Part shown: piece after piece, positions 1 to 64,000 of the stretch
How the letters are laid out: each line of letters begins with the position of its first letter
Numbering within the stretch: position 1 is the first letter of the stretch
Assembly (NCBI GenBank): GCA_016207605.1
Contig: JACQPJ010000016.1
Span: 2,452 to 66,451 of the forward strand
Source: Elusimicrobiota bacterium
GTDB taxonomy: Bacteria; Elusimicrobiota; Elusimicrobia; UBA1565; UBA9628
Length of the DNA stretch: 64,000 nucleotides
Reading direction: 5' to 3'
Position numbers and translations under genes: made by a program
The notes under the pieces: generated by a model
What the model was told of the DNA's origin: nothing
Database searches by the model: none
What the model saw: the letters and a program-made list of their open reading frames with translations, nothing else

Positions 1-72
1 ACGCGTTCTGGAGCATCCCAAGATAGACCCCTTTTGGGCGGCCTTCGGCCGCTGGCGCGGCCGCCGGCGGCG

Positions 73-1071
73 TTAAAAATCGTCGGTAAAGCCGACGGCG
101 CCGGTGACGCCAACCTGGTAGGCGGAGACGCGGCGCTCGAAGAAGTTGGCCAGCTCCTGCACGTCCTGGAGCTCCATGAAGTTGAAGGGGTTCCTGGAGT
201 GGAAGACGGGCTTGAGGCCCAGGTTGACCAGGCGCTGGTCGCCGATGTACTGCAGATACTGGCGCATGCCGTTGGCGGAGAGGCCGGCCACGCCCAGGCC
301 GAGGAGGTCCTCGGCGAAGGCCAGCTCGCACTCGATGGCGTCCTTGACCATGTCGACGACGTCGGCCTCCATCTTGGGCGTGAAGAGCGTGGGGTCTTCG
401 GCGCGCGCGGTCTTGATGATCTCGATGGCCGCGGCGATGTGCATGCTCTCGTCGCGGAAGACCCAGTTGGTGCCGCCGGCCAGGCCGTTGAGCAGGCCCT
501 TGGAGCGCAGGAAGTAGACGTAGGCGAAGGCCGCGAAGAAAAAGAGCCCCTCCACGCAGGCGGCAAAGCAGATCAGGTTCATCAGGAAGCGGCGCTTCTT
601 GTCGGGCGAGTCCAGGACGTCGAGCTCTTGGATCGAGTTCATCCACTTGAACATGAAGTCGGCTTTGCGCTTGATGGAAGGGATGTTCTCGATGGCGGCG
701 AAGGCCTTGACGCGCTCGTCGGGCTCGGGGATGTAGGTGTCGAGCAAAGTCAGGTAGAACTCGACGTGAAGCGCCTCCTCGTAGAGCTGGCGCGACAGGT
801 AGAGCCGCGCCTCCGGGGAGTTGACGTGCTTGTAGAGGTTGAGCACGAGATTGTTGCCCACGATGGAGTCGCCCGTGGCGAAGAAGGCGACCAGGCGGTG
901 GATGAGGTGGCGCTCCGCGGGGGAGAGCTTGGCCTTCAGGTCGCCGACGTCGTGCGAGAAGTCCACCTCCTCGACGGTCCAGGTGTTCTTGATGCCGGCC
1001 TTGTACATCTCGAAGAACACGGGGTACTTCATGGGCCGAAGCGTGAGGTTGAAGCCGGGGTCGAGGATCAT
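73..1071 (-). CDS. nrdB: Class I ribonucleoside-diphosphate reductase beta subunit (ferritin-like di-iron protein). The ORF-track N-terminal extension is rejected; start taken at MILDPG.
   Basis: Characteristic R2 sequence; ATG at 1069-1071; lies directly downstream of nrdA with a 13-nt gap. Confidence 0.85.
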   Translation of the reverse strand: MILDPGFNLTLRPMKYPVFFEMYKAGIKNTWTVEEVDFSHDVGDLKAKLSPAERHLIHRLVAFFATGDSIVGNNLVLNLYKHVNSPEARLYLSRQLYEEALHVEFYLTLLDTYIPEPDERVKAFAAIENIPSIKRKADFMFKWMNSIQELDVLDSPDKKRRFLMNLICFAACVEGLFFFAAFAYVYFLRSKGLLNGLAGGTNWVFRDESMHIAAAIEIIKTARAEDPTLFTPKMEADVVDMVKDAIECELAFAEDLLGLGVAGLSANGMRQYLQYIGDQRLVNLGLKPVFHSRNPFNFMELQDVQELANFFERRVSAYQVGVTGAVGFTDDF

Positions 1072-1084
1072 GGGGTCTTTCCGC

Positions 1085-3475
1085 CTACTGGCAGGCCTCG
1101 CAGGTCTCGGGATTGTCCAGCGAGCAGGCGACCTTGTCCCCGTCGGTCTTGGCCTCGGCGGCCGGGGCCGCCGACACGGTCGCCTTGGCGATGCGCGTGG
1201 CCGGGCGGGAGCGCAGGTAGTAGGTCGTCTTGAGGCCCTTCTTCCAGGCGTACATGTACATGGAGGAGAGCTTGCCGATGTTCGGGCTCTCCATGAACAG
1301 GTTGAGCGACTGGCTTTGGTCGATGAAGGCGCCGCGCTCGGCGGCCATGTCCACGATCGAGCGCATCGGGACCTCCCAGACCGTGCGGAAGACGGCGCGC
1401 ACGGCTTCCGGGATCTCGGCGATGTCCTGGATCGAGCCCTCGGCCATCTTGATGCGGTTGCGCATCTCTTCATTCCATAGACCCAGAGCCTTAAGCCGGA
1501 CGACCAAATGCCTATTGATCTGCAAAAACTCGCCGGATAATGTTTCCCGTTTAAACAGATTGGAGACCTGAGGCTCGATGGCCTCGTAGGCTCCGACGAT
1601 GGAGGCGATGGTGGCCGTGGGCGCGATCGCCAGCAGCAGCGAATTGCGCAGGCCCGCTCGCATCATCTCCGCGCGCAGCTTCTCCCAGCGCGCCGAGTCG
1701 GAGGGCGCCGCGCCCCACAGCTCGAACTGGAAGACGCCCTTGGCGGCCTTGGTTTCGGAGAAGGCCGGGTGGGGTCCCTTGAGCGCGGCCAGCTCCACGG
1801 AGGCCGAGAGGGCGTGGAAGTAGATCTCCTCGGCGATGCGGCGGGAGAGCTCGCGCGCCTCCGGCGCGTCGAAGGGCAGGCCGAGCTGGAAGTAGACGTC
1901 CTGCAGGCCCATCACGCCCAGGCCCACGGGCCGCCAGCGCTTGTTGGAGTCCGCGGCGGCCGGGGTGGGGTAGAAGTTGATGTCGATGACGCGGTCCAGG
2001 TACTTGACCGCCGCGCGGACGTTGGAGGCGAGCTTGGCGAAGTCGAAGCGCCCGTCCTCGACGTGCTTGCTCAGGTTGATCGAGCCGAGGTTGCAGACCG
2101 CGGTCTCGCCCTGAGAGGTCACCTCGATGATCTCCGTGCACAGGTTCGAGGAGTGCACGACGTTGGCGGGGGAGCCGGTCTGATTGGCCTTGAGGTTGCT
2201 GGCGTCCTTGAAGTTCATCCAGCCGTTGCCGGTCTCGGCGAGCGTGCGCATCATGCGCGCGTAGAGGTCGCGCGCCTTGACCTGCCGGACGTAGAGCTTC
2301 TTGGCCTCGCCTTCCAGGTACGCCTCCTCGAAGGCCTTGCCGTAGAGGTCGGTGAGCTGGGGCATGACCTTGGGGTCGAAGAGGGACCACGCGCCGTCCT
2401 CCTCGACGCGGCGCATGAAGAGGTCCGGGATCCAGTGCGCCAGGTGCAGGTTGTGCGCGCGGCGCGCGGCGTCACCGGTGTTGTCGCGCAGCTCCAGGAA
2501 CTCCTCGATGTCCGCGTGCCAGGTTTCCAGGTAGACGCAGCAGGCGCCCTTGCGCTTGCCGCCCTGGTTGACCGCCACGACCGAGCTGTCCAGGGTCTTG
2601 AGCCACGGGATGATGCCGTTGGACTGGCCGTTGGTGGAGCGGATCAGCGAGCCGCGCGAGCGGATGCGCGAGTAGGACACGCCGATTCCGCCCGAGAACT
2701 TGGAGAGGAGCGCGATGTCGGTGTAGCGCTTGTAGATCGCCTCGAGATCGTCGACGGGCGAGTCGAGCAGGTAGCAGGAGGACATCTGCGGGTGCTTGGT
2801 GCCCGCGTTGAAGAGAGTGGGGGAGCTGGGCATATGCTCGAAGCGCGAGATCAAGTTGTAGAACTCCACCGCCTCCTGGACGGTCTCGGCCAAGCCGCAG
2901 GCCACGCGCAGGAAGAAGTACTGCGGGGTCTCCAGCACCTCGCGCGTCTCGGGGTTCTTAAGGAGGTAGCGGTCGTAAACGGTGCGCAGGCCGAAGTATT
3001 CGAAGAGATCGTTGCGCGAGATTTCAACGGAGTCGTTGAGCTTGCGCGCGTTGGCCGCGACGAACTGGGCGACGCGCTCGGCGATGAGCCCGTGCCGCGC
3101 GCCGGCCGCGATGGACTGGGAGAAGGAGTGAATGTCCTGGTTCTCGACCTCCTTGTGGATGTAGGTCGCCAGCAGGCGCGCCGCCAGGCGCGAGTATTCC
3201 GGCTCCTCGGCGATCAGCAGGGCCGAGGTCTGGATGGAGAGCGAGTCGAGCTCCCGCGTGGTCGCGCCGTCGTAGAGGCCGCCGATCGTCTTGGTGGCGA
3301 TCTTGAGCACGTCCACGTTGTCGAGGCCCTGGCCGCAGCGCGCGACCGCGCGCACGATCTTGTTGACGTCCACCGGCTCCAGCGAGCCGTTGCGCTTGCG
3401 CACGCGCATCGTGGTGGCGGGGGTCTCCTCGCCCGCGCCGGGCGTCATGGGGGTGGTGCGGCTGGCCGTATTCAT
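1085..3475 (-). CDS. nrdA: Class I ribonucleoside-diphosphate reductase alpha subunit with N-terminal ATP-cone.
   Basis: ATP-cone (VRKRNGSLEPVDVNKI), long R1 body and C-terminal CxxC tail; ATG at 3473-3475 preceded by GGAGG. Confidence 0.85.
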   Translation of the reverse strand: MNTASRTTPMTPGAGEETPATTMRVRKRNGSLEPVDVNKIVRAVARCGQGLDNVDVLKIATKTIGGLYDGATTRELDSLSIQTSALLIAEEPEYSRLAARLLATYIHKEVENQDIHSFSQSIAAGARHGLIAERVAQFVAANARKLNDSVEISRNDLFEYFGLRTVYDRYLLKNPETREVLETPQYFFLRVACGLAETVQEAVEFYNLISRFEHMPSSPTLFNAGTKHPQMSSCYLLDSPVDDLEAIYKRYTDIALLSKFSGGIGVSYSRIRSRGSLIRSTNGQSNGIIPWLKTLDSSVVAVNQGGKRKGACCVYLETWHADIEEFLELRDNTGDAARRAHNLHLAHWIPDLFMRRVEEDGAWSLFDPKVMPQLTDLYGKAFEEAYLEGEAKKLYVRQVKARDLYARMMRTLAETGNGWMNFKDASNLKANQTGSPANVVHSSNLCTEIIEVTSQGETAVCNLGSINLSKHVEDGRFDFAKLASNVRAAVKYLDRVIDINFYPTPAAADSNKRWRPVGLGVMGLQDVYFQLGLPFDAPEARELSRRIAEEIYFHALSASVELAALKGPHPAFSETKAAKGVFQFELWGAAPSDSARWEKLRAEMMRAGLRNSLLLAIAPTATIASIVGAYEAIEPQVSNLFKRETLSGEFLQINRHLVVRLKALGLWNEEMRNRIKMAEGSIQDIAEIPEAVRAVFRTVWEVPMRSIVDMAAERGAFIDQSQSLNLFMESPNIGKLSSMYMYAWKKGLKTTYYLRSRPATRIAKATVSAAPAAEAKTDGDKVACSLDNPETCEACQ

Positions 3476-3568
3476 TCGCTCCTCCGCAAATTCGCTGCGC
3501 TTGTTTCCGTCCGGACCCGCGCGCCTTGAGCGCGCGATTTCGGGCGAGGCACTAGGATAACCGAACAT

Positions 3569-4237
3569 TTGGACTTTGTAAAGCGCTTTGTGCGACAATC
3601 GGCTGACGAGGAGTTTCGAGTGCTTTTGAGTGTCATTTTCTTCATCGTCTTGTCCTTCGCCGGAGGCTGCGGCCGCGACCCTTCGGGCGCGGCACAGACG
3701 CGGCTGCGGAAAGCTTTTCAGCGTCTAGGCGGCGCTCCCTCCGCCGGTCCCCGGCTGCCTGATTTCCAGCTCACCGCCGTCGCCGGCGAAAAGACCGCGC
3801 CGCTCTCCCGCGCCGTGCTTCTCGGCCGCCCCTGGGCCGCGAATTTCATCTACACGCGCTGCGCCGGGCCTTGCCCGATGCTGAGCGCGCGCATGGCTTC
3901 GCTTCAGGCGCGCTTGCCCAAATCCGTCGCGCTGATCTCCTTCACCGTGGATCCCGACCACGACTCCCCTGAAATTTTAGCTGGCTACGCTCGACGCTTC
4001 CGTGCCGATCCCAAGCGCTGGCGCTTCGTCACCGGCAAAAAATCAGCGCTCTTAAATCTTTTCCGCGACGGCTTCCACATCGCCGTCGCGGAGAGCGCGA
4101 GCGCGCCGATCGGCGACAACATCGCCCACAGCACGAAGTTCGTCCTTGTCGACGCGGAGGGCCGCCTGCGCGGCTACTACGACGGCGACGATCCTGCGTC
4201 CCTCGACCGCCTCGTCTCCGACGCGTCGTCGCTCTGA
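3569..4237 (+). CDS. SCO1/SenC family thioredoxin-fold copper chaperone, probable lipoprotein. A GTG start at 3620 is an alternative.
   Basis: CAGPC (CxxxC) motif, PDFxLT start of the mature domain, hydrophobic N-terminus with an FAGGC lipobox-like motif. A copy of the CTAG repeat lies in-frame at 3667-3728. Confidence 0.7.
   Translation: MDFVKRFVRQSADEEFRVLLSVIFFIVLSFAGGCGRDPSGAAQTRLRKAFQRLGGAPSAGPRLPDFQLTAVAGEKTAPLSRAVLLGRPWAANFIYTRCAGPCPMLSARMASLQARLPKSVALISFTVDPDHDSPEILAGYARRFRADPKRWRFVTGKKSALLNLFRDGFHIAVAESASAPIGDNIAHSTKFVLVDAEGRLRGYYDGDDPASLDRLVSDASSL
3667..3728 (+). repeat. Copy A of the ~60-bp CTAG-bounded repeat family, in-frame inside the sco1-like CDS; left terminus degenerate (CTGC instead of CTAG).
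   Basis: Aligned by eye to copies at 8840, 8896, 25241 and 52012. Shared core GCGACCCTTCGGGCGCGGCACAGAYGCG...GGAAAGC..TAGCGTCTAG. Confidence 0.7.
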
Positions 4238-4253
4238 CGCACTAACGGATGGT

Positions 4254-4757
4254 TCAGCGCGAGGCCGTCAGGCGCTCGATGACGTCTTTGGCTTGGGGGA
4301 ATTGTCCGAGCAACTCCTGGCGGTCTCCTAGTTCGAAGTCGGCGAAATCGAAGCCAGGAGCGACGGTGCAGCCGACGAAGGAGTAGGCGCTCCCGGCGCC
4401 GGGATAGGCGCCGAACCAACAGCCGGCGGGGACGACGTGCTGCAATTTCTGGCCGGCCTTGAAATCGGGGCCCATCATCACGGTTTTGATGCGTCCCGAG
4501 GGGAATAACTGGATGAGAGTCAGCGGACCGCCTTGGTAGAAATGCCAGACCTCATCCGACTTGATGCGATGCAGGCGGGGCTTGGAGCCTTGCGGAAGGA
4601 GAAAATAGATCGCCGTGGAGTAGCTTCGAGTTCCCTGGAAGTCCTTGGGCAAGGACTCGGCGGAGATAGTTCCCTTGGAGCGGTAGGACTCCTTGAAGTA
4701 GCCCCCCTCGGGATGGGATTGAAGGCCGTAGGCCTTCACTAATTCGGGGACGGTCAT
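4254..4757 (-). CDS. Cupin-fold protein, DUF985-like.
   Basis: 167-aa ORF with a cupin-like beta-rich sequence; ATG at 4755-4757. Confidence 0.55.
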   Translation of the reverse strand: MTVPELVKAYGLQSHPEGGYFKESYRSKGTISAESLPKDFQGTRSYSTAIYFLLPQGSKPRLHRIKSDEVWHFYQGGPLTLIQLFPSGRIKTVMMGPDFKAGQKLQHVVPAGCWFGAYPGAGSAYSFVGCTVAPGFDFADFELGDRQELLGQFPQAKDVIERLTASR

Positions 4758-4764
4758 GGATATT

Positions 4765-5949
4765 TTATACCAGGGCGGTCAGGAATTTATCCGCGCTGAT
4801 GACGCGCACGTCGTCCTTTATATAATCCTCTCCGGGCGCGCGGACCACTTGGTAGGACAGCGGCAGGCCCAGCTTTGCCTTGAAGTGGAGCAGGGGTCTG
4901 GAGAGGTCGCGCGCAGAGAGCTTCGCCTCGACGCAGAACCAGGGCTTGTCGTCCACCGCGACCAAGAAATCGACCTCGCGGCCCTCGACGTCCCGGAGGA
5001 AGCGAAGCTCCGCGCGGATTCCCTCGGCGTCATGGAGGTAGTGGCAGAACTTCAGCAGGTGCGACGCGATGAGATTTTCGAACCGCGGCCCCGTCTCCGC
5101 CACCTCGGACCAGTCCCAGAGATACAGCTTGGGCTCCTTGCGCAGGGCCTTGATTCGCGTGCTTTGCTGAGGGCGGATGCGGAAGTGGTAGTAGAACCGC
5201 TCCAGCACATCGACCCAGGCGGCGGCGGTCTCGTGCGCGACGGCGAGGTCTTCTCGAAGAGAGTTGACGGAAAGCAGGCCGCCGATCTTTTCCGGAAGCA
5301 GATGGACCAGCGTCTCGACGCCGGAGAGGTCTCTGAGATTTTCGATGTCGCGGATGTCTTCCCGCACGAGCGCGTCCAAACGCTGGTTGTGCCAGCGTCG
5401 GAGGGCCTTTTCCGTTCCCTTCAAGAAAATCTCGGGGAAGCCTCCGAATTTCATCAGGCGGTCGAGAGCGTCGCGGGTTTGGCTCGTCGAGTCGTCAAAA
5501 TCCAGGGCGCGGCCGACGAGCGGGCTTGGCGGCGCGTTTTTAGCCGCAATTTCGCGCAAGGATAGCGGGTGAAGGCGGTAGTGATGGTATCGGCCCAGCA
5601 GGGAATCGCCGCCCTTGCGGTAGACATCCAGCCTGGAACTGCCGGTGACGACAATCTTGTGCCGCGCCCGGTGCTTGTCGAAGAAGCCCTTGATGAAGGT
5701 TTTCCACCGCCGGTATTTGTGGAGCTCGTCGAAGATCAGGAGCGTCTCGTCCGCTGCGAAAGTTCCCGTGAGAATCCGTTTCGCGTCTTCCCGGTCATCC
5801 CAATTGAGATATCGAAAGCGGTTCTTGAAGCTGTCTTGGCCGATCGTTCTTGCCAGCGTCGTTTTGCCGACCTGACGGGGTCCCCCGATGAAGGTCATTT
5901 TCTCCGCCAAATCGCTAAGAATAGACTTTTCTATGTAACGAGTGAGCAT
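4765..5949 (-). CDS. AAA+ ATPase with a C-terminal DUF4143-like region.
   Basis: Walker A GGPRQVGKTT, Walker B LLIFDELH; size and architecture typical of the AAA_14/DUF4143 family. Confidence 0.7.
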   Translation of the reverse strand: MLTRYIEKSILSDLAEKMTFIGGPRQVGKTTLARTIGQDSFKNRFRYLNWDDREDAKRILTGTFAADETLLIFDELHKYRRWKTFIKGFFDKHRARHKIVVTGSSRLDVYRKGGDSLLGRYHHYRLHPLSLREIAAKNAPPSPLVGRALDFDDSTSQTRDALDRLMKFGGFPEIFLKGTEKALRRWHNQRLDALVREDIRDIENLRDLSGVETLVHLLPEKIGGLLSVNSLREDLAVAHETAAAWVDVLERFYYHFRIRPQQSTRIKALRKEPKLYLWDWSEVAETGPRFENLIASHLLKFCHYLHDAEGIRAELRFLRDVEGREVDFLVAVDDKPWFCVEAKLSARDLSRPLLHFKAKLGLPLSYQVVRAPGEDYIKDDVRVISADKFLTALV

Positions 5950-6030
5950 TCTTTCTCCAACAATTTAGACCATAGTATAAAATTATTGCCAATTTATTCT
6001 ACTATGGCAGAATAAATTTAAGGTCGACGG
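5950..6030. promoter_or_regulatory. Strongly AT-rich 80-bp intergenic island containing the inverted repeat CCATAGTA-n22-TACTATGG.
   Basis: Roughly 30% GC against a roughly 70% GC background; sits directly upstream of the AAA ATPase start on the minus strand. Confidence 0.3.
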
Positions 6031-6813
6031 CTAAAGCTTGACGCCAAGGCGCGGGTCGGCGATGATCTCGTCGAAGGCGGCGGGGGGGTAGGCGCCGCGC
6101 AGCGGGACGCCGTTGACGAGGAAGCCGGGGGTGCCGGCGAAGCCAAACTGGCGGCCTTCCTCTATATCAGCGTCGATCTTGGACTGGACGGCCTTGCTCT
6201 TGGCGTCCTGGGCGGCCTTGGCGGGATCTAAGCCCAGGTCCTTGACGGTCTTGCGGTAGAAATCCTCGCCGAGCTTGTCTTGGTTCGAGAACATCTTATC
6301 GTGGAAGAGCCAGGCCTTTTCGGGAGATTGGAGGGTGACGGCCTCCATCCACTGGGCGGCGGGCCGGGCTTGCGGATGGAGTTCGCTCAGCGGCATGTGC
6401 TTGAAGACGAAGCGCATCTTGGCGCCGTATTTCCGACGCACTTGCTCGACATTTGGGTAGCTGCGGCCGCAGGGGGGGCACTGGAAATCGGCATACTCCA
6501 CGACGGTGATGGGCGCTTCTCTTGAGCCGCGGACGCGGGTTTTGGCGTCGATGGCGGGTTTGTAGGGGGTCTTGAACGCCGCGTCGCGCTCCCTCTTCTC
6601 GCGCTCCTGCTCCTGCTGGGCCTGCTGAATCTGGTATTCGCGCTGGGAGTCGATGACGAGCTGGAAGAACTCGGCCTTCTTCGACTTCTTGAGGGCGGAG
6701 AGCACTAGGTCGGGGTTGTCGTCGAGCGCCTTCTGGAGTTCCTCCCGGCTGACGGCCGCCAGGGAGGGGGAGGCGAGCGCGGCGCACAGCGCGGCGGCGG
6801 CGAAGCGGTTCAT
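6031..6813 (-). CDS. DsbA-family thiol:disulfide oxidoreductase, secreted.
   Basis: Signal peptide, CPPC active-site motif, thioredoxin-fold length. Confidence 0.7.
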   Translation of the reverse strand: MNRFAAAALCAALASPSLAAVSREELQKALDDNPDLVLSALKKSKKAEFFQLVIDSQREYQIQQAQQEQEREKRERDAAFKTPYKPAIDAKTRVRGSREAPITVVEYADFQCPPCGRSYPNVEQVRRKYGAKMRFVFKHMPLSELHPQARPAAQWMEAVTLQSPEKAWLFHDKMFSNQDKLGEDFYRKTVKDLGLDPAKAAQDAKSKAVQSKIDADIEEGRQFGFAGTPGFLVNGVPLRGAYPPAAFDEIIADPRLGVKL

Positions 6814-6868
6814 GATGATCTCCTTTGCGACGCGGCAAAGCCGCCCGAGGATATCATTTTTACGGTGT

Positions 6869-6904
6869 GTCCCCGCCCGCTCCCGCGCGGGAGCGGGCGG
6901 GGAC
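6869..6904. terminator. Perfect 36-bp GC palindrome (GTCCCCGCCCGCTCCCGCG/CGCGGGAGCGGGCGGGGAC) just past the 3' end of the TetR gene; terminator-like hairpin without a canonical U-tract.
   Basis: Read directly from the sequence; a T-run precedes it on the + strand. Confidence 0.4.
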
Positions 6905-6935
6905 GATTGCGGCGGGTCAGCACCCGCAGGGGGTC

Positions 6936-7562
6936 TTAGGTCCCATGTCGTTGTCTCCTCCTATTCGCGGCTTTATGCGTCTCCAGAATCGAGCGGGCGA
7001 CGGCGCCCACCCGCCGGAAGATCGTGGGGTCGCGCTGCGTCCGGGCGAGCATGATCGCGCCCTCGTAGAGGGAGGCGATCGCCTCCGCGGCGGCGCGCGC
7101 GTCCAAATCGGCGTCGAAATAGCCCGCAGCCTTGCGGCGCTCCAGGCAGGCGGTCATGCCCGCGGTCCACTCCGCGAAGAAGCGGCCCACGCGGTTTCGA
7201 AACGCCTCGCTCTGGTCGCTCATCTCCAGGGCGATGTTGCCCATGAAGCAGCCCGCCTTGCAGCCGTTGCCGCCGAAAAGCTTCGCGGCGTCCTGGAACA
7301 TCTGGGCCACGGCCTGCTCTGGCGCGTCCTGCGTGCACAGCGGCGCGACCCGGCGCGAGCGGAACTCCTCGATCTTGTAGTCGAGCACGGCCAGCGCCAG
7401 CTCCGCCTTGGAACCGTAGTGGTGGAAGACGTTGGCCTTGGTCGTCTTGCAGGCCTCGGCGATCTCCTCCATGCATGCGGCGCCGTAGCCCTTGAGGTGG
7501 AGCACGTGCTCCGCCTCCTTCAGGATGCGTTCCCGCGCGGCGACGTTTGGTTTTCGTCCCAT
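6936..7562 (-). CDS. TetR/AcrR family transcriptional regulator; start trimmed to MGRKPNV.
   Basis: N-terminal HTH (TTKANVFHHYGSKAEL) typical of TetR; ATG at 7560-7562. Confidence 0.75.
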   Translation of the reverse strand: MGRKPNVAARERILKEAEHVLHLKGYGAACMEEIAEACKTTKANVFHHYGSKAELALAVLDYKIEEFRSRRVAPLCTQDAPEQAVAQMFQDAAKLFGGNGCKAGCFMGNIALEMSDQSEAFRNRVGRFFAEWTAGMTACLERRKAAGYFDADLDARAAAEAIASLYEGAIMLARTQRDPTIFRRVGAVARSILETHKAANRRRQRHGT

Positions 7563-7564
7563 AG

Positions 7565-7590
7565 ATTGACTGACCGTCCGGTCAATCAAA
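7565..7590. promoter_or_regulatory. Candidate TetR operator: near-perfect palindrome ATTGAYTGACCG-tc-CGGTCAATCAAT abutting the tetR start codon.
   Basis: 11 of 12 bases match in the inverted arms, immediately 5' of the TetR start; an autoregulatory operator arrangement is typical for TetR regulators. Confidence 0.4.
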
Positions 7591-7626
7591 TAATGGCACA
7601 ACAGTCCGGTTCCTGTCAAGGCCCGT

Positions 7627-8736
7627 TCAGCGGGAAGGCCAGGGCGTCGGCTCGGAGCCGATGCCGGCGCGCACGCGGGAGAGGTCGTAGACGCCGCCGC
7701 GGCCGAGGCGGACGCCGCGCGCCGGGTCCTTCTTGAGCCAGAGGGGGGTGTCGAGGTCGATGAAGCGAAAACCGCCCAGGCCGGCGGCGAAGTGCGCGGC
7801 GCAAGACATCGCCAGCGACGTCTCGATCATGCCGCTGATCATGAGGCCCAGCCCCTGGGCGCGCGCGATCAAGGCGACGTCCCAGGCCTCCAAGATCCCC
7901 ATCTTCATGAACTTGACCACGAGGACGGAGGCCGCCTTGCGTCGGGCGAGCCCCAGGGCGTCGGCGCGCCCGCGCAGGGACTCGTCGGCGGCCACGGGCA
8001 CGCCCCCGCGCCGCGCCACGGCGGCCAGGCCGTCCCAGTCGTCGGCGGCCGCGGGCTGCTCGAAGAGGGAGGGGCGCAGGTTCGCGGCCTTGAGCGCGCG
8101 CAGGAGGGCGAGCGACTCGCGCGGGCCGTAGCCCTGGTTGGCATCGAGCGTGAAACGCGCGGCCGGGTGCGCGGCGCAGGCCGCGGCGACGCGCGCGGCG
8201 TCTTCCTGGATGTCGCGTCCCACCTTGATCTTCATGGTCCGCACGCCCAAGGCGCGGATGCGCCGCGCCGCGGCGGCCGCGGCCTCGGGGGAGCCGAGAG
8301 TCACGGTCACGTCGCTGAACACTTCCGTCTCGGCCCCGCCGAAGAGGATGCGCAAAGGAATCCTCGCGCGCTTGGTCCAGGCGTCGAGCAAGGCCATGCC
8401 GAGAGCGGCGCGCGCCGCGCCTGCGCCCTGGGGCAGGGCCTCCTCCAGCTCCTCAAGCCGCGCGCGCCACGCCGAGGCGTCTTGTCCCAGCCAGCGCTTG
8501 CCTGCCCTGTGCGCGGCGGCCAAGGCGCCCGCGGCCGTCTCGCCGTTGAAGGCCGGCAGAGGGGAAGCCTCCCCGTAGCCCGTCGTCCCGTCGCGCAGGC
8601 GCAGGCGCACGAACGCGCCCTCGTGAACGGCCGTCGCGCCGCCGGCGATCTCGAAGGGTTCGTTGAGCTCGGCGCGGAAAGGCCGCGCGTCCAGCGCCAC
8701 GATCTCGGCGGCGAGGGCTTGTCTCACGCGGGCCAT
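7627..8736 (-). CDS. Enolase-superfamily enzyme (mandelate racemase / muconate lactonizing / dipeptide epimerase type).
   Basis: KxK motif (KIKVG), barrel-domain acid residues, length around 370 aa. Confidence 0.6.
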   Translation of the reverse strand: MARVRQALAAEIVALDARPFRAELNEPFEIAGGATAVHEGAFVRLRLRDGTTGYGEASPLPAFNGETAAGALAAAHRAGKRWLGQDASAWRARLEELEEALPQGAGAARAALGMALLDAWTKRARIPLRILFGGAETEVFSDVTVTLGSPEAAAAAARRIRALGVRTMKIKVGRDIQEDAARVAAACAAHPAARFTLDANQGYGPRESLALLRALKAANLRPSLFEQPAAADDWDGLAAVARRGGVPVAADESLRGRADALGLARRKAASVLVVKFMKMGILEAWDVALIARAQGLGLMISGMIETSLAMSCAAHFAAGLGGFRFIDLDTPLWLKKDPARGVRLGRGGVYDLSRVRAGIGSEPTPWPSR

Positions 8737-8839
8737 TGTAGCCTTCCTACGGGCATCGAATCCGTCGCGGTCCAGGGTCAAAAGGCCTAGCCAGACCTAG
8801 GTCTTTTGACCCTTCTTTCCAGATGCATTTGGCCGCACC

Positions 8840-8956
8840 CTAGATGCTATGAGCCTTTCCTCAACGCATCTGTGCCGAGCCCGAAGGGTCGAGGCCTAGA
8901 TGCTAAAAGGCATTCCTCTCCTACATCTGTGCCGAGCCCGAAGGGTCGAGGCCTAG
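8840..8956. repeat. Two tandem copies (8840-8899 and 8896-8956, sharing a CTAG) of the ~60-bp CTAG-bounded repeat, in the divergent intergenic region.
   Basis: Direct tandem duplication visible in the sequence; reverse-complement orientation relative to copies A, C and D. Confidence 0.75.
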
Positions 8957-8963
8957 GGAACCC

Positions 8964-9665
8964 ATGCGCGCGCTTCTCGCCGCCTCGCTCGTGTCCCTGG
9001 GACTGTCCGCCTACGGGGAGGAGTTTCCGGCGGCCGTCGGCCGCGCCTCGGCGGGATTTGGAGACTCGCTGCGCCGAGCCCGCGACGAGGAGCTTAAACG
9101 GCACGAGAAGAATCTTATATTGGAACAAATGCGGGGCGATTCCTCCCGGGATGCGACCTTGTGGGCGTTCAGCTACAGGTCGGGAGACCCGGACGAGGAC
9201 ATGTTCTCCGATCGCGTGAACACGGCGTTTTGGGACAGCGCCTTGCCCAACAAAATTTTGGTCTTTGCCGAGAATGCCGCCGGACTCGACGAGCAGATTC
9301 GCGGGACGTACGATGGGGGGCGCCGGTTGCGCAGGCTGGTGATCCTCTCCCAGGGGGCTTCGACTCTCGTCGAGAGCCTGCGCGCGGCCAATCCTCGCGC
9401 TCCCGGGCCGCGGGGCCTGGACCGAGCCTTCGCCCCAGGAGCCGAGATTTTTCTCCAGGCTCCTTGCGTCGGATCCGACGGCGCGCAAGCCAGGTTCATG
9501 GTCCGCGTCGGCAGAAAGTATCTCTCGCGAAACGGCGGCTGGGTCGCGGCGCCGCGCGGGGCCTGTGATTGGAAGACGGGGATCTTGGGCTCGGGCAAAG
9601 GTTATCTCCGGTGCCTCGTTCGACCGGGAGGGACGGTCGAGTTCGCCGAGAACGTGGACTTGTGA
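8964..9665 (+). CDS. Hypothetical secreted protein.
   Basis: Signal-peptide-like N-terminus (MRALLAASLVSLGLSAYG); no recognised domain. Confidence 0.4.
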   Translation: MRALLAASLVSLGLSAYGEEFPAAVGRASAGFGDSLRRARDEELKRHEKNLILEQMRGDSSRDATLWAFSYRSGDPDEDMFSDRVNTAFWDSALPNKILVFAENAAGLDEQIRGTYDGGRRLRRLVILSQGASTLVESLRAANPRAPGPRGLDRAFAPGAEIFLQAPCVGSDGAQARFMVRVGRKYLSRNGGWVAAPRGACDWKTGILGSGKGYLRCLVRPGGTVEFAENVDL

Positions 9666-10958
9666 TCAGGCCGCGATGAGCGCGCGGGCTTCGTCCAGGG
9701 AGACGGCCCGCTCCTCGCCGGTCCTGAGGTTCTTGAGCTGGAGGACGCCGCGCGCGGCCTCGTCGGGGCCGATGGCGACCGCCCAGGACGCCTTCTTTTG
9801 ATCGGCGTATTTGAATTGGGCCTTGAGCTTGGCCATGCCCGGGAACACGTCGGCGACCAGGCCTTGGGCGCGCAGGGCCGCGCCGATCTCGATGGAGCGG
9901 GGGCGCAGAGAGTCGTCGAAGACGGTGACCACGACGTCCGGGGAGCCGGGGTCCTCGGCGTCGTTTTTTTCTTCCAATAAAAGCAGCAGGCGCTCGAAGC
10001 CGATGGAGGCGCCGCAGGCCGGTACGGGCGGGCCGCCGAAGACCGCCGTGAGGCGGTCGTAGCGTCCGCCGCCGCCCAGCGAGCCGGAGAGCGAGGGATG
10101 GCGGAACTCAAAGACCGGGCCGGTGTAGTAGCCCAGGCCGCGCATGAGGTGGGGCGACAGGCGTAGCCGCGCGTCGGGCGCGACGGCTTGGACCGCGCTC
10201 TCGATGCGGCGCAGGGCCGAGACTTCCGCCGGGCCCAGGGCCTCGTAGGCCGCGCCGGCCTCTTCGCTCATCAAGGTCTTCTCGACCGCGGCGGCGGGAC
10301 CGGCGCCCAGCTCGGCGGAAAGTTCCGTCAGGATTTGAGAGCGCTCCAGCTTGTCGAGCTTGTCGAGGATCACGCAGGCCGCGTCGCGCTTCTCCGGAGG
10401 GACCTGCGCGGTCTCCAGCGCGCGCTCGACGAGGCGGCGATCGTTCAAATGGACCTCGATGCCGGAGAGCCCGAACTCGCTGAAGACCGCCAGGATCGCT
10501 AGGATGATCTCGACCTCCGCGCCCCAGGAGTCCGCGCCGACGATGTCGGCGTCGCACTGCCAGAACTCGCGGTAGCGGCCTTTCTGCGCGCGCTCGGCGC
10601 GCCACACGGGGCCCAGGTGGTAGGCCTTGAACGGATGCGGAAGCTGGGAGCCGTGCCGCGCGTAATAGCGCGCCAGCGGCAAGGTGAGGTCGAAGCGCAG
10701 ACCCAGGTCGGCGAGCTCGCCGTTCTCGGCCCGGGCGCGCTCCAGCGCCTCGCCTCGCCGCATCACCTTGAAGATGAGCTTTTCGTTCTCGCCGCCGCCC
10801 TGGCTCGTGAGCGCCGCCAGGTCCTCGAGCGCGGAGGTCGCGATGGGCTGGTAGCCGAAGGAGCGATAGACGCGCGCGATCGTCTCGGCGGCGCGCTGGC
10901 GCAGGGCGGCCTGGCCGGGCAGGAAATCGCGAAAGCCCGACGGCGGCGTCGAGTTCAT
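9666..10958 (-). CDS. hisS: Histidine--tRNA ligase; start trimmed to MNSTPP.
   Basis: Class II aaRS motifs (FRDFLP, GGGRYD, GFERL) and a C-terminal anticodon-binding domain. Confidence 0.85.
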   Translation of the reverse strand: MNSTPPSGFRDFLPGQAALRQRAAETIARVYRSFGYQPIATSALEDLAALTSQGGGENEKLIFKVMRRGEALERARAENGELADLGLRFDLTLPLARYYARHGSQLPHPFKAYHLGPVWRAERAQKGRYREFWQCDADIVGADSWGAEVEIILAILAVFSEFGLSGIEVHLNDRRLVERALETAQVPPEKRDAACVILDKLDKLERSQILTELSAELGAGPAAAVEKTLMSEEAGAAYEALGPAEVSALRRIESAVQAVAPDARLRLSPHLMRGLGYYTGPVFEFRHPSLSGSLGGGGRYDRLTAVFGGPPVPACGASIGFERLLLLLEEKNDAEDPGSPDVVVTVFDDSLRPRSIEIGAALRAQGLVADVFPGMAKLKAQFKYADQKKASWAVAIGPDEAARGVLQLKNLRTGEERAVSLDEARALIAA

Positions 10959-10992
10959 GCTGGGTAGGGTAGCAAAATCGTAAACTCGCCGA

Positions 10993-13900
10993 ATGGACGG
11001 CGCTTTGACGGTTTTTCGCGGGCCGTTCGAGGCGCTCGAGGAGGCCTTCGCCGCGCGCGCCGCGGAGCTGCGTCCCGGGCCGGGCGAGGCGCCCCTGCTC
11101 GTGGTCGCGCCCTCGCGCGTCCTGGCCGACCGCCTGGAGCGCCTGCTCGCCGTCGAGAAGGGCCTGCCCCTGCTGGGCGCGCACTTCCACACCTTTCGCT
11201 CCCTGGCCGCCTGGCTTTTAGAAGAGGGGGGGCCGTTCGACGGCACGGTCGTCTCCGATCCGCTTTTTCACGACGCGGTCGTCGAGCAGGTCTTGGACGC
11301 GGCGCCGGGCCTGGACCCCGCGGGCGGCGACCGGCCCCGCGGGTTCGCGTCCGCCGTGCGCGCAAGCCTGCGCGACTTGGCCGACGCGGGCGTGGAGCCC
11401 GCCGCGCTCGAGGAGCACTTCGGCGGCGAGCTGCTGCGCGACCCCGCGGAGCGCGCCCGGCTCAAGACCATGCTCGCCCTGCTCTCGGCCTACGAGGCGC
11501 GCCTGGCGGCGTTGGGCGTTCGGACGCCCTCGGCGCTCGTGCGGCGCGCGGCGGAGCTGGCGGCGGGCTCGGAGAGGCTCTCGGCTTTCCGCGAGATATT
11601 TTATTACGGCTTCTACGATCTCACCGGCCTTCAGCTGGAGTTTTTCGAGGCCGTGACGGCGGGCCGCGCGTCCCGCCTCTATTTTCCTTATCGCAAGGAT
11701 CATCCCGCCTTCCGCTTCGCCGACGATTTCTTCGCGCAGAAGCTCGCGGCCCATAGCGTCGCCGATCTTGACCGCCCCGGCGGCGCCGCAACGGCGCTGG
11801 GCGCCGCGCTCGACGCGCTCTTCGACCCGGCCGCGCCGCCGGCGTCGCCGGCGCCGGGCCGCGTCGCGCTCGTCTCCGCCTCGGGGGCTCGCGGCGAGGC
11901 CTGGGCCGCGGCCAAGGAGGCCGTGCGGCTGGCCGAGGAGGGCATCCCCTATGCCGAGATCGCGGTCGTGGCTCGCGTGCTGGAGCCCTACCGCGCGCCG
12001 CTCGCCGAGGCCTTCGCGGCCGAGGGCGTCCCTCTCGATCTCGGCGGCGAGCCGGTCCTGCGCCGGCCGCTGGCCCGGGCCGCGCTCGACCTGCTGACCT
12101 TGCGCCGCGCGGATTTTCCGGCCGCGACCATCGCGGACCTGGCCGCCTCGCCGTATTTCGCCGGCGCGGCGTCCGGCCGCGCCGCGCTGTGGCGCCGGCT
12201 GATCTCGGGCGTGGGAATCCGCGCGGGCTGGCTGCAGTGGCGCGGCAAGCTCGAGCCGCGCCTGGGCGGCCCGGTCGAGCTTCTGCCCCATCGCGTGCGC
12301 GAGGGCCTGCCCGGTTTCGCGGTCCCGGCCGAGGACGCGGCGGCGCTTTGGACGTTCGTTTCGGACTTGCGCGAGCTCCTGGTAGGCCCGCCCGCCGCCT
12401 GGTCGGCGCGCGCGGCCCAAGCGCGTGCGATCGTCGAGGCGAACCTGCGCCTGCCGTTCGACGCGGACGCCGCCGAGCGCGGCGCCTGGGACGCGGTCCT
12501 AGGCGCCCTGGACGAACTCTCGCTCTTCGACCGGCTCGGCGCGCCCTGCGCGTGGCCGGACTTCCTCGACGCCTTCGAGCTCAAGCTCTCCCGCGCCGTC
12601 TTGAAGGGCGGCGCGCCGGCCTTGGGCGTGCGCGCCCTCGACGCGATGGACGCCCGCGGCCAGCGCTTCCGCGCCGTGGTCCTCCTCGGCCTCAAGGAAA
12701 AGCTCTTTCCCCGCGTCGTCCAGGAGGACCCGCTCCTGCGCGACGTCGCGCGCGCGGCCCTGCGCCACCCGGCCGGCTACTGGATCGGGCGCAAGGCCTC
12801 CGGCCACGAGGAGGAGCGCCTGCTCTTCTACCTCGCCGCGGCGTCGGCGCGCGAGCGGCTGACGCTGATCTACCCGCGCTCCGACGAGGAGGGCCGCGCC
12901 GAGGTCCCCTCGACCTACCTGCGCGAGCTTTGCCGCGCCGCCGGCCTGCCGCCGCCCGGCGAGGCCGGCGGCCTGCGCGTGCCCCGCCCGCCCGCGGGAC
13001 GCCTGCGCTCGGTCGCGCCGGAGCTGCGCACGCCGCGGGAGGCGGTCCTGCTGGCCGCGCTCGACGGCGGCGCGCCCGATCCCGCGCTGGAGGCGGCCGG
13101 CGTGCCCGCGGCGCGCCTGGCGGAGGGCTTCCGTCTCGCGGCCGCGCTCAACGCGCGCGGAGCCCCGGGGCCCTACGACGGGATGGTCCGCCCGCCCGCG
13201 GCCGAGCTGGCCGCCTGGCGCGCCTCCGGCCTCTCGCCGACCGCCCTCGACCAGTACGAGCGCTGCCCCTTCCAGTTCTTCGCCGAGCGCGTCCTGGGCC
13301 TGGGCAAGCGCGAGGAGGGCTCCGAGCGCGGCGAACTGGCCTCGCGCGAGCGCGGCCGGGTCTATCACGCCGCGCTCGAGAGGTTTTACGCGTCTTTGAA
13401 CGAAGCGGTTTGGGACGGCCGCGAGCCGTGGCCGCCGCGGCTGGAGGCGGCGCTTGCGGCTGTCTTCGCGGAGAACGACTGGCGCGCCCTCGGCCTCTAT
13501 CCCCTGCTCTGGGAGGCGGCGCGCGACGCCATGTCGGACCATCTGCGCGCCTTCGTGGTCTGGGACTTTGAGCGCCTAAAGGGCGGGAGCCTGAGGCCGC
13601 GGCTCTTCGAGAAGGAGCTGCGGGGACGGCTGGAGGAAGCCCCGCTCGGCGTGCCTTGGAAGGGCGTGGCCGACCGTCTCGACCTCGACGAGGCGGGGAA
13701 GCGCTTCCGCGTGTCCGACTACAAGACGCGTGCCTCGGTCCGCTGGGGCAAGGACCTGATCCAGGCCGGCGTCGAGGGCCGCGTCCACCAGCTTCCCATG
13801 TACGTCCTGCTCGCCGGAGAGGAATTGGGCGCCGACTGGAGTTTTGCGGAGGGGGAGCTCCTGTTCCTGGAGGCGGACGACGACGCCAAGCGCCGCCTCG

Positions 13901-14112
13901 CCTTCTCGGCCGAAGCTTGGATGCCGCAAAAGGAGGCGTTCCTGAAGGCGCTGGCCGTCCGCCTGGAGGCCGCCGCGGACGGACGCTTCCCCATCCGTCC
14001 CGACGAGCGCGAAGGCGGCCACTGCTCCTGGTGCGACTTCACGACCGTGTGCCGCAAATCCCACGGGCCCTCCCGCGCCCGCGCGGCGCGTTTGGCGCCG
14101 GAGGAGGCTTGA
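10993..14112 (+). CDS. addB: AddB-like helicase-nuclease subunit (inactive helicase-like fold with a C-terminal PD-(D/E)XK nuclease and Cys cluster).
   Basis: About 1040 aa; C-terminal DYKT nuclease motif and a C..CxxC cluster (CSWCDFTTVC); stop overlaps the addA start (ATGA). Confidence 0.65.
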   Translation: MDGALTVFRGPFEALEEAFAARAAELRPGPGEAPLLVVAPSRVLADRLERLLAVEKGLPLLGAHFHTFRSLAAWLLEEGGPFDGTVVSDPLFHDAVVEQVLDAAPGLDPAGGDRPRGFASAVRASLRDLADAGVEPAALEEHFGGELLRDPAERARLKTMLALLSAYEARLAALGVRTPSALVRRAAELAAGSERLSAFREIFYYGFYDLTGLQLEFFEAVTAGRASRLYFPYRKDHPAFRFADDFFAQKLAAHSVADLDRPGGAATALGAALDALFDPAAPPASPAPGRVALVSASGARGEAWAAAKEAVRLAEEGIPYAEIAVVARVLEPYRAPLAEAFAAEGVPLDLGGEPVLRRPLARAALDLLTLRRADFPAATIADLAASPYFAGAASGRAALWRRLISGVGIRAGWLQWRGKLEPRLGGPVELLPHRVREGLPGFAVPAEDAAALWTFVSDLRELLVGPPAAWSARAAQARAIVEANLRLPFDADAAERGAWDAVLGALDELSLFDRLGAPCAWPDFLDAFELKLSRAVLKGGAPALGVRALDAMDARGQRFRAVVLLGLKEKLFPRVVQEDPLLRDVARAALRHPAGYWIGRKASGHEEERLLFYLAAASARERLTLIYPRSDEEGRAEVPSTYLRELCRAAGLPPPGEAGGLRVPRPPAGRLRSVAPELRTPREAVLLAALDGGAPDPALEAAGVPAARLAEGFRLAAALNARGAPGPYDGMVRPPAAELAAWRASGLSPTALDQYERCPFQFFAERVLGLGKREEGSERGELASRERGRVYHAALERFYASLNEAVWDGREPWPPRLEAALAAVFAENDWRALGLYPLLWEAARDAMSDHLRAFVVWDFERLKGGSLRPRLFEKELRGRLEEAPLGVPWKGVADRLDLDEAGKRFRVSDYKTRASVRWGKDLIQAGVEGRVHQLPMYVLLAGEELGADWSFAEGELLFLEADDDAKRRLAFSAEAWMPQKEAFLKALAVRLEAAADGRFPIRPDEREGGHCSWCDFTTVCRKSHGPSRARAARLAPEEA

Positions 14113-17100
14113 TGGAGCCGCGCTCCCCGGCCGCCGCCTCGGATCAAGACGAGCGCGACCGCGCGCGCCTGCGCCTCGACGCCTGCGTCGTGGTCGAGGC
14201 CGGGGCCGGCACGGGCAAGACCACGCTGCTCGCCGACCGCATCCTGTTTCGCGTCCTGGCCTGGGACCGTCCGCGCCCCGCACGCATCGAGGAAGTCGTG
14301 GCCCTGACCTTCACGGAGAAGGCCGCGGGCGAGATCCGCCTGCGCCTCTCCGACCGCCTCGCGGAGCTGGCCGCGCGGCTTGCCGGCGCGCCGCTGTCCG
14401 AGGCGGCGGCCGGCCGCGCGGACCTCCTGCTGGGGGAGCTGCGTGGTCCTTTCGGCAAGGGCGACGCCGAGCTTCTGGCCCGCGCCCGCGCCGCGCTCGA
14501 GGACCTGGACAAGGCGCCCATCGGCACCATCCACTCCTTCTGCGCCCAGCTCCTGCGCCTGCATCCCGTCGAGGCGGGCATGGACCCGGGCTTCCGGGTG
14601 GACGAGGGCGACGCCTTCGACGAGCTCTTCGCCGCGGAGTGGGCCGCCTGGCTCGACGATGAGCTGGGGGAACGCCCGCCGCGGCGGTCGGCGTGGCTGG
14701 AGCTGCTTGCCTTGGCGAAACTCGACGAGATCGAGGCTCTGGCGCGCGCGCTTTGCTCCGAGCGCCTCGATCCCGCCGAGCTGGGGCGCCCCGACCCGGA
14801 GGCCGCGGCGGCTCTGCGCGCGCTCGGCCGCGCGGCGGCGGCCCTGCCGGAAGGCCGTCCCCAGCCGCATGGTTCCTCCCGGATCGTTCCCGTCTTGGGA
14901 GCCTGCCGCGCCCGCCTGGAGGCCGCGGCGGACGCCGCGGCGGCCGAGGACCCGGCGCTTGACGCGTCCGAGCCGCCCGTGCCGGGCAAGTCGGCGTGGC
15001 CCAAGGCCTGGGGCGAGGATGCGGCGGGCACGGCCCTGCACGAGCGCGCGCTCGCCGCGGCGGCCGCGGCCTCACCGCGGGGGGAGGCCGCCGCGCGCCG
15101 CGCCGCGCGCCTGCTGCGGCCCTTCGCGGAGCGCTTCCGCCGGGAGTACGCGCGGCGGGGCTGGATCTCCTTCGATGGCCTCCTGCGCCGCGCTCGCGAC
15201 TTGATGCGCGACCATCCCGCCGCCCGCGCCGACCTGCAGGCCCGCTGCGCCGCGATCCTGGTCGACGAGTTCCAGGACACCGATCCCTTGCAGGGCGAGC
15301 TCCTTCTCTTTTTATCCGAGCGTCCGGGCGCCGGCGCGCGGGATTGGCGCAAGCTCGAGCCCGAGCCGGGACGCCTCTTCGTCGTCGGCGACCCCAAGCA
15401 GTCCATCTACCGCTTCCGCGGCGCCGACATCGCCGCCTACGAGGGCTTCACCGCCCGCCTGCGCGAGCGCGGCGCACTGTCCTGCGGCCTGAGCGCCAAC
15501 TTCCGCTCGGTCCCGGGCGTGGTCGAGGCGGTCAACGCGGCCTTCGCGAGCGCCATGCGCCCGGAGCCCGAGGTCCAGCCCGCCTACCGCCCCATCCGCG
15601 CCGCGCGGCCCGCCGCGTCCGGCCCGGCCGTCGAGCTCGTCGCCGTCGAGAACTCAGAGGCCTCCGCGGCCGAGGTGCAGCGGACCGAGGCGGCGTGGCT
15701 GGCGCGCTGGATCCTGGACCATGGCCGCGTGCCGGGCGCGCCGCCCGACGGGAGGCGTCCGCTCAAGGAGATGGCCCTGCTCCTGCGCTCCTCCTCGGCC
15801 CTGCGCCCCTTCCTGGACGCCTTCAAGCGCGCCGGCATCCCCTACGCCGTGGAGATCGAGCGCTTCTTCTACGAGGCGCCCGAGATCGCGGACTTCCTCA
15901 ATCTCCTGCGCGTTCTCGACGAGCCCGGCGACCGCGCGGCGCTGGCCGGGCTCCTGCGCTCGCCCGCGGCCCTCTTGACCGATGACGCGCTGCTCAGTTT
16001 GGCGCGCGCCGACGCCTTCGACTACCGCCGGTCCCTGCCGCCGCGCCTGCTGGCGGCCGCCGAGCGGGGCCGGGCCGAGGCGCTCTATGCGGCCCTGCGG
16101 GACTTGCGCGCGCGCGTGGGGCGCGAGCCGCTCGGCGACTTGGTCGGCGCGGCGCTGGAGCGCACGAACCTCGTCGAGCTCGCCGCGCGCGCCTACCACG
16201 GCCAGCAGACCGTCTCCAATCTTCTCAAGCTTGGCCGTTTAGCCGCGGAAGCTTCGGACGGGCGCGGAACCTCGCTCGCGGAATTTGCCGCGCGCGTGCG
16301 CCAGGCCGCGGCTGACCAGCGCCGCGAGGGCGAGAGCCCGCTGGCCGACGAGAGCCTGGAGGCCGTACGCGTCTTGAGCATCCACAAGGCCAAGGGCCTG
16401 GAGTTTCCCGTGGTCTTCGCGGCCAACCTGTCGGGCCGGCCCGGCGGCGCGTCCGACAAGCCCGCCGTCCGGTTCGCCGGCCTCGGCGGCCGGCCCGCCC
16501 TGCGCCTGGGCGGCCGCGCCTCGGCCGCGGCCGCGCTCGCGGACGTTTTGGAGCGCGGGAAGGAGCGCGCCGAGGCCGTGCGCCTGCTCTACGTCGCGAT
16601 GACCCGCGCCCGCGAGAAATTATTCCTGCTCGGCGGCGCCGAGCCCGCAGCCCATTCGCTGGCCTCTCACCTGGAGGAGGCGGGATTCTGGCCGCTGAGC
16701 GGCCCCGGCATCGCCGCGACGCGCGTCGCGCCGGGCGGCGTCCCCGAGCCGGAGACGTCCGCGGCGCCCGCCGCCGTCCCATCCAAAGCGGAGACCACCG
16801 CCCTGCTGACCGCCTGGGAGCGCCGCAAGGCCCGTCGCGAGCGGGCCACGGTTCCACGCACTCGCGCCGCGACCGGCTATTTGAAGGAAGCTCCGAAGGC
16901 TGCGCCGGTCCCCGAGGAGGAACCCGCTTCTCCGGCTGGCGCCGAGGTCGGCCAGCTCTGCCATCGCGTCCTCCAGGATTGGGATTTCAAGCAAGGCGGC
17001 GATGTTGCGTCCACTGCGTCCCGCGTCCGCGCGGCGCTGGAGCGCCGCGCCCCCGGGCCGCGCTGGGCCGAGGCGGAAATCGAAGCGGCGCGCGTGCTGG

Positions 17101-17402
17101 CGGGCTTTCTCGCCTCGCCGGCCGCCAAGGAGCTCGCCGCCGCCGAGATCCTGGGCCGCGAGGTCCCCTTCGCCTACGCCGACGGCCCCACCGTCGTGCG
17201 CGGCGCCATGGATCTGATCGCCCGCGTCGCCGGGCGCCTCGTCGTCGTGGATTTCAAGAGCGGCCGCGTCGAGGAGGCCTCCGCTGCCTCCGCGCGTGAG
17301 CGCTACGCCGAGCAGGGCCGCCTCTACGCCGAGGCCGTCCGCCGCGCCTGGGGAGAAACCCCGGAGTTCCGCCTGCTCTTCCTGCGCCGTCCCGAACTTT
17401 AG
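14112..17402 (+). CDS. addA: AddA/PcrA-like UvrD-family helicase with C-terminal PD-(D/E)XK nuclease.
   Basis: Walker A GAGTGKTT, UvrD motifs, C-terminal VVDFKSGR nuclease motif; RBS GAGGAGG upstream. Confidence 0.8.
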   Translation: MEPRSPAAASDQDERDRARLRLDACVVVEAGAGTGKTTLLADRILFRVLAWDRPRPARIEEVVALTFTEKAAGEIRLRLSDRLAELAARLAGAPLSEAAAGRADLLLGELRGPFGKGDAELLARARAALEDLDKAPIGTIHSFCAQLLRLHPVEAGMDPGFRVDEGDAFDELFAAEWAAWLDDELGERPPRRSAWLELLALAKLDEIEALARALCSERLDPAELGRPDPEAAAALRALGRAAAALPEGRPQPHGSSRIVPVLGACRARLEAAADAAAAEDPALDASEPPVPGKSAWPKAWGEDAAGTALHERALAAAAAASPRGEAAARRAARLLRPFAERFRREYARRGWISFDGLLRRARDLMRDHPAARADLQARCAAILVDEFQDTDPLQGELLLFLSERPGAGARDWRKLEPEPGRLFVVGDPKQSIYRFRGADIAAYEGFTARLRERGALSCGLSANFRSVPGVVEAVNAAFASAMRPEPEVQPAYRPIRAARPAASGPAVELVAVENSEASAAEVQRTEAAWLARWILDHGRVPGAPPDGRRPLKEMALLLRSSSALRPFLDAFKRAGIPYAVEIERFFYEAPEIADFLNLLRVLDEPGDRAALAGLLRSPAALLTDDALLSLARADAFDYRRSLPPRLLAAAERGRAEALYAALRDLRARVGREPLGDLVGAALERTNLVELAARAYHGQQTVSNLLKLGRLAAEASDGRGTSLAEFAARVRQAAADQRREGESPLADESLEAVRVLSIHKAKGLEFPVVFAANLSGRPGGASDKPAVRFAGLGGRPALRLGGRASAAAALADVLERGKERAEAVRLLYVAMTRAREKLFLLGGAEPAAHSLASHLEEAGFWPLSGPGIAATRVAPGGVPEPETSAAPAAVPSKAETTALLTAWERRKARRERATVPRTRAATGYLKEAPKAAPVPEEEPASPAGAEVGQLCHRVLQDWDFKQGGDVASTASRVRAALERRAPGPRWAEAEIEAARVLAGFLASPAAKELAAAEILGREVPFAYADGPTVVRGAMDLIARVAGRLVVVDFKSGRVEEASAASARERYAEQGRLYAEAVRRAWGETPEFRLLFLRRPEL

Positions 17403-17404
17403 AA

Positions 17405-18010
17405 ATGAGCTTTTTCCTGCGCGGCGTCGTGATCGGCTTCTCGATCGCCGCTCCGGTCGGACCGATCGGGTTGCTCTGCATACACCGGACTTTAGCCCAT
17501 GGCCGAGCCAGCGGATTCATGTCGGGGCTTGGCGCCGCCACGGCCGACGCGCTCTATGGAGCGGTCGCCGCTTTCGGCTTGACCATCGTCGCGCAAGCTT
17601 TGGCCGCGCATCAATTTTGGCTTCGAGCTGCCGGAGGCGTTTTTTTGTGCGGCCTTGGCGTCAAAACATTCATGTCCCGGCTGGCGGAGGGGCCGACTCG
17701 CGCGAATGGGAACGGATTGGCTGCGGCTTATGCTTCGACGCTTTTCTTGACCCTTACGAATCCCGCGACCATCTTGTCCTTCGCCGCGGTGTTCGCTGGC
17801 TTCGGATTAGGAACCGGCGGGGAAAGTCCTTCGTCGGCCGCGGCCATGGTGTCGGGGGTGTTTCTTGGTTCCGCTTTGTGGTGGCTGCTCTTGAGCGGCG
17901 TGGTCGCTCTCTTTCGTGAAAGGCTCGGTTCACGGCTGATATGGGTCAATCGCGCATCCGGAGCGATTCTTCTCGGATTCGGAATTGCGGCCGTCTGGTC
18001 GGTTAAGTAG
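17405..18010 (+). CDS. LysE/RhtB family amino-acid exporter.
   Basis: Six-TM, 200-aa protein with LysE-type N-terminal motifs. Confidence 0.7.
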   Translation: MSFFLRGVVIGFSIAAPVGPIGLLCIHRTLAHGRASGFMSGLGAATADALYGAVAAFGLTIVAQALAAHQFWLRAAGGVFLCGLGVKTFMSRLAEGPTRANGNGLAAAYASTLFLTLTNPATILSFAAVFAGFGLGTGGESPSSAAAMVSGVFLGSALWWLLLSGVVALFRERLGSRLIWVNRASGAILLGFGIAAVWSVK

Positions 18011-18050
18011 TGCAGCGTCCTAAAAACAACTCTTGCTGAATCCGCGTTTT

Positions 18051-18081
18051 TGACGTATACTTCATATTGTCATATACGTCA
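18051..18081. promoter_or_regulatory. Palindrome TGACGTATA-n13-TATACGTCA upstream of the vapB antitoxin gene; candidate toxin-antitoxin operator.
   Basis: Read from the sequence; 9-bp perfect arms immediately 5' of the antitoxin ATG at 18094. Confidence 0.35.
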
Positions 18082-18093
18082 TATGATTGAATC

Positions 18094-18336
18094 ATGCAAA
18101 CGAAATTGACCTTGCGGCTCGAGAAAAACCTCATCTCTCAGGCGAAGTCCTATGCCAAGAAGCGGGGGAAATCCATCTCGCGGATCGTGGCCGACTATTT
18201 CAAGGCGTTGGGAGGGCCGTCAGCCAAATCGCGCGCGGCACTGACGCCGATCGTTTGTTCCTTGAAGGGCAGCCTTCGCGGGGCCAACGTCGTCGCCGAC
18301 GATATGCACCGTCGCTGGGAAGAAAAGCATCTTTGA
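18094..18336 (+). CDS. vapB: Type II antitoxin (ribbon-helix-helix / VapB-like).
   Basis: 80-aa basic protein; stop overlaps the start of the PIN toxin (TTGA). Confidence 0.55.
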   Translation: MQTKLTLRLEKNLISQAKSYAKKRGKSISRIVADYFKALGGPSAKSRAALTPIVCSLKGSLRGANVVADDMHRRWEEKHL

Positions 18337-18755
18337 AGGTCCTCGTCGACACCAACGTCGTGCTGGATCTTCTGCTGGACCGGGAGCCATTTTCCGACTC
18401 CGCCGCCAGGTTGTTTTCCCTGATCGAGGAAGGGCGCGTGACGGGATATCTATGCGCCACGACTCTGACGACGATCCACTATTTGGCGGGGAAAGTCCTG
18501 GGACGCTCCAAAGCTCGCGACGAAGTGCGCAAATGTTTGTCTTTTCTGGAAGTCGCCGCCGTGACCCGGCCGGTCCTGGAAAACGCTCTCAACTCCAATC
18601 TGCAGGATTTTGAGGATGCGGTTCTTTGCGAGGCCGCGCGCGAGATCGGCGCCGAGGCGATCGTGACCAGGAATAAGGTTGATTTCAAAAAAGCCCCTTT
18701 GCCGACGCATACGCCGCAGGAATTTCTTTTGCTGCTGGACCCGCATTTCTCGTGA
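18333..18755 (+). CDS. vapC: PIN-domain toxin (VapC-like), TTG start.
   Basis: PIN acidic residues (VLVDTNVVLD ... DFEDA ... TRN); 4-nt overlap with the antitoxin. Confidence 0.7.
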   Translation: MKVLVDTNVVLDLLLDREPFSDSAARLFSLIEEGRVTGYLCATTLTTIHYLAGKVLGRSKARDEVRKCLSFLEVAAVTRPVLENALNSNLQDFEDAVLCEAAREIGAEAIVTRNKVDFKKAPLPTHTPQEFLLLLDPHFS

Positions 18756-18765
18756 GACCGGCCGC

Positions 18766-19548
18766 TTAGACGCGGCGGAAGATCGGGCGCACCCAGCGTT
18801 CGTAGCTGGCCTCGGACAGCCCATAGAGCGCGTAGCCGACGAGGTAGGCGGCGAGCACGTCCACGGTGTAGTGGTTGCGCGAGAGGAGCACGCAGGCGCC
18901 CATCAGCACCGAGCCCCCGAGCATGAGGCTCTTGAGGCCGCGCGAGTGAAAGAATAAATAGAACAGGAACGGGATCGTGGTGTGGCCGGAGAAGATGAAC
19001 TCGTTGGTGAAGGTCCAGGTCCCGAGCAGGCGGGAGAAGATGAGGTCGTGGAGGCGCATGTCCACCATGTCGGCGGGATGGCCGATGGGCGAAAGGAAGA
19101 CGAAGGCCGCGCGCACGGCGGTGTAGACGGTCAGGACGTAGAGCAGAAAGGGCACGCGCTTGGGGTAGTAGGCCACGGCCGCACCCACGGCGTAGAGGTG
19201 CAGGCCGAACCAGCCCCAGGACAGGACCGGCACGGTGTTGACGACGGGCAGGCGGCGCAGGAGCCAATCACTGCCCACGGGCAGCGCGCGCTGGTCGGCC
19301 ACCCAGCCCAACTTGGTGTAGAGCGCGTAGGAAAGCGTGAAGAGCGCCAGCAGGCCCGCGAGCGTGCCCACCCACCACTTGTAGTGGACGTCGTGCCACT
19401 CGTCGGCGATCTCGGCCAGCTCGCGCCGCGCGATGGGGGGGAGGCGGCGGCGCAGGTCGCCCAACTCGCGCGCGGAGTCGGTCATGCGCTCCTCCAGCGC
19501 GCGGAGACGCTCGTCGAGCTGTTCCCGATCGGCTGGAGCCATGGTCAT
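18766..19548 (-). CDS. PAP2_C / sphingomyelin-synthase-like membrane phosphotransferase.
   Basis: Multi-TM protein with SGHT and HYTxDV motifs diagnostic of the SMS/PAP2_C family. Confidence 0.55.
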   Translation of the reverse strand: MTMAPADREQLDERLRALEERMTDSARELGDLRRRLPPIARRELAEIADEWHDVHYKWWVGTLAGLLALFTLSYALYTKLGWVADQRALPVGSDWLLRRLPVVNTVPVLSWGWFGLHLYAVGAAVAYYPKRVPFLLYVLTVYTAVRAAFVFLSPIGHPADMVDMRLHDLIFSRLLGTWTFTNEFIFSGHTTIPFLFYLFFHSRGLKSLMLGGSVLMGACVLLSRNHYTVDVLAAYLVGYALYGLSEASYERWVRPIFRRV

Positions 19549-19838
19549 TCCGTGAGCTTTTTAAGCAGCGCGAGCGCGTTCGCGGGCGTCACGCCCGAAA
19601 ACCATTCGTTGTCGGGGTGAAGAAAGACGTTGGGGCCCTGCTCGCAGAGGTCGAGGCAGCCGGAGCGGGCCACGCGCACGCGGCCCTGGAGGCCGGCGGC
19701 CTTGACGCCGTCCTTGAGCGCGGCGAGCACCTCCGGGCCGCCGCGCCCCGGGTTGCCGCAGGCGACGCGGCCGTCCGCCCGCGCGTGCACGCACACAAAC
19801 GCCGTCTTGCGATACGGGATGGGGGCGCAGTCCATCAT
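19545..19838 (-). CDS. Thioredoxin-like [2Fe-2S] ferredoxin.
   Basis: Cys pattern C..C...C..C in about 97 aa, typical of the thioredoxin-like ferredoxin family; ATGA overlap with the downstream gene. Confidence 0.6.
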   Translation of the reverse strand: MMDCAPIPYRKTAFVCVHARADGRVACGNPGRGGPEVLAALKDGVKAAGLQGRVRVARSGCLDLCEQGPNVFLHPDNEWFSGVTPANALALLKKLTE

Positions 19839-19852
19839 CTTCCTTGGGGACC

Positions 19853-19898
19853 GCCGGTTGGTTTGACCTTTGCCTTGGCAAAGGTCAAACCAACCGGC
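19853..19898. repeat. 46-bp perfect palindrome (23-bp arms, 2-nt loop): CGCCGGTTGGTTTGACCTTTGCC-TT-GGCAAAGGTCAAACCAACCGGCG.
   Basis: Read from the sequence; intergenic between the ferredoxin start and the ppiC-like stop; no U-tract. Confidence 0.6.
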
Positions 19899-20049
19899 GA
19901 TGCCGCGAAGGCGAGTGCGGACCGCGCGCCCGCGCGGCGAGCGTTCACAGCTGCGCCGTCACTCCGAGCGCGGCTCAACGCCGCGCGTCCCCGACAAAGG
20001 AAGGATCGAACGGCGGTCCCCATGACATTGCTCTCCATCAGGGTGCGCG

Positions 20050-20931
20050 TTAGGGCGCGGGCGGCGCAGCGCCGGGGGTCTTGATCTCGGCCTGGCGGCG
20101 CAGCTCGCGCAGGTAGTCGGGCGCGGCCTTGCGGATCTTCTCGGTCAGGAGAAGCTCCCGCAGGTCGTCCTTGACCTCGGCCAAGCGCACGGGCTTGGCC
20201 GGCCGGGCCTCCAGGACCTGGAGGACGTGCTGGCCGCGCGGCCCGGGGACGATGCGGGTCTCGCCGGGCTTCATCGCGAAGGCGATCTGGTCGATCTCGG
20301 AGGGGAGCATGCCCCGCGCCACGAAGCCGTAGTCGCCGCCCACCGCCTTGCCGCTGGCGGCCAGGGAGCGCTCGCGCGCCAGCGCCTTGAAGTCCGCGCC
20401 GGACTTGAGCTTGACGACGACGTCCTTGGCCTCGTCGGCCGTCTCGACCAGGATGTGGCGCAGATGCACGGCCTCGGGCCGGCCGAGCTTGTCCTTGTTC
20501 TTTTGGAAGGCCTCCTCCAGCTCCGCGGCCGCCACGAGCAGGCCCTTGGCCTGGGCGATAAGCCGCTCGCGCAGGATCTCGTCGGCGAGGTCCGCGCGGA
20601 CCTTGGCCAGCGAGGAGTCCGCCTGCTCCAGCTGGGCCAGCAGGAGCGCCCGGCTGCCGAACTGGTCCTCCAGCTTGGCGACGCGCTTGTCCACGTCGGC
20701 CGAGTCGACCTTGAGGCCTCTCTTGGCCGCGGCCTGGCGCAGCAGCAGCTCGTCGATCATCTCATCGAGGGTCTGCGGCCCGTGGCGCTTCCACAGGCGC
20801 TCCATCACCTCCGACTGGAGGATGGGGGTGCCGTTGACGGTCACGACCGCCTGTCCCGCCGGCAGGCCGGCGGCCGCGCCACGCGAGCCGGCGAAAAAAA
20901 GCGCGAAAAGGCTGGAAAAAAGAGGACTCAT
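20050..20931 (-). CDS. PpiC-type peptidyl-prolyl isomerase (SurA/PrsA-like), secreted.
   Basis: Signal peptide, SurA-like N-terminal region, parvulin domain. Confidence 0.65.
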   Translation of the reverse strand: MSPLFSSLFALFFAGSRGAAAGLPAGQAVVTVNGTPILQSEVMERLWKRHGPQTLDEMIDELLLRQAAAKRGLKVDSADVDKRVAKLEDQFGSRALLLAQLEQADSSLAKVRADLADEILRERLIAQAKGLLVAAAELEEAFQKNKDKLGRPEAVHLRHILVETADEAKDVVVKLKSGADFKALARERSLAASGKAVGGDYGFVARGMLPSEIDQIAFAMKPGETRIVPGPRGQHVLQVLEARPAKPVRLAEVKDDLRELLLTEKIRKAAPDYLRELRRQAEIKTPGAAPPAP

Positions 20932-20980
20932 CTGGTATATCCTTGGAGGAATTTAGGGAAATGATAGAATAAAAAATCGC

Positions 20981-21316
20981 ATGCTGAACTGCACGCCGCG
21001 CGCGATCGAAAAGATCGAGGACGCCCAGCTTCGCATCCTGTGGGAGGACGACCACGAGACGGTGCTCTCCTTCGCCCAGCTGCGCCGCCACTGCCCCTGC
21101 GCGGCGTGCCGGGACGAGTGGAGCGGCGAGGCGCTTCTGGATCCCGCCGCGGTGCCCGACGGCCTGGGCGCGGCGCGCGCCGACGTGGTGGGCAACTACG
21201 CCCTGTCCTTTGCTTTCTCGGACGGGCACGGCGCCGGCGTCTATCCCTTCGAACTCCTGCGCAAGCTCTGCCGCTGCGCGGAGTGCGCCTACCACCCCGG
21301 CTCGGAGACGAATTGA
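20981..21316 (+). CDS. DUF971 domain protein.
   Basis: CPCAAC motif and a length of about 110 aa typical of DUF971. Confidence 0.55.
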   Translation: MLNCTPRAIEKIEDAQLRILWEDDHETVLSFAQLRRHCPCAACRDEWSGEALLDPAAVPDGLGAARADVVGNYALSFAFSDGHGAGVYPFELLRKLCRCAECAYHPGSETN

Positions 21317-23244
21317 CCGCGCCTGCTCCGGGCCGCGTCCTCCTGGTCGGCATCGAGGGGGCCGCGGAGCGCGAGCTGTCCGCTTTTCTGTCCGGGTTCG
21401 AGCGCGAGCTCGCGTCCGACGCGAGGCGGGCCGCCCTTCGGATCCGCGCGGCGGAATTCGCGGCCGCGGTCTTCGACGCGTCCCGTCTGCCCGCGGCGGA
21501 CCGCGAGGCCCTGGCCGTCCTCCAGCGCGAACGCGGCTTCGTCTTGCTCGGCCTGGAGCCGGACGTCCCTCTGTCTCCCGCCGCGCAGGCGCCCCTGCGC
21601 CGCCTGCCCTGGCCCCTGCCGCTGGGCTTTCTCGACCAGGTCCGGGCCGCCAAGGTCCCGGTCGTCTTCCTGGTCGCGCCGACGCTGTTTTTGACCCACG
21701 GGATCCAGAACGCCCTCCGCCAGGCGGGAGTCCAGTTCTTCCAGACGGACGGGTCGTTGGGGCTCATCGAGATGCTGAGGGAGCAGGTGCGCCTGGCCGA
21801 GGAGGCCGCGGCGTCTCCCGGCCTGCTGGCGCGCCTGACCGGGCGCGCCGGGAGCGGCGACCCCGGCCTGGGCCGCGTCGCGGTGGTCAAGTTTGCCGAG
21901 GGACCGGAGGAGGCCGTGAACTTCGACGCCCGCCTCCGCCAGGCCCTGCCTGGGACCGCGGTCTACCTGGCGACCGCGGTCGATCCCGTCGCGGCCGCGG
22001 CCGCGGCTGCGGCGGCCGGCCGGCCCGCGCTGCTGCCCCGCGAGTGCGTCCCGCGGCTGGCCGAGATCCTCCTCGGGGCCCGCGGCGGCGTCTGCGCGTC
22101 TCCAGGGGGAGAGCGCATCCTCCTGGTGGACAACGACATGCCCACGCTCTCGCGGCTCTCCGAGGCCCTGCTGGCGCTGGGCTACGAGGTGGAAACGGCC
22201 CTGCGCGGCGAGGAGGCCCTGCGCCTGGCCGAGAGCCGTCCCTTCGCCCTCGCCGCCATCGGCGGCTCCGCGCTGGAGACGACCAAGCTCTCCGGGGCCC
22301 ACCTTGCCGTGAGGCTGCGCGAGCGCGACAAGGACCTGCGCATCGTGCTCCTCGTCGATCAGTTTCCGGTCCAGGACGCGCTCAAGGGCGTCAGCCGAGC
22401 CGTGGAGTTGGGCCTCGACGACGCGCTCCTCAAGCCCGTGGACGTCTCGCGTCTGGCCCTGTCCATCCGGCGCGCCTTGGAGCGCCGCTTCCTCCTGCTC
22501 GAGAACGCCCGGCTCCTGCGCGAGGTCCAGGAGTCGGCGCGCCAGCTCGCCCAGGTCAACGGCTTCCAGGCCAAGTTTTTCGCCACCGTCGCCCACGACG
22601 TCAAGAATCCGCTCACCGCCATCTTGGGCTACGCGGAGCTGCTCGGCGCGCGCCTCAAGGACCGCCCCGACCTGCTCGCCTTCGCCTCCTACATCCACAA
22701 GGCCGCCCAGGCCCTCAACCTCCTGGTCTCCGACCTCGTGGACCTGGCCGCCATCGAGTCGGGCAAGCTGCGCGTCGAGCTGGGCCCCCTCGACTTGGCG
22801 CAAGTCGTCTCGGACGTGGCCTCGCGCGTCGCCGTGGCCGCCCAGGCCAAGAAGCTGACGTTCGAGGTCCGCGGGGCGTCCGGGCTGCCGGCCCTGCGCG
22901 GCGACCCCCACCGCATCGGCCAGGTCCTCCAGAACCTCTGCACCAACGCGGTGCAGTACACGCCCGAGGGGGGGGCGGTGTCGATCGAGGCGGGCGTCGC
23001 GGGCGGCCGCGTCCGCGTGGGCGTGCGCGACACCGGCATCGGCATCGCCCCCGAGGACCTGCCGCGCGTCTGGGAGCGCTTCTTTCAGGCCAGGCAGGCC
23101 CAGGACCTGCGCAAGGCGGGCTTCGGCCTGGGACTCAAGATCGCGCGCGAGATCGTGCAGAGGCACGGGGGGGAGATGGAGGTCGAGTCCAATCCTGGGA
23201 AAGGCTCCTTCTTCTACTTCACCCTCCCCGTTCCTCCGGCCTGA
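21313..23244 (+). CDS. Cytoplasmic signal-transduction histidine kinase with N-terminal receiver-like domains (TTG start inferred).
   Basis: H-box FFATVAHDVKNPLTAI and HATPase_c N/G boxes; receiver-like segment lacks the conserved phospho-Asp; TTGA overlap with DUF971. Confidence 0.6.
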   Translation: MTAPAPGRVLLVGIEGAAERELSAFLSGFERELASDARRAALRIRAAEFAAAVFDASRLPAADREALAVLQRERGFVLLGLEPDVPLSPAAQAPLRRLPWPLPLGFLDQVRAAKVPVVFLVAPTLFLTHGIQNALRQAGVQFFQTDGSLGLIEMLREQVRLAEEAAASPGLLARLTGRAGSGDPGLGRVAVVKFAEGPEEAVNFDARLRQALPGTAVYLATAVDPVAAAAAAAAAGRPALLPRECVPRLAEILLGARGGVCASPGGERILLVDNDMPTLSRLSEALLALGYEVETALRGEEALRLAESRPFALAAIGGSALETTKLSGAHLAVRLRERDKDLRIVLLVDQFPVQDALKGVSRAVELGLDDALLKPVDVSRLALSIRRALERRFLLLENARLLREVQESARQLAQVNGFQAKFFATVAHDVKNPLTAILGYAELLGARLKDRPDLLAFASYIHKAAQALNLLVSDLVDLAAIESGKLRVELGPLDLAQVVSDVASRVAVAAQAKKLTFEVRGASGLPALRGDPHRIGQVLQNLCTNAVQYTPEGGAVSIEAGVAGGRVRVGVRDTGIGIAPEDLPRVWERFFQARQAQDLRKAGFGLGLKIAREIVQRHGGEMEVESNPGKGSFFYFTLPVPPA

Positions 23245-25244
23245 TGGCCGCGCCTTTCTCGGAGCTGGAGCGCCGGGTCGCCTCCGGCTCCCTGCTCACC
23301 TCCGCGGCCGACTTGGCCGTCTACTCCTACGACGGCGCGCTCGACCGCGGCCGGCCCGAGGCCGTCCTGATCGCGCGCTCGACTGAAGACGTCGGCGCCG
23401 CGATCTCCTGGTGCGCGGCCCGCCGCGTCCCTTTCACGGCGCGCGGCGCCGGCACCAACCTGTCCGGCGGCTGCGTCCCGCTCCGGGGAGGCCTGGTGAT
23501 CTCCCTGGCCCGGCTTCGCCGCATCCTCTCCATCGACCGGGACGCCCGCGTCGCCTGCGTCGAGCCCGGTGTCGTCAACCTGGAGCTGCAGAAGGCCGCC
23601 GAGCCCCTCGGCCTCTTCTACGCGCCCGACCCCGCGAGCTTCCGGGTTTCGACGATCGGCGGCAACGCCGCCGAGAACGCCGGCGGGCCGCGCTGCCTCA
23701 AATACGGCGTCACCACCAATCACGTCCTGGCCGCCGAGGCCGTGCTTCCGGACGGCAGCCTGGCGCGCTTCTCCCTCGAAGACGACGGCCCCGAGCTTTT
23801 GAGCCTCCTGATCGGCGCGGAGGGCACGCTTGGCCTGCTGACCAAGCTCTGGGTGCGCCTGACGCCGCTGCCCGAGGACGTCCGGACCCTGCTGGCGGGG
23901 TTTCCGGTCCTCGACGCCGCCGTGGAGGCGGTCTCGGCCGTGATCGCGGCCGGCGTCCTGCCCCGCTGCCTGGAGGCCATGGACGCCGCCACCGTCGCCT
24001 CGGTGGAGGCGGGCGGCGGCTTGGGCTATCTCAAGGACCCCGCCGTCCTGCTCATCGAGCTCGACGGCCCCCGCGCCGACGTGGAGCGCGAGGCCGGGAT
24101 CGTCGAGAGCCTCTGCCGCGGGAAGGGCGCCTCCGCCGTGCGCGCGGCGCGCGACCCCGCCGAGCGCGAGCGCCTCTGGGAGGGACGCCGCGGCGCCTAC
24201 GCCGCCCTCGCCCGCCTGGCCCCCAACGTCCTGGTCGAGGACGGCGTGGTGCCGCGCGACAAGCTCCCCGAGGTGGTGCGGCGGATTCAACGCATCGCCG
24301 CGGAGCACGACGTCAAGGCCTATTTATTGTTTCATGCCGGCGACGGCAACATCCACCCCAACATCGCCTTCGACGAGCGCGACCCCGAGGAAACCGCCCG
24401 CGTCAAGGCCGCCGGCCGCGCCATGCTCCAGGCCTGCGTGGAGCTGGGCGGCTCGCTCTCCGGCGAGCACGGCATCGGCATGGACAAGCGCGACGCCATG
24501 GCCTGGCTCTTCACGCCCGAGACCCTGTCCCTCTTCCGCCGCGTCAAGGACGCCCTCGACCCCGACCATCTCGCCAACCCCGGCAAGATCTTCCCCGCGC
24601 CCGGCGGGGCGCGCCCCGGCCCGGAGTTCCGCCGTCCCGCGCCTGCGCCGCCGAGCGCGGCGGCGCAATACCTGGTCGCGGCGGTCCGCTCCGCGCCTCC
24701 GGGCGTCCGCTTTCGCATCCGCGGCGCCTCGACCCGCTGGCCCGACGCGGCCCCCGACGGCGCCGTCGAGCTGCTCACCCACGGGATGGACCGCATCCTG
24801 GACCTGGACCGCGGCAACCTCACCCTCACCGTCGAGGCGGGCATTCCGCTCCGGGTCCTCCACGACCAGCTCCGGGGCGAGAAGCTCCACGTTCGGCTGC
24901 CCGACGCCCCCGGCACCCTCGGCGGCCTCCTCGCCGCCCGTCCCTGGCCCGGCGCCCGCGAGGATCTGCTCGGGATGCGCCTTCTGCTGTCCAACGGCGA
25001 CGTGGTCGAGCTGGGCGGCAAGGTCGTCAAGAACGTGGCCGGCTACGACCTGTCCCGCCTCGTCCTCGGCTCCTGGGGGACCCTCGGCCTCATCCTGGAC
25101 GCGACCTACAAGCTTTACGCCGCTCCCGTCGCGGTCCCGTCCTCCGTGCCCGCCGTCCGGCCGCCCGCCGTCTGGTCCCCGTGGGCCCGCCGCGTCCGCC
25201 GAGCCTTCGACCCCGACGGCCGCCTGAATCCGCAGCTGTCCTAG
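23244..25244 (+). CDS. glcD: FAD-linked oxidase, fused GlcD-GlcE type (two FAD-binding PCMH domains).
   Basis: Two tandem FAD_binding_4-like regions in 666 aa; ATGA overlap with the kinase; stop codon supplied by repeat copy C. Confidence 0.65.
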   Translation: MAAPFSELERRVASGSLLTSAADLAVYSYDGALDRGRPEAVLIARSTEDVGAAISWCAARRVPFTARGAGTNLSGGCVPLRGGLVISLARLRRILSIDRDARVACVEPGVVNLELQKAAEPLGLFYAPDPASFRVSTIGGNAAENAGGPRCLKYGVTTNHVLAAEAVLPDGSLARFSLEDDGPELLSLLIGAEGTLGLLTKLWVRLTPLPEDVRTLLAGFPVLDAAVEAVSAVIAAGVLPRCLEAMDAATVASVEAGGGLGYLKDPAVLLIELDGPRADVEREAGIVESLCRGKGASAVRAARDPAERERLWEGRRGAYAALARLAPNVLVEDGVVPRDKLPEVVRRIQRIAAEHDVKAYLLFHAGDGNIHPNIAFDERDPEETARVKAAGRAMLQACVELGGSLSGEHGIGMDKRDAMAWLFTPETLSLFRRVKDALDPDHLANPGKIFPAPGGARPGPEFRRPAPAPPSAAAQYLVAAVRSAPPGVRFRIRGASTRWPDAAPDGAVELLTHGMDRILDLDRGNLTLTVEAGIPLRVLHDQLRGEKLHVRLPDAPGTLGGLLAARPWPGAREDLLGMRLLLSNGDVVELGGKVVKNVAGYDLSRLVLGSWGTLGLILDATYKLYAAPVAVPSSVPAVRPPAVWSPWARRVRRAFDPDGRLNPQLS

Positions 25245-25300
25245 GAGCGTGTCCTGCGGACGCGGCACAGATGCGCTGAGGAAATCCCCATAGCGTCTAG
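25241..25300 (+). repeat. Copy C of the CTAG-bounded repeat; its terminal CTAGs supply the stop codons of glcDE (+) and the XRE regulator (-).
   Basis: TAG at 25242-25244 and CTA at 25297-25299 both lie within the element termini. Confidence 0.7.
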
Positions 25301-25641
25301 TCGTCCCGGACGAGGGACTTGAGCACGCGCAGGACCTTCGAGCGCTGCCGGGGCGACATCTCCTTGACCATCGCGCCCATCTTGCCGGCCCAGCCGTAAT
25401 CAGGGAGTTGGCGCGTCGGGATGTCCGCAAAAATACTGGCGACCGGGACTCCCAGCGCGTCGGCCAATCTCTTGACCATATTGATGCTGGGCGCGGTTTT
25501 CCCGTTCTCGATCCGGCTCAAATGCGCGGTGTCCACGGCCGCCGCCTCCGCCAACTCCTGCTGGGTAAAATGGCGCGCTTCCCTCTCCGTCTTGACGCGC
25601 CGTCCGATCAAGGCGTAGAGCTCGGTCGTGGAGAAGCTCAT
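25297..25641 (-). CDS. XRE-family HTH transcriptional regulator.
   Basis: HTH_3 region (FTQQELAEAAAVDTAHLSRIENGK). Confidence 0.7.
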   Translation of the reverse strand: MSFSTTELYALIGRRVKTEREARHFTQQELAEAAAVDTAHLSRIENGKTAPSINMVKRLADALGVPVASIFADIPTRQLPDYGWAGKMGAMVKEMSPRQRSKVLRVLKSLVRDD

Positions 25642-25807
25642 GCCTGGTCATTCTACGCGCCTCCGCGAGCCTTTATAATGCTTTATAAGACAATATATTA
25701 ATTTGTTATAGACGCATTGTCTGGCGCGGCTCTGAATGAGCGAACGAACCGAAACTTACAATGTTTTGTTTTGCAGTTGGGTGCAAACTGCGCATTTCCG
25801 AATAGCG

Positions 25808-25813
25808 GTATAA
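25808..25813 (+). promoter_or_regulatory. TATAAT hexamer 7 nt upstream of the GTG start of glcF; possible -10 element of a leaderless transcript.
   Basis: Sequence ggTATAATgaagcGTG; surrounded by AT-rich palindromes (AGACAAT-n20-ATTGTCT at 25689-25722) in the divergent regulatory region. Confidence 0.25.
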
Positions 25814-25819
25814 TGAAGC

Positions 25820-27112
25820 GTGGCGGAGACGCTGGGACGGCTGAGGACGGCTCTGGGCGACCGCGGGGACTACGACGCGGCGGCGCAGTGCTCGCGCTGC
25901 GGCTACTGCGAGCAGGCCTGCCCGACCTACGTCGCGACGGGGCGGGAAGCGCAGTCGCCGCGGGGGCGGGCGCAGATCGTGCGCTTGATGCTGGAGGGAA
26001 AGCTCGACGATCCCGCGGCGGCCGAGGAGGCGCTCTCGACCTGCCTGCTCTGCGGGGCCTGCCAGACCGTCTGCTACGCCAAGGTGCCGGTGCCCGACCT
26101 CGCGCTGGAGGGGCGGCGGATGCTGCGGGGAAAGCCGCATTGGCTGGTGAGGCGGGCCTCGCGGCTTTTAATCGAGGATCCGCGGCGGCTGGCGGCTTTT
26201 CTGAAGATCGGCTATTTCTTCAAGCGCCTGGGGCTGTCCTGGCTTTCGGCGCCGTTGCTTCGGCTCGCCGGCCTGCCCGTTTTGGCCTCGATGGACGAGC
26301 ATGTCCGGGAGGCGCCGCGGCGGCTTCTCGACGACGAGCTGCCGGCCCTGCGCGCGGCGGGAGAGGGGGATGCCTGGCTGTACTTCGCTCCGTGCGGGCC
26401 GCGCTCTTTGTTTCCGCGCGTGGGCGCTGCGACGTGGCGCGCGCTGACGGCGCTGCGCGGCCCCGGGCGCTTTCTCGACAACGCGTGCTGCGGTCTGCTG
26501 GCGCACAATTACGGGGAACTGGAGGACGCGCGGACCTTGGCGCGGCGCAACATCGAGCGTGCGGAGGCGGCGGGCGAGGCGGAGGCGGTGGGGGATTGCT
26601 CGTCGTGCGTCGCGTTCCTGAAGACATATCCGCAGATGTTCCTGGGCGACGCCGACGCGGCCTGGCGGGAGCGGGCGGAGCGCTTCGCCGCGCGCGTGAA
26701 GGACGTCGTGGAGGTTTACGGCTCCTGCGCCGCGGGCTTGCCCGCGGCCGCGTCGGCGGGGACCGTCTCCTACCACGACTCCTGCCGGGCGCTCAACGGG
26801 CAGGGACTTCGGGACGAGCCGCGGCGGGCGGCGCGGGCGGCGGCGGGCGGGACGTTCGTCGAGATGCCGGACGCCGACGTTTGCTGCGGGGGGGCGGGGG
26901 CGTTCGCGTTCACGCATGAGGAGCTCTCGGACGAGATCCTTCGGCGCAAAGCGGGCGGCGCGGTCTCCATCGGGGCGAGGACGGTGCTCACCAGCTCCAC
27001 GTCGTGCCTGATCCAGCTTGCCCGCGGTTTTCGGAAATACTATCCTGACGCCACGGTGCTTCATCTCTCCGAATACGTCGCGCGGGCTCTGGACGGACGG
27101 CGTGGGGCGTAG
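25820..27112 (+). CDS. glcF: Glycolate-oxidase-type iron-sulfur subunit (GlcF-like, two 4Fe-4S motifs plus CCG domains); GTG start.
   Basis: CxxCxxCxxxCP ferredoxin motifs followed by cysteine-rich CCG-type repeats. Confidence 0.65.
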   Translation: MAETLGRLRTALGDRGDYDAAAQCSRCGYCEQACPTYVATGREAQSPRGRAQIVRLMLEGKLDDPAAAEEALSTCLLCGACQTVCYAKVPVPDLALEGRRMLRGKPHWLVRRASRLLIEDPRRLAAFLKIGYFFKRLGLSWLSAPLLRLAGLPVLASMDEHVREAPRRLLDDELPALRAAGEGDAWLYFAPCGPRSLFPRVGAATWRALTALRGPGRFLDNACCGLLAHNYGELEDARTLARRNIERAEAAGEAEAVGDCSSCVAFLKTYPQMFLGDADAAWRERAERFAARVKDVVEVYGSCAAGLPAAASAGTVSYHDSCRALNGQGLRDEPRRAARAAAGGTFVEMPDADVCCGGAGAFAFTHEELSDEILRRKAGGAVSIGARTVLTSSTSCLIQLARGFRKYYPDATVLHLSEYVARALDGRRGA

Positions 27113-27158
27113 GCAGGAGCTCGAGAAGAGACAGTCCCTCCTGGCGCGTTTCGGCCGC

Positions 27159-28259
27159 ATGGTCGCGGCCGAGACCCATCTCGACCGCCTTCTGACCATT
27201 ATCGCCGAGGAGGTGCGCAACATCCTCCTGGCCGACCGCTGCTCGGTCTTCCTCGTCGACGCCGCCAAGGGCGAGCTGTGGACCCGGGCGGCGGTGGGCG
27301 TGGAGGAGAAGGTCCTGCGCGTTCCCATCGGCCAGGGCGTGGCGGGCTTCGTGGCCAAGACCGGCTCTGCCGTCAACATCCGCGACGCCTACAAGGACAC
27401 GCGCTTCGCCCAGGACCTTGACCGCATCATCGGCTACCAGACGCGCACCGTGCTCGCCGTGCCCCTGCGCGGCCGCGACGGCAAGGCCCTGGGCGTCTTC
27501 GAGGTGCTCAACAAGGCCAAGGGGAACTTCACCGAGGAGGACGAGGGGCTCCTGCGCATCCTGGCCACGATGGCGGCCAGCTTCATCGAGAACGCGACCC
27601 TCTACGAAGACCTGCGCCGCTCCCACCTCGAGACCATCTACCGCATGGCGCTCGTCGCCGAGTTCCGCGACCAGGAGGACACCGGCCGCCACCTGCGCCG
27701 CATGAGCCGCTTCTCCGGCCTGCTCGCGCTCGGCGTCGGGCTTTCCGAGCGGGAGGCCGAGGAGATCCGCTACGCCGCCCCGCTCCACGACGTGGGCAAG
27801 GTCGCCATCCCCGACTCCATCCTGCGCAAGCCGGGCAAGCTCACGCCCGAGGAGTACGAGGAGATGAAGAAGCACACGGTCTACGGGGAGCGCATGCTCG
27901 CGCGCGCCGAGAGTCGCCTGCTGCGCCTGGCCGCCGCCATCGCGGTGGGCCACCACGAGTGCTGGGACGGCACGGGCTATCCTTACGGGCTCAAGGGCGA
28001 GAAGATCCCGCTGGAGGCGCGCATCGTGACCGTGGCCGACGTCTTCGACGCGCTCTCCTCCAAGCGCGTGTACAAGGGCGAGTGGAAGCCCGAGGACGCC
28101 CTGCGCTACATCGAGGAGCGCTCCGGCACCCTCTACGACCCCCAGGTGGTCGCGGCCCTGAGCCGGCGCTTTGCCGAGATCCTGCAGGCCCGCGACGAGG
28201 AGAACCGCCGCATGCTCGCCGACGAGGCCGCCGCGGCGCTTCTCCCCAAGTCCGCTTGA
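27159..28259 (+). CDS. GAF-domain HD-GYP phosphohydrolase (cyclic-di-GMP phosphodiesterase type).
   Basis: GAF region followed by HD...HHECWDGTGYP motifs. Confidence 0.75.
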   Translation: MVAAETHLDRLLTIIAEEVRNILLADRCSVFLVDAAKGELWTRAAVGVEEKVLRVPIGQGVAGFVAKTGSAVNIRDAYKDTRFAQDLDRIIGYQTRTVLAVPLRGRDGKALGVFEVLNKAKGNFTEEDEGLLRILATMAASFIENATLYEDLRRSHLETIYRMALVAEFRDQEDTGRHLRRMSRFSGLLALGVGLSEREAEEIRYAAPLHDVGKVAIPDSILRKPGKLTPEEYEEMKKHTVYGERMLARAESRLLRLAAAIAVGHHECWDGTGYPYGLKGEKIPLEARIVTVADVFDALSSKRVYKGEWKPEDALRYIEERSGTLYDPQVVAALSRRFAEILQARDEENRRMLADEAAAALLPKSA

Positions 28260-28284
28260 TTCGTGCTAAAATCGCCGCCGAACC

Positions 28285-28358
28285 GCGGGCGTGGTTCATT
28301 GGTAGAACGGGTCCTTGCCAAGGATCAGACGGCGGTTCGATTCCGCTCGCCCGCTCCA
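28285..28358 (+). tRNA. tRNA-Gly (anticodon GCC), CCA encoded.
   Basis: Acceptor stem GCGGGCG/CGCCCGC, anticodon loop cuUGCCAag, T-loop GGTTCGATTCC; cloverleaf folded by eye. Confidence 0.9.
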
Positions 28359-28372
28359 GATTTAATTCCCCG

Positions 28373-28834
28373 ATGCTGACCATCTCTCGCCGTCTGCTCG
28401 TCAGCGCGCCCGCCGGCGTCGTCCGGCGCTACCTGGGGGACTTGCGCGAGATCGCGCGCTACGACCCCAAGGTGGACGCGGTGGAGCTCGCCGCCGCCGA
28501 CGAAGAGCCCGCGCGGGCCGTCCTTTCGGGGCGGTTCCTCGGCCTGCCTTGGCGCGGAGTCTTCCGTTTCGAGTTCGGCTCGGACGGCGGCTATCGCGGC
28601 GCGATGCTGGAGGGTCCCCTGCGCCGCATGGAGTTCCGCCTGAGTCTGCGCCCGGTCTCCGGGGGAACCATGCTTGAGCACAGCGAGAGCTATAAGCTGT
28701 CCGCCCTCCTGGGCCCGTTTCAGCCCTTCCTGCGGCGCCGGATCGCCTTCCTGCTGGAGACGAAGCTGGACGCCGTCAAGGAAGGCGCCGAGGCCCTCAA
28801 CCGCCGCCTCCACCTCCAAAGCCTGGAGGCCTGA
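28373..28834 (+). CDS. SRPBCC (START/polyketide-cyclase-like) family protein.
   Basis: 153-aa ORF with SRPBCC-like hydrophobic-pocket sequence character. Confidence 0.5.
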   Translation: MLTISRRLLVSAPAGVVRRYLGDLREIARYDPKVDAVELAAADEEPARAVLSGRFLGLPWRGVFRFEFGSDGGYRGAMLEGPLRRMEFRLSLRPVSGGTMLEHSESYKLSALLGPFQPFLRRRIAFLLETKLDAVKEGAEALNRRLHLQSLEA

Positions 28835-28849
28835 CCGGGCCGCGCCGCG

Positions 28850-29260
28850 TCAGCGGCCGTGGCACTTCTTGAACTTCTTGCCCGAGCCGCAATGGCAGGG
28901 CTCGTTGCGCCCGACCTCGGGCGTTGTCTTTACGTAGGTCTCGCCCGGCTTGGCCGGCTCCTCGGCGAAGGCGCCGCTCTCGATGCGCTCCTTGTTCGTC
29001 TCCATCCAGCCCTTGACCGCGGCGAAGTCCTTGACGTCGACGCCGTCGCGCCGCATGTGCAGGGCCAGCGTCCGCATCTGCTTGAGAAAGGCGGGGTCCT
29101 TCCACTTGCGCAGCAGCGTTCCCATCATCCCCTTGGCCGCGGGATCGCCGGCCAGCTCCGGCGGCAGCCGGGGCAGTCCCGGGATGGCGGGCATCTCCGC
29201 CGCGGGGGCCGTCGGCGCCTCGGGCTTCTTGAACGGATTGAGCTTCTGGAGCCAGGACAT
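28850..29260 (-). CDS. SEC-C motif domain protein.
   Basis: C-terminal [18 protein letters not shown] metal-binding motif. Confidence 0.6.
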
Positions 29261-29282
29261 GGAGACCTCGCTGGAAAACCGG

Positions 29283-29369
29283 CGGAAGGGGTGGGATTCG
29301 AACCCACGAGGGGCTTGCGCCCCTGGCAGTTTTCGAGACTGCTACCTTCAACCGCTCGGTCACCCTTCC
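29283..29369 (-). tRNA. tRNA-Ser (anticodon CGA), long variable arm, CCA not encoded.
   Basis: Reverse complement folds with acceptor GGAAGGG/CCCTTCC, anticodon loop cuCGAaa, variable arm, T-loop GGTTCGAATCC. Confidence 0.85.
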
Positions 29370-29459
29370 GTGAACGACGGAGCATTATAGCAGAAGCGCC
29401 GTTTGCTCCATAAAATTTGGATAATAGGGCTCCGCCCGACGGTCCATGAGGTTGAAACG

Positions 29460-31325
29460 ATGACCCCCGAGGAAGCCCTGCGCCGCCGGTGGGGCTACGG
29501 TTCCTTCCGGCCTCTTCAAAAAGAAGCGGTCGAGGCCGCGCTCTCCGGGCGCGACGCGCTGGTCGTCCTGCCCACGGGCGGGGGCAAAAGCCTTTGCTAT
29601 CAACTGCCGGCGGCCATGGGGCGGGGGCTGGTTCTGGTCGTTTCGCCGCTCATCGCGCTGATGGACGACCAGGTGGCGGCGGCGCGCGAGGCGGGGCTGG
29701 CCGCGGATGCATTGCATTCCAACCTGGAAGCCGACGGCCGCGGCGAGGCTTATCGGCGCTTGGCCGCGGGAACGACCGAGCTTCTGTACGTGAGCCCGGA
29801 GCGGCTTCTGGTGGGGGATCTTTTGGAGGACGTTGCCGCGCGGCTTATTTTGATTGCGGTCGACGAGGCGCACTGCGTCTCCCATTGGGGCCACGAGTTC
29901 CGGCCCGAGTACCGCCGCCTGGCCGAGGTCCTGGAGCGCTTCCCCAAGGCGGCGCGCATGGCGCTGACCGCCACGGCCACGCCCGTCGTCCAAGACGACA
30001 TCCGCGCCCAGCTCGCCCTGCGCGAGCCTCTGCGCCTGGTCGGTCATCCCGACCGCGCCAACCTGATCTACCGCGCCTTCCCGCGCCGGGACCAGTCGGG
30101 ACAGGTTTTAGATGTCGTGCGCCGCCATCCCGGCGAGGGCGGAATCGTGTACGCGCAGACGCGCAAGGACGTCGACCGCCTGGCCGCGGGATTAAGAAAG
30201 GCCGGGGTTTCCTGCGCGGCCTACCACGCCGGCCTGCCCGCCGAGCAGAGGCGGCGCGCCCAGGACGACTTCGTCAACGAGCGGCTCGACGTGGTCGCGG
30301 CGACGATCGCCTTCGGCATGGGCATCGACCGCTCCAACGTCCGCTACGTGGTGCACGCCAACACGCCGCGCTCGGTCGAGCACTACCAGCAGGAGTCGGG
30401 CCGCGCGGGCCGCGACGGCCTGCCGGCGGAGTGCGTGCTGCTTTTCTCGGCGTCCGACCTCGTCCTGCACCGATGGCTGGCGCAGAAGGACGGGGCGCTG
30501 GCGCCCGAGCGCCGGCGCGCGCTTGAGCGCCAGCTCCGGGAGATCGGCCGCTACGCCGCGGCCCCGGTCTGCCGGCATCGCCTGCTCGTCGAGCACTTCG
30601 GCGCGGCGTACGCGGCGGGCGGCGAGGGCTGCGCCGCCTGCGACGTCTGCCTGGGCGAGACGAAGAGCCTCTCCGACGACGAGGCCCTGCTCGCGGCCAA
30701 AAAAGTCCTCAGCGCGGCCTGGCGGACGGAGGGCCGCTTCGGCGCGGGCTACGTCGTCGATCTTCTCGTGGGCCGCGCCGACGAGCGCATGCGCCGCAAC
30801 GACCACGACGCGCTCAAGGTCTTCGGGATCCTCAAGGACGCCGGCCAGGCGACGGCGCGCTCCTGGATCGACCAGCTCATCGTGCAGGGTTTTTTAGAGA
30901 CGGCCGAGAGCGGGGACTATCCTCTCCTGCGCATCACCCAGGCCGGCAAGGAGCTCTGCGGCGGTCAAGGGACGGTGCGGCTGGGAGTGCCGGCCGTGCC
31001 GCGCGACCGCGCGCGCGCGAAGACGAAATCCCGTTCCGCCGCCGGCCGGGGGCCGTCCGGCGCGCCGGCCGACGAGGAGCTCTTCGAGCGTCTGCGCCGC
31101 CTGCGGCGGCTGATCGCCCAGAAGCAGGGCGTGCCGCCCTACGTGGTCTTCCACGACAGCGCCCTGCTCGAGATGGCCGCGCTCAAGCCGGGCACGCTCG
31201 ACGCCCTGGGAGGCGTCAAGGGCGTGGGCGAGCGCAAGCTCGCGCGCTACGGCGCGGCTTTCCTCAAGGCGATCGCGGGCGGGAGCCCGGAGGCCGCCGC
31301 GGCGTCCCCGGCCGCTCCATCATAG
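29460..31325 (+). CDS. recQ: ATP-dependent DNA helicase RecQ.
   Basis: Helicase motifs (PTGGGKS, DEAH), RecQ zinc-binding region, C-terminal HRDC. Confidence 0.85.
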   Translation: MTPEEALRRRWGYGSFRPLQKEAVEAALSGRDALVVLPTGGGKSLCYQLPAAMGRGLVLVVSPLIALMDDQVAAAREAGLAADALHSNLEADGRGEAYRRLAAGTTELLYVSPERLLVGDLLEDVAARLILIAVDEAHCVSHWGHEFRPEYRRLAEVLERFPKAARMALTATATPVVQDDIRAQLALREPLRLVGHPDRANLIYRAFPRRDQSGQVLDVVRRHPGEGGIVYAQTRKDVDRLAAGLRKAGVSCAAYHAGLPAEQRRRAQDDFVNERLDVVAATIAFGMGIDRSNVRYVVHANTPRSVEHYQQESGRAGRDGLPAECVLLFSASDLVLHRWLAQKDGALAPERRRALERQLREIGRYAAAPVCRHRLLVEHFGAAYAAGGEGCAACDVCLGETKSLSDDEALLAAKKVLSAAWRTEGRFGAGYVVDLLVGRADERMRRNDHDALKVFGILKDAGQATARSWIDQLIVQGFLETAESGDYPLLRITQAGKELCGGQGTVRLGVPAVPRDRARAKTKSRSAAGRGPSGAPADEELFERLRRLRRLIAQKQGVPPYVVFHDSALLEMAALKPGTLDALGGVKGVGERKLARYGAAFLKAIAGGSPEAAAASPAAPS

Positions 31326-31952
31326 CGGCGGCCTCGGCCGGAAGCGGGCGCCCAGGGACGCGGCGAGGCGCTCCACGGCCTCCAGGTCCACGCCGGGCTG
31401 GTCCACGGCCGTCACCGTCGTCTCCAGGCCGTGGAGGACGCAGGCGGCGGTGAAGTCCAGGACGGCCCGGAACCCAGCCGCGGCGTAGCGGCGCCGAGGC
31501 GCGTGCAGGCGGATCCACTGCGCCGGGTCGGCCGTGTTGAGGCTGACGGAGACCGCGTCAAGCGCGTCCGCCAGCTCGGGGACGATGTCCCTCTCCCAGA
31601 GGAGGCTGCCCAGCCCGATGGTGTTGAGGCGCAGGCGCAGGTCCGGCGCGCAGCGCCGGGCGCGCCGGCTGACGCCCAGGACGGCGTCCAGGCGGTACGT
31701 GCATTCTCCATAGCCGCAGAACACGAGCTCGCGCGAGGCCGTCTCCTCCAGCCGGCCTCGCGCGGCGTCCCAGGCTTCGGCGGCGGAGGGCTCCTCGCGG
31801 CCCAGCTTCAGATCGCGGCCGCGAAAGTCCCACCGCCACGCGCGCTTGACGCAGAAGCGGCAGGCGACCGGACAGCGGTTGGTGAGGTTGAGGTAGACCG
31901 CCCCGGCGTGAACGTAGGCGATCGCTCCCTGATCCCGCATGAACCGGAACAT
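31320..31952 (-). CDS. Radical SAM domain protein.
   Basis: CPVACRFC (CxxxCxxC) motif near the N-terminus; start chosen at MFRFM. Confidence 0.5.
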   Translation of the reverse strand: MFRFMRDQGAIAYVHAGAVYLNLTNRCPVACRFCVKRAWRWDFRGRDLKLGREEPSAAEAWDAARGRLEETASRELVFCGYGECTYRLDAVLGVSRRARRCAPDLRLRLNTIGLGSLLWERDIVPELADALDAVSVSLNTADPAQWIRLHAPRRRYAAAGFRAVLDFTAACVLHGLETTVTAVDQPGVDLEAVERLAASLGARFRPRPPL

Positions 31953-32304
31953 GGCGCAACGATCCGGCCCGTCGTTGGCAGATTCGTTGCCGTACCTGGG
32001 GGCCATCGAGCGGCGAGGCCGCGCGGCGCGCTTGCTCGGCGTCGCGCGCTGGGACCGCGCCGACGGCGAGGACCGGGCGCGGCTGGCGGTCACGGTCCGC
32101 GACGGATGGCACGGCCGCGGGATCGGCTCATTTCTGATCCGGATGCTGGCGCGTCATGCGCGGCGGCAGGGGCTGGCGGGCCTGCGCGCGGAGTACGGCG
32201 CGGGCAACTCCGGAATGGAGGCCGCGGCTCGCGCGGCCGGCGGCCGCACGCGCCCCATCGGCCGCGGGTGGCGCGAGGCGGCTTGGGAGCTGTCCCGGGG
32301 CTAA
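31939..32304 (+). pseudogene. GNAT acetyltransferase C-terminal half, probably truncated.
   Basis: Motif A (HGRGIGSFLIRML) present but too little N-terminal sequence; 5' end abuts or overlaps the radical SAM gene on the opposite strand. Confidence 0.35.
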
Positions 32305-32313
32305 GGAGCCGCG

Positions 32314-33531
32314 TCAGCGCTTCCGGCGGGGCTTGCGGGCGGGGGCCGGCGAGACGCCGGCGGCGATCTCGGGCGGCAGGTCGCCGGCCTCGATCTGCGG
32401 TCCGGCGGCCATGATGAGGGCGCGCTCGACGGCGTGCTCGAGCTCGCGCACGTTGCCGGGCCAGGCGTAGGCGCCGAGGGCCCTGACCGCGTCCGGGGAG
32501 AACTGGGAGCCCGGCGAGCCCGTCCGCACGCGGGCCTTCTTGAGGAAGGACTCGGCCAGCGGAAGCACGTCCTCGATCCGCTCGCGCAGGGGGGGGATCT
32601 CGATGGGGAACACCTTGAGGCGGTAGTAGAGGTCCTCCCGGAACTTGCCCTCGGCCACGAGCTTGCGCAGGTCCCGGTTGGAGGCGGCGACCACGCGCGC
32701 CGAGACCTTGATGGGGTGGTTGTCGCCGACGCGGCGGATCTCTCCCTCCTGCAGCGCGCGCAGGAGCTTGACCTGCAGGCCCGGCGTCGTCTCGGTCACC
32801 TCGTCGAGGAAGAGGGTGCCGCCGGAGGCCTCCTCGAAGAGGCCGCGCTTGTTGCGGTCGGCGCCCGTGAAGGAGCCCTTGACGTGTCCGAAGAGTTCGC
32901 TTTCCAGCAGGCCCTCGGGCAGGGCGCCGCAGTTGAGGGCGACGAAGGAGCCGTCGCGCCGGGGGGAGTTCTCGTGGATGGCGCGGGCGACGAGCTCCTT
33001 GCCCGTGCCGGACTCGCCGGTCACGAGCACGGTGGCGTCCGTCGCCGCGACCTTGGCCACCAGCGCGAGGACGCGGCGCATGGCCGCGCTGGCCGAGACG
33101 ATGCGGGAGAACCCCAGCCCTTCCTTCAGCTCGGCGCGCAGGCGCCGGACCTCGCCCAGCAAGTCCCGGTGCTCGATGGACTTGCGCAGGGCCAGGGCCA
33201 GCTCCTCGGGCTCCACCGGCTTGGTCAGGTAGTCGAAGGCGCCGGCCTTCATCGCGGCGACCGCGGTGTCGATGGAGCCGTGCCCGGTGATGACGATCAC
33301 CCCGGTCTCGGGCTGGCTGGCGCGCGCCGCGGCCAGCACCTGCAGGCCGTCGCCGGCGCCCAGGCGCAGGTCGGTGACGACCGCGTCGAAGATCTCCTTT
33401 TCCACGCGCGCGGCCGCGGCCGCGGCCCGCGTCTCCGACTCGACCAGGAAGCCGCGCCGCTTCAGCTCGAGGGAGAACAGCGCCGCCTGCGCGGGGTCGT
33501 CTTCGACCAGCAGGATCCGCTTTTCATCCAT
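32314..33531 (-). CDS. Sigma-54-dependent response regulator (receiver plus AAA+ sigma-54 activation domain), apparently lacking the C-terminal DNA-binding HTH.
   Basis: Receiver Asp pocket, GESGTGKE Walker A, GAFTGA-like (GSFTGA) motif, ESELFGH; ORF ends about 30 aa after the AAA domain. Confidence 0.8.
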   Translation of the reverse strand: MDEKRILLVEDDPAQAALFSLELKRRGFLVESETRAAAAAARVEKEIFDAVVTDLRLGAGDGLQVLAAARASQPETGVIVITGHGSIDTAVAAMKAGAFDYLTKPVEPEELALALRKSIEHRDLLGEVRRLRAELKEGLGFSRIVSASAAMRRVLALVAKVAATDATVLVTGESGTGKELVARAIHENSPRRDGSFVALNCGALPEGLLESELFGHVKGSFTGADRNKRGLFEEASGGTLFLDEVTETTPGLQVKLLRALQEGEIRRVGDNHPIKVSARVVAASNRDLRKLVAEGKFREDLYYRLKVFPIEIPPLRERIEDVLPLAESFLKKARVRTGSPGSQFSPDAVRALGAYAWPGNVRELEHAVERALIMAAGPQIEAGDLPPEIAAGVSPAPARKPRRKR

Positions 33532-33537
33532 GAAGGC

Positions 33538-34629
33538 TCACCCGGGGGCCGTCGGCAGCAGCAGGGTGAAGGCGGCGCCGCGGCCCGGCTCGCTCTCCAG
33601 TTCGATGCGCCCGCCGTGCGCGCGCGCGATGCGCTCGGCGATGGCCAGGCCCAGGCCGGTGCCGTGCGACTTGGTCGTCTTGAAGGGCTGGAAGATCTCC
33701 TCGCGCGCGGCGGCCGGCACGCCCGGCCCGTCATCCTGGACGCGAAGGAACGCGAAGCCCTCCCGGCGCCCGGTTGCGATGCGCACCAGGCCGCGTCCCT
33801 CGACGGCCTGCGCCGCGTTGAGGGCGATGTTCCAGGCGACCTGGCGAATCTGGTCCGGGTCGAAGCGGAAGGGCTCCAGCTCCGCGTCGAAGGCGGTCTC
33901 CAGCCGGGGCCGCGCGCCGCTGCCGGCGGCCAGGATGCGCGCGATCTCCCCCGCCAGGGCGTTGAGGTCGGCGCGCTCGAGCTTGAGGGGGCGCGGCCTG
34001 GCGTAGGCCAGGAAGTTGGTCAGGGTCTCGTTGAGGCGCGAGCTCTCGTCGCGGAGGATCTTGAGGACCAGGGCGCGGTCTTCCTCCGTCAGGGTTTCTC
34101 CGGCGAGCTGGCGCGCGGCCATGACGATGGAGCCGAGCGGGTTGCGGATTTCGTGCGCGACCACGGCCGCCATCTGGCCGAGTTGGGCCAGCGCCTCGGA
34201 CTGCGCGACGCGCTCCTGGAGCCGGCGCAGCTCGCCGACGTCGACCGCGTTGGAGATGTAGCCGACGATCTCGCCGCGTTCGTCGCGCACGGCCGTGATC
34301 GTGAGGACGATCGGGATTTCCCGCCCGTCCTTGGCGCGGTTGACCAGCTCGCCGCGCCAGAAGCCGACGGCGGGGTCGAGAATCCGCCGCCACATCCCCG
34401 CGTAGATCTCGGGGGTGGTGTGGCGCGAGCGCAGGATGCGCGGGTTGCGTCCCACGGCCTCGGCGCGGGTCCAGCCGTAGTGGCGCGTGAACGCCTCGTT
34501 GACGTCCAGGATCGTTCCCTCGCGATCGCAAAAAAACATGACGTCGTTGGAGTTCTTGAAGGCCTGGTAAAGCGTGAGAGCCAGCTTGTGCTCGCCGCTG
34601 CCGGGGCCGGGTTCTCGCGTTCTGGTCAT
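33538..34629 (-). CDS. PAS-domain sensor histidine kinase (NtrB-like), cytoplasmic.
   Basis: PAS region, H-box VAHEIRNPL, HATPase_c; 6-nt gap to the downstream response regulator. Confidence 0.75.
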   Translation of the reverse strand: MTRTREPGPGSGEHKLALTLYQAFKNSNDVMFFCDREGTILDVNEAFTRHYGWTRAEAVGRNPRILRSRHTTPEIYAGMWRRILDPAVGFWRGELVNRAKDGREIPIVLTITAVRDERGEIVGYISNAVDVGELRRLQERVAQSEALAQLGQMAAVVAHEIRNPLGSIVMAARQLAGETLTEEDRALVLKILRDESSRLNETLTNFLAYARPRPLKLERADLNALAGEIARILAAGSGARPRLETAFDAELEPFRFDPDQIRQVAWNIALNAAQAVEGRGLVRIATGRREGFAFLRVQDDGPGVPAAAREEIFQPFKTTKSHGTGLGLAIAERIARAHGGRIELESEPGRGAAFTLLLPTAPG

Positions 34630-34710
34630 ATTGTTGCTATAGTATCTTGGGTAAAGGCTTGGAAGCGCCGAGAGGATACTAGCGTTTCCGGAGGCCTCCG
34701 GCCACATCCC

Positions 34711-35790
34711 ATGGAACAGAAGCTTGGCTTGCGCGTGGAGCAGAGGCTGGCGATCCTGGGCCGCCTGCGCATGGCGGACTGGATCGAGATGCCCGAGAGC
34801 GAGTTCGCCCGGCAGGTCCGGCGCGTGGAGAAGGACCCGCTTTTTCGCAAGCTCTATTTCGGCGCGCCGGACCTGCCGCCCGCCATACGCCGCCAGCGCT
34901 GGCCGGGGGGCCGCCTGGCCTCGAGCTTCTACGCGGTGGACGAGGGCCGCGTCTCCGCCGGCGAGCGGGTGGACGTCGAGGGGACGCTGGACGCCCGCAG
35001 GGAGCTGCTCGCGGTCATCCGCCGCATGGGCCGTCCCGCTTTCGAACGGTACTTCCTCAACGCCGAGGAGGCCGTCTCTCTGCCCGAGATCGCCCGGCGC
35101 ACCGGCCTGAGCGATGAGGAGGCGCGCGGCGTCAACGACCTTCTGCTGGAGATCGGAGCCCAAGCCGAGTTCGCCGGCGCCCCCAAGACCGCCCCGGCCG
35201 TTCCCGGCGTGGCCTGCCTGGCGCGCCTGGTCCGCGAGGGGGACAAGATCGCCTTTGAGTTCGAGGCGCCCTACTGGGCGCGCGGGCGCTATCAACTGCG
35301 CTACGACGACCTGGAGACATGGAAGGCGTCGGGCCGGCTTACCGGGGGAGAACGCCGCCGCCTGCGCCACCTGCTCAAGCGCCTGGAGACCTTGAACCTG
35401 CGCCAAAGCGCGATCTTCCGCATCCTGGAGTCCTTTGGGACGATCCAGGCGGACTATCTGCGCACGCGCCGTCCGCAGGACCTGCGCCCGGTCAGCCTGC
35501 GCCTGCTGGCGCGGCGCCTCCAACTGTCCCCGAGCACCGTCAGCCGCGCCTTGTCGCACCGCGCCGTGGCCCTGCCCTGGGGAACGCGGGTCCCGATGAT
35601 CGCCCTCGTCCCCGGCCAGCGCCGCGTGCTCAAGGAGGTCCTCTCCCGCTGGCTTCGGGCGGCTCCCTCCGCCACCGACGCCGAGTTCACTCGGCGCTTC
35701 AAGACGGAGCGCGGCATCAGCGTGTCCCGACGCACCGTCAACGCGGTGCGCCACGCCCTGCTCGATCAGCCGGGGTCCGACGATGAATGA
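34711..35790 (+). CDS. rpoN: RNA polymerase sigma-54 factor, unusually short (359 aa).
   Basis: Region I (LGLRVEQRLAILGRL...), C-terminal HTH (LSPSTVSRAL) and RpoN-box-like GISVSRRTVNAVRHAL. Confidence 0.65.
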   Translation: MEQKLGLRVEQRLAILGRLRMADWIEMPESEFARQVRRVEKDPLFRKLYFGAPDLPPAIRRQRWPGGRLASSFYAVDEGRVSAGERVDVEGTLDARRELLAVIRRMGRPAFERYFLNAEEAVSLPEIARRTGLSDEEARGVNDLLLEIGAQAEFAGAPKTAPAVPGVACLARLVREGDKIAFEFEAPYWARGRYQLRYDDLETWKASGRLTGGERRRLRHLLKRLETLNLRQSAIFRILESFGTIQADYLRTRRPQDLRPVSLRLLARRLQLSPSTVSRALSHRAVALPWGTRVPMIALVPGQRRVLKEVLSRWLRAAPSATDAEFTRRFKTERGISVSRRTVNAVRHALLDQPGSDDE

Positions 35791-36223
35791 GCCGCGGGGC
35801 GCGGGGATCCGCACGGCGGCGGACTTGATGCGCCCCCTGGCCGTCGTTTTGCGGGAGGACGAGGACGCCTGGGGCGCGGCGCGGCGCCTCTTCGAGGCGG
35901 GCCAGACCGGAGCCCCGGTGCTGGGCGCCGACGGTCGCCTGGCCGGCGTCCTTTCCCAGTCCGACGTCGCCGCCTACCTGCGCGACTGCACGCGCCGCGC
36001 CCAGGACTTCTACGCCGAGCCCGAGCACGATCCCATCGCCGCGCGCCCTTGCGCGACCGTCGGCCAGCTCATGTCCCGCGTCCTCGTCCAGGTGGAGGAG
36101 GACCTCCCGCTCGACGAGGTCGAGCGCCACATGCTCCGCCGCCGCGTCCAGCGCGTCCTGGTGGTGCGCGACGGCCAAGCCCTCGGCGCCATCGCCGCCA
36201 TCGACCTCCTGCGCGTGCGGTAG
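35783..36223 (+). CDS. CBS-domain pair protein.
   Basis: Two CBS-like repeats; start overlaps the rpoN stop. Confidence 0.6.
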   Translation: MNEPRGAGIRTAADLMRPLAVVLREDEDAWGAARRLFEAGQTGAPVLGADGRLAGVLSQSDVAAYLRDCTRRAQDFYAEPEHDPIAARPCATVGQLMSRVLVQVEEDLPLDEVERHMLRRRVQRVLVVRDGQALGAIAAIDLLRVR

Positions 36224-36243
36224 AGGCGCCCCCGCGCGGGCGC

Positions 36244-36362
36244 GCCGCCGTCGGCCTTCCCCCGTCGAGGACGCGGCGGATCGACCGCCGCTCGGGTTCC
36301 GGCGCGGCCGCGGGCCATCGCCGCGCCTCCACACGCCTCGCCGGGGGAAGGCCGACGGCGGC
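36244..36362. other. Structured element: a 21-bp perfect long-range inverted repeat (36244-36264 pairing with 36342-36362) enclosing 77 nt that hold two further hairpins (36273-36291 and 36301-36327).
   Basis: Read from the sequence; located between the convergent CBS gene (+) and nrdJ (-). Confidence 0.45.
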
Positions 36363-36391
36363 CTACCAGGACGCAGGCGGGCACCGCCCCC

Positions 36392-38911
36392 TTAAGCGCA
36401 GTTCGAGTAGCCGCAGTCGTGGCAGGTCGGCCCCGAGCAGCCCGATTCGAAGGAGACGTTGGAGGAATAGCACGCGGGACAGTGCTCCAGCGTCGGGCGC
36501 GGAGCCGCCGCCGCCGCGGGGAGGGCGCCGCCGGACCCCTCCGGGGTCCAGCCGGTTTTTTTCAGGTGCGCGCGCAGGGCGATGGCGATGGCATGCGGGA
36601 TGGAATCCACGCGCGAGGCGCCCAGGCCGATGGGGCGGTCGCCCTTGATGGAGTTGAGGTGCTTGAGCAGCGCGAGCGGGCTGCCGCCTTGGGCCAGGTA
36701 TTTCGAGATGAGGATGCCGACCAGCGAGGCCAGCCCCGAGATCTCGGTGCCCAGCGGAGGGATGTTGGCGAAGAGCTGGAGAGGCCCGAGCTCGTCATAG
36801 TTGACGTGGAGGTGCAGGGGGCCGTAGCCGGTGCGGATGAGATAGTACTCCGAGGCCAGGCCGAAAGCGCTCTCCGGGACGCGGCGCCGGGCCTTGGACG
36901 GGGTCGGCGCCAGGCTCAAGACCTGCTGGGCCTTGGAGCCGTCGCGGTAGATCGTGATCCCCTTGCAGCCGAGCTCGTAGGCCATCTGGTAGGCGCGGCG
37001 CACGTCCTCGACGGAGGCGCCGGCGGGCATGTTGACGGTCTTGGAGACTCCGTTGTCGGTGTGGCGCTGGAACGCGGCCTGCATGCCCACGTGGGCCTCG
37101 GGGGAGACGTCGTGGGCGGTCGCGAAGACGCGCTGGATCTGCTCCGGGATCGCGCCGAGGCCGCGCACGGAGCCGTGGTTGTCGGCGACGCGCCGCCAGA
37201 GCGTCTTTTCCCCGAGCCCGAACCAGTCCTGACGCTCCGCGGCCTGGCGCAGGAGCGGGTTGACCTCGAAGAAGACGTCCTGCTCAGCGGCCTCCCGGCC
37301 CTGCTTGGCGGCCTCGAGCGCCTTGGCGTTGCGGCGGACGTAGGCGGCCGCGAAGAAGGGCTCGATGCCTCCGCCCTGGAGGCCGGCCGCGATGGCGATC
37401 GTCCCGGTCGGGGCGATGGTGGTGCGGGCGCAGTGGCGCGGGTGGCGCTCCTCGCCGCGGAAATGCGTCGAGGCGGGGTCGTAGATCGAGTCCGTCCAGT
37501 TGGGGAACACCCCGCGCTCCTTGGCCAGGGTCTCGGAGGCCTCCAGCGCCGCCCCATTGACGGCCGACATCACCTGGTCGGCCGCGGCCAGCGCCTCGGG
37601 AGAGTCGTAGGGCAGGCCCAGCTTGACCAGGGCCTCGGCCCAGCCCATCACGCCCAGCCCGATGCGCCGGTTGCCCTTGGCCAGGGCCTCGATCTCCGGC
37701 AGGGGGTAGTTGTTGACCTCGATGACGTCGTCGAGGAAGCGCACGGCGAGGGTCACGGCTTCCTTGAGGCGCGGGAAGTCGAAGCGGCCGGCCAAGGGCT
37801 CGCCGGCGACGAAATGGGACAGGTTCAGGGAGCCCAGGTTGCAGGCCTCCCAGGGCAGCAGCGGCTGCTCCCCGCAGGGGTTGGTGCTCTCGATGCGCCC
37901 CAGCGCCGGGGTGGGGTTGGACCCGGACTCGTTGATGCGGTCGAGGACCACGTAGCCCGGATCGCCGGTCCTCCAGGCGGACTCGCACATCGCGTCGAAG
38001 ACTTCCTTGGCGCGGGCCTTGCCCGCGGGCTCGCCGGTGCGGGGATTGACCAGGTCGTACTCGGCGTCGGCCAAGGCCGCCTTCATGAACGCGGCGTCCA
38101 CGCCCACGGAGATGTTGAAGTTCTCCAGGACGCCGGGCTTCTGCTTCATGCGGATGAAGTCCATGATCTCGGGATGATCGCAGCGCAGGATGGCCATGTT
38201 GGCGCCCCGCCGCGTGCCGCCCTGCTTGACCACGTCCGTCATCGTGTCGAAAAGGCGCATGAAGGAGAGCGCGCCCGAGGCGAGCCCCTGGGTCTGCATC
38301 ACCGCGTCGCCCGCGGGCCGCAGGCGGGAGAAGGAGAAGCCGGTCCCGCCCCCCGATTTCTGGATCAAGGACTGGGCGGCCAGGGCCGCCACGATGCCCT
38401 CCATCGAGTCGGGGACCGGAAGGACGTAGCAGGCCGAAAGTTGCTGGAGGTCGCGGCCGGCGTTCATCAGGGTGGGGGAATTGGGCAGGAAATCCCAGCG
38501 CCCCATCAGCGCCTGGAAGCGCTCGGCCCATTCCTCGCGCCGCCGCCGGGCCTCCGGGATCGCGGCGCAGACTCCCTCCAGATTGGCCATGAGCCGCCGG
38601 AAGTTTGCTTGGCGCGCTTCCAGGCTCCGGCCGCCGGCGTGATAGAGGAGGACGCGGGAGGACGGCGCGGGGCCCGCCGCGGGCACGGGAGCGACGCGGC
38701 GCTCCACGCCCTCGAAGACGCCCCAAGACTCGGCTTCTGGCGCGACAAGGACCTCGGCCAGCGCGATATTGTCGGCCACGCCCTTGAGCCAGGACTCCAC
38801 GGAGGGGGCGTCCCGGAGGTACTTGTCCTTGATGACTTTTCGTTGATTCTCGGAAAGACGGATTTCCGAGGCGGCCGCCGCGCGGGTTCCCGACGTCTTG
38901 TGATGGGTCAT
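36392..38911 (-). CDS. nrdJ: Class II (adenosylcobalamin-dependent) ribonucleotide reductase.
   Basis: N-terminal LSENQRKVIKDKYL, 839 aa, C-terminal Cys-rich zinc-ribbon tail typical of NrdJ. Confidence 0.85.
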   Translation of the reverse strand: MTHHKTSGTRAAAASEIRLSENQRKVIKDKYLRDAPSVESWLKGVADNIALAEVLVAPEAESWGVFEGVERRVAPVPAAGPAPSSRVLLYHAGGRSLEARQANFRRLMANLEGVCAAIPEARRRREEWAERFQALMGRWDFLPNSPTLMNAGRDLQQLSACYVLPVPDSMEGIVAALAAQSLIQKSGGGTGFSFSRLRPAGDAVMQTQGLASGALSFMRLFDTMTDVVKQGGTRRGANMAILRCDHPEIMDFIRMKQKPGVLENFNISVGVDAAFMKAALADAEYDLVNPRTGEPAGKARAKEVFDAMCESAWRTGDPGYVVLDRINESGSNPTPALGRIESTNPCGEQPLLPWEACNLGSLNLSHFVAGEPLAGRFDFPRLKEAVTLAVRFLDDVIEVNNYPLPEIEALAKGNRRIGLGVMGWAEALVKLGLPYDSPEALAAADQVMSAVNGAALEASETLAKERGVFPNWTDSIYDPASTHFRGEERHPRHCARTTIAPTGTIAIAAGLQGGGIEPFFAAAYVRRNAKALEAAKQGREAAEQDVFFEVNPLLRQAAERQDWFGLGEKTLWRRVADNHGSVRGLGAIPEQIQRVFATAHDVSPEAHVGMQAAFQRHTDNGVSKTVNMPAGASVEDVRRAYQMAYELGCKGITIYRDGSKAQQVLSLAPTPSKARRRVPESAFGLASEYYLIRTGYGPLHLHVNYDELGPLQLFANIPPLGTEISGLASLVGILISKYLAQGGSPLALLKHLNSIKGDRPIGLGASRVDSIPHAIAIALRAHLKKTGWTPEGSGGALPAAAAAPRPTLEHCPACYSSNVSFESGCSGPTCHDCGYSNCA

Positions 38912-39045
38912 AGTATCCCCTAGAACGAGGGCAGGGCGGCCGCCGTGACCGCCCTGCTTTCCTCCCTCCCCGGGAGGGTCCTGCGCTCAAGATCATCGCA
39001 ACGGAACGGCCGCGCGAAAGGCCAGGCCGTCCCGGGCGGCGTTGG

Positions 39046-39492
39046 TCAGGTCGCGCGCCGGCTGCCGCGGACCTGCGTGAGCGCCGCGAGGAACCGGTCG
39101 GGGGTCAGTCCCAGTCGCGCCAGCAGCTTGGCCGCCCCGTCGCCGTTGTCCAGGAGGCCGAGCAGGAGGTGCTCGACGGAGACGAACTCGTCCCGCATCG
39201 CCTTCATGCGGTCCTCGGCCTTGGCCAGGGCCTTTTCCAAGTCGGGCGAGGCGTGCGGCTGCGCGCCGGAGGACTGCGGCTTCTTGGCCAGCGCGCGCTC
39301 GACCTCCCGCGCCGCGTCCGCGGGGTCCAGACCGGCTTTGCGCAGGGTCTCCGGGACGACGCCGTCTTTCTGGGCGAGGAGGGCGGCCAGCGCGTGCTCC
39401 TCGGAGAGCTCCTGATGCCCCCGCTCGCGGGCGAGCGCCTGGGCGTCCGCCAGAGCCTGCTGGTTTTTCACGGTCCAACATTCGGGATTCAT
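39046..39492 (-). CDS. Stand-alone Clp_N domain protein (ClpB N-domain homolog); ORF stops where the ClpB AAA modules would begin.
   Basis: MNPE start and two Clp_N repeats with the conserved EHLLLGLL motif. Confidence 0.5.
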   Translation of the reverse strand: MNPECWTVKNQQALADAQALARERGHQELSEEHALAALLAQKDGVVPETLRKAGLDPADAAREVERALAKKPQSSGAQPHASPDLEKALAKAEDRMKAMRDEFVSVEHLLLGLLDNGDGAAKLLARLGLTPDRFLAALTQVRGSRRAT

Positions 39493-39629
39493 TCCGTTCA
39501 TTTCATTATGGCGCTGCCCGCCGTCCCCCTCGCAACGATCATGCCCTGGCACGACGCTCGGAGCGGACCCGCGGTCCATTCGTTGCGGCCATGCTATGAT
39601 AGATACGCGAGGGGAACTGCGGGGGGCTT

Positions 39630-40073
39630 ATGGGCGACAAGGCGACGATCGGGATCCATCGGCGCATCCGGGATCGCTTGGCGCGGGTGGCGACGTCCTT
39701 GGGACAGGGGGAGGGGGTCGGGTGGGACGATCAGGCGAGCGTGGACCTGCCCCGGTTGGAGGCGCGGGAGCTGCGCCTGGAGGAAGCCGTGCGCAAGCAG
39801 GTGGAGGCGGACCGCGCTTGGGCCGAGGCTCTGGCCGCCGATGGGCGGGAGGAGGAGGCTGCGGCCTTGCGCGAAAGGGACGAGGAGGTCGAGCGGGAGC
39901 TCAAGCTCCTGCGCGCGGTGACTTGCTCCTGCGACGGTCGTCACGTCTATCCGATCCGCTGCGTTCTCGCGCGCCTGTCCGACACCGTCAAGCGCGTTCT
40001 GTCGTATCATGAGGGACACGCATGCCGATGCTCCGGCGCGGGCGGCACAAAGCCGCCCCGTGCGGAGCCCTAA
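39630..40073 (+). CDS. Hypothetical protein with a C-terminal Cys/His cluster.
   Basis: CSCDGRHV...C...HEGHACRC motif; no family recognised. Confidence 0.3.
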   Translation: MGDKATIGIHRRIRDRLARVATSLGQGEGVGWDDQASVDLPRLEARELRLEEAVRKQVEADRAWAEALAADGREEEAAALRERDEEVERELKLLRAVTCSCDGRHVYPIRCVLARLSDTVKRVLSYHEGHACRCSGAGGTKPPRAEP

Positions 40074-40085
40074 GGAGGTGGATGC

Positions 40086-40622
40086 ATGAAGCCGATCGCT
40101 TGCGCCGTCCTCGCGGCCAGCCTGCTGGCCGTTCCGTTTGCCGTCTCGGCGGCGCGTCACGAGGGCCCCCCGTCTGAAGACGGAATGGGGAAGCGCCTTG
40201 AGGAAGAGCTCGGGCTCAATGACGCCCAGGCCGCGCAGGTAAAGACCGCGTTCAAGTCGCACCGGGAAGCGGCCAAGTCCCTGCGCGAGCGGCTCAAGAC
40301 CGCCCTGCGGCGTCTGCGCGCTCAGATGGACCTGGAAGCGGGGGACGCCAAGATCGCGGCCGCCCTCGAGGAGGTCGAGGCAGCCCGCGCGGCCGTTCGC
40401 GACGAGGGCGAGAGACTGGCGGTGCGTCTGAAGTCCTTGCTGACCCCGGCCCAACGCGCCAAGCTCATGCTCAAGCGGGAACATGGGCCCCGGCGCGGCA
40501 TGGAATCCCGGCGCGAGGACCCCGGCCGCGGCCGTTGGAAGCAGCGGTCCGACGATGACGCGCCGCGGGGCCGTCCCGCGCCGCCGGACGCCGACGAGGG
40601 CGACGGCGAACAGATGGATTAG
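40086..40622 (+). CDS. Periplasmic Spy/CpxP-family (LTXXQ motif) protein.
   Basis: Signal peptide; two LxxxQ motifs (LNDAQ, LTPAQ). Confidence 0.55.
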   Translation: MKPIACAVLAASLLAVPFAVSAARHEGPPSEDGMGKRLEEELGLNDAQAAQVKTAFKSHREAAKSLRERLKTALRRLRAQMDLEAGDAKIAAALEEVEAARAAVRDEGERLAVRLKSLLTPAQRAKLMLKREHGPRRGMESRREDPGRGRWKQRSDDDAPRGRPAPPDADEGDGEQMD

Positions 40623-41314
40623 GTCCCCGGTCTTTCCCGCAGGCGTTGCCGGAGTTCTTCGATCTGCTGGACCGCCCGGGGGTGCTCCGCCTCGTCCCGC
40701 GGGTTGGCGCGGATTTTTTCCCAGAGTTCGAGCGCGCGGGCAAGGTCGCTGCGGGCCTTGTAGAGGTTGGCCAGGACCACGCGCATCCGGGTAGGCGCGC
40801 GCGGGTCGTCGAAGCTGGCGTCGAGCAGGGCGAGCATGCGCGCGTTGTCGCCCTTGCGCTTGTAGGCCATCGCCGCCAGGTAGGTCCGGCAGAGAGGCTC
40901 CGCGGGATCGCGCCGCAGGCACTCCCGCAGGATGTCGACGGCCTCGTCCACGCGCTCGACGCCGCGCAGCCAGCCCAGCACCCCGGCGCCGTAGAGATAG
41001 GCCCGGTGGAAGGCGGGGTCCAGGCGCGCCGCGCGCAGGCTGAGATCTTGGAGATGGTGGTAGGGCCGTCTCGGGGGGTCCGTCAGTTCCGGGATGCCGC
41101 CGCCCGCGTACTGGAGCATCTGGACCCAGGCTAGGTCGGCCGCGACCGCGCGCAGGCCCGCGCTCGCCAGCGCCGCGTCCTCTTGAACGAAGGGCGTGCG
41201 GGGCAGCTCGGCCAGCGAGGGGAGGCTCGGACTCTCGCGCTCGAGAGCAGACCCCGCCGCCAGCGCGAGCGCCGCGCCCAGCCCGAAGACGGCGAGGGCC
41301 CGCGGCGCCCGCAT
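40619..41314 (-). CDS. Hypothetical secreted helical-repeat protein, last gene of the ABC operon.
   Basis: Signal peptide MRAPRALAVFGLGAALALA; 1-nt overlap (TAATG) with the permease gene. Confidence 0.4.
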   Translation of the reverse strand: MRAPRALAVFGLGAALALAAGSALERESPSLPSLAELPRTPFVQEDAALASAGLRAVAADLAWVQMLQYAGGGIPELTDPPRRPYHHLQDLSLRAARLDPAFHRAYLYGAGVLGWLRGVERVDEAVDILRECLRRDPAEPLCRTYLAAMAYKRKGDNARMLALLDASFDDPRAPTRMRVVLANLYKARSDLARALELWEKIRANPRDEAEHPRAVQQIEELRQRLRERPGT

Positions 41315-42078
41315 TAGAACTCCTTCTGCTCGAAGAGCTGCGCGGACAGGGCCAGGCAGGCGGCGCTGTAGCCCAGGACGTAGATCAGGGCCGCGCCCAT
41401 CCAAGCCGGGGTGGGCAGCCCCGCGTGCCAGACGTCGCGATAGTTGAGGCGGGCGAAGTCCGGGGCCGCGCGCGAGACGATCTCGATCATGGTCCGCAGG
41501 AAGGCGCTCCCGGACTTCTCGGCGAGGAAGTGCATCTCGGCGGTGAAATGGCCCAGGACCCACAGGGAGAGGGAGAAGGACATGGCCGCGGCCTCCGAGG
41601 TGAGCGCCAGCGACAACAGGAGGGCGAGCGAGCCCATCACGACGGTCTTGCCCAGGGAGCAGAGCCAGGCCAGCAGGTAGGAGCCGCCCCCGCCCCAGCC
41701 CAGCAGGCGCAGCAGCCCCCAGTGCAGGAGGCCCAGGGCCGCCATCCCCAGCCCCACGGCGGCAAGCGTGCCGAGGAAGCGCCCCAGAAGATAGTGGGGG
41801 CGCCGCACGGGATGCGTCAGGATGAGGAAGATGGCGCGCGACTCGATCTCGCGCAGGACCAAGTGCACGGTGAGAAAGACCACGGAGACCAGGGCGATCA
41901 TCTCATTGGCGGCCAGGCCCAGGTCCAGCATCATGCGGGCGCGCTCCTCCTGGGCGAGCGCGGAGGCCACGAGCCCGCCGCCGCCCAGCGCCAGCCCGAA
42001 CAGCGCCAGGGACAGCCACGCGCGGTGGCGCACGTGCTCCTTGAACGTGTAGGAAAAGACGGCTCGGATCGCGCTCAT
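41314..42078 (-). CDS. ABC-2 family transporter permease.
   Basis: Six-TM hydrophobic profile; ATGA overlap with the ATPase gene. Confidence 0.65.
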   Translation of the reverse strand: MSAIRAVFSYTFKEHVRHRAWLSLALFGLALGGGGLVASALAQEERARMMLDLGLAANEMIALVSVVFLTVHLVLREIESRAIFLILTHPVRRPHYLLGRFLGTLAAVGLGMAALGLLHWGLLRLLGWGGGGSYLLAWLCSLGKTVVMGSLALLLSLALTSEAAAMSFSLSLWVLGHFTAEMHFLAEKSGSAFLRTMIEIVSRAAPDFARLNYRDVWHAGLPTPAWMGAALIYVLGYSAACLALSAQLFEQKEF

Positions 42079-42842
42079 GCGAGATGAATCGGCCCGACCC
42101 CGTCGGTGCGCGTCACGGTCTGGGCGAAGATGGATTCGATCGCATTGGGCGCGCCCTCCCAGTCCCTGCGCTCCAGCACTCGGGCCAGGCGCCCTCCGTT
42201 GAGGATGCCGATGCGGTCGCAGACCCTCTCCACCTCCGACATGTCGTGCGAGGACAGGAGCACGGTCTTGCCGCGGCCGCGCAGCCAGAGGACGACCGCC
42301 CGCATCTCCTGGATCGCCAGCGGGTCGAGTCCGGTCATGGGCTCGTCGAGGACCACCAGCTCCGGGTCGTGAAGGAGGGCCTGGGCCAGGCTCGCGCGCT
42401 GGAGCATCCCCTTGGAGTAGGAGGACAGCCGCGTGTCGCCGGCGCGGGACAGGCCGACCTGGTCGAGCATGCGCGCGACGCGCTCCTCGCGCCCCCGCGC
42501 CGGACGGCGCGCGAGCGCGTCGAAGAGCCGCAGGGTTTCGCGGCCCGTGAGGGCGGCGTTGAGGTAGGCGGCTTCCGGGGCGTAACCGACGCGGGCCAGG
42601 GTGTCGACGTCCCCCGCGCGCCGACCCAGGACCTCGACTTCCCCGGTGGTGGGCAGGTGCAGTCCCATGAGGAGCTTGATGGCCGTGGTCTTGCCCGAGC
42701 CGTTGAGTCCCAGGAGGCCGAACACCTCGCCGCGGCGAATCTTCAGATCGAGGCGCAAGAGGCCGATGGTCTCGGTCACGCGGCCCAGATGCGAGCGGCG
42801 GTAGACCTTGCCCGCCCCGCGGAAGGCGGCGGCTTCGCTCAT
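42075..42842 (-). CDS. ABC transporter ATP-binding protein.
   Basis: Walker A GLNGSGKTT, signature SYSKGMLQR, Walker B VVLDEP. Confidence 0.8.
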   Translation of the reverse strand: MSEAAAFRGAGKVYRRSHLGRVTETIGLLRLDLKIRRGEVFGLLGLNGSGKTTAIKLLMGLHLPTTGEVEVLGRRAGDVDTLARVGYAPEAAYLNAALTGRETLRLFDALARRPARGREERVARMLDQVGLSRAGDTRLSSYSKGMLQRASLAQALLHDPELVVLDEPMTGLDPLAIQEMRAVVLWLRGRGKTVLLSSHDMSEVERVCDRIGILNGGRLARVLERRDWEGAPNAIESIFAQTVTRTDGVGPIHLA

Positions 42843-43185
42843 GGGGCTTGGAGCGCGCCGCAGGCGCCGGCGATCAGCAGCGCGGTCGCGGCCAGGCGTC
42901 GTCGTCGCGCGAAGAGCTCCTCCGCGCGCGACTCGGAAACCGAGAGCAGGCGCCGCCGCTCGGCCGCCGCCGCGGCCGAGACCAAGGCCAGCGCCGCGGC
43001 CGCCGCGGCCGCGGAGCCGGTCGCGGCCGCGGCGCGCAAAGCGGCCGAGGGGGCCGCCGACGGCAGCAGGGGAGCGGCCGCGGTCCCCCACGTCCAGCCC
43101 AGCCCGGCCCAGGCAGCCGCCGCCAGCAAGGAGGAGGCCGCCGCGCCCGCCCAGCCTCCCGCCGCGGCCGCGGCCGCGGCGCCGC

Positions 43186-43890
43186 TCAGCCAAGGCGCCG
43201 CCTCCGGCGCGGGGCGGCCGGCGGCCAGCGCCGCGCCCGCGACGGCCGCGAGCGCGGCCGTGAGGGCCGCGGACCGCCGGGCCGGGCCCAGAGCCAAGCC
43301 CAGGGCCAGCAGGGCGGGCCAGGCCGCGGCCGCCCCCAGAACGGCGGCCGCGCCTCGTCGGCGCGCAGGGAGAAGGAGACCGAGCCGGGGCGCAGGGCAA
43401 AGCGCCGTCCCGCGCCGCGGACGCGCACGACCGTCGCGAACTCCTGGTTTTTGGGGAACGGCTTCCCTTTTAGGTGCTCCAGCATCTCCTGCCGGTACTC
43501 CTCGTAGAAGTCCGCCTCCCCCGCGAGCGCCGCGCCCGGGGGCGGGGGCGGGTAGGCCAGGCGCAGGCGGACCTCGCCCTGCTCGTTGATCTGCCAGGGA
43601 CGCTGGACGTAGGACGCCGCGACCAAGCGTCCCGTCAGCGGCGCGCCGTCGGCCCGCAGGCGCAGACGCGCGTTGACGTACGCCTCGGCTCGGGCCCGCG
43701 TTTCGCCGCTCCAGCCTGAGAGAGGCAGGGGGTGGATCTGCAGGACTTCCTCGATCCAGTAGATGGAGTCCGCGCGCACGTCCGCGACCAGGCGCTCGGG
43801 CTCCAGGCTCAGCGTCACGCGCGCCGGGGCGATGGGGTAGAGATGGGCGGCCGCGGGAAGCGCCGCGAGCAGGAGAGCGGCGATGAGCAT
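43186..43890 (-). CDS. Hypothetical secreted protein; 3' end uncertain because of overlapping GC-rich frames.
   Basis: Signal peptide MLIAALLLAALPAAAHL. The ORF-track C-terminus is a low-complexity Pro/Arg tail that may be spurious. Confidence 0.35.
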   Translation of the reverse strand: MLIAALLLAALPAAAHLYPIAPARVTLSLEPERLVADVRADSIYWIEEVLQIHPLPLSGWSGETRARAEAYVNARLRLRADGAPLTGRLVAASYVQRPWQINEQGEVRLRLAYPPPPPGAALAGEADFYEEYRQEMLEHLKGKPFPKNQEFATVVRVRGAGRRFALRPGSVSFSLRADEARPPFWGRPRPGPPCWPWAWLWARPGGPRPSRPRSRPSRARRWPPAAPRRRRRLG

Positions 43891-43936
43891 AGCGCGGGAG
43901 GATACTACAACATTCTTAATGCTAGCATCCCGCACA

Positions 43937-44488
43937 ATGGGCCCCTGGGACGCCCTCGCCGCGCTCGACGCCTGGCTGCTCCTCAAGATCAACCGCGCCT
44001 GGACGAGCCCCTTCCTCGACGCGGCCATGCCCGCGCTCACGGACCTGCACAAGCTCGCCTGGTTTTGGTTCGCGGCGCCCGCCGCGCTCGGCCTCTGGCT
44101 GTGGCGGGGGCGCCGCCGCGCCCTGCAGGTCCTTGTGGTCCTGGGCCTGGCCTGCGGTTCGGCCGACCTCCTTTCCTACCGCGTCCTCAAGCCGGCCGTC
44201 CGCCGCCTGCGGCCGTCCGTCGCGGGCCAGCCCGTCGTCCTGCGCGCGCCCGTGTCGGGCAAGCCCGGCTTTCCCTCCAACCACGCCGTGAACATGGGGG
44301 CGGGCGCCGCCGTGCTCTCGAGCGCCTATCCCCTGGGCGCTCCCCTCTTTTGGGCCGCCGCGGCCGCCGTCGCCTACAGCCGCGTCTACTGCGGCGCGCA
44401 TTACCCCGCCGACGTCCTGGCGGGGCTGGCGCTGGGCGCCCTGGTCGGCTGGCTCTGGGCGGCGCTGCTCAAGCGCTGGCTGCGCTGA
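43937..44488 (+). CDS. PAP2-family phosphatase (undecaprenyl-diphosphatase-like).
   Basis: KxxxxxxRP, PSNH and SRVYCGAHYPADV motifs. Confidence 0.65.
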   Translation: MGPWDALAALDAWLLLKINRAWTSPFLDAAMPALTDLHKLAWFWFAAPAALGLWLWRGRRRALQVLVVLGLACGSADLLSYRVLKPAVRRLRPSVAGQPVVLRAPVSGKPGFPSNHAVNMGAGAAVLSSAYPLGAPLFWAAAAAVAYSRVYCGAHYPADVLAGLALGALVGWLWAALLKRWLR

Positions 44489-44515
44489 GAGGACGACGCC
44501 CGCCGGGCCGCTCCC

Positions 44516-47738
<3,223 letters not shown>

Positions 47739-47746
<8 letters not shown>

Positions 47747-48851
47747 GCAGGGCCTCCCGGCGGTTGATCATCAGCGCCCGGAAGCGCTCGAAGAGGTAGC
47801 GGCTGTCGTGCGGCCCGGCCGAGGCCTCCGGGTGGTACTGCACCGAGAAGACGGGCAATTCCATGTGCGCCATGCCCTCGGAGGTGCCGTCGTTGAGATT
47901 CACATGCGTCGTCTTTACTTGCTTGGGCAGGGATTTCAGGTCCACGCAGAATCCGTGGTTCTGCGACGTGATCTCGATCTTGCCCGTCGCGAGGTCCTTG
48001 ACCGGATGGTTCAACCCGTGGTGCCCGAACTTGAGCTTGAAGGTCCTGCCGCCCAGCGCCAGGCCCAGGAGCTGGTGGCCGAGGCAGATGCCGAAGATCG
48101 GCAGGCGCGCGTCGAGCAGGCCCTTGATCGCGTCGACGCCGCGGGTCACGGGCTCGGGGTCGCCGGGGCCGTTGGAGAGCAGGACGCCGTCGGGCTTGAG
48201 GCGCAGGATCTCCGCGGCGCCGGTCGCGGCGGGAACGACCGTGGCGCGCGCGCCCATGGCCGCCAGTCCGCGCAGGATGCCGTACTTGACGCCGAAGTCC
48301 ATCACCGCGACGTGGAGCGCGGGCTTGGCCGGGGCGTTCTCCTCCCACTCGTAGGGCTTCTCGCAGGTCACGACCTCGGCCAAATTTTGTCCCGTCATGG
48401 AGGGCAGGGCGCGGGCCTTGGCGACGAGGCGCCTGGGATCGGCGTCCAGCGTCGAGATCACGCCGCGCAGCGCGCCTTTCTCGCGCAGGCGCAGGGTAAG
48501 CGCGCGGGTGTCGACGCCCTCGATGGCGACCACGCCGTGCTTGCGCAGGAAGTCGCCCGCGGACTCGACCGACTCGTGGTTGGAGGGGCGGCGGCAGAGC
48601 TCCCGCACGACGAAGCCCGACAGCCGCGGCCGCGCCGACTCGTGATCGCGCGCCGTGATGCCGTAGTTGCCGATGAGGGGATAGGTCATCACGACGCACT
48701 GCCCGGCGTAGGAGGGGTCGGTCAGCACCTCCTGGTAGCCGGTCATCGCGGTGTTGAACACGAATTCCCCGCCCGCCTCGCCCGAGGCGCCGCAGGCCTC
48801 GCCCACGAGCACCGTCCCGTCCTCCAGCGCCAGCCACGCCTTATTGTTCAT
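47739..48851 (-). CDS. carA: Carbamoyl-phosphate synthase small (glutaminase) subunit.
   Basis: CPSase small-chain N-domain plus class I glutamine amidotransferase (GICLGHQLL). Confidence 0.9.
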
Positions 48852-48852
48852 T

Positions 48853-51033
48853 TTAGTGCCTGAAGTGCCTCATGCCGGTGAAAACCATGGCGAGCTTGTG
48901 CTCGTCGGCGGCGGCGATGACCTCCGCGTCCTTGACCGAGCCGCCGGGCTGGACCAGGGCGGTGATGCCCAGCGTCGCGGCGGCGTCGATGCCGTCGCGG
49001 AAGGGGAAGAAGGCGTCGGAGGCCAGCACCAGCGCCCTGGGCGCGGGGTTGTCGCGGCCCCAGAGCCTGTACTTGACGCCGGCCATGTGCACCGAGTCCA
49101 CGCGCGACATCTGCCCGGCGCCCAGGCCCACGGTCTGCTCGGGGCCGGCCAGCACGATGGCGTTGGACTTGACGTGCTTGGCGCAGGCCCAGGCGAAGCG
49201 CAGCGCGACGTCCTCGTCCGGCGTCGGGGCGCGCTTGGTGACGACCTTCCAGTCCGGCCCCGCGACGGCGCGGTCGGGCTCCGTGACCAGGACCTCGTCG
49301 CCGATGGAGCGCAGCTGCAGGGCCTTGGTCGGCGGTCGACTGCGCTCGAGCAGGCGCACGTTGGGTTTTTTCTTTAATGACTCCAGGGCGGCGGGCTCAT
49401 AGCCTGGGGCGACGAGGACCTCCACGAAGCGTTTGGAGAGAAGCTCGGCGATGGCGAGGGTGACGGGACGGTTGAAGGCCAGCGCGCCGCCGAAGGCGGA
49501 GAGCGGGTCGCAGGCCCAGGCCCGCTCGAAAGCCTCCTCGATCGTTTTGCCGATGCCGATGCCCGCCGGCGTGACGTGCTTGAACACGACGGCCGCGGGT
49601 TGATCGAAGTCGCTGACCGCGTCCCAGGTCCCCGCGGCGTCCAGCAGGTTGTTGTAGGAGAGCTCCTTGCCGTGAAGCTGCTTGAACGACATTCCGCTTT
49701 CGTTGGCGTAGAGCGCGGCTTTCTGGTGGGGGTTCTCGCCGTAGCGCAGGTCCTGGACCTTGGAGAGGCGGGGGCTCAAGTCCGCGGGGAAGGCGGCGCC
49801 GGTGGGCGCGGCCTGGGCGGACCAGGCGCTCGAGATCATGCCGTCGTAGCCGGCCGTGTGCCGGAAGGCCGCCAGCGCCAGGCGGCGGCGCGTCGGCTCT
49901 GAGAGCCGTCCCTGAGAGGAGGCAAGCTCCGCGAGCGTGCCGGCATAGTCTGCGGGCGAGGTGAGCACGGCCACGTCCTCGAAGTTCTTGGCCGCGGCGC
50001 GGATCAGCGCGACGCCGCCGATGTCGATCTGCTCGATCACCGCGGGATCGTACGCCGAGGGCGCGGCGGCGGCGGTCTTGGCGAAGGGGTAGAGATTAAC
50101 AACGACTAGATCGATGGGTTCCAGGCCGAAGAGCTCCGCCTCACGGATCTGGTTGGGGTCCTTGCGCCGCAGCAGGATGGCGCCGTGCACGCTTGGATGC
50201 AGGGTTTTCACGCGTCCGTTCAGGATCTCCGGGAAGCCCGTCAGGGATTCAAGAGGGCGGATGGGCACGCCCGCCGCGAGCAGGGCCTTGGCCGTGCCGG
50301 AGGTCGAGACGATCTCCACGCCCAGCTCGCGCAGGCCGCGCGCCAGCTCCACGACGCCGCTCTTGTCCGAGACCGAGATCAGCGCGCGCCGCGCCCGAGG
50401 CGAGGGGTCGGGCGGCGGAGGCAGGATCTCGGCGCGGCCGCCGGCGAGCTTGACCCGGCCCGCGCAGAGGAGCGCGACGGCCTGGGGGTAGAGGCGATGC
50501 TCCTGGACGAGCACGCGCGCGGCCAAGGTCTCCGGCGTGTCGCCGGCGACCACCGGCACGGCCGACTGCAGGAGGATGGGGCCGTGGTCGTACTCCTCGT
50601 CCACGACGTGGACCGTGGCGCCGCTGACCTTGGCGCCGGAGGCCAGGACGGCCTCGTGCACGCGGCGGCCGTACATGCCCGGTCCGCCGAAGGCGGGCAG
50701 GAGGGCGGGGTGGATGTTGAGGATGCGGCCGGGGAAGGCCTTGAGCAGGGGGGGGCGCAGCTTGAGCAGGAAGCCCGCCAGGCAGATCAGCTCCGCGCCG
50801 CGCCGGGAGCACTCGTGCGCGAGGAAGGCGTTGTACTCGTCCGGAGTCGGATGGTCGGCCGGGGCCGAGACCAGCGTCTCGACGCCCGCGGCCCGCGCGC
50901 GGCGCAGGGCGCCCGCATCGGCTTTGTTCGAGACGACCAGGACGACCTCGCCGCGCGCGCGCCCGTCGCCGCAGGCGTCGAGCAGGGCCTGGAGGTTGGT
51001 GCCCTCTCCGGAGGCGAAGACCGCGAGGTGCAT
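48853..51033 (-). CDS. purH: Fused PurN (GAR formyltransferase) :: PurH (AICAR formyltransferase / IMP cyclohydrolase).
   Basis: N-terminal roughly 200 aa are PurN-like (LVVSN...NIHPALLP); the remainder is PurH (MGS-like ISVSDKSG... then the AICARFT region), in one continuous 726-aa ORF. Confidence 0.75.
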   Translation of the reverse strand: MHLAVFASGEGTNLQALLDACGDGRARGEVVLVVSNKADAGALRRARAAGVETLVSAPADHPTPDEYNAFLAHECSRRGAELICLAGFLLKLRPPLLKAFPGRILNIHPALLPAFGGPGMYGRRVHEAVLASGAKVSGATVHVVDEEYDHGPILLQSAVPVVAGDTPETLAARVLVQEHRLYPQAVALLCAGRVKLAGGRAEILPPPPDPSPRARRALISVSDKSGVVELARGLRELGVEIVSTSGTAKALLAAGVPIRPLESLTGFPEILNGRVKTLHPSVHGAILLRRKDPNQIREAELFGLEPIDLVVVNLYPFAKTAAAAPSAYDPAVIEQIDIGGVALIRAAAKNFEDVAVLTSPADYAGTLAELASSQGRLSEPTRRRLALAAFRHTAGYDGMISSAWSAQAAPTGAAFPADLSPRLSKVQDLRYGENPHQKAALYANESGMSFKQLHGKELSYNNLLDAAGTWDAVSDFDQPAAVVFKHVTPAGIGIGKTIEEAFERAWACDPLSAFGGALAFNRPVTLAIAELLSKRFVEVLVAPGYEPAALESLKKKPNVRLLERSRPPTKALQLRSIGDEVLVTEPDRAVAGPDWKVVTKRAPTPDEDVALRFAWACAKHVKSNAIVLAGPEQTVGLGAGQMSRVDSVHMAGVKYRLWGRDNPAPRALVLASDAFFPFRDGIDAAATLGITALVQPGGSVKDAEVIAAADEHKLAMVFTGMRHFRH

Positions 51034-52076
51034 CAGGAAATCACGGCCTCGCTCTTGCCGGCGACGATCTCGCCGACCAGCCGCGCCTGCGGCAGGATTC
51101 GGCGGGCCAGCTCCAGGCTGTCAGGGCGGATCACGATCACGAGCCCCAGCCCCATGTTGAAGGTGCGCCACATCTCCCGGTCGGGCACGCGCCCGCGGCG
51201 CTGAATCTCGGCGAAGACGGGAGGCGGAGTCCAGGCTTGGCGATGGAAGACCGCCCGGCGCCCGCGGGGCAGGACGCGGGGCACGTTCTCGACCAGGCCG
51301 CCGCCCGTGATGTGCGAGAGGCCCAGGATGATCTTGCCCTCCGCGCGGAAGGCCCTCTGGAGCGACTGCACCGCGTCGACGTAGATGCGCGTCGGCGCCA
51401 GCAAAGTCCTGCCCCAGCGGCGCAGGTCCTTCTCCGGAAAGACGCGCCGCGCCAGCGAGTAGCCGTTGGAGTGCAGGCCCGAGGAGGGCAGGCCCAGGAT
51501 CAGATCGCCGGGGAAGATCTTGGAGCCGTCGATGACGTCGGCGCGCTTGACCAGGCCGACCGCGAAGCCGGCCAGGTCGTACTCGCCGGCCGGGTAGAAG
51601 CCCGGCATCTCCGCGGTTTCGCCGCCCAGCAGCACGCAGCGCCCCTGGCGGCAGCCCTCCATGATCCCGGCGATGATCTTCTTGGAGCGCTTGAGGTCCA
51701 GCTTGCCCGTCGCGTAGTAGTCGAGGAAGATCAGCGGCTTGGCGCCGCAGGTGATGAGGTCGTTGACCGACATGGCGACCAGGTCGACGCCGATGGTGTC
51801 GTGGCGGTCGAGGGCGAAGGCCAGCTTGAGCTTGGTGCCCACGCCGTCGGTGCAGGCGACCAGTTCCCAGGGCCCGTCGCCCTCAAGCTCCAGCGGGAAG
51901 AGGCCCGCGAAGCCGCCGATGGCCGGGGCCCGGCGCCGGATGTGCTCCACCAGCTTGTCGGCGAGGTCTATGTTGACGCCGGATTTTCGGTAGGTGAGGG
52001 CGCTATGGCGCCTAGGCCGCGACCCTTCGGGCGCGGCACAGACGCGGCCGCGGAAAGCCTTATAGCGTCTAGGCAT
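51033..52076 (-). CDS. purM: Phosphoribosylformylglycinamidine cyclo-ligase (AIR synthetase) with an N-terminal extension encoded by repeat copy D.
   Basis: The conserved N-terminus begins near LTYRKSGVNID; the only in-frame start is the ATG at 52076, inside the repeat. Confidence 0.8.
   Translation of the reverse strand: MPRRYKAFRGRVCAAPEGSRPRRHSALTYRKSGVNIDLADKLVEHIRRRAPAIGGFAGLFPLELEGDGPWELVACTDGVGTKLKLAFALDRHDTIGVDLVAMSVNDLITCGAKPLIFLDYYATGKLDLKRSKKIIAGIMEGCRQGRCVLLGGETAEMPGFYPAGEYDLAGFAVGLVKRADVIDGSKIFPGDLILGLPSSGLHSNGYSLARRVFPEKDLRRWGRTLLAPTRIYVDAVQSLQRAFRAEGKIILGLSHITGGGLVENVPRVLPRGRRAVFHRQAWTPPPVFAEIQRRGRVPDREMWRTFNMGLGLVIVIRPDSLELARRILPQARLVGEIVAGKSEAVIS
52012..52072 (+). repeat. 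Copy D of the CTAG-bounded repeat; supplies the pyrE stop codon and the purM start/N-terminal extension.
   Basis: pyrE stop CTA (TAG on the minus strand) at 52069-52071, within the terminal CTAG. Confidence 0.7.
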
Positions 52077-52641
52077 GCTTGAGCTCCTTTCGGCTGCCCG
52101 GCTTGACCACGGGCACGCCCGCGCGGCAGGGCGGACAGTCGGCCGCGGGCCAGGCCGGCACGGCCACGGCCCAGAGCGCGGCGTAGGGCACGCCCAGGGC
52201 GGAGCGGCCGTCGGAGCGGTCCACGATCGAGAGCGCGCCCACGACCTCGGCGCCCGCGGCCCGCGCGACCTCGAAGACCTCCTTGGTGGACTTGCCCGTG
52301 GTGACCACGTCCTCGACGACGAGCACGCGCTCCCCGGGCTTGAGCGAGAACCCCCGGCGCAGGCCCATGACCCCGTCCGTGCGCTCGGTGAAGTAGTGGC
52401 GCACGCCGAGCGAGCGCGCGACCTCCTGGCCGATGATGAGGCCGCCCATCGCGGGCGAGAGCACCAGGTCGGGCTTGGCCGTGGCCTTGGCCGCCAGGGC
52501 GCGGCCCAGCTCCTCGGCGGCGGCGGGCTGGGCGAGCACCAGGGCGCACTGCAGGTAGCGGTCGCTGTGCAGGCCCGAGGAGAGCAGGAAGTGCCCCTTG
52601 AGAAAAGCGCCGTGGTCCAGGAAGAGCTTTTCGACGTTCAT
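52069..52641 (-). CDS. pyrE: Orotate phosphoribosyltransferase.
   Basis: PRPP-binding motif VLVVEDVVTTG. Confidence 0.85.
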   Translation of the reverse strand: MNVEKLFLDHGAFLKGHFLLSSGLHSDRYLQCALVLAQPAAAEELGRALAAKATAKPDLVLSPAMGGLIIGQEVARSLGVRHYFTERTDGVMGLRRGFSLKPGERVLVVEDVVTTGKSTKEVFEVARAAGAEVVGALSIVDRSDGRSALGVPYAALWAVAVPAWPAADCPPCRAGVPVVKPGSRKELKHA

Positions 52642-53345
52642 TTGGCCTCCGTGGCTTTTGCCGTCGCCGCGCGCATCTCGGCCAGTATGTCTTGGGCCGC
52701 TTGGCGCGGGTCCTTGGCGTGAGTGATGGGTCGCCCGATCACGACGTAGTCGATGCCCAGCGCCGCGGCCTGGCCCGGCGTGGTCACGCGGTTCTGGTCG
52801 TTGAGGTTGGCGCCCGCGGGGCGGATGCCGGGCGTGACGAACTTCAAGCTCAAGCCCGGCAGGCGTCGGCGCAGCTCGGCCACGTCCTGGGGCGAGCAGA
52901 TGGTCGCGTCGGCGCCGTTCCCGCGCCCGAGCGCGGCCAGGGACTCGATCATGTCCGGCACGCGCGCCGAGGGATGCAGAACCTGGACGTCCTTGGGACC
53001 CAGGCTGGTCAGCACGGTCACGCCCCAAAGCTGGGGCCGCGGCGAGACCGCGGCGGCCGCGGCCACCATGTCCGCGCCGCCCAGCAGGTGCAGGGACACG
53101 GAGTCCGCGCCCAATTTATGGGCCTCCTGGACCGCGTGCTGGACGGTCTGGGGGATGTCGTGAAGCTTGAGGTCCAGGAAGAGCTTGCCGCCGTGCCGGC
53201 GCACCAGGTCCGCGGCGGCGCGGCCGTGCGCGGTGAAGAGCTGCAGTCCCACCTTGTACCAGCAGACGACGCCCTTGAGCGCCTTGAGCAGCCCCTCGGC
53301 GCGCTCCAAAGTGTCCACGTCCAAAGCGACGATGATTTCGGTCAA
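52638..53345 (-). CDS. pyrF: Orotidine-5'-phosphate decarboxylase.
   Basis: ALDVD...KVG...DLKLHDIP motifs. Confidence 0.85.
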   Translation of the reverse strand: MTEIIVALDVDTLERAEGLLKALKGVVCWYKVGLQLFTAHGRAAADLVRRHGGKLFLDLKLHDIPQTVQHAVQEAHKLGADSVSLHLLGGADMVAAAAAVSPRPQLWGVTVLTSLGPKDVQVLHPSARVPDMIESLAALGRGNGADATICSPQDVAELRRRLPGLSLKFVTPGIRPAGANLNDQNRVTTPGQAAALGIDYVVIGRPITHAKDPRQAAQDILAEMRAATAKATEAK

Positions 53346-54340
53346 GGGAGTCCCCCCAGGATGCGCCGGACCGTCCCCGGCCCGCCGTAGACCAGGCCGG
53401 TGTAGAGCTGGACCAGGTCCGCTCCGGCGGCCAGGCGCTCGCGGGCGTCCTCGGCGTTTTCAATCCCTCCAACGCCGATGATGGGCAGTTTCGTCTTAGC
53501 GCGCGCCTTGCGCGCGAGCTCCGTCGCCCGGGCCTTGAGCGGCGCGCCCGAAAGACCGCCGGCCTCGACCGACCACTTCGCGTCCACATCCTCGCGCCCG
53601 ATCGTCGTGTTGGCGACCACCAGTCCCTGCGCGAGCCTTTCCGCCGTCTCGATCGCGGCGGCGAAATCCTCGTCGGCGAGATCGGGCGCCAACTTGACCA
53701 AGACGGGCTTTTTCATCCCGTTGGCTTCTTGGACGGCCTCCAGGATCGCGGCCAGGTTCTTGACGCTCTGCAGGGCGCGCAGTCCCGGGGTGTTCGGAGA
53801 CGACACATTGACCACGAAGTAGTCGCCGTGCGCCGCGAGAATCCGGAAAGTTCCCGCGTAGGCCTGCGGCGCCTCCTCCGGCGCCGTGCCCTTGTTGAGG
53901 CCCAGGTTGATGCCCAGGGGAATCGGCGGCCGGGGACGGGAGGCCAGGCGCCGCGCGACCGCGGCTGCGCCCTCGCTGTTGAAGCCGAGGCGATTGATGA
54001 GCGCGCGCGACTCGGGGACGCGGAAGAGCCGCGGGCGCGGATTGCCGGGCTGGGGCTCCAGTGTTACCGAGCCGATCTCCAAAAAACCGAAGCCGAGCGC
54101 GGGCAGGATCGGGACCAGGCGCCCGTCCTTGTCGAAGCCGGCGGCCAGCCCGACGGGGTTGGGAAAGCGCAGCCCGAAGACGACGCGCTCCAGGCTCGGC
54201 CGCGATGGGCCGGCCATTCTCGCCGCGACCGCCGCGGCGCCGGGGAGCTCGGCGAGCAAGGCCATCAGGCCCGAGACCTCCTCGTGCGCGCGTTCCGCGT
54301 CGAGGCGGAACAGCCACGGCCGCGCCAGCTCATAGAGCAT
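53342..54340 (-). CDS. pyrD: Dihydroorotate dehydrogenase, class 2 (quinone).
   Basis: Class-2 N-terminal extension and the conserved GFLEIGSVT... motifs. Confidence 0.85.
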   Translation of the reverse strand: MLYELARPWLFRLDAERAHEEVSGLMALLAELPGAAAVAARMAGPSRPSLERVVFGLRFPNPVGLAAGFDKDGRLVPILPALGFGFLEIGSVTLEPQPGNPRPRLFRVPESRALINRLGFNSEGAAAVARRLASRPRPPIPLGINLGLNKGTAPEEAPQAYAGTFRILAAHGDYFVVNVSSPNTPGLRALQSVKNLAAILEAVQEANGMKKPVLVKLAPDLADEDFAAAIETAERLAQGLVVANTTIGREDVDAKWSVEAGGLSGAPLKARATELARKARAKTKLPIIGVGGIENAEDARERLAAGADLVQLYTGLVYGGPGTVRRILGGLP

Positions 54341-55622
54341 GGACCACGCGTCCGGCGACGAGGGTCTTGACCGCGCGGCCCTTGAGCGGGCGTCCCGCGA
54401 AGGGCGTGTTGCGGCTCTTGGAGCGGAAGGGCGGCGCGGGCGTCCAGGAGGCGCCCGGGTCTACCAGGACCAGATCGGCGTCCGCGCCCGGCGCCAGCGT
54501 GCCCTTGCCCTTGAGCCCGAGCAAGGCGGCCGGCGCCGAGGACATGCGCTCGACGAGCGCGCGCCGCGAGAGGACCTTGCCGCGGACCAATTCGGTCAGC
54601 GCGACGGCCAGGGAGGTCTCCAGGCCGATCACGCCGAAGGGCGCCAGGTCCAGGCCCTGCGCCTTGGCCCCGCAGCCGTGGGGCGCGTGATCGGTGGCGA
54701 TCGCGTCGATCGTCCCGTCGGCCAAGCCCTCGCGCAGGGCCGCGCGGTCTTCTCCGCCGCGCAGGGGCGGGTTCATTTTCCAATTCGCGTCCAAGTCAGG
54801 GATCATCCCGTCGGTCAGCGCGAAGTGGTGGGGGCAGGCCTCGGCGCTGACCGGCACGCCGCGGCGCTTGGCCCGGCGCACGGCCTCCACCGAGGCCGCC
54901 GCGGAGAGGTGCGCGAGGTGGACGCGGCCTCCCGTGAGCTCGGCCAGCGCGACGTCGCGCAGGACCTGCACGGTCTCCGCGGCGCCGGGAGCTCCTTTAA
55001 GGCCCTTGCGCAGAGCCGGCGCGCCCTCGTGGACGCAGGCGCCGGCCGAGAGGGTGAGGTCCTCGCAGTGGTCTATGACGAGCAGGCCCAGGTCCTTGGC
55101 GTACTCCAGCGCGCGGCGCATCAGCCCCGCGCTCATCACCGGCCGCCCGTCGTCGGAGAGCGCGGCGGCGCCGGCGGCCTTGAGCCGCGCGAACTCGGTC
55201 AGGCGCTCGCCCCTCTGTCCGGCGGTGACGGCGGCCGCGAAGAGGACGTTCACCTGGGCGTCCCGCGCGGCCTTGGCGCGCAGAAAGGCGAGCTGGGAGG
55301 GGGAGTCCGTGACCGGCTCGGTGTTGGCCATGGCGAGCACGGTGGTGACACCCCCGGCCGCGGCCGCGGCCGTCCCGGTCGCGATCGTCTCGTCGCCCTC
55401 GCGCCCTGGCTCGCGCAGGTGGACGTGCATGTCCACCAGGCCGGGGATCACCCACAACCCCTTCGCGTCGAGCGTCGGCGTTCCCTTCAAGCCGGCTTTT
55501 TTGGCCAAGCCCGCGGCCGCGTCCTTGATTTTTCCGTTCTCGATCAGGACGTCGCGCACCGCCTCCAGCTTGCGGCGCGGGTCGATCACGAGCCCGCCGG
55601 CGACGAGCAGGCGCTCAGCCAC
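54330..55622 (-). CDS. pyrC: Dihydroorotase (GTG start).
   Basis: Amidohydrolase HxH (DMHVHLREPG) and downstream metal ligands. Confidence 0.8.
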   Translation of the reverse strand: MAERLLVAGGLVIDPRRKLEAVRDVLIENGKIKDAAAGLAKKAGLKGTPTLDAKGLWVIPGLVDMHVHLREPGREGDETIATGTAAAAAGGVTTVLAMANTEPVTDSPSQLAFLRAKAARDAQVNVLFAAAVTAGQRGERLTEFARLKAAGAAALSDDGRPVMSAGLMRRALEYAKDLGLLVIDHCEDLTLSAGACVHEGAPALRKGLKGAPGAAETVQVLRDVALAELTGGRVHLAHLSAAASVEAVRRAKRRGVPVSAEACPHHFALTDGMIPDLDANWKMNPPLRGGEDRAALREGLADGTIDAIATDHAPHGCGAKAQGLDLAPFGVIGLETSLAVALTELVRGKVLSRRALVERMSSAPAALLGLKGKGTLAPGADADLVLVDPGASWTPAPPFRSKSRNTPFAGRPLKGRAVKTLVAGRVVHAL

Positions 55623-56535
55623 GGGCTCGTTCCTGCTCGCAGAGCGCGAGCACGGCCATGCGGATCAAGACGCCGTTGGCGACTTGGTCGAGGATCACGG
55701 AGCGCGGCCCGTCGGCGACCTCGGAGGAGATCTCCACGCCGCGGTTGATGGGCCCCGGATGCAGCACCAGGCCGTCGGGCTTGAGCAGGGCGAGCCTCTC
55801 GGGCGTGAGCTGGTAGGCGGCGGCGTAGTCGGCCAGGGAGGGCACGAAGCCCTGCTCCATGCGCTCGAGCTGGAGGCGCAGGACGTTGACCGCGTTGGCG
55901 CCGCGCAGGGCCTTCTCGACGTCGTGCTCGATACGCGCGCCCAGGGCCGCGAATTCCCGCGGGACCAGCGGCGTGGGCCCGCAGAACACGACAGAGGCCC
56001 CCAGCGTCTTGAGCGCGAAGAGGTTGGAGCGCGCCACGCGGCTGTGGCGTATGTCGCCCAGGATCACCACGCGTTTGCCTTTCAGCGAGCCCCAGCGCTC
56101 GCGCAGGGTCATGACATCGAGAAGCGCTTGGGTGGGATGCTCGTGCCAGCCGTCGCCGGCGTTGACTACGCAGGCCTTCAGCCGCGGCGCCAAATCCTCC
56201 AGCACGCCCGAGCGGTCGTAGCGGAGGATGAAGTGCGTCACCCCGATGGCCTGCAGGTTGAGCGCCGTGTCGAGCAAGGTCTCGCCCTTCGCGAGCGACG
56301 AGCCCGCCGCCGAGAAGCTCAAAACCTCCGCGCCCAGTCGCCGCGCGGCCATCTCGAAGGACGAACGGGTGCGCGTGGACGGCTCGGAGAAGAGGAAGGC
56401 CGCGGTGCGCCCGGCAAGGAGCGGCTTGGGGGGAGAGTCCTTGAAAGCCGCCGCCGCATCGAGAAGGCTCTCGATCTCGTCTGCCTCCAGCCCTTCCAGG
56501 CCGAGCAGGTCCTTGCGGCCCCAGTCTTTCGTCAC
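55615..56535 (-). CDS. pyrB: Aspartate carbamoyltransferase catalytic subunit (GTG start).
   Basis: STRTR and HPTQ motifs of the ATCase/OTCase family. Confidence 0.85.
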   Translation of the reverse strand: MTKDWGRKDLLGLEGLEADEIESLLDAAAAFKDSPPKPLLAGRTAAFLFSEPSTRTRSSFEMAARRLGAEVLSFSAAGSSLAKGETLLDTALNLQAIGVTHFILRYDRSGVLEDLAPRLKACVVNAGDGWHEHPTQALLDVMTLRERWGSLKGKRVVILGDIRHSRVARSNLFALKTLGASVVFCGPTPLVPREFAALGARIEHDVEKALRGANAVNVLRLQLERMEQGFVPSLADYAAAYQLTPERLALLKPDGLVLHPGPINRGVEISSEVADGPRSVILDQVANGVLIRMAVLALCEQERARG

Positions 56536-56616
56536 TCGCGGTTCGGTTCGGCGGAAGGAACCCCGCCTTACGGATTAAACTATTTTTGCCGCCCGCCCGT
56601 CAAAACGAACCGGCCG

Positions 56617-57018
56617 TCACCATTCCTCCACCCGCAAGCCGGGGACGCGCTTGAATTCGCGCACGTTGCGCGTGATGAGCGCGTGCCCCAGCGCCACGCA
56701 AGAGGCCGCCAGCCATAGGTCGTGGGCCCCGATGGGCGAGCCTTTGGCCTCCAACTCCGCCCAGAGCTGGGCGTGCGTCCTCGCCACGGCCAGCTCGATC
56801 GGCAAAACGGGGAAACGCTCCAAGATTCCTTCCACGAAGGCGGCCCGTTGCGCGCGCATCTTGGCGTCCTTGGCCCGCCAAACGCCGTGCAGAAGCTCGC
56901 TGGCGGTGACGACGGAGATGAAGAACTCATCATCCTTTCGCCCCTCGACCTTGGCGGCGACATTCAGAAGGCCGCGTTCCGCGGCGATCAGGGCGTTCGA
57001 GTCGATCAGGACCCCCAA
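56617..57018 (-). CDS. vapC: PIN-domain toxin (VapC).
   Basis: MGVLIDSNALIAAERG PIN N-terminus and acidic residues; 13-nt overlap with the antitoxin gene. Confidence 0.7.
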   Translation of the reverse strand: MGVLIDSNALIAAERGLLNVAAKVEGRKDDEFFISVVTASELLHGVWRAKDAKMRAQRAAFVEGILERFPVLPIELAVARTHAQLWAELEAKGSPIGAHDLWLAASCVALGHALITRNVREFKRVPGLRVEEW

Positions 57019-57278
57019 GGATCCCTCGCGGGGCGGCGATTCAAGGATTTTTTCGCCGCCGTCACGTCGCGCTCGAAATCACGCGCATCCCCCGGCTCCA
57101 TGCGCGGCAGCGTCTTGAGGAGCGCGGGCAACTCCCCCAGCCGCCGCCCCCGCGGCGCGGGATGGAGTTCCGCGAGGACTTTCTTCCCCCGAACGAGCAG
57201 GAAGCTTTCCCCCGCGTAGGAGACGCGGTTCAGATAATCCGAAAAATGCCTGGCCATTTCCGTCACCGTCACGTTCAT
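57006..57278 (-). CDS. Phd/YefM-family antitoxin.
   Basis: MNVTVTEMARHFSDYLNRV YefM-like N-terminus. Confidence 0.6.
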   Translation of the reverse strand: MNVTVTEMARHFSDYLNRVSYAGESFLLVRGKKVLAELHPAPRGRRLGELPALLKTLPRMEPGDARDFERDVTAAKKSLNRRPARDPWGS

Positions 57279-57566
57279 AATGCCTCCTGCCCAAACGTTT
57301 AACTGTTTATCAGTTTATCAGATAATATGATAAAAATCAATGACACAAGTAAGGAGTAAGGAATCCTGCTTGATAAATTTGTCGCGTTAGAATACCATCG
57401 GGTGAAGCCAAAAGTTGGAGCCGCACTCCATAGCCGGGGTGGTTGCAAGCGTCAAGATAGCAGGGAGAGATTCGTGTTTGAACTATTGGGCGGCATTCGG
57501 AAAGCGCACTGGAATCGCCAATGCTCTGCTGCCGTACAACGCGGGCAGGAAAATTATCTTGAATAC

Positions 57567-58133
57567 ATGAACAAATGGGCCCGAGAGAAGAATGCCGTGC
57601 CTCCTCGATCAGGCCCGGTAACGATGGATCAGTTTGTCGCCCTTGCTTCCATTTATTCTGCAAGTATCGGCTGGTTTGAGGCATTCAAAACTCCAGAGTT
57701 CGATGGGGTCTTTATTCATGTTCCTCCTGATGCCGCGTTTCGAAAGAGAGCGCTAGAATTCAGCATGTACCATCACTTTTTGCATTCGCTCATCTGGACC
57801 TCATTTGGTATCTCAGAGAAAGCGCTTTCACAGGTTGCCGAGAACTTTGGAATCGCGATGATGCTCGCAGGCTTCATCAAGGAGAAGTCTGAGTTCGATG
57901 GATTCCAAAAGCTGTTTGCCAACCGCATGTCCCAATATGGGGAGTGCCTGAAGAACCAGAAGGCGGCGGTCACACCGGCTTTATTGATGGCTGAAATTCT
58001 TGCCGGCCAACTGTTTGATGACGGAGACTCCCTTAGAAAATCCAGATTCAAAATAGCCCTGTCTTCAAACCTTGCCGCCTCGGTGGCCGACCTAAAAACA
58101 ATGTATTCGCGTTTCCAACTGAAAGCAGCATAG
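57567..58133 (+). CDS. Orphan hypothetical protein, low GC; the ORF may instead start at 57402.
   Basis: GC around 48% against about 70% background; no recognisable motif. Confidence 0.3.
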   Translation: MNKWAREKNAVPPRSGPVTMDQFVALASIYSASIGWFEAFKTPEFDGVFIHVPPDAAFRKRALEFSMYHHFLHSLIWTSFGISEKALSQVAENFGIAMMLAGFIKEKSEFDGFQKLFANRMSQYGECLKNQKAAVTPALLMAEILAGQLFDDGDSLRKSRFKIALSSNLAASVADLKTMYSRFQLKAA

Positions 58134-58196
58134 CCCCGGGCAAGAAAATCTACGGGGGAAGGGTTTGGCGTGATCTCGCGTGCTGGATGTCGAGAC

Positions 58197-60122
58197 CTAC
58201 GTATGAGCGGACGCCAGGGCGCGGGCCAACGCTGAGACGAAAGACGTCGCGTTGGGCCAGCGCGCCGAAGGCTCCGGCTCCAGCGCGCGGCCGATCACGG
58301 CGTCCACCTGGGGGTTGAGCCCCGGCACCTGCTCCGAGAGGGGCCGGTACAGCTTCTGCGCCTTCATCATCATTCCGCCGCCGCTGACCGGGAAGGGTGG
58401 GCGGCCGCAGAGCATTTCGTAGACGCAGCAGCCCAGCGCATAGATGTCGGTCGCGGGGCGCGCCAACTGGCCCGCCTCCTGCTCCGGCGCCATATAGGCG
58501 GGCGTGCCGGAAATCTCGAGCTTGGACATGGTCGAGAGCGTCTCCGCCACGCGACGAGCGATGCCGAAGTCCATTACCTTGGAGTTGTTGTTTTTATCCA
58601 GCATGATGTTGGCCGGCTTCAAGTCCTGGTGCACGATCCCTTTCAAATGCGCGTAATCCAAGGCCAGCGCCACCTGACGTGAAATCGCCACCGTTTCCTC
58701 CGGCGTCAGGGGGCTCCGGCCCAGCCTCTCGTGCAGGGTCTCCCCATCGACGCGCTCGAACACCAGGAACAGTCCCCCGTCCTCGTGGACCGAGTGGATC
58801 TCCACGATGTTGGGATGATGAAGCGAGGCCACCATGCGCGCCTCCTTCAGGAACCGCTGGCGCTCCCGTGGGTTGTTGGCCACCTCGTCCCTCAGCTTCT
58901 TGATGGCCACCGTCCGCTCCAGGGCCAGGTCCCTGGCCTCGTAGACCACGCCCATGCCGCCCGTCCCCAGCGTGCGCACGAGCTGGAAGCCGCCGGGCAT
59001 GGCGTCGGGCCGCGGCGCGGGCTGCAGCTCGTCGAGACGCACCATCCGCCGCGAGATGGACGTAAACCCCGTTTTTTTAAGCGCCGCGAACGAGAAGAAC
59101 AGCAGGGCCGTGCCCACCGCCGCCAGCCACACGAGGCTCGGCCGCGGCTTGGACTTGGGCCGCAGGGGCGAGGACTCGGCGAGCTGCTTTTGGTGATAAA
59201 GCTCCGCAAACCTGGGGTTGAATTCGGCCGCTTTCTTAAGGGCAGCCAGGGCCTCGCCGCGGCGCTTCTCGGGCACGTTCTCCCGGCTGTAGAGCCACAG
59301 GTACTTGCTGCCCTTGAGGGTCTCGTCGCCTGACTCCAGCAGCTCGCGGTGTTCCTGCCTGCGCACCGTGTCTACCGCCTTGCCGAGGTGGCCCATGACG
59401 TGGAAGCGGTCGAAGACGATCTTCTCGACGGCGTCCGGCACGCGCGCCAGTGTCGCCTGGATGGAGGGCTCCCACATATCCATCGCCACCGCCTCGATTC
59501 CCGCCAACTGCTCCTTGCTCAGCCCGGCGTAGTAGCCGTCGAGACTCTCCTGCTTGCGGTCCTCGCTGATGTGCTCGACCGTGCCCTCCTCCAAATCGCA
59601 GACCAGCGTCAGGTACCGGTGCCCTTTGGCTGCCGCCTTCTCATCAACGCCGATGTGGCGCACCACTTTGCGCGCCTTGCGGTCTCGCCCGCGCCGGACC
59701 GCCCGCTGCATCAAGCCCCACGCCTCGTCCCAGCTGATCCGCAGGATTCTCGTCGCCCCGCTTACGTCGCACCGGCTGAGCACGCCGATGGCCAGCCGCT
59801 CGAACAGCAGCGTGAACCGTGACCGTGGCTCCGCCCACGGTACCTTGACCTGCACGACGCCGTGCTCGTCGCACTCCACGCGTGGGATGCGTGCGTGCAG
59901 GTAGGTCTGGAACTGGCAGCTATCCAAGTGCCGCCACGTGCGCTCCTCGGCGTGGTCGTAGAGCGCCAGCTTCGCGGCGCACTGCGGGCATGTCCACCCG
60001 GCGTCTTGCGGCTGCTCGGCCCACACGTCCACGCGCTGTGTCTTCACGTCCAGGTTCACGCGAGCCACCGCCCACGGCGACTGCAATCCGAGCAGGTACT
60101 GGTAGAGCGCGGTGTCTTGCAT
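58197..60122 (-). pseudogene. In-frame chimera: a 3'-truncated ISL3-family transposase (about aa 1-318) fused to a TM helix plus a complete Ser/Thr protein kinase catalytic domain (about aa 325-641).
   Basis: ISL3 transposase motifs (MQDTALYQYLLGL...WRHLD...HIGVDEKA...FDRFHV...) followed by a TM segment and Hanks kinase motifs (GxGxxG, VAIK, HQDLKPAN, DFG, APE). Confidence 0.6.
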
Positions 60123-60200
60123 GGCGGCCTCCTTGCGAGGCCACCATTTTATCCTACCCGACGGTCACCCACGCCAAACCCGGAAGCGCTAGTTTCTTTT
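59170..60200 (-). mobile_element. ISL3-family insertion sequence remnant (transposase 5' portion plus upstream end region); ends not defined.
   Basis: Transposase homology; the flanking AT-rich sequence at 60180-60310 marks a compositional boundary. Confidence 0.45.
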
Positions 60201-60319
60201 TAGACAGTTCTTCTCAAATCTACTAGACGGGATAGAAATGAAAAGTTTTCTGCATATAAAATACTCTCTTATGAAAATTAACACTTTACATTAAAGAAAC
60301 AATATGTCAGCATCCAGCC

Positions 60320-60466
60320 ATGGCGGCGCAGTTCTCCGTCCTGGTCGTTGAAGACGACGCCCTCGCCCAGAAGATCATGACGGCGCATCTGGCGCCGCAC
60401 CAGGCGGATTTCGCCGATGACGCCGCGGCCGCGCGCCGCAAGCTCGCCTCGGGCCGCTACGACTGA
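60320..60466 (+). pseudogene. Response-regulator receiver domain N-terminal fragment (48 aa).
   Basis: The translation has the VLVVEDD acidic-pocket start of a receiver domain and then stops. Confidence 0.3.
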
Positions 60467-60780
60467 TGGGCCCTAATAACCCGAGTGGGTCAAGAGCTTT
60501 TCAAGGAACACTTCCTGCGCGCCGGGGACGGCTCCGACCAGTAGTGGGCGCATCTCTGCGGGATTTTAACCGCCGCTCGCGGCCTTCATGCCCAGCGCGG
60601 AGGCGGTGGCGCGGGACATCCTTCACGGCGCCGCCGCCGCCCAGCCGGCGCTCTCCGATGACGGGCCTCCACCTGGAAATGCAGCGCGTCCATAGCATCA
60701 GGCTCTCCCGCCGGTCCATCGCCCAATACAGGAAGGACATGACGCGAGACAAGAACACCATGACGATCGGAGATGCAAAG

Positions 60781-61566
60781 ATGAAGACAATCCATGCCGG
60801 GAACGCGGCCAGGAGCCTCGCGGAGCAAGCAGGCTACAGCGGCACCGTCGAGTACATATACACCGCGGACCATCCGGAGGTCCTGCGCTGGACCAGCCAC
60901 TTTGAGGGGCTGGCGGCGCGGGAGGGGGTGTTCGAGGCTTTCGAGGCGGCCTGCCCCAGGTCTTGGCGCCGCGCCACGGTCGTCAGCGCGCTCTGGCACC
61001 GATTTTCCTCATTCATGCCATGGTTCCTCTGCCAGGCTGCAGCGATGGTCTCCACGAACGAGAAGCGCCACTACGTGATCCAGACGGCCTTCGAGGAGCT
61101 TGGCATGCGCGACGCGCGCGAGATCCACTGCGACATGTTTTGGAACGCCGCCGCACAGGCAGGCGTAAGTGAGAAGGATCGGGCCGAGGTCCTGGCGGAC
61201 GTCCCGGCCGCTACGGCCCTGGCCTCCCTTCGGGGGGCGCTTCTTTCCTACGGCACGGACGAGGAGGTGCTCGGCATCCTGCTCGGCCTCGAGATCCCGG
61301 CGCGGGAGAACATCGAGACGGTGTTCCGGTCGCTGGCCCACGACGACGGGACGGCGGTTGCGCTCGACGCTCACCGCTTCTTCATCTTCCACCGCCAGAT
61401 CGAGATCGAGCACGTGCGGCTGACGGTGGCTAACTTCGTGAGGTACTGCCGGACCGAGGAACAGAGGCGCCGCTTCCAGCGGGGCTTCTCCAATGGGCTC
61501 GGGTTCTGGAGCCGCTTCTGGAACACCGCCTCCGACCTGGTGGGAGTCCCCGCCCGCGCCTCATGA
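60781..61566 (+). CDS. Putative heme-oxygenase-like (CADD/PqqC/TenA-fold) iron-dependent redox enzyme; alternative starts at 60739 and 60760.
   Basis: Helical roughly 260-aa protein with Glu/His-containing motifs (AFEELGMRDAREIH, HRFFIFHRQIEIEH) suggestive of di-iron ligand sets; GGAGA RBS before 60781. Confidence 0.4.
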   Translation: MKTIHAGNAARSLAEQAGYSGTVEYIYTADHPEVLRWTSHFEGLAAREGVFEAFEAACPRSWRRATVVSALWHRFSSFMPWFLCQAAAMVSTNEKRHYVIQTAFEELGMRDAREIHCDMFWNAAAQAGVSEKDRAEVLADVPAATALASLRGALLSYGTDEEVLGILLGLEIPARENIETVFRSLAHDDGTAVALDAHRFFIFHRQIEIEHVRLTVANFVRYCRTEEQRRRFQRGFSNGLGFWSRFWNTASDLVGVPARAS

Positions 61567-62777
61567 ACGACGCCGCCGAGTTCCGCAAGCTCATCGCGGC
61601 CTCCTTCGTCTCGCAGACGGGGAGCCATTTCCTGACCCTGGCTCTCGCTGCCTTCGTGTTGCTGAGTACCGGATCAGCCGTTCAATCAGCGCTGGTCTTC
61701 GTGCTCTCCTACCTCCCGTCCATCCTGGCGGCGCCCAGGCTGGGCCACTGGGTGGATTGCCACGTCTCCAAGCGCCTGATCGCGACCAACGAGCTGATCT
61801 CAATTGCATCCACGGTGCTGTGCGGTCTGTGCATCGAGTTCCGGCTCCCTATGGCTGCCCTGTGCGCCGTGCTCGCTCTCCGTTCCATCCTGCTTTTTGT
61901 TGGCCGCGCCGCCGGAACCAAATGGCTCAAGCTGATCACGTCCCCGGCCCTGCAGACGGGGCGGATCAAGCTCTTCTATCTGGCTTTCTTCCTGTCTACC
62001 GCCGTCTCCGGCCTGCTGGCGGCCCTCGTGCTCAAGCATGCCTCCATCCGCATGGTCGTGGGCATCGACGTGGCGAGCTATCTGCTCGGGATCGCGCTGT
62101 ACATGACGCTCGCCGCGCCGCCCACCGAGCCGGCCGGCCAGGCTCCAGCGCCCGAAGGCGAGGCCCTGCAATCGCTGCGCGAGACCCTGGACGCGATCTT
62201 CGCGATACCCGTGGTTCGGACTTCCTTCCTGGCGGTCTGCCTGTCGCAGGCGGTCTTCCAAGGGGCGTACTCAGCTTTTGTCTCCTACCTGCCGATCTCG
62301 GTCTTCAAGGTGGGCGTGGGCGGGGTGGGCTCCTTCCAGCTCGCGGCCTCGATCGGCATCATTGGAGGCTTTCTCATCAACTGGCTGGCGGCCGGCATCC
62401 TCGCGGAGATTGACCCACAGGTCCCGAGAAAGGCTCTCTGGATCTCCGGCCTGGCGGCGGCGTTCCTCATCTGCGCCGTGTCCATCCCCGCGGTGAGGGT
62501 GAGCCTCGGCTCGTTCCTTCTCTTGAACCTGGCGTACGAATGCGTGTGGCTTCACCATAACTCCGAGTTCTTCCGCGCAAGCCCCAAGCGCCACGCGGCA
62601 CGCTACCAGTTCATACTTTCGTCGTGTGCCGCCTTCCTGATGTCGGCCATGACTCTGGCCTACTCCGCCGCGGTGCAATGGCTGGGTCCCTCCTCTGGGA
62701 CCCTTTCGGTCCTCATGGGTGGAGTGCTGGTCACAGCGTACGCGGGGATGGCGCCATCCTGGAGGCAGGGCTCATGA
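61563..62777 (+). CDS. MFS transporter (12 TM).
   Basis: Hydrophobic profile with 12 predicted helices; ATGA overlaps at both ends. Confidence 0.7.
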   Translation: MNDAAEFRKLIAASFVSQTGSHFLTLALAAFVLLSTGSAVQSALVFVLSYLPSILAAPRLGHWVDCHVSKRLIATNELISIASTVLCGLCIEFRLPMAALCAVLALRSILLFVGRAAGTKWLKLITSPALQTGRIKLFYLAFFLSTAVSGLLAALVLKHASIRMVVGIDVASYLLGIALYMTLAAPPTEPAGQAPAPEGEALQSLRETLDAIFAIPVVRTSFLAVCLSQAVFQGAYSAFVSYLPISVFKVGVGGVGSFQLAASIGIIGGFLINWLAAGILAEIDPQVPRKALWISGLAAAFLICAVSIPAVRVSLGSFLLLNLAYECVWLHHNSEFFRASPKRHAARYQFILSSCAAFLMSAMTLAYSAAVQWLGPSSGTLSVLMGGVLVTAYAGMAPSWRQGS

Positions 62778-64000
62778 CGAGATCCGTGGTGTTCCTGGAA
62801 CCGAAGGGCACGATCCTCGAAGTCGTGCGCGCCGCCAAGCGCCGGGGCTTCCATGTCGCCGCGCTCCGCTCGGACCCGGCGCTCCTGGACGGCGCGCCGG
62901 AGCCGTACGCCTCGGCCGTTCCCCTGATCGACGAGATCATTCCCATCCAGGGCTGGGACGCCGAGTCCGCCGTCCTCGCCGCGTGCGAGGCGGTCCACGC
63001 CCGCGCGCCCATCACCGGCCTCTACGCGGGGATGGACCCATGCGCGTCCATCCTGGCGCGTCTGCGCCGCAGGTTCAGCCTGCCGGCCCCAGACCCAGAG
63101 GCCATCGCGCTGGTGCTCAACAAGTTCGCGCTGAGGCGGCGTCTCGTGGAGCTGGGCCTGAGCCGCCTCAAGAACGCCCACAGCTCCGAGGCGGAAGGCT
63201 GGACCTCATGGCCCTTTCGGGGTGCCGCCTATTTCAAGCCGGTCCACGGCTTCTTCAGCGCCTATGTGAGCCGTTGCGAGAACTTGGCCGACTTCCGCGC
63301 AGCGCGGGATCGCTGGCGGACCGGCAACGGCACCGATCCGGCTTGGCTCAAGGACTATCTACACTCGCTCAACGAATACCACCTCGAGGAGGCCTTCGAC
63401 GGGGAGCTTCTGTCCGTGGAGGCCATAGCGAGCGGAGGCCGCTACGAGCCGTTGGGCCTGCTCTCGCGCATCCTCTACTCGCGGGACCCCGTGGTCGAGA
63501 TGGGCTCCTGCTTCCCCTATCCCCATCCGCTCAGCGGCAAGATCATCGACCTGGCGCGGCGCGCCCACGCGGCGCTCGGCCTCCACGACGGGCCGACCCA
63601 TACGGAAATGATCGTCAGTCCTGCCGGGGAGGTCGAGATCATAGACCTCAACCCCAGGTTCGTTGGCGCTGACGTCCTCCAGTCGATCAACAATGCCTTC
63701 GGCGTCCGGGTGGAGGAAGCACTGCTCGACTATGCCATCGGGAAGCCGGCCCGGGTCGCGCCGGAGGATCGTCGCTTCTCGTGCCTGCAATACTTCCTGC
63801 CTCCCCGGGTACCGGTCCTGGAGACGGTGGACTTCCCCGAGGTCCCCGAGGTCAAGTTCCGCGCCACCTTTATCAAGCCGGGTACCCCAATATCGAGCAA
63901 CGACCGCCAGATCGACTATCTTGGCTGCTACCTGACCGTAATGCCGGAGTTCGAGGCCGCCCTTAGCCGCTCGCGCGAGCTGCGCGCGGCGGTCATGATC
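62774..64000 (+). CDS. ATP-grasp domain protein (amino-acid ligase type), 3' end beyond the window.
   Basis: Translated by hand from 62774 with no stop to the end of the window; HTEMI and IIDLNPRF motifs of the ATP-grasp fold. Confidence 0.6.
   Translation, partial: MTRSVVFLEPKGTILEVVRAAKRRGFHVAALRSDPALLDGAPEPYASAVPLIDEIIPIQGWDAESAVLAACEAVHARAPITGLYAGMDPCASILARLRRRFSLPAPDPEAIALVLNKFALRRRLVELGLSRLKNAHSSEAEGWTSWPFRGAAYFKPVHGFFSAYVSRCENLADFRAARDRWRTGNGTDPAWLKDYLHSLNEYHLEEAFDGELLSVEAIASGGRYEPLGLLSRILYSRDPVVEMGSCFPYPHPLSGKIIDLARRAHAALGLHDGPTHTEMIVSPAGEVEIIDLNPRFVGADVLQSINNAFGVRVEEALLDYAIGKPARVAPEDRRFSCLQYFLPPRVPVLETVDFPEVPEVKFRATFIKPGTPISSNDRQIDYLGCYLTVMPEFEAALSRSRELRAAVMI

Follow-up and report, generated by a model that had tools for sequence, protein, structure and literature searches.

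Primate SETMAR, which is conserved across species and expressed, combines a transposase DNA-binding module with an unrelated enzymatic domain. The locus described here lies on the minus strand of a 64-kb stretch of Elusimicrobiota DNA, hereafter the window, and resembles SETMAR in that it, too, unites the DNA-binding module of a transposase with an enzyme domain unrelated to it in one polypeptide. In contrast to the conserved SETMAR, this fusion of an ISL3 transposase with a Ser/Thr kinase was found in one genome only. Within the ISL3 family of insertion sequences (IS), some members carry passenger genes. In Enterococcus faecium, an intact ISL3 element upstream of folT contributes to a hybrid promoter by giving an outward -35 box from its 3' end (PMC13216065). 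The present locus is comparable in that an ISL3 element would likewise supply expression signals to an adjacent host gene, but in the folT case the 3' end of the IS and the gene are both intact, whereas here the 3' end has been deleted and a fragment of the host gene is translationally fused to what remains. Apart from this paper, literature searches for precedents gave mainly unrelated work.

According to the ORF list of the window, a single uninterrupted 641-aa open reading frame occupies positions 58197..60122 of the minus strand. Pfam profiles place Zn_ribbon_ISL3 at residues 43-87, HTH_Tnp_ISL3 at 92-142 and DDE_Tnp_ISL3 at 157-313 (profile positions 1-153 of 240 only), all three above their gathering cut-offs, followed by Pkinase (PF00069) at residues 380-622 with 175 bits against a cut-off of 31.7 (2.2e-51). 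The NCBIfam model transpos_ISL3 (NF033550) matches residues 36-312 over profile positions 5-289 of 370, with 222 bits against a cut-off of 180. The first-pass annotation had described one continuous ORF that starts as an ISL3 transposase and continues as a kinase, and the ORF list and the Pfam and NCBIfam matches agree with that description: neither a frameshift nor a stop separates the two halves, and the N-terminus is identified as ISL3 by profile search. The ISL3 and kinase parts have GC3 values of 0.90 and 0.88, close to those of host housekeeping genes (0.91-0.93), which indicates that the same frame is coding on both sides of the join. Judged by these matches, the ORF is a true chimera of an ISL3 fragment and the 3' part of a kinase gene. 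It is probably the scar of a one-off rearrangement, an ISL3 insertion followed by an in-frame internal deletion, and it appears to be ordinary debris of a single genome and not a new kind of protein.

The extent of the element was established by comparing intact ISL3 relatives found in different sequence contexts. These are 1307 bp long with 14-bp terminal inverted repeats (IRs); they start with GGCGCTTCCGGGTT, around 67 nt before the ATG, and end with AACCCGGAAGCGCC, which overlaps the transposase stop codon. Flanks of intact copies from different contexts diverge exactly at the boundary of the left repeat (IRL), and at least one copy has a duplication, the AT-rich 8-bp TTAAAAAC that flanks both sides of the intact relative L001. 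The window keeps the 5' 938 bp of the 1307-bp element; the last 369 bp are gone, and the last 118 codons of the 408-aa transposase are absent from the fusion. The first-pass annotation had put this loss at roughly 100 residues, a figure that has to be raised accordingly. The IRL is located at 60177..60190 (minus strand), where AGCGCTTCCGGGTT matches GGCGCTTCCGGGTT of the intact copies at 13 of 14 positions, the outermost base having changed from G to A, and it is the sole match to the IR with one mismatch or fewer in the window. It abuts about 130 bp of AT-rich DNA (60191..60319), in which GC falls to ~0.54 and which we presume to be the original insertion target of the IS.

Inside the repeat, the IS leader with its Shine-Dalgarno sequence AGGAGG spans 60123..60176 (minus strand), nucleotide homology to the intact elements beginning at 60189-60195, and transposase codons 1-290 occupy 59253..60122 (minus strand) with 85-87% amino acid and 82-83% nucleotide identity to the intact 408-aa genes. 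The zinc ribbon (59996-59862) and the HTH (59849-59697), both on the minus strand, lie within these codons. In searches with the whole fusion, these closest intact transposases cover the first 46% of the query only. Pairwise identity among the available ISL3 relatives is 77% or more throughout, which makes for a shallow alignment, and named, plasmid-borne ISL3 elements such as ISEc53 are only ~40% identical. The lineage nearest to the fragment is environmental and is common in Nitrospira and other metagenome-assembled genomes (MAGs).

The fusion shares with ISL3 insertion sequences the left IR, the leader, the Shine-Dalgarno sequence, the zinc ribbon and the HTH. Since the ATG, the Shine-Dalgarno sequence and the leader are intact, it may be translatable from the start signals of the IS. 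A hairpin at 60142-60126 overlaps the Shine-Dalgarno sequence in the window, and the consensus fold of six elements likewise places a hairpin there, although none of its four pairs shows compensatory changes; on this folding model, for which covariation support is weak, the hairpin would damp translation from read-through transcripts.

Intact ISL3 elements have, in addition, the E370/N373/K motif and the right IR, whereas the fusion has neither, and the IRL (13/14) stands as the only one of the two terminal repeats in the fragment. No right IR was found in the 64 kb, where the IR-like matches with two or three mismatches are what chance predicts (20 found, 19.9 expected). This result bears on the proposal that the kinase is a passenger gene carried between the IRs of an ISL3-type transposon, which would fit a kinase that follows the transposase on the same strand. 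The lack of a right IR downstream or elsewhere in the window effectively refutes it, and a right IR beyond the window is irreconcilable with the conserved pyrB-pyrD synteny that starts 1.6 kb downstream of the kinase stop. Moreover, the transposase is truncated in the middle of a domain, the kinase is truncated at its 5' side in the middle of a repeat, and the two form one ORF instead of two genes, leaving the passenger gene with a practically negligible probability.

The invariant acidic residues among 116 intact relatives include D160, D215 and E370. The fusion keeps the first 134 residues of the DDE_Tnp_ISL3 domain and with them D160 and D215, but E370, within TNAMSEGLNSKIQK, was lost with the deleted 118 residues, so that the catalytic region is incomplete. 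We take E370 to be the third catalytic residue from general knowledge of DDE transposases and of the family, not from a structure; a sequence search of the PDB returned no ISL3 structure. Left with a single end and lacking part of its catalytic site, the ISL3 fragment can no longer transpose, and to judge from what is left of it, it cannot be either autonomous or mobilisable.

The point where ISL3 homology ends was determined by protein alignment, tblastn, blastn and a codon comparison against four intact copies. All place it after codon 290 (GAG, 59255-59253) and not near residue 318, where the truncation had first been put; similarity stops at residue 290 at both the protein and the nucleotide level. 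Comparing the four IS copies and three kinase relatives, the breakpoint between IS and kinase DNA is 59253|59252 (minus strand), that is codon 290 GAG | codon 291 GCC, with a margin of about one codon, and the protein sequence across it is ...ENVPEKRRGE|ALAALKK.... In the codon-by-codon comparison with intact IS copies, the join preserves the reading frame exactly and is clean at the codon level. The kinase family, in the form of its last TPR-like helix and linker, already accounts for residues 291-328: ALAALKKAAEFNPRFAELY, from codon 291 onwards, aligns with ...LADLKxAAxLDxQFDxLY... of the kinase relatives. An apparent 'RGE' microhomology at the junction has no support in the sequences compared, as no more than the GAG codon could be shared when the three kinase relatives are aligned in register. 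Neither a second IS copy nor a repeat at the junction was found in the window.

The last bases of the IS fragment could point to one specific mechanism, in which the transposase itself made the deletion: IRL...GAAGCGCC would have served as an element with a false right end, inserting its ends into the kinase gene close by and removing the DNA between. At 59268-59261, the 8 nt GAAGCGCC reproduce the outermost 8 nt of the right IR in the proper orientation; allowing one extra base extends the agreement to 12 of 13 (CCCGAGAAGCGCC against CCCGGAAGCGCC), and the intact relatives examined do not have the 8-mer at that site. However, IS homology continues for another 8 nt beyond GAAGCGCC, with the intervening CGC GGC GAG corresponding to R-[DGE]-E codons in the IS relatives. 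With 17 copies of the 8-mer in the window (11.4 expected), one would lie this near (within 10 nt) and in the right orientation with a post hoc probability of ~0.003, which is no more than suggestive. The model further requires that GCGGCGAG stood just before GCCCTGGCT in the parental kinase. Given the 8-nt offset, and the IS-derived appearance of those 8 nt, we regard such a transposase-made deletion as very improbable.

The kinase part comprises residues 291-641 and corresponds to the 3' 60% of a gene for a TPR-TM-kinase of roughly 570-615 aa, of a type that is typical of Elusimicrobiota. Its closest relatives are kinases of 569-616 aa, with 60-64% identity and 98-99% coverage of residues 288-641; they come mostly from Elusimicrobiota MAGs, and many have TPR Pfam matches in their N-terminal half. 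Such relatives had been suggested as the place to look for the intact gene, and several (e.g. the uncharacterised P0121, P0125, P0131 and P0138) were indeed found. They show a common layout of a TPR-like N-terminus of ~225-300 aa, a TM segment and a kinase domain, and the fusion shares with them everything from the last TPR-like helix to the C-terminus. In contrast to the fusion, they have the TPR-like N-terminus and their own start. A291 of the fusion aligns with residue 224 of P0121, 239 of P0138 and 258 of P0125, so about 223-257 N-terminal kinase residues are missing, and the kinase part has lost its own start and promoter. The first-pass annotation spoke of a destroyed N-terminal sensor: an N-terminal region has been lost, but it is TPR-like, and its role as a sensor is only assumed.

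From the join onwards, the remnant of the last TPR-like helix (ALAALKKAAEFNPRFAELY) and the linker (residues 291-329; 59136..59252, minus strand) are recognisable by alignment to the 569-616-aa relatives. A single hydrophobic helix of transmembrane type follows (residues 330-348, LVWLAAVGTALLFFSFAAL; 59079..59135, minus strand), with a Kyte-Doolittle peak of 2.2 centred at 337-340 and the hydrophobic run starting at 330. In every full-length relative, the same single peak precedes the kinase domain by ~40 residues, and a signal-like segment at the N-terminus is lacking. A complete Hanks-type Ser/Thr kinase domain of the non-RD type occupies residues 380-622 (58257..58985, minus strand), and the native C-terminal tail and stop codon fill 58197..58256 (minus strand), where the relatives end at the same place (...ALARSLS). 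The G-loop (GTGGMGVVY at 386), the VAIK lysine (VAIKKL at 405), the HxDxxxxN loop (HQDLKPAN at 498), DFG (518) and APE (545) are all present, in agreement with the initial report of a TM helix and a full kinase domain with these motifs. As HQDLKP[AGS]N is common to all the relatives aligned, the alignment indicates that the non-RD loop HQDLKPxN is a family trait and not a lesion.

Other kinase families were also considered. The model for PknB/Stk1 PASTA kinases (NF033483) scores 265 bits against a cut-off of 450 and aligns over profile positions 9-271 of 563, the kinase domain only; with a score below the cut-off and no PASTA repeats, this identity was rejected. The PADLOC PD-T4-6 models reach up to 274 bits, again over the kinase domain only (374-638), and Mad6 (NCBIfam) scores 165 bits, below its cut-off of 460. 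The surroundings of the fusion contain no partner genes of a defence system, and the strong PD-T4-6 scores probably reflect a generic kinase domain only.

The preferred explanation, insertion followed by deletion, would account for these features as follows. A 1307-bp ISL3 element would have inserted into AT-rich DNA in the same orientation as the kinase gene, either upstream of the TPR-TM-kinase gene or inside its 5' part. A later deletion, presumably by illegitimate recombination, would then have had its ends after transposase codon 290 and around codon 225-257 of the intact kinase, taking the last 369 bp of the IS with E370 and the right IR, any DNA between, and the TPR-like N-terminus of the kinase. 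In this order of events, which we infer, the two frames would have come into phase by chance, with a prior of ~1/3, giving the continuous 641-aa ORF; if made at all, the hybrid would be translated from the transposase start codon. An origin by insertion plus deletion had been proposed from the outset, and it is supported by the retained IRL, the absent right end, and a kinase N-terminus that has no counterpart in the window. The truncation point and the repeats, which alignment to intact ISL3 elements was expected to reveal, were thus located at residues 290/291 and, for the left end, at the IRL. As a variant, an inversion or translocation may have placed the missing halves elsewhere, beyond the 64 kb seen; by tblastn, the ISL3 C-terminus and kinase N-terminus that an inversion or split would leave do not occur elsewhere in the 64 kb.

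The join appears to be unique. The exact 641-aa protein is not on record, and three protein searches, one of them an exhaustive HMMER scan of 1.84 billion representatives, returned no protein combining an ISL3 N-terminus with a kinase among 384 best matches; with the full-length query, the word-seeded search and the exhaustive scan both gave ISL3-only or kinase-only proteins. At the nucleotide level, the junction was searched as a 54-nt pattern in which each third codon position is degenerate, so that all synonymous change is tolerated; it had no match in 596 Gb of genomes or in 241 M metagenome records.

In order to estimate the age of the fusion, we compared both halves with their intact relatives. 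Against intact copies, the ISL3 part has a dN/dS of 0.11-0.13, where pairs of intact copies equally far apart give 0.10, and the ISL3 part deviates at 3 of 155 near-invariant sites (0-5 in intact copies). The kinase part deviates at 17 of 156 positions invariant among ten relatives, the most divergent relative deviating at 11; its changes are mostly conservative, and the deviations seem to fit those of an outgroup. Neither half is detectably decayed by these measures, which suggests either a recent event or maintenance. The genome has 69% GC, a composition at which stop-free frames are common, and the ORF list includes many long spurious ORFs. As no second occurrence is known and stop-free frames are common at this GC, the event is taken as recent, and recent is how it looks from these comparisons; the product is most likely not under selection.

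Maintenance is nevertheless what a rival reading proposes: the hybrid would be a functional new gene, expressed from the IS signals and kept as useful, whether as a deregulated kinase without its TPR region, as a kinase tethered to the IR-binding zinc-ribbon/HTH module, or as a truncated transposase that inhibits related ISL3 copies. The continuous ORF with host-like GC3 on both sides, the intact Shine-Dalgarno sequence and ATG, the presence of all catalytic kinase motifs, the lack of excess change at conserved ISL3 sites and the mostly conservative kinase changes are in agreement with such a gene, and the intact motifs, start signals and absence of decay count to that extent against a mere scar. 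The same absence of decay is, however, equally explained by a recent event, the prior of ~1/3 for an in-frame join and the frequency of stop-free frames at 69% GC make a continuous ORF unsurprising, and the fusion is unique among the public data searched. The hairpin over the Shine-Dalgarno sequence and the surroundings of mobile-element debris also speak against it. With one TM segment, a cytoplasmic kinase would need the 329-residue N-terminus, with its zinc ribbon and HTH, to be exported without a signal peptide, and this predicted topology argues against a working receptor-type kinase. Altogether, we consider a functional new gene unlikely.

If translated, the product would keep at its N-terminus the modules that bind the IR, followed by a broken catalytic domain, a single TM helix and the whole kinase domain, and its zinc-ribbon/HTH module should still recognise ISL3 ends. 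One could then imagine a hybrid with a new role, in which this module brings a constitutively active non-RD kinase to DNA or transposase complexes, or in which the protein acts as a membrane-tethered dominant-negative regulator of ISL3 transposition; we see scarcely any probability in either. Were either true, a bacterial transposase would have been caught at the very beginning of its domestication, and, if expressed, the fusion would offer a rare snapshot of the material from which domesticated transposases can arise in bacteria.

An artefact of assembly or binning, in which an ISL3 copy was wrongly joined to a kinase gene from another place or organism, was weighed too. Host and kinase both have metagenome-assembled genomes throughout as their nearest relatives, which suggests that the window comes from one as well, and the ISL3 lineage is also abundant in further phyla, Nitrospira among them. 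Flank swapping is seen among metagenome contigs that carry this IS, L005 and L006 having the right flank in common but different left flanks, and the junction was seen in no other dataset searched. Against an artefact, mis-joins by assemblers occur at shared repeats, and the join falls within IS sequence that is unique and offers no such repeat to cross; it is also exactly in frame and clean at the codon level. The DNA on the IS side (59253-64000) has a tetranucleotide correlation of r = 0.94 to the window core, a value within the 0.94-0.96 of other Elusimicrobiota loci, whereas Nitrospira-type contigs bearing the IS differ from it (r 0.69-0.78), and the GC3 of the IS fragment (0.90) is host-like compared with 0.81-0.86 in its nearest IS relatives. 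A wrong join is on this evidence a decidedly poor candidate.

Taken as a rearrangement scar, the locus is a clean and precisely mapped case of an IS insertion and an internal deletion fusing two gene fragments in frame. It is of little consequence for biology at large, and its practical meaning is one of caution in annotation: automatic gene calling would yield a 641-aa 'ISL3 transposase / protein kinase', which surveys of domain architecture could count as a new architecture when it is better flagged as a chimeric remnant.

PyrB of the window is 79%, 77% and 67% identical to that of three Elusimicrobiota MAGs, so that kinase family and host agree taxonomically. The genomic surroundings were compared with those of these nearest MAGs, with which nucleotide synteny (pyrB, pyrC, pyrD and beyond) ends at ~56586. 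To the right of this position the window DNA has nothing in common with the nearest MAGs, and the genes that the relatives carry upstream of pyrB are absent from the window, leaving no empty site to compare. Neither tRNA genes nor Rfam families were found near this island border. The intact kinase relatives adjoin housekeeping genes (IMPDH, hemB and hemL), and their neighbourhoods have nothing in common with the window. The gene content suggests that the fusion is placed in accessory, variable DNA rich in mobile-element debris. The right-hand 7.4 kb also contain a VapC-type PIN toxin with a small upstream partner (a VapBC pair), a haem-oxygenase-like gene with an MFS transporter, and a 48-aa ORF that is possibly the stub of a receiver gene, its Pfam match covering the first 44 receiver positions at a sub-threshold E = 0.11. 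A 0.49-GC segment at 57280-58196, which carries an orphan 243-aa ORF, is foreign in its tetranucleotide usage (r = 0.14 to the window core).

The octamer GAAGCGCC at 59261-59268 (-), 8 nt inside the ISL3/kinase breakpoint, matches the outermost 8 nt of the right inverted repeat of the IS at every base and is in the correct orientation. It is absent at the matching position from the intact IS relatives examined, and the chance of encountering it this near the breakpoint, as estimated post hoc, is approximately 0.003. A further discontinuity lies at the other end of the kinase. The segment at 57280-58196 has a GC content of 0.49 in a window of 0.69 GC, and its tetranucleotide usage is unrelated to that of the window core (r = 0.14). 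Since this low-GC segment begins directly 3' of the kinase stop codon, a second breakpoint is placed at the stop. The segment harbors overlapping repeats of TAACTGTTTATCAGTTTATC with 8-bp spacing (57292-57327) and an orphan ORF of 243 aa (57402-58133, +), which gave no match in Pfam, NCBIfam, PADLOC or PHROGs.

Next to the low-GC segment, a VapC-type PIN toxin of 133 aa and its 90-aa upstream partner (56617-57278, -) are located exactly where the synteny with related MAGs stops, around 56586. The top NCBIfam match of the toxin is the tRNA(fMet)-specific VapC model, with a score under the model cut-off. Beside the IS, a 48-aa ORF (MAAQFSVLVVEDD...GRYD*; 60320-60466, +) resembles a response-regulator receiver domain that a stop codon cuts short after its first third; its sole Pfam match, to positions 1-44 of the 111 of Response_reg, is not significant (E = 0.11). 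If this candidate assignment were real, the ORF would represent a further gene remnant adjoining the IS.

In the full-length TPR-TM-kinase relatives (P0121-P0138), around 300 N-terminal residues devoid of a signal peptide are followed by one TM helix and then by the kinase, an arrangement that makes the membrane topology of the intact family not obvious. Either the large N-terminus would have to cross the membrane with no signal to direct it, or the kinase would be outward-facing. Three short kinase-only relatives of 261-330 aa from other MAGs (P0139, P0141 and P0142) share 66-69% identity with the kinase domain of the window, their N-termini being unrelated or missing. Members of this family seem to be repeatedly 5'-truncated or miscalled in other genomes.

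The transposase leader contains a hairpin, GGCCTC-GCAAG-GAGGCC (60126-60142, -), over the Shine-Dalgarno sequence, and the leaders of three intact IS relatives (L001, L005 and L009) carry a hairpin at the same place. In the consensus fold the IRL is also paired with codons 2-6, a fold for which the evidence is weak because only one covarying pair supports it. Three metagenome contigs (L005, L006 and L007) contain identical intact IS copies with the same right flank and differing left flanks, a pattern indicating either that IS copies have recombined with one another or that the assembly is chimeric at the repeat. It serves as a warning that contigs around this IS family are not always reliable.

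Elsewhere in the window, a 726-aa ORF (48853-51033, -) encodes a single protein with a Formyl_trans_N (PurN-like), an MGS and an AICARFT_IMPCHas (PurH) domain. By this domain composition it appears to be a fusion of PurN with PurH, an arrangement that departs from the usual bacterial one.

Follow-up and report, generated by a model that had tools for sequence, protein, structure and literature searches.

Three overlapping genes for a predicted di-iron oxidase, a transporter and an ATP-grasp ligase in an Elusimicrobiota genome: candidate core of a mobile 'make, export, sense' cassette that has lost its activator

At the right-hand end of a 64,000-nucleotide stretch of Elusimicrobiota DNA (hereafter the window) lie three consecutive plus-strand genes joined by ATGA start/stop overlaps (61563-61566 and 62774-62777), which raise the question of what they produce together, and whether they are the whole of the unit to which they belong. 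An earlier note on this DNA read them as a candidate biosynthetic cluster, probably acquired horizontally, of a kind typical of small-molecule or peptide antimetabolite pathways, composed of a heme-oxygenase-like iron enzyme, an exporter and an ATP-grasp ligase. The open reading frames are as it described, and the Pfam models Haem_oxygenas_2, MFS_1 and ATP-grasp_4 all exceed their curated cut-offs (Table 1). The trio itself stands, but not as the whole unit, given a binding protein and a kinase beyond position 64000, and a sigma54-dependent response regulator in relatives.

Table 1. Features at the right-hand end of the window, in window coordinates
Feature	Coordinates	Strand	Remarks
Chimeric ORF, truncated ISL3 transposase and Ser/Thr protein kinase domain	58197..60122	-	641 aa; left boundary
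AT-rich spacer upstream of regulator stub	60123..60319	.	GC 0.42; defined by composition
Stub of sigma54-dependent response regulator	60320..60466	+	47 receiver-domain codons, then TGA
Sigma54-like pseudogene	60461..60741	+	two in-frame stops, two frameshifts, ~440-nt internal deletion
Heme-oxygenase-like di-iron oxidase (HDO)	60739..61566	+	275 aa; small distinct subfamily; identical to NCBI protein P0001
MFS transporter	61563..62777	+	404 aa; ATG overlaps HDO stop (ATGA)
ATP-grasp enzyme, L-amino-acid-ligase type	62774..64000 (window edge)	+	417 aa in full; ATG overlaps MFS stop (ATGA)

The first product had been placed only tentatively among heme-oxygenase-like di-iron oxidases (HDOs), an assignment which withstands the test set for it in advance. 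Haem_oxygenas_2 (PF14518) scores 44.7 bits against a cut-off of 28.9, and is the sole Pfam match at E values up to 1, with neither PqqC nor TENA_THI-4 among the matches. Residues E120, H130, E185, H218, E222 and H225 show no variation among 25 homologs, nor among a set of 101, fall on modelled helices (107-120, 130-140, 174-185 and 213-236), and align with the ligand motifs of BesC in a profile alignment. Alignment and model agree with a seven-helix heme-oxygenase-like bundle, whose core helices are predicted to carry the complete primary ligand set of three His and three carboxylates. A start codon at 60782, preceded by a better-spaced GGAG, is an alternative that would yield a product of 261 aa. 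The opposite possibility, that the sigma54-like debris forms an N-terminal extension of the HDO (the frame is open from 60466), was rejected because DNA similarity to relatives begins only at ~60815-60829, and what lies upstream of that is scattered over three frames and interrupted by stops.

BesC (4-chloro-allylglycine synthase, PDB 7TWA) was the only match in a PDB profile search with the HDO; MboA was not returned, although its structure is perhaps absent from the copy searched. Orthology with BesC was rejected, as the corresponding NCBIfam equivalog (NF042919) scores 18.2 bits (E 0.0013) against a cut-off of 500. Identity to BesC and to other HDOs that act on amino acids (HrmI, PolF, CADD) is only 11-17%, and the cassette HDO falls in a separate clade. 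This clade, with 127 representatives among 1.84 billion proteins, is small, sharply set apart from known HDOs and without a characterised member. HDO oxidations of amino acids include N-oxygenation, C-C cleavage, and formation of alkynes, nitriles and azetidines, and to our knowledge every HDO clade characterised so far has yielded new chemistry. The family's motifs do not occur in the searched portion of the sequence supplement to a recent study of mangotoxin biosynthesis (PMC13185094).

For the second product, MFS_1 scores 54.1 bits (cut-off 33.4) over profile positions 2-342 of 347, and a hydropathy scan gives ~11-12 hydrophobic segments, which bears out its reading as an MFS transporter. 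The gene lies directly 3' of the HDO gene in all loci of the kind we term type A. As its best NCBIfam match is to TIGR00900, a DHA3-type H+ antiporter model (57.9 bits, below the cut-off of 319.6), sequence affinity suggests that the protein is probably an exporter. The third product was expected to be an amino-acid ligase running past the window edge, and does so: the window ends 8 codons short of the stop, and the 3' end is supplied by a Logan contig (L001) that is 100% identical to the window over 3546 nt. ATP-grasp_4 (40.8 bits, cut-off 27) and ATP-grasp_3 (26.9, cut-off 23.2) both match, while the C-terminal LAL_C2 domain (15.8, cut-off 29.4) and ATPgrasp_N (20.9, cut-off 27) fall below threshold; several homologs have precomputed PF18603 matches. 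The conserved ATP/Mg residues K117, K155, E288, N293 and R295 are invariant in 45 homologs. All six sequence matches in the PDB are L-amino-acid ligases, led by 3VOT (BL00235, 1e-9) and including BacD (2e-7), and the match to the NCBIfam BacD equivalog, at 30.7 bits, falls below its cut-off of 850.

The genes beyond position 64000 are not those of primary metabolism. Stitching L001 to L040 (both 3.8-kb Logan pieces from exact-protein look-ups) through a 30-nt overlap recovered an intact binding protein of ~393 aa, and the NCBI contig that holds the window, 73,260 nt long, also has an entry for a histidine kinase of 684 aa (P0211); both are followed by a DUF772 transposase. Five genes in succession (HDO, MFS, ligase, binding protein and kinase) extend over ~6.5 kb with no stop or frameshift, and all invariant catalytic residues are kept. 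For the HDO, MFS and ligase, dN/dS against relatives is 0.15-0.30, a ratio that is informative over the long term only, because dS is saturated (above 1) and leaves room for recent relaxation of selection.

The same arrangement occurs in ~13 independent loci from several phyla, in the order sigma54 response regulator, HDO, MFS, ligase, (SDR), LivJ-like periplasmic binding protein and histidine kinase, and this recurrence of the trio in other organisms far exceeds chance. The genes overlap and are translationally coupled (loci L003, L005, L007, L009, L010, L014, L015, L020, L021, L027 and L029). Among type A loci the regulator is present in 11 of 13, and the binding protein and kinase in 11-12 of 13; L006 has the cassette without the regulator. 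The trio is all there is in L002, and L002 and Legionella antarctica (L018) have the HDO, transporter and ligase with no sensor system; the chemistry is therefore independent of the circuit. A variant cassette without the ligase (L004, L008, L024) encodes a permease nearest to the methionine/branched-chain-amino-acid transporter family PRK11021 (177-187 bits, cut-off 284). The binding proteins carry signal peptides, and their only PDB and NCBIfam relatives bind Leu, Ile or Val. The kinase has two transmembrane segments around ~130 aa and is nearest to AtoS and ZraS, kinases which pair with sigma54 activators. In the relatives' cassettes the binding protein comes without genes for an ABC permease or ATPase, and no separate immunity or target-bypass gene was seen.

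In the window, the response regulator survives merely as pseudogene debris (60320-60741). The stub ends at GRYD, ahead of the phospho-acceptor Asp, and is 62% identical to residues 21-67 of the 470-aa regulator of L014 (tblastn, E 2e-10); in the closest relative, L038, the regulator is intact and abuts the HDO. At the Asp codon 60461-60463, the stub is fused to the sigma54-like pseudogene, fragments of which resemble the L014 sigma54-like protein (Sigma54_DBD) in three different frames by tblastn (residues 72-106, 53% identity; 254-296, 33%; 296-321, 46%), and whose RpoN-box piece (SRRSIAQYRK) ends on the HDO start codon. The spacer before the stub resembles the AT-rich region that precedes the regulator gene in relatives, and contains one sigma70-like consensus match (60233-60262), which does not in itself indicate function; no sigma54-type site turned up within the spacer. 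Ahead of the HDO in the window, no sigma54-type site was found even at 7/12 matches, save one poor site. Elsewhere in the window, a second sigma54 activator is encoded at ~32365-33531.

The left boundary is of mobile origin, as the earlier note surmised from a low-GC scar (57300-58200, GC 0.486, and 60123-60320, GC 0.42). Residues 43-313 of the chimeric ORF match Zn_ribbon_ISL3, HTH_Tnp_ISL3 and DDE_Tnp_ISL3 (the last over profile positions 1-153 of 240 only), and residues 380-622 match Pkinase; between 56500 and 61000, a search for terminal or att-like repeats gave short, chance-level matches only. Cluster GC is lower than that of the core genes, by a modest amount (0.659, against 0.702 for 1-56500), and the lowest-GC 3.26-kb window elsewhere in the stretch reaches 0.611. 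Horizontal acquisition is supported by insertion sequences on both sides, by occurrence in several phyla, and by the conjugation genes to which the cassette is linked in relatives. There it is often oriented divergently from a Zn-ribbon gene and type IV secretion genes of the F type, and adjoins the latter (TraU, TraF, TraL, TraE, TraK, TrbI, TraC) in 7 loci; within the 64-kb window no type IV secretion genes occur. The L021 cassette is flanked by resolvase, RadC and DUF3560 genes, and L009 and L010, from metagenome-assembled genomes assigned to different phyla, share 94.6% nucleotide identity over 14 kb. Sigma54-type sites are enriched at operon heads (9 of 16 type A loci, ~7 of them independent; 0.65 expected, P about 5e-6), and facing the Zn-ribbon gene (5 of 10 loci; 0.22 expected, P about 4e-6). 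At the cassette heads of L014 and L021, which are among the closest relatives, a strong site was not found.

On balance, we favour the reading that the trio supplies the chemistry and the export at the core of a rare, mobile 'make, export, sense' cassette, of which the window holds an IS-flanked copy with its activator destroyed. The HDO, using O2, would oxidise a side chain, either on an aliphatic amino acid or on a dipeptide; the ligase would couple the oxidised residue to a second amino acid; and the MFS pump would send the product out, so that the probable secreted product is an amino acid or dipeptide in oxidised form. In intact relatives, the secreted LivJ-like binding protein and the membrane kinase, through its periplasmic domain of ~130 aa, would sense an amino-acid-like ligand, most economically the product itself, although an ordinary amino acid or an outside cue could serve instead. 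The kinase would then phosphorylate the sigma54-dependent activator, the putative targets of which are sigma54 promoters at the cassette head and/or at the divergent Zn-ribbon and type IV secretion operon. As the activator here is reduced to a 47-aa stub and a sigma54-like pseudogene, this loop would be open, such that the five intact genes either use another promoter or are decaying; with a dead activator and no sigma54 site before the HDO, the circuit is unable to work in the window as proposed.

The antimetabolite role put forward in the earlier note is plausible for the cluster, and a signalling role is at least equally consistent with its context. In its plain form, which we consider possible but doubtful, the HDO yields a non-proteinogenic amino acid that is toxic, the ligase adds a carrier residue as a cap to give a 'Trojan-horse' dipeptide, the MFS protein exports it and confers self-resistance, and the two-component system tunes production to nutrient or amino-acid status, the product being a weapon and not a signal. 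The confirmed composition of HDO, L-amino-acid-ligase-type enzyme and probable exporter suits this role, as do the parallel with bacilysin BacD/BacE, and the chemistry genes of L002 and L018, which stand without a sensor. So too does mangotoxin biosynthesis, in which an HDO acts on a ligase-made tripeptide (PMC13185094). A ligase in an NRPS cluster on a Massilia plasmid could be counted alongside these, but it is a 35%-identical paralogue, the only ligase match among the plasmid records (which gave no HDO match), and was rejected as an instance of the same cassette. Translational coupling of the sensor genes in the same operon in most relatives, repeated divergence from sigma54-driven secretion genes, and the lack of a dedicated immunity or bypass gene all fit the weapon less well. 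As antibiotics can autoinduce their own synthesis, as nisin does through NisRK, this reading is compatible with the make-export-sense cassette. An improbable alternative reverses the flow: an amino-acid-like compound from outside triggers the binding protein and kinase, enters through the MFS protein or variant permease, and is transformed by the HDO, SDR and ligase for catabolism or detoxification. Substrate-induced pathways typically have sensor genes beside the transport and enzyme genes that they control, and LivJ-type binding proteins normally serve import; but the binding protein here has no ABC partners, a ligase that spends ATP to form amides is an anabolic enzyme, the families closest to the two transporter types are named as antiporters or exporters, and there are no deaminase, dehydrogenase or lyase genes leading toward central metabolism.

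Whichever function the cassette has in relatives, the copy in the window might be a silent relic: once it had lost its activator and the sigma54-like gene, and had gained an IS element at either flank, the remaining genes would simply have yet to accumulate lesions. We give this a minority chance: the stub, the shattered sigma54-like gene, the missing sigma54-type site, the IS elements at both flanks and a kinase without a partner point towards decay, whereas ~6.5 kb of uninterrupted coding sequence with intact catalytic residues, the low dN/dS, the AT-rich upstream region with its sigma70-like match, and the second sigma54 activator in the window point away from it. Far less credible is the idea that the first protein serves cofactor or primary metabolism, as some members of its fold do, and lies by chance beside the transporter and ligase. 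Identities as PqqC, TenA thiaminase, heme oxygenase or CADD-type pABA synthase were rejected on the Pfam results and on context: there are no pqq, thi or folate genes nearby, strict co-occurrence with the transporter and ligase across phyla is not incidental, and the invariant 3His/3Glu set is typical of di-metal members.

Among known systems, bacilysin BacD/BacE exemplifies a dipeptide antimetabolite pathway built on an L-amino-acid ligase. Of the solved structures, those of BL00235 and BacD come closest to the cassette ligase, whose gene adjoins an MFS gene; the similarity is distant (E 1e-9 to 2e-7), and the cassette has an HDO in place of prephenate-derived warhead genes. [quoted passage not shown] Both the mbo operon, which makes an oxidised short peptide, and the cassette join an HDO to free-standing ATP-grasp amino-acid ligases in one small operon. 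The cassette, however, has one ligase and not two, lacks an MboB-type reductase and an MboE-type deiminase, and in relatives has a built-in binding protein, kinase and sigma54 activator, with linkage to secretion genes. A literature search covering HDOs with ATP-grasp enzymes, with histidine kinases or sigma54, with quorum sensing, and sigma54 with conjugation, returned the mangotoxin paper and HDO reviews, and no description of the cassette.

In Vibrio, the periplasmic binding protein LuxP and membrane histidine kinase LuxQ signal to LuxO, a sigma54-dependent response regulator, a system logic with which the relatives' cassettes would agree by analogy; one of the NCBIfam models that the cassette regulator matches is LuxO, at 174 bits and so short of the cut-off of 800. 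The cassette binding protein is of LivJ type (Peripla_BP_6) and not of the ribose-binding-protein type of LuxP, there was no sign of a LuxU-like relay or of a hybrid kinase, the presumed synthase genes share the receptor operon, and the regulator is dead in the window. Signal-controlled conjugation is known from TraI/TraR on Ti plasmids and Rap-Phr on ICEBs1, and in 7 related loci a putative module for small-molecule synthesis and sensing likewise lies beside transfer genes on mobile DNA, with wholly different protein families, and with control of the secretion operon suggested by sigma54-like sites only. It is a speculative and rather unlikely extension of the favoured reading that the cassette encodes a cell-to-cell signal of a class not recognised before, namely an amino acid or dipeptide that the HDO oxidises and the ligase helps to make, exported by the MFS protein, sensed in the periplasm by the LivJ-like protein with the kinase, and relayed to the sigma54-dependent activator, which on conjugative elements would switch on the Zn-ribbon and F-type secretion operon, and so place DNA transfer under donor-density or mating control in several phyla. 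The window would then hold a 'deaf' copy, still making and binding the signal, and unable to respond. The binding protein, kinase and activator, together with the recurrent adjacency to secretion genes, do suggest that the product may regulate mobile-element behaviour, which if true would give bacterial signalling a further chemical class, and conjugation a new means of control. Irrespective of role, the locus is a clear case of a mobile cassette caught between IS elements, its enzymes kept and its activator lost, and the fixed partnership of the HDO with ligase and exporter offers a compact target of 3-4 genes for heterologous expression.

The genes for the heme-oxygenase-like di-iron oxidase (HDO), the MFS transporter and the ATP-grasp ligase are three consecutive plus-strand genes, as the earlier note had read them, and both the open reading frames and the sequence at the two junctions bear out the proposed ATGA start/stop overlaps. 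The third gene was expected to run beyond the window, and a Logan contig of run SRR12113385 (L001), identical to the window across 3546 nt, places its stop eight codons past the window end; as the complete ligase has 417 aa in L001, just its last eight codons are missing from the window. The HDO is an exact match to an NCBI entry whose contig (73,260 nt) belongs to a MAG labelled Elusimicrobia. The families assigned from the sequence, tentatively in the case of the first gene, are correct for all three proteins on Pfam, PDB and alignment evidence.

Coordinates of the cassette and associated features (window positions unless a locus is named)
Feature	Position	Strand	Remarks
ISL3 transposase/Ser/Thr kinase fusion ORF	58197-60122	-	641 aa; in-frame fusion
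Regulator stub	60320-60466	+	47 residues, 62% identical to residues 21-67 of L014 regulator, E 2e-10
HDO ORF	60739-61566	+	275 aa
MFS ORF	61563-62777	+	404 aa
ATP-grasp ORF	62774 to window end (64000)	+	417 aa in full, per L001
Peripla_BP_6 binding protein	past 64000, after ligase		~393 aa, intact, L001/L040 stitched
Histidine kinase	past 64000, after binding protein		intact, L001/L040 stitched
DUF772 transposase	past 64000, after kinase		L001/L040 stitched
Zn-ribbon gene of relatives	L015 5585-5881; L020 1166-1459; L007 7618-7824	divergent to cassette	counterparts in L009, L010, L025, L027, L028, L029

In the Pfam search the HDO matched Haem_oxygenas_2 (PF14518) above cut-off and no other family, even at E up to 1. 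Six residues (E120, H130, E185, H218, E222 and H225), which would supply the 3 His plus 3 Glu/Asp ligand positions that the earlier note proposed to map, are invariant across 25 and across 101 aligned homologs, and the pattern E-x9-H ... E ... H-x3-E-x2-H lines up with the corresponding motifs of BesC, the sole NCBIfam and PDB sequence relative of the protein (profile E 0.002). That relationship is weak, and a score of 18 bits against an NCBIfam cut-off of 500 rules out the clade as BesC itself. An AlphaFold2 model built from the 101-sequence alignment is an all-helical bundle (pLDDT 91.2). HDOs are defined by a seven-helix fold and a 3His/3carboxylate ligand set (2026 review, PMC13108848), and at the level testable here, that of aligned residues and a predicted structure, the protein appears to possess both. 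Searched exhaustively with HMMER, 1.84 billion cluster representatives yielded just 127 relatives (E ≤ 1e-3); the clade is small and well separated, and our literature search found no paper on it. Many cassette HDOs, among them those of L003, L014, L015, L020 and L021, share a conserved N-terminal extension of 60-70 aa (IRHxISxGLxF...NL), which is absent from those of the window and of L038, the closest relative.

The second protein is an MFS transporter (MFS_1), and the third an ATP-grasp enzyme whose PDB sequence matches are all L-amino-acid ligases, including BL00235 (1e-9) and BacD (2e-7). The ligase family is very uniform in length, at 417 aa, and K117, K155, E288, N293 and R295 are invariant among homologs; similarity falls off sharply at the Streptomyces ligases, which are about 25% identical.

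The proposal of a small three-gene cluster holds for the trio and falls short in extent, as the unit continues downstream with a binding protein and a kinase, and is partly decayed here. Past the ligase, L001 encodes the initial 90 aa of a signal-peptide protein. A relative's kinase, used as query, retrieved the kinase of the source genome (P0211, 684 aa), recorded on the same 73,260-nt NCBI contig as the HDO. It is also carried by a second Logan contig of run SRR12113385 (L040), which shares a 30-nt overlap with L001. Inspection beyond position 64000, which the earlier note had recommended, accordingly yielded an intact binding protein, an intact histidine kinase and a DUF772 transposase.

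Cassette loci of relatives (12 in species-representative genomes, 15 in metagenomes and several more found via exact-protein look-up) were scored with purpose-built HMMs and fall into two arrangements, in which the enzyme genes are strictly linked to that of an exporter-like transporter. Type A (L003, L005, L006, L007, L009, L010, L014, L015, L020, L021, L027 and L029) runs regulator, HDO, MFS, ligase, SDR, binding protein and kinase in mostly overlapping genes; of 13 loci, 11 have the regulator and 10 the SDR, which is missing from L014, L021 and the source genome. In type B, a permease replaces both MFS and ligase, with the SDR, binding protein and kinase present (L004, L008, L024) or absent (L011, L018, L034, L035, L036). 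L002 consists of the trio alone, and in L018, from Legionella antarctica, a DdaF-like ATP-grasp gene lies divergent. This Legionella and Tolypothrix carrinoi HA7290-LM1, which has a ligase homolog (P0159), are cultured hosts. The only characterized relatives of the binding protein bind Leu/Ile/Val, and the kinase, nearest AtoS/ZraS, has two TM segments with a ~130-aa periplasmic domain between them. The labels of host MAGs include Deltaproteobacteria, Oligoflexales, Bdellovibrionota, Polynucleobacter, Blastocatellia, a cyanobacterium and Elusimicrobia.

Sites of the sigma54 type (TGGCAY-N5-TTGCW, at least 10 of 12 positions matched) are enriched at the operon head in type A loci (9 of 16, about 7 of them independent, against ~0.65 expected at the background rate of these loci; P ~5e-6). 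Examples of such sites are L015 5885-5900 (minus strand) and L007 8494-8509. In five loci (L015, L020, L025, L027, L028; 0.22 expected, P ~4e-6) a sigma54-type site instead faces a divergent gene, 50-70 nt before its start, which encodes a small, conserved Zn-ribbon protein (CPxC...CxxCDWxS) with no family assignment. This gene always heads the operon divergent to the cassette, often behind a sigma54-type site, and is followed in L007, L009, L010, L015, L025, L027 and L029 by F-type type IV secretion genes (TraU, T2SSE-family ATPase, TraF, TraL, TraE, TraK, and TrbI or TraC). Resolvase, RadC and DUF3560 genes flank L021. L009 and L010 share 94.6% nucleotide identity over 14 kb spanning secretion genes and cassette, in MAGs assigned to different phyla (labelled Bdellovibrionaceae and Polynucleobacter), which indicates either very recent transfer or a mis-binned mobile element. 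L015, whose contig also bears TraC/TrbC genes, has a diversity-generating-retroelement-like pair (RVT_1 reverse transcriptase and bAvd; 15828-17809) just downstream of the cassette. Neither secretion genes within the window nor a sigma54 site ahead of its HDO were found.

The mobile-element scar noted ahead of the cluster is likewise real, with a truncated ISL3 transposase ORF and an AT-rich spacer (GC 0.42) upstream of the regulator stub. The fusion ORF joins the truncated ISL3 portion (Zn ribbon, HTH, DDE profile positions 1-153 of 240) to a TM segment and a complete Ser/Thr kinase domain, and probably arose by IS insertion in a kinase gene followed by deletion. The stop codon of the regulator stub precedes the phospho-acceptor Asp, and, by comparison with the L014 protein, sigma54-like fragments begin at the stub's own Asp codon (60461-60463). 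They correspond to L014 residues 72-106, 254-296 and 296-321 in three frames, are interrupted by two in-frame stops, have lost ~440 nt, and end, with the RpoN-box fragment, on the HDO ATG. The unit has therefore lost its regulatory head to decay, with the five downstream genes left intact. L038, whose HDO is 74% identical, has its regulator gene intact and directly adjoining that of the HDO, and DNA similarity to the window starts only at ~60815. The debris runs regulator stub, sigma54-like gene, HDO, against sigma54-like gene, regulator, HDO in L014 (3359-5792); as stub and fragment meet exactly at one Asp codon, this suggests that the debris at 60320-60741 stems from a single deletion in an ancestor with the order regulator, sigma54-like gene, HDO. 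The gene heading the L014 cassette (3359-4387) encodes a short sigma54-like protein (342 aa) with no more than a C-terminal DNA-binding domain and the RpoN box; in the cassette it was seen solely there and, as a pseudogene, at the window's locus, and it hints at a cassette-specific sigma54 paralogue. L001, an independent assembly, starts at window position 60455, the junction of stub and sigma54-like fragment, and this break could be an assembly-graph branch, i.e. strain variants with different upstream regions.

We propose that the HDO would oxidize an aliphatic amino acid or dipeptide, with the absence of a ligase from type B suggesting that free amino acids can serve as its substrate; the ligase would attach a second residue, and the MFS transporter would export the product. 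The LivJ-like binding protein and the kinase may then detect a ligand resembling an amino acid, which could be the product, and activate the sigma54-dependent regulator; this would drive the cassette, the adjacent secretion operon or both. This last, regulator-driven step is impossible in the source genome. The sensor logic is similar to that of LuxPQ-LuxO, and the placement of the cassette to signal-controlled conjugation, as analogies from established knowledge rather than demonstrated membership. The main interest of the cassette is that it may encode a novel class of signal, one linked to the transfer of mobile elements.

HDO-plus-ligase clusters are a recognized category: 1447 HDOs have ATP-grasp ligases close by, in at least 25 types of cluster, and the characterized example is mangotoxin (PMC13185094). 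That the cassette is purely a Trojan-horse antimetabolite cluster, a reading compatible with the signaling proposal, is possible if doubtful, as the enzymes are coupled to sensor genes in most relatives. Similarly tentative, and also compatible with signaling by the cassette at large, is the reading of the locus as a silent relic in the source genome; the loss of the activator speaks for it, and a dN/dS of 0.15-0.30 against relatives, with dS saturated, speaks against it. An uptake and conversion module appears improbable, given a type B permease nearest the Met/branched-chain-amino-acid transporter family PRK11021 and an MFS protein nearest DHA3-type H+ antiporters, with a score below the cut-off of that family. 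That the HDO is a cofactor enzyme of the same fold, in a cassette with ligase and transporter, is very hard to credit.

At 56617-57278 on the minus strand, with the pyrB/pyrC core genes on one side and the mobile scar on the other, a PIN-domain toxin (133 aa) overlaps an upstream 90-aa ORF with no Pfam match, probably forming a VapBC-type toxin-antitoxin pair. A 243-aa plus-strand ORF (57402-58133), also with no Pfam match, occupies a low-GC island (57300-58200; GC 0.486, genome ~0.70) and is likely foreign cargo. An additional sigma54-dependent response regulator, intact and sharing 34-41% identity with those of the cassettes, is encoded on the minus strand at ~32365-34176 beside a histidine-kinase-like ORF, and a further kinase-like match occurs at 22504-23229 on the plus strand.
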